A stretch of DNA of 64,000 nucleotides from Leidyana gryllorum EB-2025a (Eukaryota; Protista; Apicomplexa). The stretch spans positions 1 to 64,000 of the forward strand of contig JBLWGC010000216.1 of NCBI GenBank assembly GCA_048772705.1, given 5' to 3'. A program made the translations under genes and the position numbers. Shown one piece after another: positions 1 to 64,000 of this stretch (position 1 is its first letter; each line of letters starts with the position of its first letter). Below the pieces are notes generated by a model. It saw only the letters and a program-made list of their open reading frames with translations. It did not search any database and was not told the DNA's origin.

Positions 1-136
1 CGTTTCTGGGTTATTAGCGTCGAGCATCGTGGTCTAGCTTCTGTCTTTTGCAAAACAATAAACTACCGCTACGGGTGTTACGTCTCTAGGGAGACGTTGT
101 GTCTCTAGGAAGTTGTTACTTTCCTTTCACCTCTCA
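1..136 (-). repeat. 3' LTR (partial; about 35 bp lie outside the window)
   Basis: Exact match to 4807-4942, and it begins right after the PPT. Confidence 0.92.
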
Positions 137-146
137 CGCCCCCTCT
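137..146 (-). promoter_or_regulatory. Polypurine tract
   Basis: AGAGGGGGCG lies immediately 5' of the 3' LTR TG and overlaps the ORF stop codon. Confidence 0.85.
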
Positions 147-3100
147 AAAGAGCAACTTCCTGGGTGCCGGGATCTCTCACTTGGAGACATAGGCGGTAAG
201 CAGTGGCACTAGCACGGCTGGCCACTCGGCGTCTCTTCCGAGACCTTGACTTCGGGGCTGGCCGTAGGTCAGTTCCCCGAGCGTGTAGTGTTGCCGTCAG
301 CACATCCTCGGCCTTGGCGAGCGGCTTGGCGCGTAGGTCGGCGAGCTCGTCTAGCTCGGCGAGTTGGAGCATCTCCGGCGCTTGCGGTGCAGCCAAGCGG
401 AGCAGCTCCCCGACGGACACCGTTCTCTCTTCCTGCGGATCTCGGCAGGATTTAATGGTGGCGCCCGTGCCTGACTCGCTCACCGCGATGACCTCATAAG
501 GTAAGCTGAAGGTCGGGGTGAAGCGGCTCGCGCCGTAGTGGCGAGTCAGTGCAGCGCGCTCACCTTCGCTGAGGCGGACGACGACGGTGTCTCCGACCTC
601 AGGGAGGTAGCGTACGGCTGGGCGGCGAGCGTCGGCTGCTTTTGCCGAGAGTTGCACGGCGTGCTGCCTCGCCAGTTCCAGAAGTTGGAGACGGTCTCCC
701 GTGTCCAGTGTAGGCTGGAGGGCGTCTAACTCTTGGCTCGTCGGGGTGCCCATGGGTAGCCCCGAGAGCATGAAGAAGGGGGACTCACCCAATGCGGGGT
801 GATGCGTGGCTCGATAGGCGTACATTACTGTGGCCACTGCGGTTGGTAAGGGGAGGCTGGACTGGGCCACGAGCGCGTTGAGTCCACGGTTCAGGAACTG
901 GTGAAAGGCCTCGCATACTGCGTTCCCTTGCTTGTGGGCTTTCCAGGTGTACATGACCTGGATGCCATGGCGCCTCGCGTCTTCCTGGAACGACTCGGCC
1001 CTAAAGGCCGTGCCGTTATCACAAATGAGCCTCGTTGGGGCTCCGTACCGGCAGATCCAATCCTCGTAGAGGACTCGCCAGGCAGTCTTGGCCGTTACGT
1101 CCGGGACTGCTATGGCCTCGGCCACTCGTAGGCAATGGTCAATCATCGTTTGGATGTAGTAGACCTTACCACCCCAGGGGAAACTTCCTACGTGGTCAAT
1201 GGCCACCGTGTCGAACGGGCGTGGAGTCACGTGGTCTCCGGGGCCAGCGGTGTTTACGATTGCTCGACGGCGCGCGCAGATTTGGCATTGCCGCACCATC
1301 TCGGTTACGTCCGCTCGTAAGTTTGGCCAATAGAAGCGCCTCGCGATGGCTGCGGCTGTTCGCCTGATCCCTTGGTGGGCGCCAACAGTACCACAGTGGT
1401 GGTAGAGAACGATTTGAGAACGGAGTGCGGCTGGCACATAGGCTCGCATGGACTCCGTCCACCAGACTCCGCCCCTATGGGTGCAGCGGAAGGCGGTCGG
1501 CTCGCTCTCTGCGGCCGTCGCTGCTTTAAACTCTTCCAGCGTTGGCAGTGTGAAGCCAGTGTACGCTGGTTGAACCGAAATCTCGAGTCGGTTCAGGAGT
1601 GCGGTCAACGATATGCGGTCATCGATGACGGCATCCATCGGTTGGTCGTTGTCGATCCGGCTTAGGTGATCGACGTGACCCTGCAAAATCCCTTTACGGT
1701 AGTGGATCTCGAAGTCATACTCGCTCAGAGCGAGCGCCCATCGGGCGATCCGGCGGTTGGAGGCTGTCCAGAGCCACTTCAACCCCTCGTGGTCCGTACG
1801 GACTGTGAACGGTCGGTACCTCAGGTACTCGGCGTACTTCGCGATGGCACAGACGATGATGAAAGCTTCCAGTTCGCGGATAGGCCACTTCCTCTCCGCT
1901 TCCGACCATCGACGGGAGTAATAGGCGATTGGCCGGGGCTCTCCGTCGTCTCCGGGCTGCAGCAAGATGGCACCTCCTCCGATCTCACTAGCGTCGGTGT
2001 CGAGGATGAACTCCTTATCCGGATCGGGGTACGCTAAGAGGACGTCCTGCGCAAGTGCCTCTTGCAGTGCGCGGTAGGCCGCGACGGTCTCTTCCGTCTC
2101 ATCGATCGGCCCGTCTGCGCCCCCTTTGAACAGGTCGTACAGAGCACTCGAGATCTCGCCGAATTGGGGGATGAAGGTCCTGAAGTAGGATGCTAGCCCT
2201 AAGAACGAGCGAAGTTCCGACATCGTTCTGGGGAAGGGCGTCTCCATAACCGCCTTGACCTTGGCCGGGTTTGGCCGGATCCCATTCTCATTCACGACGT
2301 GCCCCAAGTACAGGATCTCCTTCTGGAGGGCCGATGACTTCTTGATGTTTAGGTACAGTTTCGCGTCAGTCAACCGTTTCAGGACCTCGTTGAGGGTCCG
2401 GTTGTGCTCATCGACGCTTCGCGAGTAGATGACGATATCATCCAAGTAAACTAGGACACCGTTCCCTAGTAGGGGTCCTAGCACTCTGTGCATGACTCGT
2501 TGGAAAGTGGCAGGCGCGTTCCGTAAGCCAAAAGGCATCGCCGTACAGGCGTACAGTCCTCGCGGGGTTACTATCGTCGTCTTCATCACGTCCTCCTCCG
2601 CCACCCTGATCTGATGGTACCCAGACTTCAGATCAAGAGATGTGAAGACGGCTGCTCCTCGCAGGGACCAGACCAAGTGTTGGATGTGGGGGAGCGGGAA
2701 CCTGTCCGGTACCGTGACTTTATTCAACTTGCGATAGTCAACGCAGATGCGTAGTTCGCCTGTCTTCTTGGGGACGATGACTACGGGCGAGGACCAGGGA
2801 GACCCTTCCACTGGTACCAGTGCTCCAACCTTCACGAGGTCGCCGAACTGGCGGTCCACTTCGGCCTCGGCGTCTGGGTGTAGGGGCCTGGCGCGCTGGA
2901 AGACAGGGCGTGCTCCAGGGGTGATCTCAATGCGGTGAGTCTCTATGTCGCACTTGGCGATGTGGGTCTTCGCCCAGCACGCCTCGTTCCGCTGGAAGAT
3001 CTCCAGTACGTCTCTCTTGGCCTCTGGACCAAAGACATCTGACGTGATTGCCATCACGTCCTCGAGGGTCCGGTGGTCGATGGCTTGCTGAAGCTCAACG

Positions 3101-4833
3101 AGGTTCAGCTCATAGGTTCCGCCCGGTGCCTCGAGTGGCACGGTTTCCCCTCCTATCTCCAGTGTTCGTGTTGCGTAGTCTAATCGACTGGCGGTGCCCA
3201 GTAGGTATGTACGGCCGAGTAAGTCGCTGCCGACCGCCTCGTCTGGCACCACTAGACAGCGCTCCAGTGCTGTGGTTGTGCCCACGGTTATCGGGATGGT
3301 CACCTCTCCCAAGATCTGTACTGCTCCTCCTACGCCCTTCGCCCCGAGCTGGCTGGCTCCCACTGTATCCGGCTGGGTCCCATGCTTCATCGCGTTCTGG
3401 AGTGTACTGCGCCTCAGGACTGTCACGTCCGCCCCAGGGTCCACCGTCATCACTATCGGAATATGACCAACGAGAGCTTTCACGCTGCCGAAGCTCTGCG
3501 AGAATGCGATCGTTTCGGCTGGGCTCATGGCCTGCGGCTGGCATTGTACACGACCCACGTGGGCCTGAGTCGCGGTGGGGGTCTCACCGGTGGGTTGCCG
3601 CTGCTGTTCCGTCGGGGGCGTCATGTCTTCGTCCACCTGGGTGGGCTCTGTAGTGTTTCCGGTCGCAGCCTGCTGGGAGGCGTTCCGGATGGCGTCTCTC
3701 TTGTCTCTCTGCCTGTCCCGGTTCTTCTGGTTCTTCATCGCCTCCTGCTGCTGCCGCTCTCGGAAGTAACCACCTAGCCTGCCCAGCGCCTCTTCGAGCG
3801 ACTTGGGCTGCTTTACTACGATGTGAACGGCAGTCTTCCTTTGGTGGAGGACCATCTGCGACCCTAACTGGATCTCCTTGACTTCGCAGTCCTGCTCACG
3901 GTGTCCCTTCGTGCCACACTTTGGGCAGGGGAGGCGACACCGAGTCTCCGTGTGTCCGGCTTGCTGACACCGGTAGCAAATGATTGGGGGCTTTGCTGTG
4001 CCCGTAGTGCCTATTGGGGCTGACTCGCCCGCTACGTGGTACAGACGTGGCCAGGAGGAGATAGTCTCTTCCTCACTGGACTCAGAGTCTGACGTATATC
4101 GAGCGTTGAGGCTTCGTAGTGCCGCTACGACCTCAGCCAACGTCTCGGGACGGGGGTGGAGCCCGTGTAACTTCGCGTTTAAGGCCGGCGGGGCCATGCG
4201 GACTAGGGTCGCCACCCAGTCCGTTTCTCGACGCCGCTTCCGCGGGTCCCAACGCTTACTCAACCTGTCGTGAGTCTTACGTAATGCCTTGAAGGTTCGG
4301 AGGGCCTCATTCAGTGTCTGGCACGGTGGTGGCCGCTGCGCTAGCTTCCGAATTTGACGGAACCAGTCTCCTCCCTCGAAGTGTTCGCGCACCAGCGCGT
4401 CGCAGAAAGCTGTTGCAGTCTCCGCCTGTATGTTCGAGGAGCTCAGAGTCTCTCCCAGAGACCCGCACGCTGTTGCCCTGATGAGCAAGGGGAGTGCTCG
4501 GTCTGGGTATCCACGCGCTGCCAGCGCTATGGCCCAGTTGTGGCATTGATCGTCAAATTCCTGTTCGGACGCGGGGTCGAAGGTCTGCTTGACCCTCAGT
4601 TGCTGGAACATCCGCGCAACCATGTCTGCGTCTCGTCTTCCTAGTGCAGGGCGACCCCTGTCATCTTCGTCTATGGACTCGTAACCACTGTCCTCACTGT
4701 CAGAGGGCCCCGGACCCCACGGATCCCAGGTGGGTACACTTACTCGCTGTTTCCCGGCAGATGCACCACTTTGAGTGGTTCTGGGAGTGCGAGGGCTTAA
4801 ATGATACGTTTCTGGGTTATTAGCGTCGAGCAT
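145..4833 (-). CDS. Gag-Pol polyprotein, single ORF (1562 aa from the first ATG)
   Basis: CCHC knuckles (CYRCQQAGHTETRC, CPKCGTKGHREQDC), protease DPGA, RT (LRICVDYRKLN, YLDD), RNase H (DTDAS...ELE...DH), integrase HHCC + DDE and a GPY/F-like region. Confidence 0.96.
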   Translation of the reverse strand: MLDANNPETYHLSPRTPRTTQSGASAGKQRVSVPTWDPWGPGPSDSEDSGYESIDEDDRGRPALGRRDADMVARMFQQLRVKQTFDPASEQEFDDQCHNWAIALAARGYPDRALPLLIRATACGSLGETLSSSNIQAETATAFCDALVREHFEGGDWFRQIRKLAQRPPPCQTLNEALRTFKALRKTHDRLSKRWDPRKRRRETDWVATLVRMAPPALNAKLHGLHPRPETLAEVVAALRSLNARYTSDSESSEEETISSWPRLYHVAGESAPIGTTGTAKPPIICYRCQQAGHTETRCRLPCPKCGTKGHREQDCEVKEIQLGSQMVLHQRKTAVHIVVKQPKSLEEALGRLGGYFRERQQQEAMKNQKNRDRQRDKRDAIRNASQQAATGNTTEPTQVDEDMTPPTEQQRQPTGETPTATQAHVGRVQCQPQAMSPAETIAFSQSFGSVKALVGHIPIVMTVDPGADVTVLRRSTLQNAMKHGTQPDTVGASQLGAKGVGGAVQILGEVTIPITVGTTTALERCLVVPDEAVGSDLLGRTYLLGTASRLDYATRTLEIGGETVPLEAPGGTYELNLVELQQAIDHRTLEDVMAITSDVFGPEAKRDVLEIFQRNEACWAKTHIAKCDIETHRIEITPGARPVFQRARPLHPDAEAEVDRQFGDLVKVGALVPVEGSPWSSPVVIVPKKTGELRICVDYRKLNKVTVPDRFPLPHIQHLVWSLRGAAVFTSLDLKSGYHQIRVAEEDVMKTTIVTPRGLYACTAMPFGLRNAPATFQRVMHRVLGPLLGNGVLVYLDDIVIYSRSVDEHNRTLNEVLKRLTDAKLYLNIKKSSALQKEILYLGHVVNENGIRPNPAKVKAVMETPFPRTMSELRSFLGLASYFRTFIPQFGEISSALYDLFKGGADGPIDETEETVAAYRALQEALAQDVLLAYPDPDKEFILDTDASEIGGGAILLQPGDDGEPRPIAYYSRRWSEAERKWPIRELEAFIIVCAIAKYAEYLRYRPFTVRTDHEGLKWLWTASNRRIARWALALSEYDFEIHYRKGILQGHVDHLSRIDNDQPMDAVIDDRISLTALLNRLEISVQPAYTGFTLPTLEEFKAATAAESEPTAFRCTHRGGVWWTESMRAYVPAALRSQIVLYHHCGTVGAHQGIRRTAAAIARRFYWPNLRADVTEMVRQCQICARRRAIVNTAGPGDHVTPRPFDTVAIDHVGSFPWGGKVYYIQTMIDHCLRVAEAIAVPDVTAKTAWRVLYEDWICRYGAPTRLICDNGTAFRAESFQEDARRHGIQVMYTWKAHKQGNAVCEAFHQFLNRGLNALVAQSSLPLPTAVATVMYAYRATHHPALGESPFFMLSGLPMGTPTSQELDALQPTLDTGDRLQLLELARQHAVQLSAKAADARRPAVRYLPEVGDTVVVRLSEGERAALTRHYGASRFTPTFSLPYEVIAVSESGTGATIKSCRDPQEERTVSVGELLRLAAPQAPEMLQLAELDELADLRAKPLAKAEDVLTATLHARGTDLRPAPKSRSRKRRRVASRASATAYRLCLQVRDPGTQEVAL
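4751..4768 (-). promoter_or_regulatory. Primer-binding site, tRNA-Gly
   Basis: Minus strand reads TGGTGCATCTGCCGGGAA. Its complement TTCCCGGCAGATGCACCA has the form of a tRNA-Gly(GCC) 3' end (T-arm TTCCCGG, acceptor ...TGCA, CCA). Confidence 0.85.
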
Positions 4834-4942
4834 CGTGGTCTAGCTTCTGTCTTTTGCAAAACAATAAACTACCGCTACGGGTGTTACGTCTCTAGGGAGA
4901 CGTTGTGTCTCTAGGAAGTTGTTACTTTCCTTTCACCTCTCA
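4772..4942 (-). repeat. 5' LTR (171 bp, TGAG...CTCA)
   Basis: On the minus strand it starts TGAGAG and ends CACTCA, 3 nt before the PBS. It is identical to the visible part of the other LTR. Confidence 0.92.
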
Positions 4943-7900
4943 CTCACCTATAGTGTCACTAAGAGTACTTTACCCGTCCATCGCAACCTGAAAACACATC
5001 GTCGGCGTCGAGTCAAGCCTCGTCCGCCCTCTCAGAAAGTCTCAGATGGGAGACACTGGACTTAGTTCAGTCCTCCCGAGGGCATCACATCACCGGAAGT
5101 GCAAAGGCTGCTCCGCCCTCTGCACGCCTCTTATTGATCAGACGGTTGCAATCCGCAGGTAAGTTGATTTTTGTAGCCAGTGCAAAGGGAGGTACCCGCC
5201 GTCTCGTCTCCGCCGACTCGCTGCCGTCTCCGTCGTCGGGTGCCTCGAGAGTTCTCAGCCTACTGAGCCATTCGATGTGCCAATCTCACCTACAGTGTCA
5301 CTAAGAGTACTTTACCCGTCCATCGCAACCTGAAAACACATCGTCGGCGTCGAGTCAAGCCTCGTCCGCCCTCTCAGAAAGTCTCAGATGGGAGACACTG
5401 AACTTAGTTCAGTCCTCCCGAGGGCCTCACATCACCGGAAGTGCAAAGGCTGCTCCGCCCTCTGCACGCCTCTTATTGATCAGACGGTTGCAATCCGCAG
5501 GTAAGTTGATTTTTGTAGATAGTGAACAGGGAGGTACCCGCCGTCTCGTCTCCGCCGACTCGCTACCGTCTCCGTCGTCGGGTGCCTCGAGAGTTCTCAG
5601 CCTACTGAACCATTTGATGTGCCAATCTCACCTATAGTGTCACTAAGAGTACCGTACCCGTCAATCGCAGCCTGAAAACACATTGTCGGCGTCGAGTCAA
5701 GCCTCGTCCGCCCTCTCAGAAAGTCTCAGATGGGAGACACTGAACTTAGTTCAGTCCTCCCGAGGGCATCACATCACCGGAAGTGCAAAGGCTGCTCCGC
5801 CCTCTGCACGCCTCTTATTGATCAGACGGTTGCAATCCGCAGGTAAGTTGATTTTTGTAGCCAGTGCAAAGGGAGGTACCCGCCGTCTCGTCTCCGCCGA
5901 CTCGCTGCCGTCTCCGTCGTCGGGTGCCTCGAGAGTTCTCAGCCTACTGAGCCATTCGATGTGCCAATCTCACCTACAGTGTCACTAAGAGTACTTTACC
6001 CGTCCATCGCAACCTGAAAACACATCGTCGGCGTCGAGTCAAGCCTCGTCCGCCCTCTCAGAAAGTCTCAGATGGGAGACACTGAACTTAGTTCAGTCCT
6101 CCCGAGGGCCTCACATCACCGGAAGTGCAAAGGCTGCTCCGCCCTCTGCACGCCTCTTATTGATCAGACGGTTGCAATCCGCAGGTAAGTTGATTTTTGC
6201 AGATAGTGAACAGGGAGGTACCCGCCGTCTCGTCTCCGCCGACTCGCTACCGTCTCCGTCGTCGGGTGCCTCGAGAGTTCTCAGCCTACTGAACCATTTG
6301 ATGTGCCAATCTCACCTATAGTGTCACTAAGAGTACCGTACCCGTCAATCGCAGCCTGAAAACACATTGTCGGCGTCGAGTCAAGCCTCGTCCGCCCTCT
6401 CAGAAAGTCTCAGATGGGAGACACTGAACTTAGTTCAGTCCTCCCGAGGGCCTCACATCACCGGAAGTGCAAAGGCTGCTCCGCCCTCTGCACGCCTCTT
6501 ATTGATCAGACGGTTGCAATCCGCAGGTAAGTGGATTTTTGTAGATAGTGAACAGGGAGGTACCCGCCGTCTCGTCTCCGCCGACTCGCTGCCGTCTCCG
6601 TCGTCGGGTGCCTCGAGAGTTCTCAGCCTACTGAGCCATTCGATGTGCCAATCTCACCTACAGTGTCACTAAGAGTACTTTACCCGTCCATCGCAACCTG
6701 AAAACACATTGTCGGCGTCGAGTCAAGCCTCGTCCGCCCTCTCAGAAAGTCTCAGATGGGAGACACTGGACTTAGTTCAGTCCTCCCGAGGGCCTCACAT
6801 CACCGGAAGTGCAAAGGCTGCTCCGCCCTCTGCACGCCTCTTATTGATCAGACGGTTGCAATCCGCAGGTAAGTTGATTTTTGCAGATAGTGAACAGGGA
6901 GGTACCCGCCGTCTCGTCTCCGCCGACTCGCTACCGTCTCCGTCGTCGGGTGCCTCGAGAGTTCTCAGCCTACTGAGCCATTCGATGTGCCAATCTCACC
7001 TATAGTGTCACTAAGAGTACCGTACCCGTCAATCGCAGCCTGAAAACACATTGTCGGCGTCGAGTCAAGCCTCGTCCGCCCTCTCAGAAAGTCTCAGATG
7101 GGAGACACTGGACTTAGTTCAGTCCTCCCGAGGGCCTCACATCACCGGAAGTGCAAAGGCTGCTCCGCCCTCTGCACGCCTCTTATTGATCAGACGGTTG
7201 CAATCCGCAGGTAAGTGGATTTTTGTAGATAGTGAACAGGGAGGTACCCGCCGTCTCGTCTCCGCCGACTCGCTGCCGTCTCCGTCGTCGGGTGCCTCGA
7301 GAGTTCTCAGCCTACTGAGCCATTCGATGTGCCAATCTCACCTACAGTGTCACTAAGAGTACTTTACCCGTCCATCGCAACCTGAAAACACATCGTCGGC
7401 GTCGAGTCAAGCCTCGTCCGCCCTCTCAGAAAGTCTCAGATGGGAGACACTGAACTTAGTTCAGTCCTCCCGAGGGCCTCACATCACCGGAAGTGCAAAG
7501 GCTGCTCCGCCCTCTGCACGCCTCTTATTGATCAGACGGTTGCAATCCGCAGGTAAGTTGATTTTTGTAGCCAGTGCAAAGGGAGGTACCCGCCGTCTCG
7601 TCTCCGCCGACTCGCTGCCGTCTCCGTCGTCGGGTGCCTCGAGAGTTCTCAGCCTACTGAACCATTCGATGTGCCAATCTCACCTACAGTGTCACTAAGA
7701 GTACTTTACCCGTCCATCGCAACCTGAAAACACATTGTCGGCGTCGAGTCAAGCCTCGTCCGCCCTCTCAGAAAGTCTCAGATGGGAGACACTGGACTTA
7801 GTTCAGTCCTCCCGAGGGCCTCACATCACCGGAAGTGCAAAGGCTGCTCCGCCCTCTGCACGCCTCTTATTGATCAGACGGTTGCAATCCGCAGGTAAGT

Positions 7901-10900
7901 TGATTTTTGCAGATAGTGAACAGGGAGGTACCCGCCGTCTCGTCTCCGCCGACTCGCTACCGTCTCCGTCGTCGGGTGCCTCGAGAGTTCTCAGCCTACT
8001 GAACCATTTGATGTGCCAATCTCACCTATAGTGTCACTAAGAGTACCGTACCCGTCAATCGCAGCCTGAAAACACATTGTCGGCGTCGAGTCAAGCCTCG
8101 TCCGCCCTCTCAGAAAGTCTCAGATGGGAGACACTGAACTTAGTTCAGTCCTCCCGAGGGCCTCACATCACCGGAAGTGCAAAGGCTGCTCCGCCCTCTG
8201 CACGCCTCTTATTGATCAGACGGTTGCAATCCGCAGGTAAGTTGATTTTTGTAGATAGTGAACAGGGAGGTACCCGCCGTCTCGTCTCCGCCGACTCGCT
8301 GCCGTCTCCGTCGTCGGGTGCCTCGAGAGTTCTCAGCCTACTGAGCCATTCGATGTGCCAATCTCACCTACAGTGTCACTAAGAGTACTTTACCCGTCCA
8401 TCGCAACCTGAAAACACATCGTCGGCGTCGAGTCAAGCCTCGTCCGCCCTCTCAGAAAGTCTCAGATGGGAGACACTGGACTTAGTTCAGTCCTCCCGAG
8501 GGCCTCACATCACCGGAAGTGCAAAGGCTGCTCCGCCCTCTGCACGCCTCTTATTGATCAGACGGTTGCAATCCGCAGGTAAGTTGATTTTTGCAGATAG
8601 TGAACAGGGAGGTACCCGCCGTCTCGTCTCCGCCGACTCGCTACCGTCTCCGTCGTCGGGTGCCTCGAGAGTTCTCAGCCTACTGAACCATTTGATGTGC
8701 CAATCTCACCTATAGTGTCACTAAGAGTACCGTACCCGTCAATCGCAGCCTGAAAACACATTGTCGGCGTCGAGTCAAGCCTCGTCCGCCCTCTCAGAAA
8801 GTCTCAGATGGGAGACACTGAACTTAGTTCAGTCCTCCCGAGGGCCTCACATCACCGGAAGTGCAAAGGCTGCTCCGCCCTCTGCACGCCTCTTATTGAT
8901 CAGACGGTTGCAATCCGCAGGTAAGTTGATTTTTGTAGATAGTGAACAGGGAGGTACCCGCCGTCTCGTCTCCGCCGACTCGCTGCCGTCTCCGTCGTCG
9001 GGTGCCTCGAGAGTTCTCAGCCTACTGAGCCATTCGATGTGCCAATCTCACCTACAGTGTCACTAAGAGTACTTTACCCGTCCATCGCAACCTGAAAACA
9101 CATCGTCGGCGTCGAGTCAAGCCTCGTCCGCCCTCTCAGAAAGTTCTCAGATGGGAGACACTGAACTTAGTTCAGTCCTCCCGAGGGCCTCACATCACCG
9201 GAAGTGCAAAGGCTGCTCCGCCCTCTGCACGCCTCTCATTGATCAGACGGTTGCAATCCGCAGGTAAGTTGATTTTTGTAGATAGTGAACAGGGAGGTAC
9301 CCGCCGTCTCGTCTCCGCCGACTCGCTGCCGTCTCCGTCGTCGGGTGCCTCGAGAGTTCTCAGCCTACTGAACCATTCGATGTGCCAATCTCACCTACAG
9401 TGTCACTAAGAGTACTTTACCCGTCCATCGCAACCTGAAAACACATCGTCGGCGTCGAGTCAAGCCTCGTCCGCCCTCTCAGAAAGTCTCAGATGGGAGA
9501 CACTGGACTTAGTTCAGTCCTCCCGAGGGCATCACATCACCGGAAGTGCAAAGGCTGCTCCGCCCTCTGCACGCCTCTTATTGATCAGACGGTTGCAATC
9601 CGCAGGTAAGTTGATTTTTGTAGCCAGTGCAAAGGGAGGTACCCGCCGTCTCGTCTCCGCCGACTCGCTGCCGTCTCGTCTCCGCCGACTCGCTGCCGTC
9701 TCCGTCGTCGGGTGCCTCGAGAGTTCTCAGCCTACTGAGCCATTCGATGTGCCAATCTCACCTACAGTGTCACTAAGAGTACTTTACCCGTCCATCGCAA
9801 CCTGAAAACACATCGTCGGCGTCGAGTCAAGCCTCGTCCGCCCTCTCAGAAAGTCTCAGATGGGAGACACTGAACTTAGTTCAGTCCTCCCGAGGGCCTC
9901 ACATCACCGGAAGTGCAAAGGCTGCTCCGCCCTCTGCACGCCTCTTATTGATCAGACGGTTGCAATCCGCAGGTAAGTTGATTTTTGTAGATAGTGAACA
10001 GGGAGGTACCCGCCGTCTCGTCTCCGCCGACTCACTGCCGTCTCCGTCGTCGGGTGCCTCGAGAGTTCTCAGCCTACTGAACCATTCGATGTGCCAATCT
10101 CACCTACAGTGTCACTAAGAGTACTTTACCCGTCCATCGCAACCTGAAAACACATTGTCGGCGTCGAGTCAAGCCTCGTCCGCCCTCTCAGAAAGTCTCA
10201 GATGGGAGACACTGGACTTAGTTCAGTCCTCCCGAGGGCCTCACATCACCGGAAGTGCAAAGGCTGCTCCGCCCTCTGCACGCCTCTTATTGATCAGACG
10301 GTTGCAATCCGCAGGTAAGTTGATTTTTGCAGATAGTGAACAGGGAGGTACCCGCCGTCTCGTCTCCGCCGACTCGCTGCCGTCTCCGTCGTCGGGTGCC
10401 TCGAGAGTTCTCAGCCTACTGAGCCATTCGATGTGCCAATCTCACCTACAGTGTCACTAAGAGTACTTTACCCGTCCATCGCAACCTGAAAACACATCGT
10501 CGGCGTCGAGTCAAGCCTCGTCCGCCCTCTCAGAAAGTCTCAGATGGGAGACACTGGACTTAGTTCAGTCCTCCCGAGGGCATCACATCACCGGAAGTGC
10601 AAAGGCTGCTCCGCCCTCTGCACGCCTCTTATTGATCAGACGGTTGCAATCCGCAGGTAAGTTGATTTTTGTAGCCAGTGCAAAGGGAGGTACCCGCCGT
10701 CTCGTCTCCGCCGACTCGCTGCCGTCTCCGTCGTCGGGTGCCTCGAGAGTTCTCAGCCTACTGAGCCATTCGATGTGCCAATCTCACCTACAGTGTCACT
10801 AAGAGTACTTTACCCGTCCATCGCAACCTGAAAACACATCGTCGGCGTCGAGTCAAGCCTCGTCCGCCCTCTCAGAAAGTCTCAGATGGGAGACACTGAA

Positions 10901-13806
10901 CTTAGTTCAGTCCTCCCGAGGGCCTCACATCACCGGAAGTGCAAAGGCTGCTCCGCCCTCTGCACGCCTCTCATTGATCAGACGGTTGCAATCCGCAGGT
11001 AAGTTGATTTTTGTAGATAGTGAACAGGGAGGTACCCGCCGTCTCGTCTCCGCCGACTCACTGCCGTCTCCGTCGTCGGGTGCCTCGAGAGTTCTCAGCC
11101 TACTGAACCATTCGATGTGCCAATCTCACCTACAGTGTCACTAAGAGTACTTTACCCGTCCATCGCAACCTGAAAACACATCGTCGGCGTCGAGTCAAGC
11201 CTCGTCCGCCCTCTCAGAAAGTCTCAGATGGGAGACACTGGACTTAGTTCAGTCCTCCCGAGGGCATCACATCACCGGAAGTGCAAAGGCTGCTCCGCCC
11301 TCTGCACGCCTCTTATTGATCAGACGGTTGCAATCCGCAGGTAAGTTGATTTTTGTAGCCAGTGCAAAGGGAGGTACCCGCCGTCTCGTCTCCGCCGACT
11401 CGCTGCCGTCTCCGTCGTCGGGTGCCTCGAGAGTTCTCAGCCTACTGAGCCATTCGATGTGTCAATCTCACCTACAGTGTCACTAAGAGTACTTTACCCG
11501 TCCATCGCAACCTGAAAACACATTGTCGGCGTCGAGTCAAGCCTCGTCCGCCCTCTCAGAAAGTCTCAGATGGGAGACACTGAACTTAGTTCAGTCCTCC
11601 CGAGGGCCTCACATCACCGGAAGTGCAAAGGCTGCTCCGCCCTCTGCACGCCTCTTATTGATCAGACGGTTGCAATCCGCAGGTAAGTTGATTTTTGTAG
11701 ATAGTAAACAGGGAGGTACCCGCCGTCTCGTCTCCGCCGACTCGCTGCCGTCTCCGTCGTCGGGTGCCACGAGAGTCCTCAGCCTACTGAGGCATTTGTT
11801 GTGCCAATCTCACCTATAGTGTCACTAAGAGTACTTTACCCGTCCATCGCAACCTGAAAACACATCGTCGGCGTCGAGTCAAGCCTCGTCCGCCCTCTCA
11901 GAAAGTCTCAGATGGGAGACACTGAACTTAGTTCAGTCCTCCCGAGGGCCTCACATCACCGGAAGTGCAAAGGCTGCTCCGCCCTCTGCACGCCTCTTAT
12001 TGATCAGACGGTTGCAATCCGCAGGTAAGTTGATTTTTGTAGATAGTGAACAGGGAGGTACCCGCCGTCTCGTCTCCGCCCACCCGCTGCCGTCTCCGCC
12101 GTCGGGTGCCTCGAGAGTTCTCAGCCTACTGAACCATTCGATGTGCCAATCTCACCTACAGTGTCACTAAGAGTACTTTACCCGTCCATCGCAACCTGAA
12201 AACACATCGTCGGCGTCGAGTCAAGCCTCGTCCGCCCTCTCAGAAAGTCTCAGATGGGAGACACTGAACTTAGTTCAGTCCTCCCGAGGGCCTCACATCA
12301 CCGGAAGTGCAAAGGCTGCTCCGCCCTCTGCACGCCTCTTATTGATCAGACGGTTGCAATCCGCAGGTAAGTTGATTTTTGTAGATAGTGAACAGGGAGG
12401 TACCCGCCGTCTCGTCTCCGCCGACTCACTGCCGTCTCCGTCGTCGGGTGCCTCAAGAGTTCTCAGCCTACTGAACCATTCGATGTGCCAATCTCACCTA
12501 CAGTGTCACTAAGAGTACTTTACCCGTCCATCGCAACCTGAAAACACATCGTCGGCGTCGAGTCAAGCCTCGTCCGCCCTCTCAGAAAGTCTCAGATGGG
12601 AGACACTGAACTTAGTTCAGTCCTCCCGAGGGCCTCACATCACCGGAAGTGCAAAGGCTGCTCCGCCCTCTGCACGCCTCTCATTGATCAGACGGTTGCA
12701 ATCCGCAGGTAAGTTGATTTTTGTAGATAGTGAACAGGGAGGTACCCGCCGTCTCGTCTCCGCCGACTCACTGCCGTCTCCGTCGTCGGGTGCCTCGAGA
12801 GTTCTCAGCCTACTGAACCATTCGATGTGCCAATCTCACCTACAGTGTCACTAAGAGTACTTTACCCGTCCATCGCAACCTGAGAACACATCGTCGGCGT
12901 CGAGTCAAGCCTCGTCCGCCCTCTCAGAAAGTCTCGGATGGGAGACACTGGACTTAGTTCAGTCCTCCCGAGGGCATCACATCACCGGAAGTGCAAAGGC
13001 TGCTCCGCCCTCTGCACGCCTCTTATTGATCAGACGGTTGCAATCCGCAGGTAAGTTGATTTTTGTAGCCAGTGCAAAGGGAGGTACCCGCCGTCTCGTC
13101 TCCGCCGACTCGATGCCGTCTCCGTCGTCGGGTGCCTCGAGAGTTCTCAGCCTACTGAGCCATTCGATGTGTCAATCTCACCTACAGTGTCACTAAGAGT
13201 ACTTTACCCGTCCATCGCAACCTGAAAACACATTGTCGGCGTCGAGTCAAGCCTCGTCCGCCCTCTCAGAAAGTCTCAGATGGGAGACACTGAACTTAGT
13301 TCAGTCCTCCCGAGGGCCTCACATCACCGGAAGTGCAAAGGCTGCTCCGCCCTCTGCACGCCTCTTATTGATCAGACGGTTGCAATCCGCAGGTAAGTTG
13401 ATTTTTGTAGATAGTAAACAGGGAGGTACCCGCCGTCTCGTCTCCGCCGACTCACTGCCGTCTCCGTCGTCGGGTGCCTCGAGAGTTCTCAGCCTACTGA
13501 ACCATTCGATGTGCCAATCTCACCTACAGTGTCACTAAGAGTACTTTACCCGTCCATCGCAACCTGAGAACACATCGTCGGCGTCGAGTCAAGCCTCGTC
13601 CGCCCTCTCAGAAAGTCTCGGATGGGAGACACTGGACTTAGTTCAGTCCTCCCGAGGGCATCACATCACCGGAAGTGCAAAGGCTGCTCCGCCCTCTGCA
13701 CGCCTCTTATTGATCAGACGGTTGCAATCCGCAGGTAAGTTGATTTTTGTAGCCAGTGCAAAGGGAGGTACCCGCCGTCTCGTCTCCGCCGACTCGCTGC
13801 CGTCTC
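4943..13806. repeat. 342-bp tandem array, 26 near-identical units
   Basis: The GTCGGCGTC anchor recurs at 5001, 5343 ... 8763, 9105, 9448 (+1), 9815 (+25), 10157 ... 13577. Confidence 0.98.
5001..13741 (-). ncRNA. U1: 26 tandem U1 snRNA genes (165 nt each; first 5001-5165, last 13577-13741)
   Basis: Minus strand: 5' AACTTACCTG (5' splice-site pairing), helix H CGGAT/ATCTG, SL1 loop GATCAATAAG (U1-70K type), SL2 loop TTTGCAC (U1A type), SL3, Sm-like ACTTTCTG and SL4 GGCG..CGAG/CTCG.CGCC. Order and length match U1. Confidence 0.93.
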
Positions 13807-13954
13807 TCACTCTCCCACAGAGAGGCTTACCGCCTTCATAGAAGCGTTATCAGACGACATGGATTCGCAGCTGAGTGTATGTATGGGTGGTTGCTCAAAT
13901 GATCTGGAAAATTGCCGTCTTCATGCTACTCCCCGCCCGCAATCGCAGGGGGTG

Positions 13955-15337
13955 TTAAGACAAAATCTCACTCAAGACTCGTGTAACATGGTCGGCTGCA
14001 TTATTGCGAATATGATCTGCATGATTGAGGTGCAGCTCGGCAGACCGTTTGAGAATTGTTTCGTCGGAGAGACATGTATTGATACGTTCCACAATGACAT
14101 CTCGGTCAAGGTGTTTGGACGATGATGACTGCAGCCACAGCTCTTTACCAATGTTCCAAATTCTTTCGGCCACTTCAGCGTCCAAAGGTTGATCTCCTGC
14201 GACGGGGATGAATGCTTTGGGGATTGGGGTGAGAGCAATGCCCTCAGTCAAACTATTCCACCCACAATGGGTCACGAAGAGTTTGAGCGCGCGATGTCGC
14301 AAGACTCTTTTCTGGTTCACCCACGGGACGATTCGGTGGTCAATCTGGATGTTTTCAAAGAGGCCGATGGGAAGACCAAAGTTGTCGCATTCAGTGGGAG
14401 ACGGTGGAGATGTCGAATCCACGCCAACGACCGGAGGACGGAGAAAGCCTCGACAAGTCGCCATACGTTTCCTTAGCGCCCATAGGAAGGGAGCACCGAG
14501 TAGCCGTAACGCAGCCGCTAACTCAAGAAGATCAGGGGGACTCAATTGTACCCATGAGCCCAGCGCAATGTAGATCACTGATCGATCGGGTTGGGTATCG
14601 AGCCACTCGATGACCCCATTGGGATCCTCATTATCCCGAGCTGATCGATCGAGGAGGTCATTGACATAACCGACCGGATAGACTTTGCCTTTAGCAAATT
14701 TTGAAGTAGACACCAACATGTCCCTTTCAACAGTCTCCTTCAATAATGCGAACCCGGGCTGGCATGGGCTGTCGTTGACGATGAGACTTCGAGTGCGACC
14801 GGGGGGGAGAAATACCGCAGGATCTGGGTTGTCGACATATATCATGCGGTCACAACTCACAGTACCCAAGCCCTCAATCGTCTGCTCCTCACTTAGAAGA
14901 GCCGACCGCCTCCGCCAGCCGAATTTCTCAACCACATAGAAACTGTGGAGAGCAAGAACAGCGAAGCCGAATCCTTTTATCCCCAAAACTTCAGCTAACT
15001 CATTACCCCACGTGAGGAAGAAGTCGTAGACAAGTGCAACCGGTCGCAGCTTGCTGGCGTGTACCCTGCTCTCCTTGATCAAATGGTCCGAGTGTTCTGC
15101 AAACCACCTCAGCTGTTCGGAGATGCTCAAAACCAGCACTTCGTCTGGGAGATAGACGGGTAGAATACCAACATTTGGGTATTCCTCGGACGGGATCGGC
15201 CGATTATTCATCATCGGTAGCAGTAAATGGCATTTCACCTCTCCTTTCCCGAATTTGTGCAGCAACTCTCCAAATGCCATCAAAGGACGCACATGCCCCT
15301 CGCACCGTAAGGTTACGAGCAGAATGTCCCGAGCCAT
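13955..15337 (-). CDS. UDP-glycosyltransferase (GT1, plant-type PSPG box), copy 1
   Basis: N-terminal GHVRP, YD, and WVNQ..VL.H...FVTHCGWNS.TE...DQ. Intronless. ATG at 15337 (the ORF-track start is TTG). Confidence 0.92.
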   Translation of the reverse strand: MARDILLVTLRCEGHVRPLMAFGELLHKFGKGEVKCHLLLPMMNNRPIPSEEYPNVGILPVYLPDEVLVLSISEQLRWFAEHSDHLIKESRVHASKLRPVALVYDFFLTWGNELAEVLGIKGFGFAVLALHSFYVVEKFGWRRRSALLSEEQTIEGLGTVSCDRMIYVDNPDPAVFLPPGRTRSLIVNDSPCQPGFALLKETVERDMLVSTSKFAKGKVYPVGYVNDLLDRSARDNEDPNGVIEWLDTQPDRSVIYIALGSWVQLSPPDLLELAAALRLLGAPFLWALRKRMATCRGFLRPPVVGVDSTSPPSPTECDNFGLPIGLFENIQIDHRIVPWVNQKRVLRHRALKLFVTHCGWNSLTEGIALTPIPKAFIPVAGDQPLDAEVAERIWNIGKELWLQSSSSKHLDRDVIVERINTCLSDETILKRSAELHLNHADHIRNNAADHVTRVLSEILS

Positions 15338-15896
15338 CTCGTGAGCTTTACTGCAATCGCAGCCGATCAACACCTCGTCAAAGCGTTTTAAATCCTATTT
15401 GACTTGTTGGGAAGCTAGCGAGACGACCTACCCGAACCCACGTACGACTTCTAGCTGGGCAAAAAGCACAGATTGACTCAAAATGGTATCCACGAGCCGT
15501 CCTTTGCTCATGTGCTGCTTTTAGGGATGCCGCAAAAGCACTAAGAGGGCTGGAAACATAGGCTGCTGGCATCACGTCAGCTCGCGAAGGAGGTTCCCAA
15601 CGGGATTTAGTCGCTTCGGTCCAGTCTGAGTGAGTGAAGTGGGCAGCGGAGAAGCGGTGGGTGACGGGGACGGGGACGGACCGCCCACTTTCTGCAACGA
15701 GTCAACGGAAAGTGCTCTGCCATTGTAAGAACAGTGGCTTGGACTGAACTCTCCCATACTTGTGGCATTGCCACACTCAAGGGCTGACCAGATACGGCTT
15801 CTGCAGGATCGCCCTCGTTCAAAAGATAAAACACCGCACACCAAGGAGGACGAGACGGCGGGTACCTCGCTGTTTCTTTCACTGGCTACAAAAATC

Positions 15897-16061
15897 AACT
15901 TACCTGCGGATTGCAACCGTCTGATCAATAAGAGGCGTGCAGAGGGCGGAGCAGCCTTTGCACTTCCGGTGATGTGAGGCCCTCGGGAGGACTGAACTAA
16001 GTTCAGTGTCTCCCATCTGAGACTTTCTGAGAGGGCGGACGAGGCTTGACTCGACGCCGAC
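15897..16061 (+). ncRNA. U1: U1 snRNA gene, array-type, inverted relative to the array
   Basis: Reverse complement of the array unit. Confidence 0.9.
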
Positions 16062-16238
16062 GATGTGTTTTCAGGTTGCGATGGACGGGTAAAGTACTCT
16101 TAGTGACACTATAGGTGAGATTGGCACATCGAATGGCTCAGTAGGCTGAGGACTCTCGAGGCGTCCGACGACGGAGACGGCAGCGATTCGGCGGAGACGA
16201 GACGGCGGGTACCTCGCTGTTCACTGGCTACAAAAATC

Positions 16239-16403
16239 AACTTACCTGCGGATTGCAACCGTCTGATCAATAAGAGGCGTGCAGAGGGCGGAGCAGCCTT
16301 TGCACTTCCGGTGATGTGATGCCCTCGGGAGGACTGAACTAAGTCCAGTGTCTCCCATCTGAGACTTTCTGAGAGGGCGGACGAGGCTTGACTCGACGCC
16401 GAC
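16239..16403 (+). ncRNA. U1: U1 snRNA gene, array-type
   Basis: 342 bp after the previous copy. Similarity to the array stops exactly at the U1 3' end. Confidence 0.9.
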
Positions 16404-16552
16404 TAGGAATGAAAAAGGCATCAGCATTAGATTAAAACTGCTGTAGAAGATCACACTGTGACAATTCACGTGGTCACCCTTGCGGAGACTGGATGATCCT
16501 CTGCGTGTCCCCATTCTCACTCTCATCATTTCAGTACATATCTGTGTGACTG

Positions 16553-17962
16553 ATGGATCAACGAGACATTCTTTTGATTACAATTCAGGCCCATGGCCAT
16601 TTTCGTCCCTTCATGGCTTTGGGCGAGCTGTTATATCGGTACAGCAACGGAAGTGTACGGAGTCATTTGTTATTCCCAATGACTGAGGATGGCAAACTAC
16701 CGACTAGCGAATTTCCGAATGTCTCAATCCATCCGATAGAAGCTCCGGAGTCCGTCAGAACAATGACAGATCAAATGGAACGATGGAAATGGACGATGAG
16801 TCACGGGGACGAAATGATTGGTCCCGCGTGTGAGTATGCGAGCAGTCTGCGACCCATCAGCGTCATCTACGAGTCTTTCTTGGGGTGGGCCCATAATGTC
16901 GCCGAGATTTTGGGGCTGAGAAGTTTCGCATTCTGCACATTCGCACTTCACACTTATTACATCACTGGCAAAGTTGGATGGAACCCGAAAAAGGCTTCTA
17001 CGGATGAGCAGAGAACAATTGAAGGCCTGGGTACCCTGAGTCACCAATGTCTGCCTTACGCGGACGTAGATTTGCTCACCGGCTTTCAGCCGCCTGGCCG
17101 ATCCCGCAGTATAATTGCCAATGACAGTCCGTGCCAACCGGGTTTGAGCATTCTACAGAACCTTGTCGAACGGGAAATGCTCGTGCCGACCTCAAAATAT
17201 GATAAGGGTGTTGTGCACACACTTGGATATCTAAATGATCTGCTGCCGGCAGACAATTCCGTAGACGCCGTTGACGAGACAATTGCGTGGCTCGACTCTC
17301 ATCCAGACCGGTCCGTGATCTTTGTGGCGCTGGGCTCCTGGGTCGAACTTGATGTGTGCGATCTTGTTGAGTTGGGCGAGGGTCTGATGTTACTCGATAC
17401 TCCCTTCTTGTGGGCGCTCAGAGCCCGAGTTGGTAAAGACACGGGGAGTAACGGCTCTCCGGATGTCGAGGGAGGAGAGCAACCCGAAGGCACCCGACTT
17501 CGAACGCCCCCTGCAGAGATGGACGAATACGGTCTTCCCCTGAATTACACGGAAAGGATAAAGGGACGGTCGCTCATAGTGCCGTGGGTGAACCAGAAGC
17601 GGGTCCTGAAGCATCGAGCCATCAAGTTGTTCATTACCCACTGTGGATGGAACAGTTTGACAGAGAGTGTTGCTCTCAGTCCTGTACCAAAGGCCTTTGT
17701 TCCAGTTGCCGGAGAACAAGCCCTCAACGCGGAGGTGGCGGAACGGTTCTGGAAGGTGGGGAAGCAGCTGTGGGTGGACGGATCACCCAAGACACTCCAC
17801 CGCGATGTTATTGTTGAGAGAATTAACCACTGTCTGACCGACAACACTATCATCTGCAGTTCCCAAAAGGTTCATGAAGATCACCAAAGCCATCTTAACC
17901 AGAATGCCGAACTGTGCGTTCGACGGCTATTGGCAGAGATACAAAGTCAAAGTATTAGTTAG
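16553..17962 (+). CDS. UDP-glycosyltransferase, copy 2
   Basis: GHFRP, PSPG box WVNQKRVLKH...HCGWNS...EQ. Intronless. Confidence 0.93.
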   Translation: MDQRDILLITIQAHGHFRPFMALGELLYRYSNGSVRSHLLFPMTEDGKLPTSEFPNVSIHPIEAPESVRTMTDQMERWKWTMSHGDEMIGPACEYASSLRPISVIYESFLGWAHNVAEILGLRSFAFCTFALHTYYITGKVGWNPKKASTDEQRTIEGLGTLSHQCLPYADVDLLTGFQPPGRSRSIIANDSPCQPGLSILQNLVEREMLVPTSKYDKGVVHTLGYLNDLLPADNSVDAVDETIAWLDSHPDRSVIFVALGSWVELDVCDLVELGEGLMLLDTPFLWALRARVGKDTGSNGSPDVEGGEQPEGTRLRTPPAEMDEYGLPLNYTERIKGRSLIVPWVNQKRVLKHRAIKLFITHCGWNSLTESVALSPVPKAFVPVAGEQALNAEVAERFWKVGKQLWVDGSPKTLHRDVIVERINHCLTDNTIICSSQKVHEDHQSHLNQNAELCVRRLLAEIQSQSIS

Positions 17963-18049
17963 TTAGAAGAGAACCAGTTGACACAAACAGTAGCGAACCG
18001 AAGTTAAGAGTCCCCAATACATTCTCATCTGGATCTGACCTGACCTGAC

Positions 18050-19780
18050 GGTCGGGGAAAGGAAGGGAACAACAGAGACAACAGATTGCGCAAACCGACT
18101 GTGGAAGAACTTCAGGGCTCGTATCACACCATAACTGAGACCGAGAAGGCTCGTCTTCGTCAAGAAGAAAGACGGAACGTGGCGACTCTGAATCCGTCCC
18201 GGAGGGATTCATCGAAACTTGCGATCGTCGACCAACCTACCTCTCCAACCCAGTCATCGTCTGGAAAGGAGATAAGGGAAGAGTTACTGCGTCGACTTCC
18301 TCCGATTGACCGCGGCTGCGGCTTTGTCAACCGCCCCGTCAAAGACGCTTGTGTTCAGCTAAACCGCTCGACAGACAATGTATGAGGTGTCAAGGGAAAG
18401 CAGCAGATTCCCCGGGTCACCGTTCATAGACCATAGATGACCGGCACTTTTGACTACGTGAATTCTGAGTTGAACACTCGTCCATCCCGAACCGCCCAAC
18501 GTGGCTGACGAGAGTCCACACTCATTTCTGCGTTATGACTGAATGTTCCCCTTCTGTGTGAGTAGATAGAAAATGGGCAGAGTTGGGAGCCGACCTCCCG
18601 CACCATCTCAATCATCCAACGCCCACGGCGATCAGAGACAACGACCGCGGTGCCTGAGCAACACGACTGGACTACCTGACCTTTTGTTAGTGAACTTCGA
18701 TGGCAGAGACTTCCGAGTGTGGCAAAAGGGCCGTGTAGGACAAAGCGTCTCTCTCCCTCCCCCCAGTTTGAGCCGCGATGGAGATCGCGTGAGCGATTGT
18801 GCAGCTCAAACCTTTACTTTTTGTAACATCAGGAAATCGTTATGAGCCCGCGCTGCGCTGTGTCTCCCCGTGTGAAGGGTGTGTAACCTGCTGTGTGTGG
18901 AAAATTGAATCACAGTTTGAGCACATGAACGACTTTGGTGGTGAACTACTCTGAAGAACACAAGTTGTACGCGCCAGCAGACGTCAGGTGAACAGATATT
19001 GCGCCATAAGAGGCCGTGATCGGGGTGGATCCATCTGCGAGGTGTCCAAGAGGGCCCTCATCTGCGCTGACCCCGTTTTGAGCATTGACAAGATAGAGTT
19101 GGGTCCTTCAACGACCAAATTACTGTGTGCTGCGATTTAGCCATCGACGCAGCCCAAGCAACCCTTTCACCCTATCTAATCAATAGTAAAGATTTTCTCC
19201 CTCTCTCAGGTTCAACAATGGAGTCTTCTTTAAGCGAAGCCATAATACAACGGAGAAGCCTCTGACTATTGATTGTGAAAGACTTCATCACAGTGGAAAC
19301 ATTGTAGCATATCATGTAGCAACGCAGCGAAATATCGAACATGGGGATTCCATGTTCTGCTTATTGATAGATACTGTCCGCTTGGCCCGCCTGCCACAAG
19401 GAGCCAACCATCACGAATCCGGTCGAGAATGCATAATACAGAGAGCCAACAGACACGGCGTGCGTCCGCAGCGCAAAGCAGACGGTTCGCTCCTGTAGTC
19501 GACCCCTCGTATGCTCATCGTCCAGTCGTGCGGCACAATATGCGCGGGCAGCGAATCACAAGTCGGTTGCAGAACCTTCTGAGGATTCTGGCGCTTTACG
19601 ATTGTATCCCGATTGCACCAGTCGGTACCACGACTACTGAACAAATTGAAGGAAGATTACGATCACAGGCAGTTTTGAGAGGCGTCCGTGTGTCAATAAC
19701 TCAAGAAAACAGCAGAGTGCAACAGCAGTTAAAGGTCATCGAGGCAGATAGTGGGGCGAGAACCGTAAAATGATTTTCGA
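18050..19780 (+). pseudogene. Probable decayed Mutator-like (MULE) transposase
   Basis: Colinear broken fragments resemble MULE motifs: NTTGLPDLLLVNFDG (~18660), PLLFVT..RYEPAL..VSP....CCVWKI (~18810-18910), STMESS (~19215) and SWIM-like C..KY..MGIPCS (~19315-19360). Boundaries approximate. Confidence 0.4.
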
Positions 19781-20199
19781 CAGTCGTGGTGAAATTGATT
19801 CGTCAAACCCCTGTGTGACACGGAGTGTTAGGGTACTGTAATCCTAGATTAGTGAACCCCCTTTTGCATCTTTTATGTGTTTATATTTTATGTGTGGTGA
19901 TCTATATGACGATTGGGGCCGGCTGACACGGAGACACCGGCATCCAAACACACGTGTTTTTACCGATTGCTACTACCAAAACAACAGCTAAATGATGCCA
20001 AATACTACCCCAGTGCACCAAGCAGATCAGACCACCAAAAACCAAACGACGCACTCACCTCTGCTCGACCCAACCAGACAGGACAGTAACGGTTCACAAA
20101 CCAGAAATGTACATTTGAAAGGACGCCCCGTGGCCCTCCCAAACGGAAGACACCCCTCGCACACACCGAGTACCCATGAGTGGTCGGCGTAAAAAAATC

Positions 20200-20366
20200 A
20201 ACTTACCTGCGGATTGCAGTCGTCTGATCAGCAAGAGACACGCAGAAGGAGGAGCAGCCATTGCACTTTCTCCGGTGATGTGATTCCTTCGGAAGGGTTC
20301 GACTAAGTCTGACTCTCCCATCTGAGACTTTCTGACAAGGCGGACGGGGCTTGACTCGACGCCGAC
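20200..20366 (+). ncRNA. U1: Diverged U1 snRNA gene (167 nt)
   Basis: AACTTACCTG, GATCAGCAAG, canonical ATTGCAC, and compensatory changes in SL1 and SL2 relative to the array copies. Confidence 0.93.
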
Positions 20367-20578
20367 AAAGCGAATTAGTGACTGATAGTGCTGTAGCTAA
20401 TGGTTGAGGGGATATATAAACTCAAATTTGGTCGGCGACATCGGGGACGTGGTATTAGAATAACCGATCCTGTTGAGGTTGTGGTTAATGTTCGGGGAGA
20501 CGGCGTCTCCGAACTTTGGGGAGTGAATCTCTGTGAGAAATCAAGCGATCTGTATTGTTTCATCTCTGTATTTAATCA

Positions 20579-22036
20579 ATGACTGTGGCAACATCTGCTT
20601 CCTCCGCCACTACTTCTCCTGTTACACTGTCGAAAAAGGCTGATTGTCCAGTTGTTGGAGATGTATTACTGACTACTGCGAATGCTCAGGGTCACTTCCG
20701 ACCCATGATGGCTTTGGGTGAATTATTGACCCGTCATAGTGGAGGTGCTCTCAAATGTCACCTGTTAGCCACGATTCCCGATGACGCGAAAATTCCAACA
20801 GCAGAATACCCGAATGTGAATGTATTGCGTATCAAGCTTCCTGATAACATCTCCGCCCCGACCAAGTTAATTGAGCAATTCCACTGGTTGATGGATAACA
20901 GCACAGAAGTGATTGCCCAAGGCAGTGCTCTTACCGCTTCGCTTAATGTTGTGGCTGTGTTATATGACTTGTTCTTCATCTGGGGTCGTCAACTGGCAGA
21001 TTCCCAGGGAATTAAGCACTTTGGTGTCTGTACTTCGCCACTGTTCTGTTACTATCTGTGGGTGAACCGTGCCTGTTTTGTACCTGTCTCATTGTCTGCG
21101 ACCGAAGAGCAGAGGAGTGTCCCCGGACTGGGAACTCTGAGTGCCACTTCGATGCCCTATGTTGCTCCGCTGGCTGAGCATTTTGATCAAATCCTCAATC
21201 TTGTGGAGACGTCACGCAGTCTGATCGCGAACGACAGTCCGTGTCAACCCGGTTTCGCCGCGCTACGCACAGAGGTGGAGAAGACCATGTTGGCGTCGAC
21301 TCCCAAGTACGAAAAGGGTGCTGTTCACGCTCTGGGGTATCTTAATGACTATGTCAATTCGCAAGCGCCTGCAGGTCATCTGAACGATGATGATAAGGTG
21401 ATGCACTGGCTCGATCAGCACGAGCCCAGCTCCGTGATTTTCATCGCCCTCGGCTCTTGGGTCGAACTCTGTCTCGCCGATCTGATAGAATTGGCAGAGG
21501 CTTTGGCCATCCTCAAGGCACCTTTCCTATGGGCGCTTCGAGATCGGTATGCAAAGCCTTCGGAAGAGGAGATGAAAGCAGTGGGATGTCAAGTGGACGC
21601 TCGAGGGCTACCGGTTGACTTTCTGGACCGTGTCATTTCGCATTCGTATGTCACGCCGTGGGTAAATCAACGTCAAGTACTGGGCCATCCGTCTATAAAA
21701 TTGTTCGTAACACATTGCGGGTGGAACAGTTTGACTGAAGCAATGTCTTTGACACCGGCACCTAAAGCCTTTCTTCCTGTCGCCACTGACCAGTTTCTGA
21801 ACGCGGAAGTTGCGGAAAGATTCTGGAAAGTGGGGCGAAAATTATGGTCTGTCGATGAGAAGAACCCCTCTCTGAGAGTTCTGAAGCGCACAGATGTTTA
21901 TCGGAGTGTTCGCAAGATGTGCGAGGATCCCGTGCTTCTGTCGAATGCCCGAAAGTTCTGGCAAGAGCATCGGGATCATGTGGACAACAGCGCTGAAGAG
22001 TGTGTCCGTCGTCTCATTGAAGAAATAGATAGTTAG
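20579..22036 (+). CDS. UDP-glycosyltransferase, copy 3
   Basis: GHFRP, YD, and PSPG box WVNQRQVLGHPS...HCGWNS...DQ. Confidence 0.93.
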   Translation: MTVATSASSATTSPVTLSKKADCPVVGDVLLTTANAQGHFRPMMALGELLTRHSGGALKCHLLATIPDDAKIPTAEYPNVNVLRIKLPDNISAPTKLIEQFHWLMDNSTEVIAQGSALTASLNVVAVLYDLFFIWGRQLADSQGIKHFGVCTSPLFCYYLWVNRACFVPVSLSATEEQRSVPGLGTLSATSMPYVAPLAEHFDQILNLVETSRSLIANDSPCQPGFAALRTEVEKTMLASTPKYEKGAVHALGYLNDYVNSQAPAGHLNDDDKVMHWLDQHEPSSVIFIALGSWVELCLADLIELAEALAILKAPFLWALRDRYAKPSEEEMKAVGCQVDARGLPVDFLDRVISHSYVTPWVNQRQVLGHPSIKLFVTHCGWNSLTEAMSLTPAPKAFLPVATDQFLNAEVAERFWKVGRKLWSVDEKNPSLRVLKRTDVYRSVRKMCEDPVLLSNARKFWQEHRDHVDNSAEECVRRLIEEIDS

Positions 22037-22182
22037 ATTCTGTTGTTCGTATTACTAATAAGTTGCTTCTGTGAATAGGATTGATCAACAACCAAAGAAC
22101 TCGTCAACCTTCAACAACATAGAGACCAATTCCAGTACTCAGAAAAAGTGTACAGAGTCACCACCTTTCCCTATCTCACTCA

Positions 22183-22917
22183 TCAAACGTTGCATTTCCA
22201 GATATCCATGGTGGAGACTATTCCAAAAAGCTGGGTGAGCCCCTGAAAGTACATTGCCATTCTCACAAGTTGGGCACACTTTGGCCAATATGAGTGTTGA
22301 ATGCCGATTGAAGACTGGAGAGCGTCGTAGAGCGTCCTTTCGTCCTCGGACCAGCCGGACGATGTGATCCAGACATGACGGCGAGAATACAGGATGCCCT
22401 GGATGTCCGCGGTCTCGTATTGGTGGACAGCCAATATCAATATCAGGAAGGTGATGGGGTCGAGGATGAAACTGGAGATCCTGGCGGCAATCTTCCGGGC
22501 ATCTGGCTTACCTTTCAGGAAAGCGATGCTCAAACGTGCCATGATGCTCAACCCGAGGAAGCAGAAGAGTGTGATGGTGTAACCGCTCAAACGGTTGGCT
22601 GCCGTGATGGCCATCGATAGAGGGTGCCAGAAGACAGCGTGCAGGACACTACCGTTCGTCTCAACATTCTGATTTGACCCGAGATACCAGTTCTCCAGAC
22701 TCTTTGCAACTTTCAATGCCTGGGCGAAAGTGAGCTCAAATTTGTGACTCTCGTTAGGCTCTTTCAAGATCAGTGTCACGACATCACCGCAGCGATTGAC
22801 AAATGCCCATACGAAGAGCAGAACAATGAAACATTGGAGTCCTGCCAGAAGGATGGCCCACCTCGACCGAGAGGCGGCGATTCTGGCACCGCTGTTTATC
22901 AACTGACCCACCTGCAT
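22183..22917 (-). CDS. Hypothetical 4-TM membrane protein A
   Basis: Four hydrophobic segments. Paralogous to 23424-24428 (GLSI..RL, LD/VD..Y..AD, MA.Y...GIV...D.W). Confidence 0.7.
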   Translation of the reverse strand: MQVGQLINSGARIAASRSRWAILLAGLQCFIVLLFVWAFVNRCGDVVTLILKEPNESHKFELTFAQALKVAKSLENWYLGSNQNVETNGSVLHAVFWHPLSMAITAANRLSGYTITLFCFLGLSIMARLSIAFLKGKPDARKIAARISSFILDPITFLILILAVHQYETADIQGILYSRRHVWITSSGWSEDERTLYDALQSSIGIQHSYWPKCAQLVRMAMYFQGLTQLFGIVSTMDIWKCNV

Positions 22918-23423
22918 GCGTGACACTGCGACGTGCTGAATGTCGTGAATGCCACATGACTTGCGGCTGACTCTTCAGTAAACCATCCGGCGTCCGTGAC
23001 CAATCTTGCGACCAAGTCGAGGCAATTAGTCCGACGTCCTGCTACACTGGGACCCAAACTCCAATACCTTCTCGCCTTTCAGCCGATACTGAGCCCCCGG
23101 ATGACGCGGTGGCCATCAAAGCGGCGCCGGAGAGACGAGTCTGAGTTCGTCTGGATCATCGAAGGAGGCGACGAGGCTCGGAGGGGGGTGAAGCACCACG
23201 AGACATGTCTCGGTACCTCCACTTACATTACGGAACAGCTCGTATGGGGGGAAGAACCGATGAATTGGGAACTAATTACGACACCCCGAGCCAATGATTA
23301 GGTCTCGCTGCTGGGTATGTACCGAGAAGTTTAGTGTTTGAACAGTAGGAGAGAGCTCAAGTGAACTAAAACTAAGTGGTTGGTCGCTGGCGACCGAATC
23401 AGAAGTCAAAAAATAGGGAATCC

Positions 23424-24428
23424 TCACAAAGACAATCTTGGCGGAGTCGCGGCCTGTTGGGGTGGTGTGGTGGTCGTTATAGGAGGAGTGGTTCCTCCCA
23501 CTTTGGGCGGGGTGGTGGTGGTGGGTAGCTGGGCGGCGGGAAGAGAGCTGGTGCGAGAGGCAGAAGCTTGACGAGCCATTTCTGTAGCCGGTTGCTCCTC
23601 CAAAGCCCTTTGTTGGGCGGCTTGTTGCTGAGCAGTCGTCTTGGCAGTGGTTGGTGTCTTCTGGGGGGTAGTGAGGACGTTGATGTAGAAACAGCCGGTA
23701 TGGCATCCGTTTCTGCCACGAGACCACACGTCTTGGGCAGTGACGATGCCGAGGAGCCAGACAACGAATAGCAGGTAGACGGCCATGTGCAAGAGACCCC
23801 TGTCATTCGGCTTAAGCCACACTCGAGTTGATGCGGGATCGTTGAGATGGTCTGCAATCTCAGGCCTCAAAAGCTCCTTCCCTCCAAAGTACTTGAAGTA
23901 GTCATCGCGATAATAGAACAGAGTGCTCATGTAGTCAGCATGGCAGTACATGGCGTAAGCAGCGATTGCAAACGCCAGAGCGACCCAGTCCACTATCCAG
24001 ACGCCGAAACGGACAGCCCAATCACGAATGAACCATCCCTTGACGGCGACGATCGAAATCAAACGCAGAAGGATGGAGAGGCCGATTACCGAACAGGCCA
24101 CAATGCCGAGATGATAAAAGTCTCGGTGGTATTGAATAGCATCGAATAGTTCGTAAGTGGCCAACTCCAGGCTGGGTCTTGAAGGATCTATCGGTTTCCA
24201 GTGATACCCGGCGATGGCCAATTCCAGCCGATCTCCAGTCTCCTTATAGCCGAGTGATTCCGTTGCACGTGCTCCCTTCACAGTGACCTCAATATTCATC
24301 CGATCACCACCGATCTCGGCAGTCTCATACCAGAATATACCCAACACGACGAATTCTAATAGTAGCACGAGCGCAATCCAATAGGTTTTGGAGTGCGAGA
24401 TGATGTACTTTTCAATCTTCGACGGCAT
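23424..24428 (-). CDS. Hypothetical 4-TM membrane protein B with Thr/Pro/Gln-rich tail
   Basis: 334-aa ORF with four hydrophobic segments. Paralog of protein A. Confidence 0.75.
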   Translation of the reverse strand: MPSKIEKYIISHSKTYWIALVLLLEFVVLGIFWYETAEIGGDRMNIEVTVKGARATESLGYKETGDRLELAIAGYHWKPIDPSRPSLELATYELFDAIQYHRDFYHLGIVACSVIGLSILLRLISIVAVKGWFIRDWAVRFGVWIVDWVALAFAIAAYAMYCHADYMSTLFYYRDDYFKYFGGKELLRPEIADHLNDPASTRVWLKPNDRGLLHMAVYLLFVVWLLGIVTAQDVWSRGRNGCHTGCFYINVLTTPQKTPTTAKTTAQQQAAQQRALEEQPATEMARQASASRTSSLPAAQLPTTTTPPKVGGTTPPITTTTPPQQAATPPRLSL

Positions 24429-24622
24429 GATGGGGCGTGCACGTTCGGGGGTGCATGTGGCATGAGGTGTTCACATCCAAGTAAAGCAAAGCAAAGCAAA
24501 GCAAACTCAGAACTCCGAGTCTGAAGTGGTCTTTTACAACTGGTCAAATTGCCCTTTCAGATTCAGTCACAGCACGTTCCGACCTGATACTCTAAGATTA
24601 CTAACTAATGTGTACATTCTAC

Positions 24623-26011
24623 CTAATTAGACACCAACTGACTGAGCTCTGCGAGGAACTGTTTCCAGCGTAAAGCCACAGAATCTGCAACGCCCAGCTG
24701 TTCGTTGTACATTTCGGCGGCCGCACGATTCAGATTCTCGTCCTCGCAGATCTCGCACAGGATCCTGCACACCTCAGATCGGTCCAGCTGACGGAAGGGG
24801 GGATAGCCCCACAGCTGTCTCCCGACTTTCCAGACATTCGCAATTACATGTGCGTTCAAGTCCTGTTCAGCCATCAGTGGGAGCAAACCAATTGGCTTGG
24901 GGCACAGGCGAGAGGCTTCGGTCAAACTGTTCCATCCACAGTGTGAGACGAACAGCTTGATAGCCGGGTGAGACAGAACCGCGGTTTGATTCACCCACGG
25001 CAGGATGAGGCCGCGATCTCCAACTCTTTCCCGGAAACCCTGGGGCAAACCATTCGCCTCGATCGGGACAGTAGGCTCGCGGGCTTTGTAGTCAGCCGGA
25101 GCGTGAGGAGGCGGAACCGCCATTTGCTCTGGGAGTGGGTCCCGCAAACCCCAAAGGAATTTGTATCCGGTCGCAGCCACTCCTTCCGCCAGTTCCACCA
25201 CATCGGCCAAAGCCAGCGGGCACCAGGAACCCAATGCGATGAATATGACACTCTCCTTCTCTTGTTTATCTAACCATTCAATCTCTGGCAGCTTCTTCTC
25301 CTTCGATAGATTTTTCGGAAGATCAGCAAAGTATCCAACAACGTGAATGTCTCCTTCGCGCTTGGGCAAAATCCTCTTTACTTCTTCAACTAATTCGAAC
25401 ACCTCTTTGTGAATCGGACTGTCATTACAAACCAGTCCAGTGACACTATGGAGTTTTTCGGTCGCGGTGCCAAAGTAGGGTGCAAGCAGTTTGGTGTCCG
25501 GGAGGGCTTCTCTCGGCACATCCCCCACGCCCGGAATAGTGACAAATGGGCTCGAGCCCGTATTCACTACGAAACATTCATTCTTCATCCACAAATAGTA
25601 ACAGCTCAGCGGCGAGGTGCACACTGCGTACGACTTGGCATTTATAGCGTCGGCAGCAACGTGACCCCACGCCGCGAACGGATCATACAGGACGACATTA
25701 ATTCGATACCGCTCAAACAGCTCAATCGCGGAACGCACAATAGCGTCTTCATTCTTGAACACATATCCCATTTGTGCCATCGCATGCTTTCCAATGTCCG
25801 GAGGCAACAAGATCCTCTCGACTTTGATCTCGGGATACTCGTCTTCCGGCAATGCAGTTGTGGCGTCACAAGGCAGTGTCAGCATCACAGTCGCATCTCC
25901 GGCTGTCGCGTGCTCCAATAACCTTCGCCCCAAACCAAACGCAGGGCGGAAGTGCCCGTGGGCGTTCATGGTGACCAGAGCAATGCGGACATGCGACTGT
26001 GGCTGACTCAT
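24623..26011 (-). CDS. UDP-glycosyltransferase, copy 4
   Basis: GHFRP, YD, and PSPG box WVNQTAVLSHP...HCGWNS...EQ. Confidence 0.93.
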   Translation of the reverse strand: MSQPQSHVRIALVTMNAHGHFRPAFGLGRRLLEHATAGDATVMLTLPCDATTALPEDEYPEIKVERILLPPDIGKHAMAQMGYVFKNEDAIVRSAIELFERYRINVVLYDPFAAWGHVAADAINAKSYAVCTSPLSCYYLWMKNECFVVNTGSSPFVTIPGVGDVPREALPDTKLLAPYFGTATEKLHSVTGLVCNDSPIHKEVFELVEEVKRILPKREGDIHVVGYFADLPKNLSKEKKLPEIEWLDKQEKESVIFIALGSWCPLALADVVELAEGVAATGYKFLWGLRDPLPEQMAVPPPHAPADYKAREPTVPIEANGLPQGFRERVGDRGLILPWVNQTAVLSHPAIKLFVSHCGWNSLTEASRLCPKPIGLLPLMAEQDLNAHVIANVWKVGRQLWGYPPFRQLDRSEVCRILCEICEDENLNRAAAEMYNEQLGVADSVALRWKQFLAELSQLVSN

Positions 26012-26103
26012 TGTCAATACGAATTAGTTCCACACTACAAACAAGTCAGTCTGCGGAGAGAGACAGGAGACGGGAGACGGGAGACGGAGGACAGAAGGCA
26101 TGT

Positions 26104-27552
26104 TCAAAAAGTCCCACAATCACTCAAATGCTTGATCATGCTACCCACAGCAACGTCGAGTTCGCTTTTTCCTCGACGAACATATGTTTCATGAAGCTCT
26201 CGGGCTCGATCTGATAAATGCTTGTCGGTAAAAATGGATGCAATGTCATCCCGCACTCGTTGACGATGTAGCTGACGTTCAGGATTCCCGCTCCACAGCC
26301 GCCGCCCACTTTGCCAAACGTGTTCGATGATGTGTGCATTCAGATTTTGGTCAGCAGCAATAGGCAATAGTGCCGTTGGTCGGGAGCTCAAACTAATAGT
26401 TTCAGTCAAGCTGTTCCACCCACAGTGTGTCACAAAGACCCCCAACGCAAAGTGTTTCAGCACAGCTGGCTGGTTCACCCAAGGCAACATCAGCCCTCGG
26501 CTGCCAAGTCTCTGTCTAAACCCGAGCGGAAGCCCACATTCATCTGTCGGGACCGAAGCGTCTTGTGGTTTCCAATCTTCAGCAGCTCCATTTGGTATGA
26601 CACAAGACGCCCCTCGCCGCCTAAGCGCCCAGAGAAAAGGTCTGCCTAGTAATGCCAAACCTTCAGCCAGCTCTACGACATCTTGTGGAGGCAAATCGCA
26701 CCAAGATCCCAACGCAACGTAAACCACACTTTCAGGGGGCTGCTGGTTGAGCCACGATATCTCATCACCCTCAGCCTTGGGGACGGGTCGCGACATTCCG
26801 ACATATCCCACAAGGAAGCAAGGGAGTTGAGCGACGCTGAGGTGAGCTCGCAGAGCCGCCACTGTCTCACCCATTCCGGGCTCAACTGCTGAGGCATTGG
26901 CCACGACACCGTAGTGTACTTTCTGCAAACGTTCATAACCGACCACAAAAGTCTCTCTCCAGCCAACTGTCTCCGGGAGATCCCACCGATCCACATCACC
27001 GATTCCGGGAACTGACATTGTATCGCTGGAGGCCTCTCTGGGACCATTCACGAACGCTGCCCCCTTCATCCACAGATAATACACTGTTGGAGGAGACGCG
27101 AAGAAGGCGAGATAAGGCACTTTCGCCCTAATGGCTACTTCTTGGCCCCAAGAGGCGAATGCATCGTATACTATCCAGTGTGGTTTCCACGTCTGGATAA
27201 ACCGTAGAGCCTCGTCGATCACAAAGATCTCATTTTCACACCACCACCGCATCTGTGTACCTATCGTCCCGCCAGCTTCACTCGGCAAATATATCGGAAC
27301 AACTCGCATCGGCATAAAGTCTGTGGGGACCTTGTAGGTCTCCTCGGTAGCTGGCACAACAACTGTCACGGCAATGTTGGGCGCGCGACTTTGCAACAGT
27401 TGACAACATCCCATCGCTGGCCGTAGATGGCCCGAGGCGGGAAAGGTGATAAAGAGGACACGTCGATCGTGCTCCATCTCGGTCTCCGGCCGTGTGCGAG
27501 AAAAGCGTAGTATCTCAACAAGTCGCCGATCGTGTGATGCGGCTTGTGCCAT
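26104..27552 (-). CDS. UDP-glycosyltransferase, copy 5
   Basis: FPASGHLRP, YD, and PSPG box WVNQPAVLKH...HCGWNS...DQ. Confidence 0.93.
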   Translation of the reverse strand: MAQAASHDRRLVEILRFSRTRPETEMEHDRRVLFITFPASGHLRPAMGCCQLLQSRAPNIAVTVVVPATEETYKVPTDFMPMRVVPIYLPSEAGGTIGTQMRWWCENEIFVIDEALRFIQTWKPHWIVYDAFASWGQEVAIRAKVPYLAFFASPPTVYYLWMKGAAFVNGPREASSDTMSVPGIGDVDRWDLPETVGWRETFVVGYERLQKVHYGVVANASAVEPGMGETVAALRAHLSVAQLPCFLVGYVGMSRPVPKAEGDEISWLNQQPPESVVYVALGSWCDLPPQDVVELAEGLALLGRPFLWALRRRGASCVIPNGAAEDWKPQDASVPTDECGLPLGFRQRLGSRGLMLPWVNQPAVLKHFALGVFVTHCGWNSLTETISLSSRPTALLPIAADQNLNAHIIEHVWQSGRRLWSGNPERQLHRQRVRDDIASIFTDKHLSDRARELHETYVRRGKSELDVAVGSMIKHLSDCGTF

Positions 27553-28469
27553 ACCGGGACAGTCAGTGAGTGAGTGAGTCGCTGACTCACTCCATCATTG
27601 AGCCATGTTCAATCAAGTGAGTACACTCCTGTATACAGGAAAGAAACATGGCTAACTACTCTGTTGAGCGGGTCTCCTTTCCATATAATAAGTTGTCCGA
27701 ACTTGAAATATCCACGCGGGGGGGGGGGACTCGACACGAGTGGCAATTGGGGGAAGTCGTACATTTGTCGTTTTGTCTCCGCACGTGCGGCGAATAATGG
27801 CCAAAATTTTCAGCGACTGTGCTTCAAGGGATCTGTTCTTCAGTCCACCGCACTGTCTCAGCAGAAATACTCTGCAACCAACTCAAACCACGAGGATGAC
27901 AGCGTCTCTACCCGCAATGCGACTTCTGGAGGAGCGACAGCAGGAAGAGACTGCTGAGTGGTGACAGTGGCCTGAGACCTTCTCCCAAGAATTCGAGACC
28001 AAGTTGAAGCATCTCATCCTCTTCAAGCCGCCGGAGTTTGCCCCGATACTCCAAACTCCATGCTCACCCCGGACCCTCAGTGTCTCTCCGAGCAGACGGG
28101 GGCTTTAAGAGGCGGGAGACGTATCATCAATCAGTAAAGGCAACTGGAGGAAAACTCAACTCACGTGTTTTGGCTCCTTGAGCATCAATGCTGAGTACTC
28201 GAAAGGGGCTCGTTTAGAGTGCCCGGAGGGAAAGACTTCACCCGGCAGATTGTAAGTGACCGCCACAGTCAACTGCGCAGCCCGTCGTCGATACTGGGAC
28301 CTTTGTCCCAGTGGCAAGTCTTTGGGATTTGTTTATAGGCAGCGCAAGTCCAAGCGGCGACTGGCCTAATGTCGACGGTTGGGGTGCTTGCGTTCGCCTG
28401 TTGGTAGTGGGGAATTTAGTTGTTGCTCATTGGGAGGTTGCGGCGGGCAGCCTGTCGGGTAACAGATTC

Positions 28470-28926
28470 CGGTTTCGTAAGACCCTTCTTGGCCCGAGAC
28501 GTTGATTGAGGTAGTAGCGGCGCTACGAAGCTTCAACGCTCGGTACACGTCGGATTCGGAGGAAAGCGTCCCCTTGTGGCCACGTTTCTACAGTGAACCC
28601 ACCCACTCCGGCACTGCGGGCGGTGGAAAGGCCCCGCTGATATGTCACCGTTGCCAACAATGAGGGCATCCGGAGATCCGGTGCCGCCTCCCGTGCCCTA
28701 ATTGCGCACAAAGGGGCACCGAGAGCAGGACCGAGGTGTCAAAGGAAAGTAGCAGTTCCTGAGAGGCACGAGCGGCTTCCCTACCGGGTTCGTAGTTGTG
28801 CAAAACACAGAAATAGACCACTGATGATCGACGCGAACCACTTCCGAATTTACGACCGAACCTCTCGTGCACACCGACTGTGAGGTGAAAGAGATTCAGC
28901 TGGGATCTCAAATGGTCCTCGACCAT
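28470..28926 (+). pseudogene. Decayed gag fragment related to the element at 1-4942
   Basis: CCCGAGACGTTGATTGAGGTAGTAGCGGCGCTACGAAGC..AACGCTCGGTACACGTCGGATTCGGAG matches PETLAEVVAALRSLNARYTSDSE. GAGATTCAGCTGGGATCTCAAATGGTCCTC encodes EIQLGSQMVL. Frameshifted. Confidence 0.85.
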
Positions 28927-29085
28927 TTGCGGAAACCCTGTTTAGACCACTGATGCTCGACCCAGTTGATTACGTGAACTACGAACCCACTTTTCCCAAC
29001 GGTAGAGCCACTTAGGCAGGACCTGACGACAGTTAGAACCGTAGCATTTTAGAGAAAGATAGCAACAGGAAAGTAGGGACAGGGA

Positions 29086-29109
29086 ACTGACTGACTGACT
29101 GACTGACTG
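29086..29109. repeat. (CTGA)n microsatellite
   Basis: Six tandem CTGA-type units. Confidence 0.8.
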
Positions 29110-29685
29110 GACACTAAACTAACGAGCGGCGGAAAAGCGTGTTGCATAGTTTTGATTTCACTACATCGCGCCAACAACGGGGGCAGTGGTTCCATAGGGA
29201 TGACTTTTGGGTCCACTCAGTTCCATATCTATATCTCAAGACTAGTGAAAGGTGCTCAGAGCCTACAGAACCAGCGGTGACGGAACACTGGAGGGGACCT
29301 CCCGGAGAAGAGCCTTAGAAGTGGGGCACCTCTGTCAGAGTTGGGCAGACCAGGATCGAGCGAAAAGGGGGACTTTCTATGTCCCGAACTGCATACGTTG
29401 GACATTCAGTGTCCACAGTACCTGTGTCGATACCAACGGGCCAGTCAGCCGTCGGCGTACGGCAGTGTTTGGCTGTGGAACAGACTGATGAGAGTGGGGG
29501 AAGGATAGTGGATATAGGCTGAGTAGAATTGTGTACTAATATTAGTATTGATTGATTCTAGTTGATGGTTCCAGAGCGAGCAATTCGAGAATGTTCAGAT
29601 GGATCAAGGCGAAGCGAATGTATGTGTCATTCATATGGAAAGATTTCGATTTCCAAGCGTACACTGTATTCTAGTTTTGAATAAT

Positions 29686-30910
29686 TTACATGCACTTGCG
29701 GTGGACAATAGCGGGACCTGATTCGTCGTACTCATCGCGGCTGATCCACATGGTCTGGAAGGTAGACAAAGACGAAAGAATTGAACCTCCGATCCAGACA
29801 CTGAACTTGCGCTCAGGCGGGGCAATAACCTGGAAAGCAGGATGGGGGAGAGAGTTGGCGGCGAGGCTTACCTTAATCTGCATGGTGGACGGGGCCAAGT
29901 CAGTAAGCTCCTTGGTCATACGCTCGCCAATGCCTTCGTACATGGTGGTGCCACCAGAGAGCACAACATTAGAGTAGAGGTCCTTTCTGATATCAACATC
30001 ACATCGCATGATGGAGCCGAAGGTGGTGTGGTGAATGCCCTGGGCTTCCTTTCCGACAAGACTCGGTTGGAAGAGAGCCTCCGGAGCCTGGAATCGTTCC
30101 TTGCCGACTGAGATGACATTGCCATCGGGGAGCTCGTAGGTCTTGTCAATTTCATCAGACTCCTCAGTCTTCTTGAGCTCCTCCTCGTAGTCGAGAGCAA
30201 TGTAGCAGAGCTTCTCCTTGATGTCACGAACGATTTCCTTCTCGGCTGAGGTGGTGAAAGCGTGGCCACGGAGATGAAGAAGCTTCATCATGTACTCCGT
30301 GAGGTCGCGGCCGGCGAGATCGAGACGCAGAACCGCGTGGGGCAAAGCAAAACCTTCGTAGATAGGGACAGTATGGGAGACGCCATCACCGCTATCCATA
30401 ACGATACCGGTGGTACGACCAGAAGCGTACAAGGAGAGCACGGCTTGGATGGACACGTAAGTGGCAGGGCATGAGAAAGTCTCAAACATCATTTGGACCA
30501 TCTTCTCGCGGTTGCTCTTGGGGTTAAGAGGCGCTTCAGTCAGCAGAACAGGGTGCTCTTCAGGAGTGACACGGAGCTCGTTATAGAAGGTGTGATGCCA
30601 AATCTTCTCCATGTAATCCCAGTTAGTGATAATGCCTGGCGAACAGCGTTGGGCTGGCTGGCTCGCAACCGCCTTTTCACTTACCATGAGCAATCGGATA
30701 AGTCAATTGGAGGATACCTCTCTTCGCCTGAGCCTCGTCACCAACGTAGCAGTCCTTCTTCTCCATGCCAACCATGATTCCAGCGTGCTTGGGGCGGCCG
30801 ATGATGGAGGGGAAGACGTTGGAAGGTGCGTCCTCTCCAGCGATACCGGCCTTGACCATACCGGAGCCATTGTCAACAACAATGGGCTGGGCTTCGTCGA
30901 GATCGCACAT
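29686..30910 (-). CDS. ACT: Actin (introns 29830-29871 and 30636-30684)
   Basis: [22 protein letters not shown] and [20 protein letters not shown] introns restore the frame. Confidence 0.97.
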
Positions 30911-31128
30911 TGTGTTCAAACGTAGACCGAAGAAGTTTGGCTGCTAGAATGGGGGGTTGAAAAGCTGCAAATAATACGTTAAACCTTTCGCACCCGACCT
31001 CCAGACATCACACACACTCAGCAGTCTTCCAATGTCCCACGATTCATTTCTCTGTCTGCGATTTGAATTCCTCATAACGTACTCAATTCTACCTCTGTGC
31101 TCTCCTCCTTCTAAGAAAGTTAGTCACC

Positions 31129-31556
31129 ATGTCCGGTATCGTTGTTAAAGACGAGTGCGTTAGCGAATGGAACAAGATGAAGCTCAAGCACGCCTACAAC
31201 TGGATTACCTTCAAGGTTCAGGATGAGAAGGAAATTGTCGTGGACCAGGCTGGCAAGAGTCCCTACTCCGAGTTTGTCTCGAAACTCTTACCGAACCAAT
31301 GCCTCTACGCCGTTGTCGAGGCGCCCGGCACGACCAAACTCGTTTTCATCATGTGGGCCCCCGACTCCGCTGGGGTGAAGGACAAGATGATTTACGCATC
31401 CAGTCGTCAAGGTGAGTTTCCTTCCAAGCCAAGCAGCAAAGGTCACATTGTTTTTCCTCCACAGCTCTACTGGGCAAGTTGGCAGGTTATTCCAAGGCGA
31501 TCCAGGCCTCGGATCTCGACGATGTGTCAGAATCTAAAGTCAAGCATTCTCTGTGA
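31129..31556 (+). CDS. ADF: Actin-depolymerizing factor/cofilin (intron 31412-31464)
   Basis: MSGIVV...KLVFIMWAPDSAGVKDKMIYASS...IQASDLDD. Confidence 0.93.
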
Positions 31557-33371
31557 GCATTCCACCACCTTGGCAAACAACACTGATACTGTCTGACCCT
31601 TTGAAACTTCGGTGGCTCTCCCCGGTTTTTGCTACCGACGCGATAGCAATCTTCGACCCGAACTGGATAGCCCGTTTCTTCAACCTTGCGACGATCCCTA
31701 AACCCATCAAGCGGGCTACTTCGCGCAGCATCTCCTTATTGCCAATCTCGCCGCCACACACACCGTTTCTGAACCCTAAGTCTTCCGATCGTCGCTCTGC
31801 TACCCATGCTACCACCTCGGCGTCCAAAAACGGATGAATTGCCCCGTGGATACCCGCCTCCAGAAGACACCTGTCATCGCGGCCCAAGTTGCGCTGCCAT
31901 AATCTCGACAGATCCTTCACTGTCTCGTCTCTCCAGGCAACCAGTCCGCCGTGCATCCAAGCAGTTTTGTACCTTCCGTAGCCTCCAAACAACTCGTCAG
32001 CCCCATTTCCACACCATAGTATTCGAGAATCTTCAGCCGCTGCGTTGGAAGACACAACTTCCGACTCGGCGTACTTGACGTTCCCAGATGTTAACCACCG
32101 ACTTGCGGCCTCCTCCCTTCTCTGCCGCTCCATCGCCTGTCTCTGAACTTTGCTGACCCCTAACTTGTCGTGGGCTACACACTTTGGGGCCTCCTCCACA
32201 TTGCCCCTTCGACCGCAACAGAACTTGCACGCCTCAAAACAACACCGTAGGGACGCACGATACTTCCCACAGAGAGCGCACATCTTTTCACGCCTTCGAG
32301 CATCAGTCTCTCCGGCAGCAGGAGGGGGTGGGCACAGAAAGTCTGGCAGCTCCTCAACCCATTCGGCCACCTGATCCACAGAGTCCAAACACAGCAGACT
32401 CAGGGCTTGCTGGACGGAGCTCACAATGGCTCCGCGCCGGAGAGCGCCAAAGTAAAGCGCGAGACCAATATTGATGTCCATCAACGTGTTACTCGGGCTC
32501 ACCACCGAGACCATTCCAGATTGCATTTGCTCCATTTCTGCGAATCAATAGAGATGCCAACAACTCAAAGTGAGTGACCTACCGGCATTGGAAACATCGC
32601 TCAAATGGAGCGTGAAGCGTTGCTGAGGGAACCTTTCGCACAATATAATAAATGAGAGTAAACTCGTCGCCCTGTCGGGTGCCGATGCCCCGGTGAAGGA
32701 GACGTTGTACAGCCGGATGTTATTACATCTTCCACTCTGCCCAAAGAACACAAAGATATCTCTGGCCACCCGGTGGGACGAGTTACCTCAGCGACGAGAG
32801 CGGCCAAAATAGAGCTATCCAGGCCGCCAGAGAAGAGTAAATCCACCGTATTCCTCGTCAGCTGCAGACCTTTCCGGCAGCTGGCCGATAAAAGATTCTT
32901 GAGCTGTTGTACTTGACTGCTCCAGTCCCCAATAGGCGAGACGGCCGGGGTCAGGAAGGGCAGCACGTCGGCGCGGGCCAGACTTACGGGTTGCCACCCC
33001 CCTTCGCCAGCCACCCACCACTGGATCTGATCCACCGGAACTTCTGTGTAGCCCAAATCTCGCGGATGTGAGCTCAGTCGCAGTATTGACAGCTTATTAA
33101 CCGTGTCAAGTCGATAAGTTAAGCTGCAGCGGCCAAAGGAGTCACGCAAGGCCATAACCGAGTCGCCATCGTTTCGCATTATAAGAGCTGCCCAGCCCCC
33201 ATATTGAGATTTGATGGCCTCCCAATCCCAGTTTTGACCTTCAGCGCCGCTCAGAAGGAGCTCCAGCAATGTGCGGCTTTCACCGAGATATCGCAGCAAC
33301 ACGGTCCATCCTCCTTGGCGAGCAGTTCGATTAAAGCTTTCTTGAGATACGTGTAGTAGGTGGTTGTGCAT
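31540..33371 (-). CDS. ASNSD1: Asparagine synthetase domain-containing protein (multi-exon, start uncertain)
   Basis: RDSFGRCSL, LLFSGGLDS, APDR, MDINIGLALYF, GNGADELFGGYGRY, RLWQRNLGRDDR and KKRAIQFGS. Confidence 0.85.
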
Positions 33372-33497
33372 TCTTTTTTTGAGCCGATCAATTACTTCGT
33401 CACCAAGTCGGGGACCTGCAGATTAGCACTACTGAAAAGGCTCTATGATGATCAGATCACTGGTGTTTGATATAGAAGTGTTGGGGCAAAGAGTAGA

Positions 33498-36400
33498 CTA
33501 AACTTTCGATGCTGCTGCTGCTATCTGTGCCAACTGGAAAGTACGCCGCTTATGCGGGGCCTGTTGCTTTTTGAAGTCTTGGGGAGCATGAAGCAGTTCG
33601 AAAGCCCCAGTGCCCACAGCCACCCTCTTGCCTAAGATGATTGCCTCAGAGACTCCTTGAACGTGCTCAGACTTTTTGTGTACGGATGCTTCGAACAAAT
33701 GTTCGTTGGTTTCTTCGAACGCAGCAATCGACAGCACCGAAGCTCTCATTTTTTGGATACCGAATCGACTGATTCCCAATACCTCCCCTCTAAGTTTCGA
33801 AATGACAATGGCCGGCAGCCAACTAACAGATATCTCACCTGAAGGTCATAACGTCTCCCAGCAGCTGCATATGGCGGATGTCGATGTCCATCGAGTAAGC
33901 GTCCATACATCCTTTGATCTCAGAGATGATGGTCTGTCTCGCGGCTTCGATACCCAGAATCTACGCAGATTAGATACATTTAGAGTACTGAAGTGAACTC
34001 TTACCGTTCGGACTTCCATAATGTTATTGCACTTTACCCTCAGCCCGTCAACACCGTCGACTGACATAATATCTCGTAGCCCTTCCCCCTCCACAGCGAG
34101 GGCATAGTGGTTGACCTTCTCTCCCGTTTCTGAGTTGACCCGTTCATCCTTCTGGATGACACCACGTCGGATGCTCTTGAGGCCACCCACACGGACACTC
34201 AGCAAAGCGTCCATTAGTGCGGTGATTTGGAACGACAAACCTTTGCCTCCCCCGGGAGGTTTGACAATGAGTTTCCATTTGTGTATCACATCGACGAGAT
34301 TGTCGCGGATCTTCATTCCTCCCACATTGCTCTGTTCGAGAATGGAGCTCCTCACGCTCTCGGCGTCGACATCCAGAAAACTCTCCTGAATCGTCTCTCG
34401 ATCCAGTCTCACGACGACCCAAGTTCCCTCAGCACATAGGACTTGTTTGACATACCGACAGATATCTCCCAATTTGGTGCACTCAATACGGCTTTTCACC
34501 ATCTGAGCAAATGCAAAACTCGTCTGATTCTTCAACAGAGGCACCTGAATAATCGGTGTCATAATCTTCGATGCGGCATTGATAATCTCTTTGATACGAG
34601 GGACACCCAAAGTGACGTTCATACTTGCGACACCAGCGAAGTGAAACGTCTTGAGCGTCATCTGCGTCCCTGGCTCGCCGATACTCTGTGCCCCAATTGG
34701 ACCAACGGACTCTCCCGGTTCAATCAATGCTTTGTTGTATTTACGCCACAGTAACCGGTGGAAATACAGCATGTGTCTGACGGAGACATAGGCTTCATCA
34801 CTAATTCGCCATCGACGGAAGTGAGAAGTGTCCTCATCTTCCGCCGCCGCTTCCGAACTCTTCTCCTCTTCCGGAGACTTCTCCTCTTCGTCCCTTTTCC
34901 GCTTACGTCTCTCCGACTCGCCGGGCCGACGGCGTTGTACAAACCACAGTCGACGTTCCAGGGGCGAGGTGATGGCCAAACGAGGATCGACTCTGTCAGA
35001 CTCTCTCACAACTCTCTTCTCCCGCAGATCGTCGCGATACTGTTTGATGATTTTCTCATACTCTATTTTGGACATCCCGGGGATTTCACCATTCCGTTGT
35101 CGAATTTCGGCGATCTCTTTCGCTTTCTTCTCACACCATTCCGCCAAATCTCGGCCAAAGTCACGAACCACTTTCGTTTGGCCTTGGTGGGTGGGGGGCT
35201 CAAGTTCGCTCTTCCGCGCACTAACTCGAATACTGTCCGGCTGTAACTCTTGCAGTTTGGGCCGCAGCCAATCGGACCACCTCAACAACTCGTACGGCAA
35301 CAATGGGGCCTCTCGTTTACCCTCTGAGAGCCATTGACTAATAACACAGTGGACAACCAGTTGTTCCCGGCACTGCCGCAACAGCACGTCGACTTCGGAA
35401 CCGATCTGTGCGCCACCGAGAGTCTCCAGGGCGGCTTCGACACCGCCGTTCTTCGCGAAATAGCACCCGAGAAATTGGATCTTTTGCTTCAGACTCCGTG
35501 GGAGGCTTGGATCCTCCGCTTCCGAGGAATCGATCTGCTTCAAAAGCCGTTGGAGATGATCCAAGACCACGAGATCCGTCGCAGGAGGGAGAATAACGTC
35601 AAAGTCGTCCACCAAACACCCTTCACTCGGGTCTCCAGTCTCGGTACTCGTGGTCGGCTGCTTCGAAGTAACTGGATCGCCTCCGGTCACCTTGGACTTC
35701 TTGGCCCCAGATTTAGCCGCAGCCAGAATGGGACGTTTTTTGCCACGTGAAGCCAACTTTGACTCCCACAACCGGTTGACGTGATCCGGATCCACCACTG
35801 ATTTCACCTTAGAGTCTCGGAGTTTGTCCATATGTATACGCGTCAGTGCTTTAACATGAACAAAGGTGGAATCCATATCGACCAACTTTGTTTTGAGCTC
35901 CATCAGTTGGGGATTGAGCCCGTCGTCACCGTAAACAAATTGTACAACTTGTCCATCGCTCGTGCGGACCGTTCGGTCATATTTGACACTCAGATCCTCG
36001 AGTGCTTTCACCAGTCTCCTCTGCATATATCCTGTATCTGCTGTTTTGACCGCTGTATCCACAAGACCTTCACGTCCAGACATAGTGTGGAAGAAGAACT
36101 CGTCAGGATCCAATCCCGTGTAGAAAGAATTTGCCACGAAACCCTTCGCCTTGGGAGACTTGCTGTCGTGCACAAGCCGTGGCCCGCCTTTGGGTCTGAA
36201 GGGTACTTTGTCTTCTGTGACAGAGCCTTCTTTGCCATAGTGGGGTAGTGTACGCCGATTGAACCCATCCCAGATACGCTTTCCGTTAACGTTCTGCTGA
36301 CCCACAAGCGCAATCATTTGCGCCATGTTGATGACCGCACCCTTAGCGCCACTCAGGAACATAATCAGGGGTTTGTTCAGAGGGTGAAGACAGTCAATAG

Positions 36401-38792
36401 CCATTTTACCATTGCTGTTACGCAAATCATCCAGTACCGCCTTGCTGTGAGACTCCAACGTTTGTTCCAATGTACTGCCGGGATCGGGAGGTAGCTGTCC
36501 TTCTTTATACTTGCGAACCAACTCTCGAACACGATCGTAGCCAGCCTCCAAGAGTTTCGCTTTCTCGGCCGTAATGATCTCCGAAGGAGTAACATCATCA
36601 ATACCAATAGTCATTCCTCGGTTGGCAAACCACCGCCCAGTCAGCTTGGCAACGCGACCCATAATTTCAGCGGCGATGTGTGGATTGTTATCTCGGATCA
36701 AATGGAAGAATAGACCACTCTTGCTGCCACCTCCCAACACCGTCTTTCCGGGTGCCCCACACATAAGCTCGCTCTGGCGGTATACAATGTACCCATCGTG
36801 AGGACACATGAATTTCGGCTCTCCTGGGTATTTCGGTTTCTGACAGTCTCTCTCCTTCACCTCAAAGTTCAGCATGATTTTGCTCTCACGGTTTGGCCTG
36901 ACCATGATGTTATACAACTGCTTCCCCGTCCACAATTCCACCGGTTTTAGGATGGCTGGAGGTGGCAGATCGATGTGCAACAACCCGTCGCTAAAGTAAC
37001 AACAGTACAATGCCAGTCGATCGCGAGTGATGAAGACATCTTTGTGACATATCATCCAGCTTCCGCTCAAGAAATCCTGGGTCGGTGCGATGAGCGGCTC
37101 GCCATTCTTGGGAGTCGTCAGATTATTCACCACTCCCATCAAGTACAAAGCTTCCGCTCTCGCCTCTTGCGTTTGGGGTAAATGGCAATTCATTTCGTCC
37201 CCATCGAAATCGGCATTGTACGGGCTGCACACGCACTCGTTGAAGCGGAGAGTCCGCCATGGCATAACCCGAGCTTTATGCGCCATGATGGACATCCTAT
37301 GTAGACTTGGCTGACGATTAAAGAGGACAACGTCATCATTGGCCATGTGGCGCTCGACCAAATCACCAATTGCCAAGCTAGCACTCATCATTCTCCGATT
37401 GACGTACTTCAGACTGCGACGAATGGTTTCACCTCTCTTGCACACACTCAAGGCGCCTGGCCACTCGTCGGGTCCATTCAACACTGCTTGCCGCAATCGC
37501 TCGATGTTGTAAGAACACACACGTTCGGGAAAGGTGAGACGCCGGGCGCTCCATTCCGGAACCACAACGCAGGGGATAGGGCAATTCGGATCGGGACTGA
37601 TGACCGTACGTCCGCTGAAGTCAACCCTTTTTCCAGACAGGTTGCACCGAAACCTTCCTTCTTTACCCTTCAGACGCTGAGCGATTCCACGACTATTGTG
37701 GCTACCGGACCCCCGATCCAACGCATTCATCACTGCATCCAATTGAGGGTAATCGGTGTTGATATATCGTGTACAGTGAACTTGAAGCTGTTCCGCCAAA
37801 CCCAAAGTGTGCTGAGACATTTTTCCTTCGATCACTTCCTGACGGAATCTGCGAGAAGCCTGTAGTGCGATGATGCGGATGATGTTGTGGCCACGAGGAG
37901 TCTTACCCCTATGATTTCTCTCGTGCACGCTGACAAATCGTCTTCACTGGTCCCAGCGTCTCCCAAGTTGATGGACGGACGAATGGCAGAGGGCGCAACA
38001 AGAAAAGTGTCGATCAGAAGGCGATCGGGTCGTGTTATATCCACGACCTCGCAGTCCATTGGGCTGATCTTGGCTAGAATTTGCATTACCGATTTGGGTG
38101 TCAAGTCCTCTTGAATTTTCTATTCACATCAGGATGAGGTGTTGGCAGAGAGGGGAATTGTGACTCACCACGATACGACCGTCGTGCTCCTTCTGCCTTA
38201 TCTCATGAACCAATTTCATGAACTTGTCGGGGGTTCCTTGGTTCACTCGTCTGAGCATCCCTTGAGCATAGCCACAATTCGGGCATTCACTGACTTTCTT
38301 GCATTCATTCACCAAGGCCTTGAAGATGGGTTTCTTAGCAACGGTATCTGACTTGTACTTGAGCATTCGCCTCAAGTAGGAACGCCGTGAAGCTTCGGGG
38401 AGCAGCAGAGTACTGCAGTTCTTGCAGAAGCAATATAAGATAGCAATAAGCCACTTGAAGTATCCAGGATGAAAGACTGGAATGGGCAATTTGACATAGC
38501 CCCAATGCCCGACGCACTCGTCCCAATTGCCACCACAAGTCTGGCATCGTCCAGAGTCATCCCGTGCAGCTCTGTTAGCTCCCAGATGGAGATCCATGGG
38601 ACCGTGGGGTACTGGTTTGGTGCCGCCAGCGGCATACATCTGCTCATGTGTGATTCGGACATTACTGTACTTGACTATCTCGGCGCTACTGAGAGCATCA
38701 AAAGTCAAACCCGTGATTTCCCAATTCCATGTTGTCTCATCCACCTTCTCCTTGAGCAGGAAGCTGTCATCTACACCATCCGCATCAGCCAT
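33498..38792 (-). CDS. RPC1: RNA polymerase III largest subunit (multi-exon)
   Basis: [44 protein letters not shown] and GVSEAIILG. No heptad CTD. Confidence 0.93.
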
Positions 38793-38813
38793 AGGCCGCA
38801 AAAAAAGTCACAA

Positions 38814-40516
38814 ATGACTCTACTGGCGGCCGCCCAACTCGGGCGTCGCCTTGGTGCCCTAAGCTTCAGAAATCCCATCAACAATCACTGGATCTCCAGA
38901 CCTCCCGTACGAACCTTTATCACACACCGAGCGCCATCCGTCACTCTTCCTAAAGTCACTCATGATCGGAAAGTGTTCTTCGGGAGCGCTCCAGCAGAGA
39001 CTGCCAAAACGGCTGAAGTCCTGACACTTGAGAATGGACTGCGCATTATCAGTTATGCAATGCCTCACGCCAAGAACATCGCCACTGTTGGAGTGTGGCT
39101 CAACTTTGGGTCGAGGAGTGAGAGTTTGGAAGAAGGTGGTGTAGTTCACTTTCTTGAACACATGACCTTCAAAGGAACCAAAACTCGAAGCAGAGAGGAT
39201 ATCGAGCGTTTCGTTGAACAGCGTGGAGCCCATTTGAACGCATATACCACGAAGGAACATGTGGCGTATTTCGCCAATTGTTTGAGTCGTGATGCTCCTG
39301 ATATGCTGGGACTCATATTCGACCTCTTGACCAACAGCAAGTTGGACGTGGGTGGCATTGAGACAGAAAAACAGGTCATCTTACGAGAGTATCGCGAAGT
39401 TGAACGTGTGAACGAGGAAGTCCTGTTCGACAAAATTCACGAACACGTGTTCGGCGATGCCCAACTGGGCCGATTAATTCTTGGAACGGAACGCCAGATT
39501 GCCCTAATGACGCGACCGCGATTGGTGAAGTTCATGTCCGAGATGTACAATCCAGAAAACATGGTGGTAGTTATAACCGGAGATCACGATCTCAAGAAGA
39601 TACTGAACGCTTGTCGATCCCAGGCGAAAGCACACAAAGTGCGCTCGGACCGTCAGCCGAACAGCGCTAAGGGTCCATCATTCCGCGCTGGTCGCCGGGT
39701 GTTCATTGACAAGTCTCCCGATGCACTGCAAACTAAGCCCATGCTGCTCCTTAGCGTGACGGCTCCTGGGCTGACTTGGGGAGACCCGCAGTTTTACAGC
39801 TGCATGCTGATGCGTCTGCTGCTCAGCAACGCTACTGCGCTGTCCGAGTCTCTCCCGCAGATGGGGAGTCGCATCAAAGTCCCGACGAGTCTGCCCATAG
39901 TGTCAAGTTTCGGACACCCGATATTCTATGACGCCTACTATAAAGACTGCGGCTTAGTGGGGGTTTACACTGGATCAGAAGTACCGGAGGATCTTGTCGA
40001 ATTATGGGCCGATATGGGGACTGATGAGGCTCTGGCGATGCCCGATTTCAAAGTATTGGCGAGAGAGCTGTTGAGTGTGAGCGCGGTGGACTTTGAAGAT
40101 CGAGTTCGAGAATTGGTGTCAAAATTGGCATCCGAATGGACAGAAGCCGATGTCGAACAGGCCAAGGAGAATCTAATTATCTGCTTCGCACAAACGTTGG
40201 ACAGTTCGAACTCGGCGGCGGAGGAGCTCGGCCGCCAAATGCTGTAAGTGAACTCGGTTACCCTCATCTGGTGGTATCAATGCTTTGATTTGCGCAGAGT
40301 GTACGGAAGGGCGTGTTCCTTCGATGAGATCAAAGAGGACATTCGAAAGGTGACCTTGAAAGAGATCCGAGATTTGGCGCACAGCACCTTCTCGCAAGAA
40401 GACGCCAAGGTGAGACTAATTAGGTTTATATTTAGATTTGGTTTGTTTGGTCACTATCATAGATGGCATCAACAGCTTTGCTGCGATTGCCACCAGCTGA
40501 GCATAGCACTGAGTAA
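38814..40516 (+). CDS. Mitochondrial processing peptidase beta-like (M16), two 3' introns
   Basis: Presequence-like N-terminus, TLENGLRI, HFLEHMTFKGT (HxxEH) and LNAYTTKE. Confidence 0.85.
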
Positions 40517-40688
40517 ATTGAGGGGTGTGTGTGTCTTCGTGCGATGAAAGAAGAGCCCCCCCGGCCTGCTCCATTGGGGCGCGCGCGCGTGAATGTGTGT
40601 GTGTGTGTGAGAGGAACGGCGCCTCAACACTTTCCAAACATGCGTCCAACATCTCAATAACAGCCGCATTCAATCAAGGAAGGAACAG

Positions 40689-41787
40689 TTACTCAGTAGT
40701 GGTATGTGACCGAGCTTGCTCGAGGATTTGATCCAATTGCGATACTGCTTCGGCGTTGGCTGACTGGGGGGGAGGGACCGCTGCCGGCCGGGGAGGTAGG
40801 ACAGCCTTGCGTGGGCGGCTATGCCTTTGAACGTGTCGCCTCTGCGGGAGATTCCGTGTCACTTTCTCCGCATTGGTCTTCCGTTGTAACAAGAACTGCA
40901 TAATCACACTACCACGAGCGAGTATCTGCTGTTTGCTCAACGCTCCCGCTTGTCGGATAACCTGTTAGGCACGAACAAAGAAGTGTCGTCAAGAGTGGTT
41001 TGTAATGCAATTTCTCACCATGCCGTCGACAAATGCTGCCAGATAGGATCTTCCGTCGCTGACCTGCCACTCCACAGGAGGCGTCTCCTCCATATCGCCC
41101 ATAGGGGCTGGGGTTGAGGCTGGCTCGTCATCGATCTGAGACAGTTGGCATGAGAGAGAGGAGTGGCGTAGTTGAGAACTCACCCATAAGCCGACCGGCT
41201 GTAGCGCCTGGTTGAGTACAGTTTTAGTCAAGAATGTACGATAGCCTCCCGAATTAAGTATCTGTGAGGTGAAAGTGAGATGACGCATGGTAGCAAATTA
41301 GAGGACTCACCAAATCTCCTGACGCGCCTTTAACGACTATTATATCCGTCTGCTTTAATCGCACCACGACGTCTCCGTTGTCTTGACGTGTGACTTCAGT
41401 AGCTAGAAGGGCAGCATCACTTGGTTGGAGACGATTCTGAGCCACTGCTCGAGGACGTTGCTGTGGATATGACGCCATATGAGGTGGCACAGCCTCTGCT
41501 TGCTGAGGAGGCGGAGGAGCAGCCCGCCGTTTCCGAATGCTCGTCGGCCCCCTCAAACTGACCAGACGATTCGGGTCATGATGGTGAGGTGGCGTTCGCG
41601 CACCACCCCCCTCCCGTCTGGTGTTGCTGTTGAAACGCAAGGGGCGGAATGCCCGGTTGCGTTCTGGTAACGTACCAGCTCCCTCAGTTGTTGCAGGAGC
41701 GTTCCGTTGAATCAGTTCTTCGAGAGACAAGTCTAGCTTTTCTGAAATTGCTGCTGGGGGCTCATCGAAAGACGTAGCCGGACCCAT
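40689..41787 (-). CDS. Hypothetical multi-exon protein with an N-terminal UAP56-binding-motif-like peptide
   Basis: SEKLDLSLEELI resembles the Aly/REF/Yra1 UBM. GT-AG junctions link the ORF pieces. Confidence 0.55.
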
Positions 41788-42177
41788 CAAACTCTCAATC
41801 CGTACTACACGAACCTGCTGCCGATTTCTAAGAATCTACCAGCAACTGCTTACGCGTACTAGAGATAGGAGTTTGGATTTCTTGGCTTCCTCAGACAAGA
41901 GCTCCAAATTTTCCCGTCCCCACTTGATCTACTTTTTTGCTCCTTCAAGAGTCCTCTTCAAGAAAACTCTCCCACTCAATAACTCTCGTACACACGACTC
42001 TGACCCTAACTGACCCTTCAGACATGGACAGCTACAAACCATTGTCACACTACCCCTTCAGATGTGCGCTCCGCGCCGAAGTGGCACTGAGGTTTTTTTT
42101 GTCATGCCACTCAGATGTAGTCAGTGTGTCATAGTTCTCTACGTCATCCCATGTAAAATTGTAAAGCTTTGCACACT

Positions 42178-43985
42178 CTACAGTGCGGCAGCCATCTCAG
42201 GACTAACGTCATTATGGTTGGTGATTTCGGGAACTGGCTCCTTGCGCTGACCCACTCCGGTCAGAACATCGTCAACCCTCATCAGCATAGCCGCCTGTCG
42301 CAAACGGATCTATGTTTCACACCAAGACATCATCAACTTACGCATTCGATCGCAGTCTTCAGGATCTGGGCCTTGACTGCATAAGTATCCCAAATGCCAG
42401 CAGCTTCTGCATCTGTCACTTCACCAGTCAAACCATTGACTCCCTTGACCCGACCAGCCTCGCCGCCGTGACCCGAGTGCTCAGACCGGAGCTGGGCGAT
42501 TGTACGCACTACAAACAAGCGCACGCGATGCGGTGGAGACACCAACGACATTACTTACCTATATCACAGCCACAGTTCTGTGCCAGAGTACGGGGAATGA
42601 CTTCCAAAGCCGAAGCGACAGCTCTGTAGCCCCATTGCTCCAATCCCGCGATTTCCCGACTCTTATCCATGAGTCTGGCGCTGAGCTCCATTTCGGCAGC
42701 CCCACCACCTGGAAGCAATTTGCCTTCCAAGAGAATATTTCTTGCAACGTTGAGTGCGTCGTGTAAGTTGCGCTCAATTTCGTTGAGCGAATCTTTGCTG
42801 CCTCCACGTAGCATGATAGTGCAGGCTTTGGGTTCTTCGCAATCGGTTAAGAAAGCCCAGTAGTCATCGTCGATCTTTTCCACCTTGAACAAGCCGCACT
42901 TAGTGCCCACATCTTCCGCAGTGAGTTCTTCGGTACGATTCACGATGGTGGCGCCGGTAACTTTTGCGATACGGTTTTGATCAGTCTTCTTAGCACGACG
43001 GATAGCAGTGATCCCTCTTTTGATCAAGAAATGGGCAGCCAGATCAGAAACACCCTTTTCCGTGATGACAAGATCACAACCCACACGGGCAATATCGTCA
43101 CACATCTTCTTGACTTCCTCTTCTTCTTGGAGGAGAAGTTTTTCGAATTCGTCTTCTTTGGTGATTTCGACGTTGGTCATACTTTCACCTTTCTTGTACT
43201 CGAGAGGACAATCGAGAAGGACAATTCTGGGGTTCTTGATGAGGCGTTTCATTTTGGCGTGTGTCACATCTTTATTGATGATGATGCCGGGGTGAACGGC
43301 GCAATCATCAATACTTCCACCGGGCAGCTTTTCGACTCTGGCGTAGCGTTTCACATCCACCTCACGTTTGCCGTTTGGTAGAACGTTGACGACAGTCTGA
43401 GCAGCTTTGAGAGCCATCTCAGTGATCTTCTTGCCCCATTGTGAGCTAAATTTGGTTTGCATCGAGGCCTCGATGACCTCCATTAGCTTGGCTTCGTCAT
43501 TGAGATCGAGTTGGGTGGAGACAGAATCGAGGATTTGCAGACTGTCCTCGAGAGCCTTGAAATATCCCTTCACAATCAGAGTGGGATGGATGTTCTGCAT
43601 GAAGAGGTCTTCAGTGTTCGCGAGGATTTCTCCTGCTAATATGACGACCGAAGTAGTACCATCTCCGACCTCTTCATCCTGAGCTCTACTCAGCTCGATA
43701 AGAGATTTGGCAGCGGGGTGGGACACGTCAATCTCTCTCAAGATGGCATTACCATCGTTGGTTATGGTGATACCTCCGAGCGGATCCAGGAGCATCTTCA
43801 GCATACTCTTGGGACCGAGTGTGGTTCGTACTATGCCCGCCACATTGCGTCCGGCCTAAATTTCAGTGTATTCGGGCCTCAGTGTACCTTCTTACCGCAA
43901 TATTAGCCAGCTGAGTCCGACGTCCTTGGTCCCGTTTGGCGCCCGGCGCCAAGACAACTATAGGAGCCCCACCTGGATTGAACAT
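42178..43985 (-). CDS. CCT3: T-complex protein 1 subunit gamma (multi-exon)
   Basis: RTTLGPKSMLKML, QDEEVGDGTTSV, LDCPLEYKKGES and RVDDVL. Confidence 0.95.
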
Positions 43986-44063
43986 GACCAAGCCGTATTG
44001 CCAAAAATTCGACTCAGTAGTGTTATTTTGTGCTCAAAAAGCTGCGGATCGAGTGGTGGTCAG

Positions 44064-46328
44064 TCATGCCGACACCGTACTCAGCATTGAATGTCCTTTG
44101 TCCAAACTAAATCGCTCAACATCAGTCGCAGCCACAGTTGCAGCAACCAGCGCGAGCCCCAGCCCCTGAGGGTCGTTCGCTCCTATGATATCGACGCCCG
44201 GGTTCCGACCCCGTCTCGAGGCTCCTCCAATTTGGCTTCCATCACGCACCCCCTCAGCCAGCCAATACCTCAACCTTTCTCGGAACGTCTCGCATCGCCC
44301 ATAAAGTGACCCTCCGATAACAAATCCGAAACGTCGCGCCCGCACTCGATGCTGCAATAACATAGATTGTGCCATGGAGGCTCGTAAGTGACCAGTGTGC
44401 TTGGCTATGCCAATCATCGTGGCCGCTGTCATAGCCGCAGCTCGATCCACCACCGCCCAACAGCACTTTGACACCAGCTCTGTATCTCTGCATTGGACAT
44501 CTCCTCAAATGCACAAACCTCCCGGTCCGAATCCCACTTACGTTCCTGGAGCCGATCGTTTCCGGCCCGTGCGGTCTTCAAGCCCAGAGGACATGACGCT
44601 GTAAGGCAAACAGATTTCTCCTGTCCGGTCGCTTTCTCTTTCACTTACTCTGCGATCGCTGGCATGCGACCCCAAGCGTCCACTATCACTCGCCGCGTCT
44701 CGTCTTTCCCAACAGAACTGTCATCAGCTATGTCAATGACGTTCAGCGCGGTCAGTGATCCCTCTTGCCTGCCCGGACACACATTCCCCCATTTTCCCAT
44801 AGTTGGATCTCACCAGGCAGCAGACGGACATTTATCTTGCAAAACTTGCACCAGCAATCGTCGAGCTACTTCGCCCATATACCCCATTGCGGTCATCTTC
44901 TCCAGTAAATTTCGCCCCTGCGTCTGGGGGCGGGAGAAATCCAATTCGTAATCTATGGCTGTGAGGGGCAACCCACGATTCAGGTTGCCGCACTCCAAGT
45001 CAATAACAGCGCCCTCAAACCCATAATGGGCTTGGGCGTGGGCCTCATAGTAACAAGCATTCATTCCTGCTCCCACTACAACTCCCAGCAAACATTCGCG
45101 GTGAACTTGTCTCTCAGCACCTGAGTGAGAGGCGTAGTCAAAGGCCGCATGATACAATGCAGCAACCTGGAAACCATAAGAATTTATGTTGATAGCTGGA
45201 AGGCGAAACACCACACACGATCGAGCACACACTACTAGTGGCAGAGACACGATGAGTAGATTACCGTTTCATTACTGTAAGCAACAACACGAGCTGGGGT
45301 ATTGGTTCTCGAGATCGCAGCTGACAGTGCAGCACAAACATCACAACCTTCTATGGGATCTTCTGGTGTCGCTCGACCAGCTTTCATGGCCCCAGTCCAT
45401 TCGACTAGAACTGCTGAGGTCAGTGATCGTTGTAATATAGGAAAGGCAAAGGAGAGACAGACAGGAAATAGTTCGAACGCCTGCCTCTCAAAGTGTCGTT
45501 CGACATCGTCATGCTCCAGCATCATTTGCTGTAACCATTTGACTATATAGTCGAAGAACAAAGTTTGGGAGACCGACTCTTCGAGGAGTCCAAGTGGTCC
45601 CAGACGCCATTCCCGATCATAGACGACGGATGAGCGTCGATCTTGTCGTAGATCAGCTCGAGTGATACGCACACGAACTGCATCCACATGGATAGCATAA
45701 GTAATCTGATGAGAGAGCTGTGGCTGAGGGGAATTTGTGTTCTTACCCCTTTCTCACAGCCGAGAGGGAGGTGTTTGAGAAAGGTATCTATCATTCTGAA
45801 GCTCGAGATGGAGGGCAGCCACACATTGGGGTGGTGTACGTTGGCTTGTAACCCCCGTGTAATTTCATCTTGCACTGCCATTGTCAAACTACGGAACGCC
45901 TCAATGCTAAGTTTGAATGGAGCCACTTGAACCTGAGTACATACAGCCAAGAGGATTCTCTATGATCCACCCAATAGTCATTTACCCACAGGCAATCGGT
46001 CCCACACAGTTTCGCGAGACACACGCAGTGTATCTTTGATACCTTGTATTTTACGGCGGGCGATCATCTCATCGAAGTCTTCCACCAAGAAATATGCTGT
46101 GCAGCGGAAGACTCAGTCTCTTCGCCCCTCGAAATCGATGAACTCACAGTAATCGTCATGCGTGCCATCGTCATCAACCAAGTTGATTTTGTGTGGAGTT
46201 GAGGAAGGCGATCTGCTATTGGACGCTTTGTTACTCACTCGCGATCGGTCCAGAGTAATTGGAGGCAAATTGGGTGACGCTGTGCCAATCGGCAATACGG
46301 TGCCTCGCAAAGCCCCCAAGTGACTCAT
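44064..46328 (-). CDS. Divergent hexokinase-like protein (multi-exon)
   Basis: LPLGCEKG, FAFP..Q......LVEWT, NETV, GVVVGAGMNACYYE, LEKMT.MGYMGE, GGSLY and GLGLALVAA. Start exon tentative. Confidence 0.75.
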
Positions 46329-46416
46329 TGCCCAAAATCAAATAAACCACCATTCCCATATGTATGTATAAGATGTTCCTTTACCCACCCCAAAAAAGTT
46401 TTTTTCACCAGCCACC

Positions 46417-47304
46417 ATGGCAGAGACGGAAGTGGATCTCTGGAGTCAACCACAATTCACTCAGGTAACCTAAACATTGTCAAAACTTACGCTTTTCCAA
46501 AACTCAAACAGAAGGATAACCCTAATGGCTTGCTGGAAGAATCATCCTTCAAGATTATGTATCCCGACTATAGGGGCAAATATCTTCAAGAAGTATGGCC
46601 CCGCATCAAAGAGTTCCTCAAAAATGTCAACCTCAAATGTGACCTCGACGTCGTCAACAAAACCATGGAGGTCTCCACCACAGCCAAGACATACGACCCT
46701 TTCGCCATCATAAAAGGTCGTGATGTTCTCAGACTCCTCGCCAGAAGTGTACCCCTTCATCAAGCCAAAAGAATCCTCGACAGTAAGCCACTCCTCTTCG
46801 TGCCCCTCGTCCCATCACTAGTTTCCTTCAGATGACACATTCTGTGAGATTGTCAAGATCGGTGGCACTGTTCGGAACAAAGAGCGGTTCGCTCGACGCC
46901 GTCAGAGGCTCGTCGGCCCAAACGGTTCAACGCTTAAGGTCATTGAGCTCCTCACAAACTGCTATGTTTGTGTGTCAGGTCAGACTGTGGCGGTTATAGG
47001 TCCTTGGCAGGGGGTCAAAACTGCTCGCAAGATCATTCTCGATTGTATGAACAACATACATCCAGTATATAACCTCAAAACCTTGATGGTCCGGAAAGAA
47101 CTCAAAAACCGGGAGGATCTCAAGGAACAGGATTGGGCCAACTATGTCCCGCATTACAAGAAGACCAATCAACGCAAGCGCAAACGCACCATGGGGGGCA
47201 AGCCCGATCAAGTCCCAAGCAAAGGGAAGGATACTCCTGCGGCCTCTAAGGGACAGGAGGGCTCCACCAAAAAGGTCAAGAAGACGGGAGGAAAGAAGAA
47301 TTAG
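46417..47304 (+). CDS. KRR1: KRR1 small-subunit processome component (2 introns)
   Basis: LLEESSF...P.YR.KYL, TYDPFAIIKGRD, RRQRLVGPNGSTLK and MNNIHPVYNLK. Confidence 0.93.
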
Positions 47305-47392
47305 GCATATGAACGGTGGTTGGTTAATCACGGAGACACGCACAAACGTTGGCCGGCAGCACACACTCGATAATGAAGGTCAAAGATCAACC

Positions 47393-50300
47393 TCAGTTAC
47401 GGATAAGGGTCTGCAGGTGCTCCAAACGGCCTCCATTCTTCAACCATTCCATGCCTTGCTCTTGATTCATGAAACTTTCGACAGCTGCGAGCATCACAGG
47501 GCTTCTGTTGGAAAGTTCAGGAACGACATCGTTCTCCCACACCGACGCCGCAAAAGTGGTGTCATGTGAGAGCATGTATCCCATACACTCGCCAGCGATG
47601 TCTGTGGCCTCAGTAGTTCCATCTTCGTCTTTGACAGTCAAGAGGTTTCGCCACATCAAGTCTCGTGAGGCCGGTTGTACCTCCTTCAAGGCAACTTCTG
47701 ACACTCCAAGAACAACTTTGAGAACTTCCAATCGGTTAGGCGTGCCCTGATATGGTGTATATATACTGCTGAACCAACAAACTTAGCTTACCTGGACACT
47801 CTTGGATAGTTCTCGCAATAGCAGGTCTACTCTTGGACCAGCGAACCCAGCCAGCTTGATGAGTGCATTGGCGGCAAGTTCTCGCACTGGCACCGAGGAG
47901 GGCTCCGCCAGGCAGCGCACGAATGTCGACTGCAATTGCGGCACTAGGGCTCGGAGTGATGCGCCTGAGCGCTCGAGCATGGCTATCAAGGCTTCCAACA
48001 CAGCCACTTTGACCTCAGGGGGTACGCGTTCAGCGAAAACGCGAATGAGAGGTCCTGCAGCCTTGATGGCGGTACCTGCCAACACCTGTGGGTCGGCACT
48101 CCGCACCAAAATGACAATGCTGTTGGCAGCGTGCAGGCGGACTGGCACGCTGCCATGCAATAGACTTCCGTGCAGTGTGGCGAGGATGGCCTCAAAGACT
48201 GGCTTCCGCTTGCAGCCGGGCAATTGAATGACCGGCATGACCTGCTCTGTGCTTTCAGTACCACAGAGTAAGGTTTGGAGAATACCAAAGACCTGTGAGA
48301 GAGAAGCGTTAGATGCGGATGAGGTACGCCTCCTACTTACCGGACGTCCGATAGCTGCCTGTATGTCGCGTGGAAGCATCTTGGTGAAGGCTATAACAGC
48401 AGATGCTGCACATTCTTGTACTTCTGGATCAAGTTCTGACAGGGCCAGATCGAGCATGTCTTTAGCGAGAGCGTCGATTGACGGCTTGATGCTCTCGACA
48501 CTGTTGATCTGTTGGTGATAGGTGAAGAGCGCGAGGGCAATAAGCGAAGCGAAGGCGCGGTGAATAGCATTGTTTTCGGCACCATCGTCCTCGTCCACCT
48601 TAAGTTCGCCCGTCTCAACACTCTGAATTAGCCATTGTGAGTCCAACGAGTAATCTTCCCGTTCTTCCCGCAGCGCCCGGATGCAATCTGCTTTACAGGA
48701 AATTAGCGCTTCATGTTTAGCAAGCCGTTCACTGATCGATGCGACAACCTCATAGGCATACATCTCGGGTAGTGTGGTGATGAGTTTGACGGCAGCTTCG
48801 ACGATCTCGGTTCGAACGGTGGCCATATCGGCATCGGTGCAGCCGTGGTTCCGCGTCCAAGCGTTCTGATAAGCTCGTAGCATCACACTAGTGGCGAGAT
48901 CCCAGTACTGACGAACCACGTCGGGAGCGCACACCCCGATGCTTCCAGCGAGTTTCAGTTTGCTGAGCTCGACAGGTTCTTTCAGACATCTCTGGAGTAC
49001 TTGAGCGGGGAGCATCGAACCAGAAGGTGCGTCAGGTCCGGCTTGACTCTGTAGGAAGACTTCGAGTGTCTTCAGTACACCGAGACGGCGGTCGCTGAAG
49101 CCACCAATAGACCAGGTGGGAGGCGAGAAGTACTCGTCCAGGAATGGATCGATGAACTTTTTGGCGCCGCCTTTGTCGGCGGCAGCGGCAGCGGAGGATC
49201 TGGAAGAGGACTGCTGTTGTTGTTCCTCGGATTTGGCCAGAAGGGTGACAACATTGACGATCTGTTTCCGGATTTCTGGATCCTGAGTCTTCTTGAGAGC
49301 GTCTGTGATGAGCGGAGTGAGTTGACTGGTATAGTTTTTGAGTTGCGCTCTCGGAGCAGAGGCGATGATAGCCTGCAACCCGATGAAGACACCGCGAGAA
49401 CTTGTGGGTGAGGCGTTGGCCAGTCCACCGGAAGAGAGAGGCCCGTCATCCATATTGTTCTTCTTGTCTGATCCCTTGAGACTGGTGAGGAAGATGTTCA
49501 TGAGCTCAGGCATAAGGCGTTCGCCATGTTTGATGATGAGTTCTTCCATACACTTGCTGGCAATGGTCTCTTTGATAACATCTTCTGAAGCCAACAGGTC
49601 GACCAGACGCTTTGTAAGGATAGGCAGAAGCTCTCTGACGGTTTTCGGAGTGTTCTGGACGACGGTCTTCCAGACGCTGGCTGCTGTGTGGCGGACTTCG
49701 ATCTCTTCATCCGAACGAGCCAGGAAGAGGGCCGAGAGAATGTAGGCACGGCGTTCCAGACTGAGGATCTCCAGTTGCATCAACTGACCACCTTCGGCAG
49801 TGGAGTCTTCGACACCCTTAAGAATTTTCTCGACCAGAGCACCCAAAAGATTGACAGCACGAAGTCGGACCTCAATGTTCTCATTAAAGAGAGCGTTCTC
49901 AAGTGGCTGTAGGAGAAGAGGCGTGTGGGTACTTCCATATTGCGACACGAAGATTTGACTCGCTCTGTAGGCGATGTCGCGAACAGGTTCCTCTTCGCTG
50001 GCGAGTCCAGCCAGGAGGACAGGGAGGACTTGGGGGACGAATTCCTCGAACTGCTCTTTGAAGATGAGAGGCATGTAGACAAAGAGACCGAGGAATCCTT
50101 CCCGAATGTTGGGATCGGAGTTGGTATGTGCCTGTTTGAGCATGTCTGGGAGGTGTTGACCCAATGTTTCTTTGCCCAGGGCAAAGAAGATCTCGATGAG
50201 AGCATTGGCACATCCACTACGCTCGACCGAAGAGCCAGTCGGGGACTTGAGTTGCTTGATGAGCCACGGGATGAGGTCTTGGTAGACACAGTGTCCCAAG

Positions 50301-53300
50301 TCGTTGGTGAGCAGGCCGAGACATTTCGAGGTGATTTGTCTCACTTCGGGCAGAGGATCGCTCAGGTTGTTCTTGAGCTCCTGCAGAATGCCGTTTGTGG
50401 AGGTCGAACCTGCCGATGGACCCGTGATGTAAGGCGACAGCGTCTCCTTGGGAGTCTTGACCAGATGACTGAGGACCGCCAAGACTTGAGTTCCGCGGAG
50501 TCTGATCTCAGATCGGGTGGCACCCAAAGACTTTTGTATAACAGGCAGCAGGAAAGACAACGCACTGCCGTCCAGACAGTACTCAAAGTCGATAGCCAAC
50601 AATTTGTCGAAGAACATTTCGATGTTCTTGTCACGGCCATCCACCAAACACAGCAGCAGAGGCTCCATAATCTCTTTGAGCTCGGGACTGTTGATGACTT
50701 GACCCAACAAGTTCAATCCATGGGTCGCCATTGCCTTTACCTCCTTGTGACTGTCGTGACAAGCTTCACAGAGTACCGGAAGTACTTGGGTGAGGACTGC
50801 CGCGAGGTGAGTGGGACTCACCGCAGCAACTCCACTGAGAAGTTCCAACGCTCCCACTTTTGTTCGCCAATTGGGATCTCTGGAACTCTTGATGAGCTCA
50901 GGGAGCACCAATCGCAATCCATGGCCACTCAGCAGACTCATCAACTTTCGGCTGACAATACCAGCGGCTTCCCGGACTACATTCTGCAAATCACTCAGCC
51001 CAGTGAGAAGGATCGGCAGAATTTGCACCGCCAACGGCTCTACCAGCCGTCCCAGCGCCTCCATGACGGCTTCGAAGCAGAGGAAACCGCCATGACGCGC
51101 CCAAACCTCCTTACGAGTGCGCACCTGCTCACTCAAAAACTCGATAACCTGATGTTCTTTCAGGAAGGTGAGACCCGACGAGCTTTTGATGAGAGCTGCC
51201 AGACCGATGGCACCGCCAACTCGTACCTTTACATCGCGCTCGTTCAGAGCCGACGCCATGTACTCGTCATATAGCTTCTGCTTGTCATAGTCCAGACTAC
51301 CCTTACCACCGGAGGCAGGGGACCGGGCCAGCATCACAGCGAATACAGAGGCGATGGCTTTGCCAATGGCTCTCTTGACGGTCAATGATGAAGACGGAGC
51401 TATCAAATGCGTTTTGAATGTCTCATAAACACTCGCGACCACTTGATCGTCTTGGTGACTCGGCAAATGTTTGATCTGAGCTCCGATCATCAGAGCAATG
51501 ACACAAACTCTGGCATCGGCAGCAACTCTATATTTCTGTAATGCGCCAGCGCTGCTGTTCTTCGCCATTGCGGCTACCAACATGTTCAGTATACGCTTGG
51601 CTTGGGACTTGTTCGAGTTTGCCACCGTAACGCCGAGTATCTCAATGTCTTCTTGGACGATAGGATCAATCCATCCTCCACTTAACGCGTCCTCAGTGAT
51701 GAAAGAGGTAATGCTTTCGAGCACTTCAATGTCGGGATTCTGTTGTGATTGTTGAACGAACGCCTGCATCGTCAACACACACCCAGATCGGCCAAAATGC
51801 CACGGAGTATCGTCGATCTTCTCCCCTTCATCCTTGTTGGCGGCTTGCAGACGAGCCAAATCCTCTTGTTTCAGAGCGAAACCCTCGAATTGATCGGCCA
51901 TGCTCACTTCTTTGCTCTTGACCACAAAGTCTTCCAGATAAGCTTTCTTCAACTTAGCCAACGTCGCCAAGGCTTGCTTCGATTTCTTGCTGGCCAATGC
52001 TCTGCCAGCGATCTTTCGGCACACTGCGGAACGACTCGCCAACAATGGGACAAGATCGTCTTCTGCTGAGGCCGAAGCTATCCAAGTCTGAATGCTCGGC
52101 CACTGAATAATGTCCGCAGCCAGCTGTTGAGACTGTTCATCACTATCGCCCTTGGCAATCGCATAGAGCCTCGCTGCGAAACACGGCTGCCCCGCTTCCT
52201 TCTTCCACTCTTCTTTGAACGAACTATGGATGATAGTCACCACAGATCTTCTGAATTTTGTGTTATCATTCTCCGTAAACGTGGCAATCTCAGTCAGACT
52301 CTCGGGTGTTCCGAAGTCTGACAGAGCTGGAACTGTCTCCAATATCGCCGAACAGAGGGGTAACAAAGAGGGACGCAAGTTCACAACTGCCCGCACGCAG
52401 TCCATCACTGTACTGGGACGCAGCTGAGCCCCGAGCTTCAGTTGGTGACGAAGCACAGAGGTCGCGCGATGTACTGCAACCAAACTCACAGAGCCTTCGG
52501 CCTTCAAGAATCCCAAAATCACAGGTAAGACGAAGGCTGAGGCCTCGGCGTCCAGAGGATGGGCTTCAGACAGACTCGTGCAGATGGTTTCTGCCATCTG
52601 AGTTGCGAAACGCTCGTCCTCCAACGCCAAAGCTTTGAGACACGGAGCAATGAGACGACGCTCCGGAACCACCTTGATGTCCACATAAGTTTGAACCAGT
52701 GCCGTCAAGGCAATCTCGGCACCGAGAGCACTCAAACTGCAGGTTGAAGCTTTCATAAGACGAGGCACCAGATCAGGGAGAATTGTCGCCAACGCTACGG
52801 GCCATGCCCAAGCGGCCACACGAATACCTTGACACGCCAACAGTGTACAGTTGACGGCCTTCTTCTTCTGCTCTGCCACGGTCTCTTCCACCACGGCAGT
52901 GTCAGCCTGTGCACCCGACTTGCCAGTCGTCACCGGCTCATTCGAACCAGACGGAGTCGTCGAAGCATCCACCTTCTTAACTGCTGTCTTCTGAGACAGC
53001 AGCAACCGGGCAGCAGCTGCTGAAACTTTTGGTTTGGCCGAAGCTTTCGATGCAGCTTTCGGTTTAGCGGAAGTAGCAGCAGTCGAAGCCGACTTGTTTG
53101 TGCCTGCCGCTGACTTCGGGGCCGCGGTGCTTCCAGCGGGGATTACGACGTCTCGTTTCTTCTCCAGCGCTAACAATTTGTCCATATCGAGCTGCGCAAG
53201 GACGACATCCCGATAAAATGCTTCCACGTGATCCTGCCACTTATGCAACACATCAGTATCCGCTTCATCGCTGCGATCGGCCCATTGTCTCAACATCTCG

Positions 53301-55711
53301 TAGTTCAGTGCTTTGCAGTACGGAATGTACTCAGCATTGAAGGAGTTGGCTGAAGCGAAGGCTTCGTTGAAACGTGTGCACACACGCAACGAGGTGTTCG
53401 GGTCGACGGAGGGCAACGTCCACACGGGGTGATTTTTGCCCTTTGCAGCCGCCCGCCAAACCGGAACGATATCGGACCAGAACCAACGATAAGCAGATTT
53501 GGTCCCTGAGTTCAAGTTGGGGTGAAGTGCCATCAATATGAGCTCGTGAAGTTTGCTCAGATCGCTGCCGCACAAGTCATTAACAGACCCATATTCGCGA
53601 GATGACACCTTGAGACCGGCGTGGATAAGGCTGCTGAAAACAGAGCGATACGCGGGTGCGTTTCCAACCGTAAATCCAATAGCCGAAGAGATGATTACGC
53701 CGGACAGCGCGTCTAGAAGCGACAAAGTTACCCGTCGGGACAACGAGAATTTCTTTCTCAGCTGTTCCAAGCGGTCGCTGTGCTCCAAAGACATCTTACC
53801 CGCACAGACTGTTTCCAACGCAATCAAGAAGCAGACTGCTGCGGTAAAGAAGTGTTGATTGGGATCCCGAGGGCCGCTCTGAGACTCGAGTAACGAGGGC
53901 GTGTCGCTCTTGGGGAGGAGAGATTCCTCACCGAGAACAACGAGAATTGATTGCAGAGCAGCAAATCCGGCTAATGCCCTCTCCACGGTCACATCATGTG
54001 AAGCCAGAATGTGACTGCCAGCGGAGTTGAGAAGTTTCTTGATCTGTGCATCGTCGCTGAACGGGGATACGACCGCGTTTTTGAGGGCAGGTGACCCAAG
54101 CCGACTTGCAGTCATCAGAGCTTCCCAAGCAGTGGCAACTTGAACACGAGAGGTCGGTTTATTGACTGCAGCTCCCAGTTGGGGGATGAGCCACTTCTTG
54201 ACCTCTGGCAGGAAGACCTTTTCCAGAGCTTCTGGAGCTACACCATGTGGGTATTTGGCAAGCGACTCGAAACACTGACGCAGTCCGTGAGATTTGGCGT
54301 TGGGGGCCTTCTCCCAGGTGGGCAGCCACGAACCGGCAAACACATCCTGAACTTGAGCGAAGAAACGACCAACGATAATCGACTGAACATCTATGATCAT
54401 TCGGCGAATGTCTTCGTTCGACTCCTTCTGCCCGAGGGTTGTCAGCAATTGAATGCATTTGTCACCGGGTTTTACACCCATTTGCATCACCAATAAACTG
54501 ATAGCTCCTCTGGCACCTTCCAGCTGTGCTGTTCGAGGGACGACTTGCACAGCCTTGGAGGCGCAGGTGAGCAACTTTTCCGCCGCGTCGGATATTAGCT
54601 TACTCTCACCCCGAAGACTCGCTTGCCGCAAGATACTTTTGAGCGTTATGATAGCTGATGTTACTCGAGGATCTTCCTTGGTACACCCTTCAACAACTGT
54701 CAGCACTGTGCCGAGAACTTCACCGAACATGAATTCATGGGGCAGACTTTGCCCAACAACGTCGCATAATCCAAAGGGACCGAGCACTTCGATAGCCTGT
54801 GTCTGACCCCTTTTCAGGGCCCGTGTGGCCAACGGCATGTAGTGACTCTCAATTTGCTCTTTGGTGACTTTTCTGAGCAATGGCTGCAGGATGCGAATGA
54901 CGGACGCTCCTTTATCAGCTTTCTCAAGCATCAATTCCCCGGACTGAGTGAGGGCTTTGGTTGTATCGTCACAAGCTACAGCAAGGAGGGCGCGGTACTC
55001 GGCTGGTGTATTGGCGCTGTAGAGAAGCTCGTAGAGCGGACTAGTGGCACATTGCGTCAGCGCCACTCTGGCAACTTCTCGAGCAAACTTGCGGTGCATC
55101 CCACCAGACGCACGGGGCCAAATCGTACTGAGCGTGTTGAGAACTGAAGTCAGAGTTTGCTTCAAGTCAGACGTCAAGGGTGACGAGCTTGTGGTATCCT
55201 CCAACAGAGTTCTGGACGTAGCGACTAAAGACTTCAGACCGCAAAATCCAGCCAATTGTATGAAGAACGGGCGGATGAGCAAATGGTACGCATCTGAGGA
55301 ACTCAATGACATGTTGTTAAAGGCCGAAACCTCCTTCAACCAAGCGTCGCGTGCCACTTCAGACCGAGCCCCCAGAATACCTGAGGCCAAGTAGCACCGC
55401 CGCAGGGACTCCGTGTAGTCCGTCAATGTAGAGTCTCCTCGCGTAGCCTCCGGTAGACGTCTTGCTAGCGATCGGTCATGGTCCCGCAGGGTCAACCGAG
55501 ATGCTAAACCACCTCCGAGTACGCGGAAGAGGTCAGCGGCAGCTTCTGGGGATACAGACTCCGTTGAGCGAATGGCTTCTTCCAGGTCTTGTGTTGCATT
55601 AGTGACAGCAGTGGGAGTAACGACTCCCTGGTGGCCATTTATTGACCAGAAGTCTAATGTTTGGGTCAAGGTCTCGATAGCTTGGGCTATCCGTTCATCC
55701 TCGGCGCCCAT
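47393..55711 (-). CDS. GCN1: GCN1 translational activator (HEAT repeats)
   Basis: WRTKVGALELL, DPLPEVR, SSVERSG, VWKTVVQNTPKTVRELLP and LVPQLQSTF. About 2700 aa. Confidence 0.9.
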
Positions 55712-55760
55712 CGCACCGCTTCGTACGTCCAACTCTTTTCTGGTTCATTTTGACTTTTTG

Positions 55761-57508
55761 TCAAGACCAGGCCTCAGCAGATCGGCTCCGTTCGCGCACT
55801 GAATGGCGTGCATAGGTCATATACCCTGGGGGTGTGACCCCCAACATTGAACTTGGGACAAAAAACCCACCCCCGCCACTCATCTGTCCGTCTGTGGTGA
55901 TACGTTGACTAGTCATATCTGTTTCCTCTATGCTGTCTCCTGCCCCGCTGTCTAATCGGCCTTGCTGGGTCTGAGTACAAGCGCGGGCTCTGGAATGTTC
56001 ATGGCTAGAGTCAGGTTGTGCTGGAATGAATTTGAAGCGTGCCAGGACCATGGAGACACACGTTATGGCGACTATGAGAAGCCCTGCCCATAGGCCAACG
56101 CGGGCTTCTCGCGGGATCTTAGAGGCGGACCACCAGGACACACTCTTGCCCAGCGCTCGAATGCCAACAAAGAGAGCACACGCGTGTGGCAGCGAGTGCA
56201 AAGGGCATAGCTGGCTGTAAAGCCACAGCACTGCACCACCAGACATTGATGTTGAGAAGTAACGGCTACGTGACACTCACCAGCGAGGAAGGCTAAGATG
56301 CTGAAGGCAGTACACAGAGCAGTGGGGGCTGAGACAGCTATGAGTCGAATGTAGTCTATTCTGTGTAGACTGGTGGATTGGATGAGATCGGGTTCGCCTA
56401 ATTCTAGTGCATCTAGATAGACGACACTGAGAGTGAAAGCAGCGAGGGCGCTGAATACGATGAGGAGCGTCATAAAGATGTGTGCAATTCGGTTCAAACT
56501 TGCTCGACCAATGCATTCATTGGTGACCATACTGATGAGACCAGCCACTTGAGCTGTGAGGAAGGTGACCAGCCAGTACGTCAAGGATCGGATGATGGCT
56601 TGGACAGTAGTGCTACTGAAAGCATGTTGCTCCATGACGTCAGTGGTGAGGCTATAGCTCCATTGCGATACTAAGAAGAGGGGTATGAGAAGAAGGAAGT
56701 TGGGGTCAGTGTATGCAGAGAAGAGGGTTTTGATTTCTTCCAAGAAGCTGAATTTGGCAGCTTGTCCAAGACGATGGCCCAGTTCGTGGACATCACTGAT
56801 ACTCTCGTCTTCGAGTTCAACGTAGGGCAGCTTTCCCGGCAGGCTGATGAAAGACAGGGCTCCGCCAATGAGCATTAGGGTGGGACTACCCAAAAGCAAA
56901 AGTTCGCCGGGCGAAGTCGACAAGTCCCAAGCGAGATCGCTCAAGAGACACGAGGTTCCTATCTCGAGTACGAGTCCAATAGCGCTATAGATAGAGAGAA
57001 AGTTGACCGCCGGCTTGAGGCTGGGGTTGACGACCATGGAAGAGATTGTAGCAGCCGAGACTGTGGTCCAGAGACACGCGTTGCCCATACCCGCCAGACA
57101 TATGCCGATGGGAAGCAACTTGACATCCCACTCGAGCTCGACTATTCCACATACGAACACGCTAAAGGACACAAGTCCAACGACACCACACAGAGCTGTA
57201 GCTCGCAGGCCACTGGAGCTGAGCAGGAGACCCCCGATGGGTTTGCTGAGAAAGGTGGCGAGGCCAAGGATGAGGGCGCCGTGTCCACCAGCGGTGTCTT
57301 TGTTATTGTTGAAGAAGAGGTGGCGGTATACCACATCACACGTAGCACTAGTTAGGCCAAGAGTGAGACCTACAGCCCAGAAATTGACAGGAAAATCTTC
57401 AAAGTCTTCGGGTTCGGAAGTTTGCTCGCGACCTCCGCTTGTGCCTGGACCCGAAGTAGAGGGTTCCGGCATGTGTACGGGGAACGCAGCGTCGCTCGCA
57501 TATGACAT
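55761..57508 (-). CDS. UNC-93-like/MFS membrane protein (one intron)
   Basis: About 11-12 hydrophobic segments, with GMGNACLWT and LLLIPLF motifs. Confidence 0.7.
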
Positions 57509-57562
57509 TGTTGACAATACCTTTTCCTCACGTGGCCGGTCCTTGAAATTTTTGGCCAAGAC

Positions 57563-59191
57563 ATGTCGAAGAGAGCGGCTTCCCTCAAGGCGAAGGGCGC
57601 CAAATCGGCTGTCACTAAGCGCCCATCAGCTGTGAAGAAGGGAAACTCGTCTACTCATCAGCAGCATGGAGGGGGGTCTTCTACGTCAGCGCCTCAGCAG
57701 AACTTCTATCGGTCGAACAATGCAGTTCGACGTCTGAAAATGTACTCTGCGAAGCCTGACATGGAGAAGATGCGGCAGACGCCAGCACAGCAGTCTATAA
57801 TGATAGAGCCGGGCCGTAAATGGTTTAATAATACTCGTGTGGTGACACAAGCCAAGCTGGACCAGTTTCGGGAAGCTCTTGAAGAAAAGAGCAAAGATCC
57901 CAGCTCCATTCTCCTGAAGCGTACGAAGCTCCCTGTGTCGCTATTCGACCACAGTAACGAGCAGAGTAAAAAACGAGCCGCCAATTTGCTGACCGTCGAG
58001 CCCTACGACGAGACGTTCAGTCTCAGCAGACGGCGGAAGCGTCCTCGTCTCGCCGAGTCCAGTTTGGAGCAGTTGGCCAACAAGGCCCAGGAGAAGACCG
58101 AGGAGTACGAGGAGGGCGGGAAGGTTGAGAAAGATCGGGATATCATTACCTCTGACACCGAAAAGGAGATGAAAGGTCCCGTCGAAGCCGTTATGCTGAA
58201 GGGCACTTCGAAACGTATTTGGAACGTAAGTGGTTTTGGACGACTGATTCGTCAACTGGGATTGTAGGAATTGTATAAAGTCGTTGACTCTTCTGATGTG
58301 ATCGTCCAAGTATTGGACGCGCGTGACCCGAATGGCACTCGTTGTCGCCATTTGGAGAGACACATCAAGAAAGACAAACCCTTTAAGCGTATTGTTCTAT
58401 TGCTGAACAAATGTGATCTGATCCCCACCAAGATGACTGAGCAGTGGGTCAAAGTTTTGGGGAAAGAGTTCCCCACGATCGCCTTCAAGTCGTCCCTGAA
58501 ACACCCGTTCGGGAAAAAAAGTCTCATTGGACTGCTTAGACAGTTCGCGCAATTGATGAAGAACCGCAAGCACGTCTCCGTTGGGTTCGTCGGGTATCCG
58601 AATGTGGGCAAGTCGTCCGTAATTAACACTCTGAGGGCCAAGAAGGTCTGCACCACTGCGCCTGTGCCCGGAGAGACGAAGGTCTGGCAGTACGTAGCGT
58701 TGACCAGCAAGGTCTATCTGATCGACTGTCCCGGCATCGTGGCCGCCTCGACTCAGAAAGACGGGAAGAACGATGTGGGTAAGGTGTTGAAGGGGGTAGT
58801 TCGGGCTGAGAAGTTGGAGGAACCGGAAGATTACATATATGCCATCATTGAGAGGGTTAGCAAGGAGAAGATCAGTGCTCACTATAAACTCGAGGCAGAC
58901 TGGACAGAGCCGGAGGAGTTCCTTGAACGATTGGCTCTTCGACAAGGGAAATTGCGAAAGGGTGGAGAGGCCGATCTAACGATTGCAGCTCGCAAAGTTA
59001 TTTTTGACTTCCAGAGAGGGACGCTACCGTGGTTTGTACCGCCGCCGCGACTGAGCGAATTACCTCCTCCGCCAAAGAAACAACGAGCCGGAGAAACCGA
59101 AGTATTCTCGCACAGCAGCAGCAGCGACGATGAGGAAGAGACCAATAGCACGCATCCAGAAGCAGAAGTTGATTCAGAAGCAGAAGCGTAG
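57563..59191 (+). CDS. NOG2: Nucleolar GTP-binding protein 2 (intron 58226-58267)
   Basis: NGP1NT (RKWFNNTRV), VLDARDP.GTRC, NKCD, GYPNVGKSS and LIDCPG. Confidence 0.95.
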
Positions 59192-59258
59192 TCTATATTG
59201 CGTGAGAGATTGAGTGAGTGTGTGCGTGTGTGTGAAACTTGACGTTATGAATCAATAA

Positions 59259-60110
59259 TCAACGATATGACCCGTCACTTTCGTCTTCGACCGAGCTCAG
59301 ATTCTCTGGATCGTCCTCCTCCGATCGCGATCGACGTTGCTGCACGATTAGATCACTTACAACTCAACAAATGCGTTTCCTGCTCACCTCGTAACCTTGG
59401 TCAGTGACTTCCTCACTTTCCATATCGTCTGTACATTCGTCGTTTTCTTCTTCAACTGGTGACATGTCGTGCTCGTCCACACACTAAAAGGAAGACAACG
59501 ATTATTTTCCGTCCCTAATAATATTCCCTCGAACACTCACTTGTGACTCGGCGACCCCCTCCTCCCAATAGCCTCGATCCTCGCCGGCAAAATTCACTGC
59601 CTCTCTGGCATCTTCGTCAGAGGGGTAATCCACTTGCTTATCGTTGATACCCTGGACAGATGTACAGAGAAATTATGACACACAACTTGCCAAGCCGAAA
59701 CTTACGCTAGCTTCCCGATCGGTCCCAGACGCTTCCTCAGTGGTAGCGGGAGCATTTGCAGCCGCTTCTAGATCAATTTTCCTCACAGTCTCGTTAATGT
59801 GATGCAGAGCATCGTCACTGAGCACTCCCAGGTGATGCAGTACCGCGGCCACTTTATCGACATAAGAGTCGTTCTCCAGCCCGTACCACACCACCGTACC
59901 CTCAGATACCAGAATGCAGAATCGTCGGCAACGTGTGCCCATGTGGAATGAAGTGGCATCCATCGCGAGGCCCAGTGCCTGTGTTGGTGGCCCACCAGAC
60001 ATGGAGGTTAAGCGATAAAAGTCTTCAATGTTACCTTGGTGAATTTAGCTTCCCAGTCCGCAATCATGACTATATCGGTGGGCAGGCGGACTTCCTTGGC
60101 CCATGCTGCA
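59259..60110 (-). CDS. Redoxin/Prx5-like domain protein with acidic tail (5' end unresolved)
   Basis: AWAKE....IVMIADWEAKFTK/ALGLAMDA...MGTRCRRFCILVSEG resembles the Prx5 C-terminal half. No peroxidatic motif was found. Confidence 0.5.
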
Positions 60111-60710
60111 TCAAGAAAAGACATTCAGTGGGTATCATTGGAGGACACAAAACAGGGGGTATTTAAGGACACACCCATCCGCCGCGCGTCTCTCTCCCGA
60201 CGGCGCTCTCTTGTGTGCACACACGCAGTCAACAGGCTGCGCCACACATGAGGTCGACGTGACAGACAGGGGCGGTGGAGGGGCGGGGTATGTGGGACGA
60301 AATCGTCTGTCCCGAATTAGAATTACTCTGAATTTGAGGCCAAGGGGCAAGCTGCCTAAGTCTAACCCTAAGACTATGCCCCAGCCAGTGAGAGGTAGTG
60401 TGGCCTCATTTAAGAGTATATCACTTTCAGTGATGGGTGGGCACGCGGATACGCTTTTAGGAAGGGCGAAGGGACGGGGGAAGACGAGAGGGATTACGAA
60501 GCTCACCTTTCAAGACGAAAGGATCGTTTACTGCTACACAGGCAACGTATTGTACGGCCTCTTGTAGATAGGGGAGACAGTCGCGGAAACCTGTGGGGAC
60601 GATATCGATGTGGTGGAGGTTTACGAACCGGGAACGTGTCGTTGAGTACAGACGGGAGTGAAGGCTCCAGGGACGCCAAATATGATGCCCCGCTTATTCT
60701 TGAGCGCTTC

Positions 60711-62387
60711 ATGAAGGGTCATTGGGCGGCCCTTGCAGACCATCTGAATATTGGGTACTGTCCAATTGACATGGTCGGGGTCGACTACTACAGCCATTCT
60801 GGTCGAAAACGGGCGAAAAGGCTGTCATTTTTGGACCGCTATGAATGTTTGGCGGAAAAGCACAGCCGAAGTCGGTCCCTGGGCCGCCTGATAGCAATGT
60901 TCGGCTCCTCGCTGACGGGGACCGTGTCGTGGTTAGCTTCATCAAGTCAGCTAGTTTCTGGTAAGGCGGAAAAAGGTCTCGGACTGCATCGACACTCTTC
61001 AGGTGTGTTGGACCTTAGTCACCGGATTGCGCAAGCCCTGCGTCCCGCGACTTCGATTTTCACCCCAGAAGAACGGGAACTTCTATTCGTCATCCAGTCG
61101 CACCTCGTCGGGCTGTTGACCCCATTGCATCTATGTAGCATTTGGTCCAGATCTCGTCTGTCTGCAGCACTCCCTGCTATTCTGCAGGTGGAGGCTATTC
61201 TCCGGGATACAATGCGGTTTGTACACCCATTACTCTTAGGACAGCGGCCACAAGCAGCAGTTCTCTCAGCCGTATCGAGACCGCGCCCAGCCCCCCCTAT
61301 GCCGCTGTCGGGAGTTGAGGCACCGCACAAACGACGCGCGTCGGAGGATTTGTGGTCCTTGCCGTCCTCACAATCTCAACTACGAGCCAGCCTCCGCCCT
61401 CGTTTGCAGGAGTGTGCAGATCGACTAACGGTGGCTCAGACACTCATCAACACTGCGCTGAGCACTATGCAGACCTGTCTACTATTGAGACATCAAAGTC
61501 CCGCACCAACAAGTTGCAGAAACGTCTCGTCTAAAATTTGCCTGGCGACCCTCGTCAATGCACACCATAAATTCCAGGTGTGGAATGGCTGCTCAGGTGA
61601 TCTCGCCGTTATGCGAGGGATGCTCCTTCTCAACTGTGGAGAGTTAGCCAAGTTCACCGCAGGCCCAACCCCCCCCTTGCCAACAGGTTGGCATCTCGCC
61701 AGCGATCTCGCCGCGTTGCGACTGGAACGAAGACGAGGCGAATCCCCACACCTCACCGTCTCCCTAAAGGGCGGAGAGTCGCGACCTGGTTGCTGCCCCG
61801 TATTAGAGGCTAACAGGCGCTCCTGCTTGCAGCCAGAATATCGCTGGGACTTAGTTGACCAAGGCGCAGCCAGGGCCCTCCGCCGCTCCTTCGTCACCTC
61901 ACTCAACAAGCTCATTCGTCGCAAGGACTGCGACTGCTTGCGCACTGGTGAACTCAATGATAGCGGACCCTCACCCACCAGTCCATGCAGTGGCGACAAA
62001 TCGGAATGGGAAACCGTTTCCACTGAAAGTGAGGAGAAAGGTTCCTCCAGCCCATTCGAACATGTTGTTCTGGACGGCTGCTCCAAATCACCCCCCCGAA
62101 TGGTCCGCCCTGACAAGCGCATACGCACTCGACTCGCGTCGCGCAGCAGGGCGCTGTATGAACAGAATGTTTGGAGAGCCGAAGCACTCCTGATCACCTC
62201 AGAGATCTTAGGTGGATCGTCCAAAAAGTATCTATTCATTCTCTTACCCCAACATGGCATGACCCAGCCATCATTGCCCTGCCTCGAATTTCTTTACATG
62301 GCACGAATAGTTGGCCTGTCTAAAGCTGAACATTTTACTCATGAACTGCTCCAGCAAGCCCTTCAGGATTCCACCCTAACACCTTGA
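60711..62387 (+). CDS. Hypothetical protein
   Basis: Long ORF (about 558 aa from the first ATG) with no recognised motif. Confidence 0.6.
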   Translation: MKGHWAALADHLNIGYCPIDMVGVDYYSHSGRKRAKRLSFLDRYECLAEKHSRSRSLGRLIAMFGSSLTGTVSWLASSSQLVSGKAEKGLGLHRHSSGVLDLSHRIAQALRPATSIFTPEERELLFVIQSHLVGLLTPLHLCSIWSRSRLSAALPAILQVEAILRDTMRFVHPLLLGQRPQAAVLSAVSRPRPAPPMPLSGVEAPHKRRASEDLWSLPSSQSQLRASLRPRLQECADRLTVAQTLINTALSTMQTCLLLRHQSPAPTSCRNVSSKICLATLVNAHHKFQVWNGCSGDLAVMRGMLLLNCGELAKFTAGPTPPLPTGWHLASDLAALRLERRRGESPHLTVSLKGGESRPGCCPVLEANRRSCLQPEYRWDLVDQGAARALRRSFVTSLNKLIRRKDCDCLRTGELNDSGPSPTSPCSGDKSEWETVSTESEEKGSSSPFEHVVLDGCSKSPPRMVRPDKRIRTRLASRSRALYEQNVWRAEALLITSEILGGSSKKYLFILLPQHGMTQPSLPCLEFLYMARIVGLSKAEHFTHELLQQALQDSTLTP

Positions 62388-62399
62388 AGAAAAAAAATC

Positions 62400-63135
62400 A
62401 TGTTTCCGACCGAGGACCTGTTTGGCGCCTCGCCACCACCCCAGCTACCAGCACCTCCTAAGCCTGCCAAAGAGACCAAAAACGAGAAAAAGAGGCCTCG
62501 TGATAAATCAGAACCCGTGCACCTACGCAAAGCAGCGGGAAAGGTCTGGAATGATCCCACACTTCTAACGTGGCCAGAAAATGACCATCGGTACGTACAA
62601 TGCCTTGAACTACGCCGTTGAAACACACGTGTGCTCCACATAACAGGGTGTTCTGCGGAGACTTAGGCAATGAAGTAACGGATGAGATGCTCGCAAATGC
62701 ATTTCGTCATTATCAGAGCTTTAATCGGGCTCGGGTGGTGCGTGATAACCGCACAGGCAAGACCAAAGGCTATGGTGAGTACCGTTCTCATAGTGATCTG
62801 CATGAATATTGAACCCAGGCTTCGTGTCCTTCAATCGACCGGAAGACATGCTTGCCGCCATGAAAGAGATGAATCGGAAGTATGTCGGCAACCGTCCGAT
62901 CCGCGTGCTTAAGTCGAAATGGAAAGTGCGCGAAATTGACTCTGAGAAGAACAAGGCGGATGCTGGCCACCTGAAAATCTTGCCGACCAATTCGAAACAT
63001 CTAAGACGCTTCAAGGTGTTGCAGCGTCAAAAGGACCAGGCAGGATCAGTGAAGAAAGAGAGCACAGTCAATAAGACCTTCGCCACAGAGTACTGGCTCA
63101 ACCGATTCAAAGAAGGCCAAGGGTCCCAGCCATAA
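62400..63135 (+). CDS. RBM42: RBM42-like RRM protein (2 introns)
   Basis: RKAAGKVWNDPTL..WPENDHRVFCGDLGNEVTD...RTGKTKGYGFVSF. Confidence 0.9.
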
Positions 63136-63214
63136 ACAATAGCCACTGAGTATAGTTAGACAAGCCCAATTTGTTGGAGGAATTTGATTGAGAGTTCCTT
63201 GGAGTTCGATCCAA

Positions 63215-63733
63215 ATGCAAGCTACCAAATACACGGCCTTTGTAGTCAGCGTCGACAAGTTGGTGGGGTATCTGGAACCCACCAAGCCAGCTTCACTATG
63301 CTGGTATGTGGGCGAGGACTTTGCCAACCTCCACATGACGGACTACATTGCGCCCACTGGTGGTGCTTACCACTTCGCCCACACTGGTTGGGATTACAAG
63401 GTGGAGGGCCCAGAGGTTAGGATGAAGAGGAACTACATCACCTTTGAGTTGCGGATTCGCGGTGAAGGTTGCGTGGCGCGTGGTGTTATGCCTGTGGAGA
63501 TACCGTTCAAGGCTAATGTCCAAATGGCGCCTGCCGGTGTGCTTGGTGTTCGCATATCTACTGGAACAATCGTGTACCCTCGGAACCTTATGGTATTCCC
63601 TGATCGCCCCATTCCTCCCTCCATTAGCGTCCAAGTTTCACTGGTTGATAAAGATGGAGTTGAGCGCCCTATCGGAACAGTTAACGACGCAGGTCTTACG
63701 TTCAACTATGGTGGAGAGCCGCAAATGATGTAA
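63215..63733 (+). CDS. Hypothetical protein (beta-rich, about 172 aa)
   Basis: Clean ORF with protein-like composition. Confidence 0.55.
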   Translation: MQATKYTAFVVSVDKLVGYLEPTKPASLCWYVGEDFANLHMTDYIAPTGGAYHFAHTGWDYKVEGPEVRMKRNYITFELRIRGEGCVARGVMPVEIPFKANVQMAPAGVLGVRISTGTIVYPRNLMVFPDRPIPPSISVQVSLVDKDGVERPIGTVNDAGLTFNYGGEPQMM

Positions 63734-64000
63734 GTTGTGGACAAGCGTACCCGTAGTGTAGTGTCATCACAATTGGTAGAGTAACGTTGAGGTCCGGTAA
63801 CATTGCCTACAAGGCTTTTGGTGAGCTGTGGGAGATGGCGGTCGGACACGCTCGAATGTTCCACAAGCCGAGCTACGTAAGTGTATGCTGAGAAAGTCGC
63901 TTTGTGATTGTGGCTGCGCACCCCTGCGTGCGTGTCTGTTGCAGCTATTCAAGAAGGATTTGCCGGAAGTATCGATTCTGGGAATGTTTTGGGATCAGAG

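Follow-up and report, generated by a model that had tools for sequence, protein, structure and literature searches.

Tandem U1 snRNA genes in minimal 342-bp units in the gregarine Leidyana gryllorum

Tandem U1 genes in animals and in L. gryllorum

Sea urchins and Xenopus carry tandemly repeated embryonic U1 snRNA genes, in units of ∼1–2 kb. These large animal genomes hold tens to hundreds of such units, whose presumed role is to provide U1 for large cells. The array described here, from the apicomplexan Leidyana gryllorum, likewise consists of complete head-to-tail U1 genes with their own (here putative) promoters, and likewise represents one variant amplified beside others. Unlike the animal arrays, it has a unit of just 342 bp and belongs to a protist with a 15.5 Mb genome. 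It lies in a stretch of 64,000 nucleotides (contig JBLWGC010000216.1, positions 1–64,000, assembly GCA_048772705.1), hereafter the window.

For Xenopus, PMC5786027 (refs 88–90) cites work on differential U1 expression. Tandem U1 genes with polymorphic spacers occur in a metazoan parasite (work of 1991/1996, cited in PMC7238142); its spacers, unlike those of L. gryllorum, carry microsatellites used for typing. The human U1 and variant-U1 families and the RNU2 array (PMC5786027; PMC8457000) resemble the present system in having many paralogous variants with changes in the protein-binding loops and homogenization within clusters, and some of the human U1 variants are functional. Human U1 genes, however, form loose clusters within very long repeats, and many of the variants carry changes in the segment pairing with the 5′ splice site, whereas 62 of 62 L. 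gryllorum copies keep ACUUACCUG. Arrays of 5S rRNA genes are similar in having units of a few hundred bp, made up of a small RNA gene and a spacer, and in evolving in concert (PMC3123226). 5S genes are transcribed by Pol III from internal promoters, whereas the conserved putative control block of the present units is located upstream, like that of Pol II-type snRNA genes.

The array is not a new kind of system, as tandem U1 arrays and variant U1 families have long been known in animals. The number of U1 genes is unusually large for so small a genome. To our knowledge, the apicomplexan parasites studied so far have one or a few genes per spliceosomal RNA, and a set of 62 U1 genes in 15.5 Mb, of which two thirds belong to minimal tandem units, would stand out from this pattern. 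Our literature search found no study of gregarine snRNA genes. As far as we know, snRNA promoters are essentially uncharacterized in this lineage, and the array shows in compact form what would make up a complete snRNA gene there, with its putative promoter block, start site and 3′ signal. It also offers a test case for whether or not U1 dosage is selected independently of other snRNAs. We read the locus, from its sequence, as a working, high-dosage U1 gene array kept by unequal exchange and gene conversion, and assign this reading a probability of roughly 0.68.

Layout of the main array

The window contains one tandem array at positions 4943–13806, with a period of 342 bp and 25.8 copies as determined by TRF. 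It consists of 26 head-to-tail units, as the initial annotation had claimed, and 26 of 26 carry a match on the minus strand to the full length of the Rfam U1 model RF00003 (model positions 1–166). Each unit comprises a 165-nt U1 gene and, as also annotated, a 177-bp spacer that holds the 3′ flank of one gene and the putative promoter of the next (e.g., 5167–5343, minus strand). Gene-to-gene spacing is 342 bp with two exceptions, one of 343 bp and one of 367 bp; the latter arises from a 25-bp tandem duplication within a single spacer (9645–9702; TRF period 25, 2.3 copies, 100% match), which repeats part of the promoter region. The only visibly impaired unit (9106–9271, minus strand, 166 nt) scores lowest with Rfam among the array units, at 41.6 bits, and contains a 1-nt insertion adjoining the Sm-like site and an A35G substitution in the SL1 loop. 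Two inverted copies (15896–16402) and a diverged singleton (20199–20365) bring the window total to 29 U1 genes.

An array of this kind might be over-expanded or collapsed in the assembly, such that the true copy number is far from 26. The contig starts inside a Gypsy element, identical copies of which break the assembly on contigs C159, C41, C8 and C102, and the array itself is cut 59 bp into a spacer, with its other flank missing from the assembly. However, the 25 complete units include 21 distinct sequences, which form structured haplotypes with a weak two-unit periodicity (98.2% identity at lag 2 vs 97.1% at lag 1), a pattern not expected from copying a single unit over and over. An independent array of 12 units with unique flanks is also present on contig C159. 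We regard a gross copy-number artefact as very improbable.

Identity of the U1 genes

Outside the array, RF00003 matches the window at 15896–16060, 16238–16402 and 20199–20365, all on the plus strand. Scores range from 38.2 to 51.4 bits across the window and from 41.6 to 51.4 bits within the array, with E-values of ∼1e-9 to 4e-6. The Rfam gathering score for U1 is 69.5 bits, and the U1 matches surface only in E-value mode. A default Rfam scan of the window returns no U1, because the scores fall below this threshold; U3 alone passes a gathering score. The best U1 in the entire genome scores 68.9 bits, so that the 69.5-bit cut-off excludes every U1 of this lineage. The RF00003 search proposed for the array thus yields full-length matches with E-values down to ∼1e-9, albeit below the curated cut-off.

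The commonest coding sequence, common to 11 of the 29 window copies, is represented by the gene at 5344–5508 (minus strand), whose boundaries and parts follow from the cmscan alignment, a sequence census and covariation. It contains, in order, the 5′ ACUUACCUG, helix H, stem-loops SL1, SL2 and SL3, an Sm-like site and SL4. The single-stranded ACUUACCUG is invariant in 29/29 window copies and in 20/20 aligned genomic variants; RNAs with this 5′ end are therefore predicted to base-pair with GUAAGU at 5′ splice sites in the manner of an ordinary U1 snRNP. The actin intron in the window begins G|GTAAGT. The SL1 loop of the array type, GAUCAAUAAG, differs by one change from the U1-70K motif AUCAnGAAG, and the SL2 loop, UUUGCAC, by one change from the U1A motif AUUGCAC; other U1 paralogues of the genome vary at the same loop positions. 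Genes for U1-70K and U1C are both present in the genome.

The Sm-like site of the array type, ACUUUCUGA, is correctly placed between helix H and SL4. Its second position is a C, whereas Sm sites of the AAUUUNUGG-like consensus usually have A or U there. Elsewhere in the genome, one U5 gene has the site ACUUUGUGG and the U4 genes have AAUUUCUG. Given the C-type site in a U5 gene and the variability of snRNA Sm sites, the lineage seems to tolerate the C.

Structural covariation among U1 paralogues

The four-way junction of helix H, SL1, SL2 and SL3, followed by SL4, is supported by both the full-length model alignment and covariation. Among 20 paralogous U1 variants, all from this same genome, 27 of 40 base pairs show compensatory double changes, as compared with 3–13 when the pairing partners are slid. 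Similarly, 93.6% of cells in the 20-paralogue alignment are paired, vs 40–49% with slid partners, and none of 500 shuffles reaches the observed covariation values. A single unit folded alone does not adopt the cloverleaf as its minimum free energy structure (z = −1.5). The claim that each unit folds as a U1 cloverleaf plus SL4 is therefore upheld by the covariance-model alignment and the paralogue covariation, but not by single-unit folding. Two specific predictions of the initial annotation are borne out: T123C, present in the units at 12894 and 13578, converts a helix-H G-U pair to G-C, and the copy at 20199 (given there as 20200) has compensatory changes in SL1, SL2 and SL3. Twelve of the 29 window copies have T108C, which disrupts an A-U pair in SL3. 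The naturally occurring U1 variants and their compensatory changes map the positions tolerated by the U1 proteins of the lineage.

A putative promoter block and 3′ signal

We propose that the 342-bp unit is a self-contained snRNA-type gene, in which an upstream promoter and a short 3′ signal accompany the 165-nt U1 coding region. The candidate promoter would comprise GAGACG repeats (near −64, −44 and −39), GTACC (near −30) and a stretch rich in A that runs up to the start site, predicted at the C/A immediately before ACUUACCUG. A promoter-like block, GAGACGAGACGGCGGGTAC, is present in every unit (5534–5552, minus strand, positions −44 to −26 of the gene at 5344–5508). This block hardly varies over 37 units, with π of 0.003 vs 0.047 for the whole spacer. 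Related motifs also occur upstream of other U1, U2, U4, U5 and U3 genes: GRGACR is found between −75 and −20 in 24 of 28 independent snRNA-type genes, vs 13% of random windows. The proposed 3′ signal is GACA or GACG at the RNA end, and GACA is found there in 18 of the 28 genes, vs 7% background. Both motifs were picked post hoc from the same data to which these counts refer. The pattern suggests that the conserved block acts as a promoter and that each unit thus has its own, from which the gene would be transcribed. A genome search for SNAPC3 (PF12251) gave no match, and the controls likewise gave no response.

Among the contigs of the genome, the spacer sequence occurs only in the two arrays and in the two inverted copies. 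A hidden RNA within the spacer was considered and rejected, as the spacer has no Rfam match at E-values up to 10, no tRNA and no surplus of folding (z = +0.73).

U1 and other snRNA genes in the genome

The genome is small (15.5 Mb) and gene-dense, in line with the compactness first noted from the window. A search with a model built from the genome's own U1s identified at least 62 strong U1 genes, and the earlier figure of at least 29, while correct for the window, is an underestimate genome-wide. Forty-one of the 62 are of the array type, because the 62 include the second array, on C159, and a solitary copy on C41. The latter differs by 1 nt in its coding region and has flanks unrelated to those of the arrays. 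About 20 divergent U1 paralogues are dispersed in the genome. Other snRNAs yielded 11 matches for U2 (seven over the cut-off), 5 for U4, 14 for U5 and 8 for U6. The comparison of copy numbers that had been suggested as a check thus points to specific amplification of U1, with 62 genes vs 5–14 matches for each other snRNA. We propose that the array raises the dosage of one U1 sequence type, with 26 copies here and 41 genome-wide. Two metagenome scans revealed no relative of the array: an exact 31-mer gave no matches, and among the 20 hits to an 18-base degenerate pattern a single AT-rich contig contained a weak U1-like match (25.9 bits).

It is tempting to speculate further that these genes form a multi-variant U1 system of at least five structural classes, which share the splice-site-pairing end and differ in their protein-binding loops and Sm sites. 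One class, whose minimal 342-bp units represent a ∼40-fold amplification, could saturate a very large, single-nucleus cell with U1, either for splicing or for the non-splicing role of U1 in suppressing premature 3′-end formation in a gene-dense genome, and the others could form specialized or stage-specific snRNPs. We offer this broader scheme as a doubtful, though conceivable, extension.

Concerted evolution and probable selection on the coding region

The array units are 97–98% alike, and the window and C159 arrays have mosaic haplotypes in common. Within the window array, π is 0.008 in the coding region vs 0.039 in the spacer, a ∼5-fold difference, and 12 of 165 coding sites segregate vs 42 of 177 spacer sites (Fisher p = 2.6e-5). 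Coding diversity is 3- to 5-fold below spacer diversity. The likeness of the units, the shared haplotypes and the low coding diversity together match what concerted evolution under purifying selection for the gene would leave. The units would be homogenized, and the array altered in size, by unequal exchange and gene conversion, with selection preserving both coding region and promoter block. The low coding diversity could in part stem from gene conversion instead of selection.

These data also bear on a quite different origin, in which the array is a neutral or selfish, satellite-like growth of a U1 variant by unequal crossing-over and is largely silent or minor, with working U1 supplied by dispersed paralogues. 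Two such paralogues, on contigs C104 and C121, score higher than the array genes (68.9 and 63.1 bits) and have canonical AAUUU Sm sites (AAUUUAUG / AAUUUCUG). The non-canonical Sm-like site and loop changes of the array type fit this origin, as do the SL3 mismatch in 12 of 29 window copies, the one unit with an insertion adjoining the Sm-like site, and the position of both arrays at contig ends, next to nested copies of a young Gypsy element. It is at odds with the ∼5-fold reduction in coding diversity and the almost invariant promoter block, with the near-identical coding sequence of the solitary copy amid unrelated flanks, and with the C-type Sm site of a U5 gene in a genome whose snRNA Sm sites vary. 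We consider a silent array unlikely and favor a working, high-dosage array, whose RNAs would assemble into U1 snRNPs.

A Gypsy element at the array edge

The array is interrupted 59 bp downstream of its last U1 gene by the 5′ LTR of a Ty3/Gypsy element (4772–4942, minus strand, 171 bp, TG...CA), delimited by comparison of LTR copies and their sequences. The remainder of the element (1–4771, minus strand) contains a pol ORF with RT, RNase H and integrase domains identified by Pfam, and a 3′ LTR (1–137) that is cut by the contig start; the LTRs are 100% identical. The array might have expanded because of this retroelement or be its preferred target, and the LTR does abut the array within a spacer. 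However, other 100% identical copies are nested in copies of the same element, on C41 and C159, outside U1 DNA, and no Gypsy element is found at the edges of the C159 array, the inverted copies or the solitary C41 copy. The insertion flanks differ, GACAG for the C159 copy vs CTCAC for the window copy, and the two are therefore separate insertions. We give such a connection, which the initial annotation had raised, hardly any credence: the element merely landed in one spacer.

An element specific for U1 is ruled out by the identical copies within the element's own copies. Joining the C159 end to the window start via the Gypsy element is likewise precluded by the differing flanks. We also rejected C159 as a second-haplotype assembly of the window region, as only the array and Gypsy sequences match.

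U1 genes upstream of UDP-glycosyltransferase genes

The two inverted copies form a mini-array (15848–16403, plus strand; U1 genes at 15896–16060 and 16238–16402), defined by inverted repeats, sequence and Rfam matches, that is 97–98% complementary to the main array. A UDP-glycosyltransferase (UGT) paralogue (Pfam PF00201) lies between the two arrays (13955–15373, minus strand), and another directly downstream of the mini-array (16553–17962, plus strand; PF00201). The mini-array starts just 5′ of the promoter block and stops at the 3′ end of U1, leaving 150 bp to the downstream UGT gene. The same arrangement of U1 followed by UGT is found on C159 and C41. Array edges fall at the upstream limit of the putative promoter, and the C159 array and mini-array also end at the U1 3′ end. 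The same U1 type stands in front of several UGT paralogues, and the arrays seem to have been seeded at such single-gene U1–UGT sites through homology-limited recombination. The diverged singleton (20199–20365, plus strand, 167 nt), which scores 38.2 bits with RF00003 and 173 bits with the genome's own model, lies 214 bp upstream of another UGT gene.

U1 gene array and predicted RNA fold

A single large tandem array occupies window positions 4943–13806 on the minus strand, with a period of 342 bp and 25.8 copies according to Tandem Repeats Finder. Each unit comprises a 165-nt U1 gene and a 177-bp spacer. The default Rfam scan of the window lacks U1, its sole report being a U3 snoRNA at 27813–27962 (+) (45.5 bits, the window's only match above its gathering score). 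A check with the U1 model RF00003, proposed in the initial annotation, was run in E-value mode and matched every main-array unit on the minus strand over the whole model (1–166) with E ∼1e-9, but at 41.6–51.4 bits. Two inverted copies (15896–16060 and 16238–16402) and a diverged copy (20199–20365), all on the plus strand, were matched in the same mode. All window U1s fall under the RF00003 gathering score of 69.5, which is not disqualifying because the best U1 anywhere in the genome (contig C104:252782–252944) reaches just 68.9 bits. The 26-copy, 342-bp array and the count of 29 U1 genes (26 array, two inverted and one diverged) first read from the sequence are thus borne out, and the window loci are almost certainly genuine U1 genes in an array that looks real.

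The commonest coding sequence, common to 11 of the 29 window copies, is 165 nt long. Its 5′ end, ACUUACCUG, is followed by helix H, SL1 (loop GAUCAAUAAG), SL2 (loop UUUGCAC), SL3, an Sm-like site (ACUUUCUGA) and SL4. Coding variation among window copies is confined to five positions and one insertion, which adjoins the Sm-like site in unit 9106 (units are named by window start). T123C converts a helix-H G-U pair to G-C in units 12894 and 13578, as had been noted for two units, and T108C breaks an A-U pair of SL3 in 12 of the 29 copies. One unit folded alone did not give the cloverleaf, and structure was therefore tested by covariation across an alignment of 20 distinct U1 paralogues from the same genome. 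RNAalifold recovered helix H and SL1–SL4, with compensatory changes in 27 of 40 pairs. Paired cells reach 93.6%, versus 40–49% when partners are slid by 1–3 columns, and double-change pairs number 27 versus 3–13 in these slid controls; none of 500 shuffles reached the observed values. ACUUACCUG is kept in all 20 variants. The initial claim of a full cloverleaf plus SL4 in each unit is therefore supported by covariation among paralogues but not by a lone-unit fold.

The U1 family across the genome

Contig C216, which opens with the window, is one of 237 contigs in a 15.5-Mb assembly. A covariance model made from the genome's own U1s identifies 62 strong U1 genes: 29 in the window, 12 in an array on contig C159, one solitary copy on contig C41 and about 20 dispersed paralogues. 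Array-type U1s account for 41 of the 62. A comparison suggested at the outset, with the other snRNAs, gave at least 11 matches for U2 (seven over the cut-off), 5 for U4, 14 for U5 and 8 for U6, all lower bounds; set against 62 U1s, these 5–14 matches per snRNA indicate that U1 is specifically amplified. The dispersed paralogues form several sequence classes differing in their SL1–SL3 stems and Sm sites (AAUUUAUG, AUUUUAUG and ACUUUCUG), and ACUUACCUG is retained throughout.

The second array (C159:287458–291430, +; L052:3459–7431) is built of the same 342-bp unit with 96% matches. The solitary copy (C41:16598–16762, −; L055:6598–6762) lies between UDP-glycosyltransferase (UGT) paralogues and departs from the array gene only at A35G, a single-base change also found in three array units. 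Its near-identity despite unrelated flanks argues that what is conserved is the coding sequence itself.

The genome has one gene each for U1-70K and U1C, and the short intron of the window's actin gene begins G/GTAAGT, complementary to the U1 5′ end. This gene (29689–30898, −) has a single intron of ∼49 nt (G/GTAAGT...CAG/G); its nearest relatives among solved structures are Toxoplasma and Plasmodium actins, and at least two more full-length matches to actin occur in the genome.

Sea urchin and Xenopus are known to have tandem U1 gene arrays. Work cited in PMC7238142 adds the tapeworm Echinococcus multilocularis. The genes are likewise in tandem here; what stands out is the very short unit, the host lineage and how large the U1 family is for a genome of this size. 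A literature search found no report of gregarine snRNA genes, and metagenome pattern scans found no relatives. The sole U1-like sequence among 20 metagenome pattern matches is weak (25.9 bits, 33% GC; L073:8862–9020) and lies on an unrelated 118-kb contig, Ga0193752_1000099.

Spacer conservation and candidate signals

Within the window array, nucleotide diversity is 0.008 in the coding region versus 0.039 in the spacer. Across the 37 complete units of the window and C159 arrays, 12 of 165 coding sites segregate versus 42 of 177 spacer sites (Fisher p = 2.6e-5). In this 37-unit alignment a promoter-like spacer block, GAGACGAGACGGCGGGTAC, at −44 to −26 from the U1 start is nearly invariant (π 0.003), and the adjoining stretch at −25 to −7 is the most variable of the spacer (π 0.116). 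A search of the spacer for further RNAs found none recognisable.

Motifs related to GRGACR also precede the other U1 paralogues as well as genes for U2, U4, U5 and U3; in many U1 genes a GTACC-like element is found near −30, and an A-rich stretch leads up to the start. Of 28 independent genes, 24 have GRGACR on one strand or the other at −75 to −20, versus 13% of random windows, and 18 have GACA at their mapped 3′ end, versus a 7% background. Both motifs were picked after data inspection, and the p-values are therefore indicative only. GACA is a candidate lineage-specific signal for 3′-end formation. It sits at or just past the mapped 3′ end in most Sm-class snRNA genes (U1, U4, U5, U3) and ∼10 nt further downstream in U2 genes. 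The window's U3 gene has a reverse-oriented GAGACA-type motif near −39 and GACA directly 3′. At this position the main array is polymorphic (GACG in 15 units, GACA in 11).

We estimate a probability of roughly two in three that the array is functional and raises U1 dosage; that it holds a mostly silent U1 variant is, in our judgement, unlikely. Variant U1 gene families occur in human, fly and frog, and some are differentially expressed (PMC5786027).

Gypsy element and array growth

A Ty3/Gypsy element with identical 171-bp LTRs occupies window positions 1–4942, its 3′ LTR truncated by the contig start. The 5′ LTR (4772–4942) cuts the array 59 bp past the last U1 gene, so the element inserted within the array; the remainder of the interrupted spacer was not found elsewhere. 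The initial annotation had raised, as one possibility, an expansion linked to this retroelement, which now appears very improbable. Other 100% identical copies are nested in copies of the same element on C41 and C159, and the borders of the other U1 loci are free of it, giving no evidence that it targets U1 or drove the expansion. The copies at C159:294000–302885 (L053) and C41:1–5177 (L054) are inserted head-to-head in one another. C159, C216, C8 and C102 all terminate within the element, which thus breaks the assembly, and more units may lie unassembled beyond the insertion. A seriously wrong copy number nonetheless seems improbable; 21 of the 25 complete window units are distinct.

Units in the window array average 98.2% identity at lag 2 versus 97.1% between neighbours, a weak two-unit periodicity. 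The C216 and C159 arrays have haplotype blocks in common, and one spacer carries a 25-bp duplication. All three arrays (the inverted pair, 15896–16402, included) begin ∼50–64 bp ahead of a U1 start, immediately beyond the promoter-like block, and the C159 array and inverted pair terminate at a U1 3′ end. Several U1s of this kind lie 150–430 bp upstream of a same-strand UGT at the inverted pair, the diverged copy, the C159 array and the C41 copy. The main array lies just downstream of a UGT (13955–15373), with the Gypsy element on its own downstream side; 3′ of the C159 array, a UGT follows after 240 bp, and beyond it the contig ends in nested Gypsy copies. A U1-then-UGT module may have spread via segmental duplication; arrays would then have grown by unequal exchange, having been seeded at single-gene sites through recombination confined to shared promoter-to-3′-end homology. 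Five intronless UGT paralogues (Pfam PF00201) cluster at 13955–27552, and further paralogues adjoin the U1 copies on C159 and C41. Possible decayed U1 remnants are a weak U1-like match at C159:286734–286898 (−) (38.6 bits with the own-genome model) and, immediately 5′ of the C159 array, a short sequence (L052:3320–3335) similar to the 3′ end of a U1.
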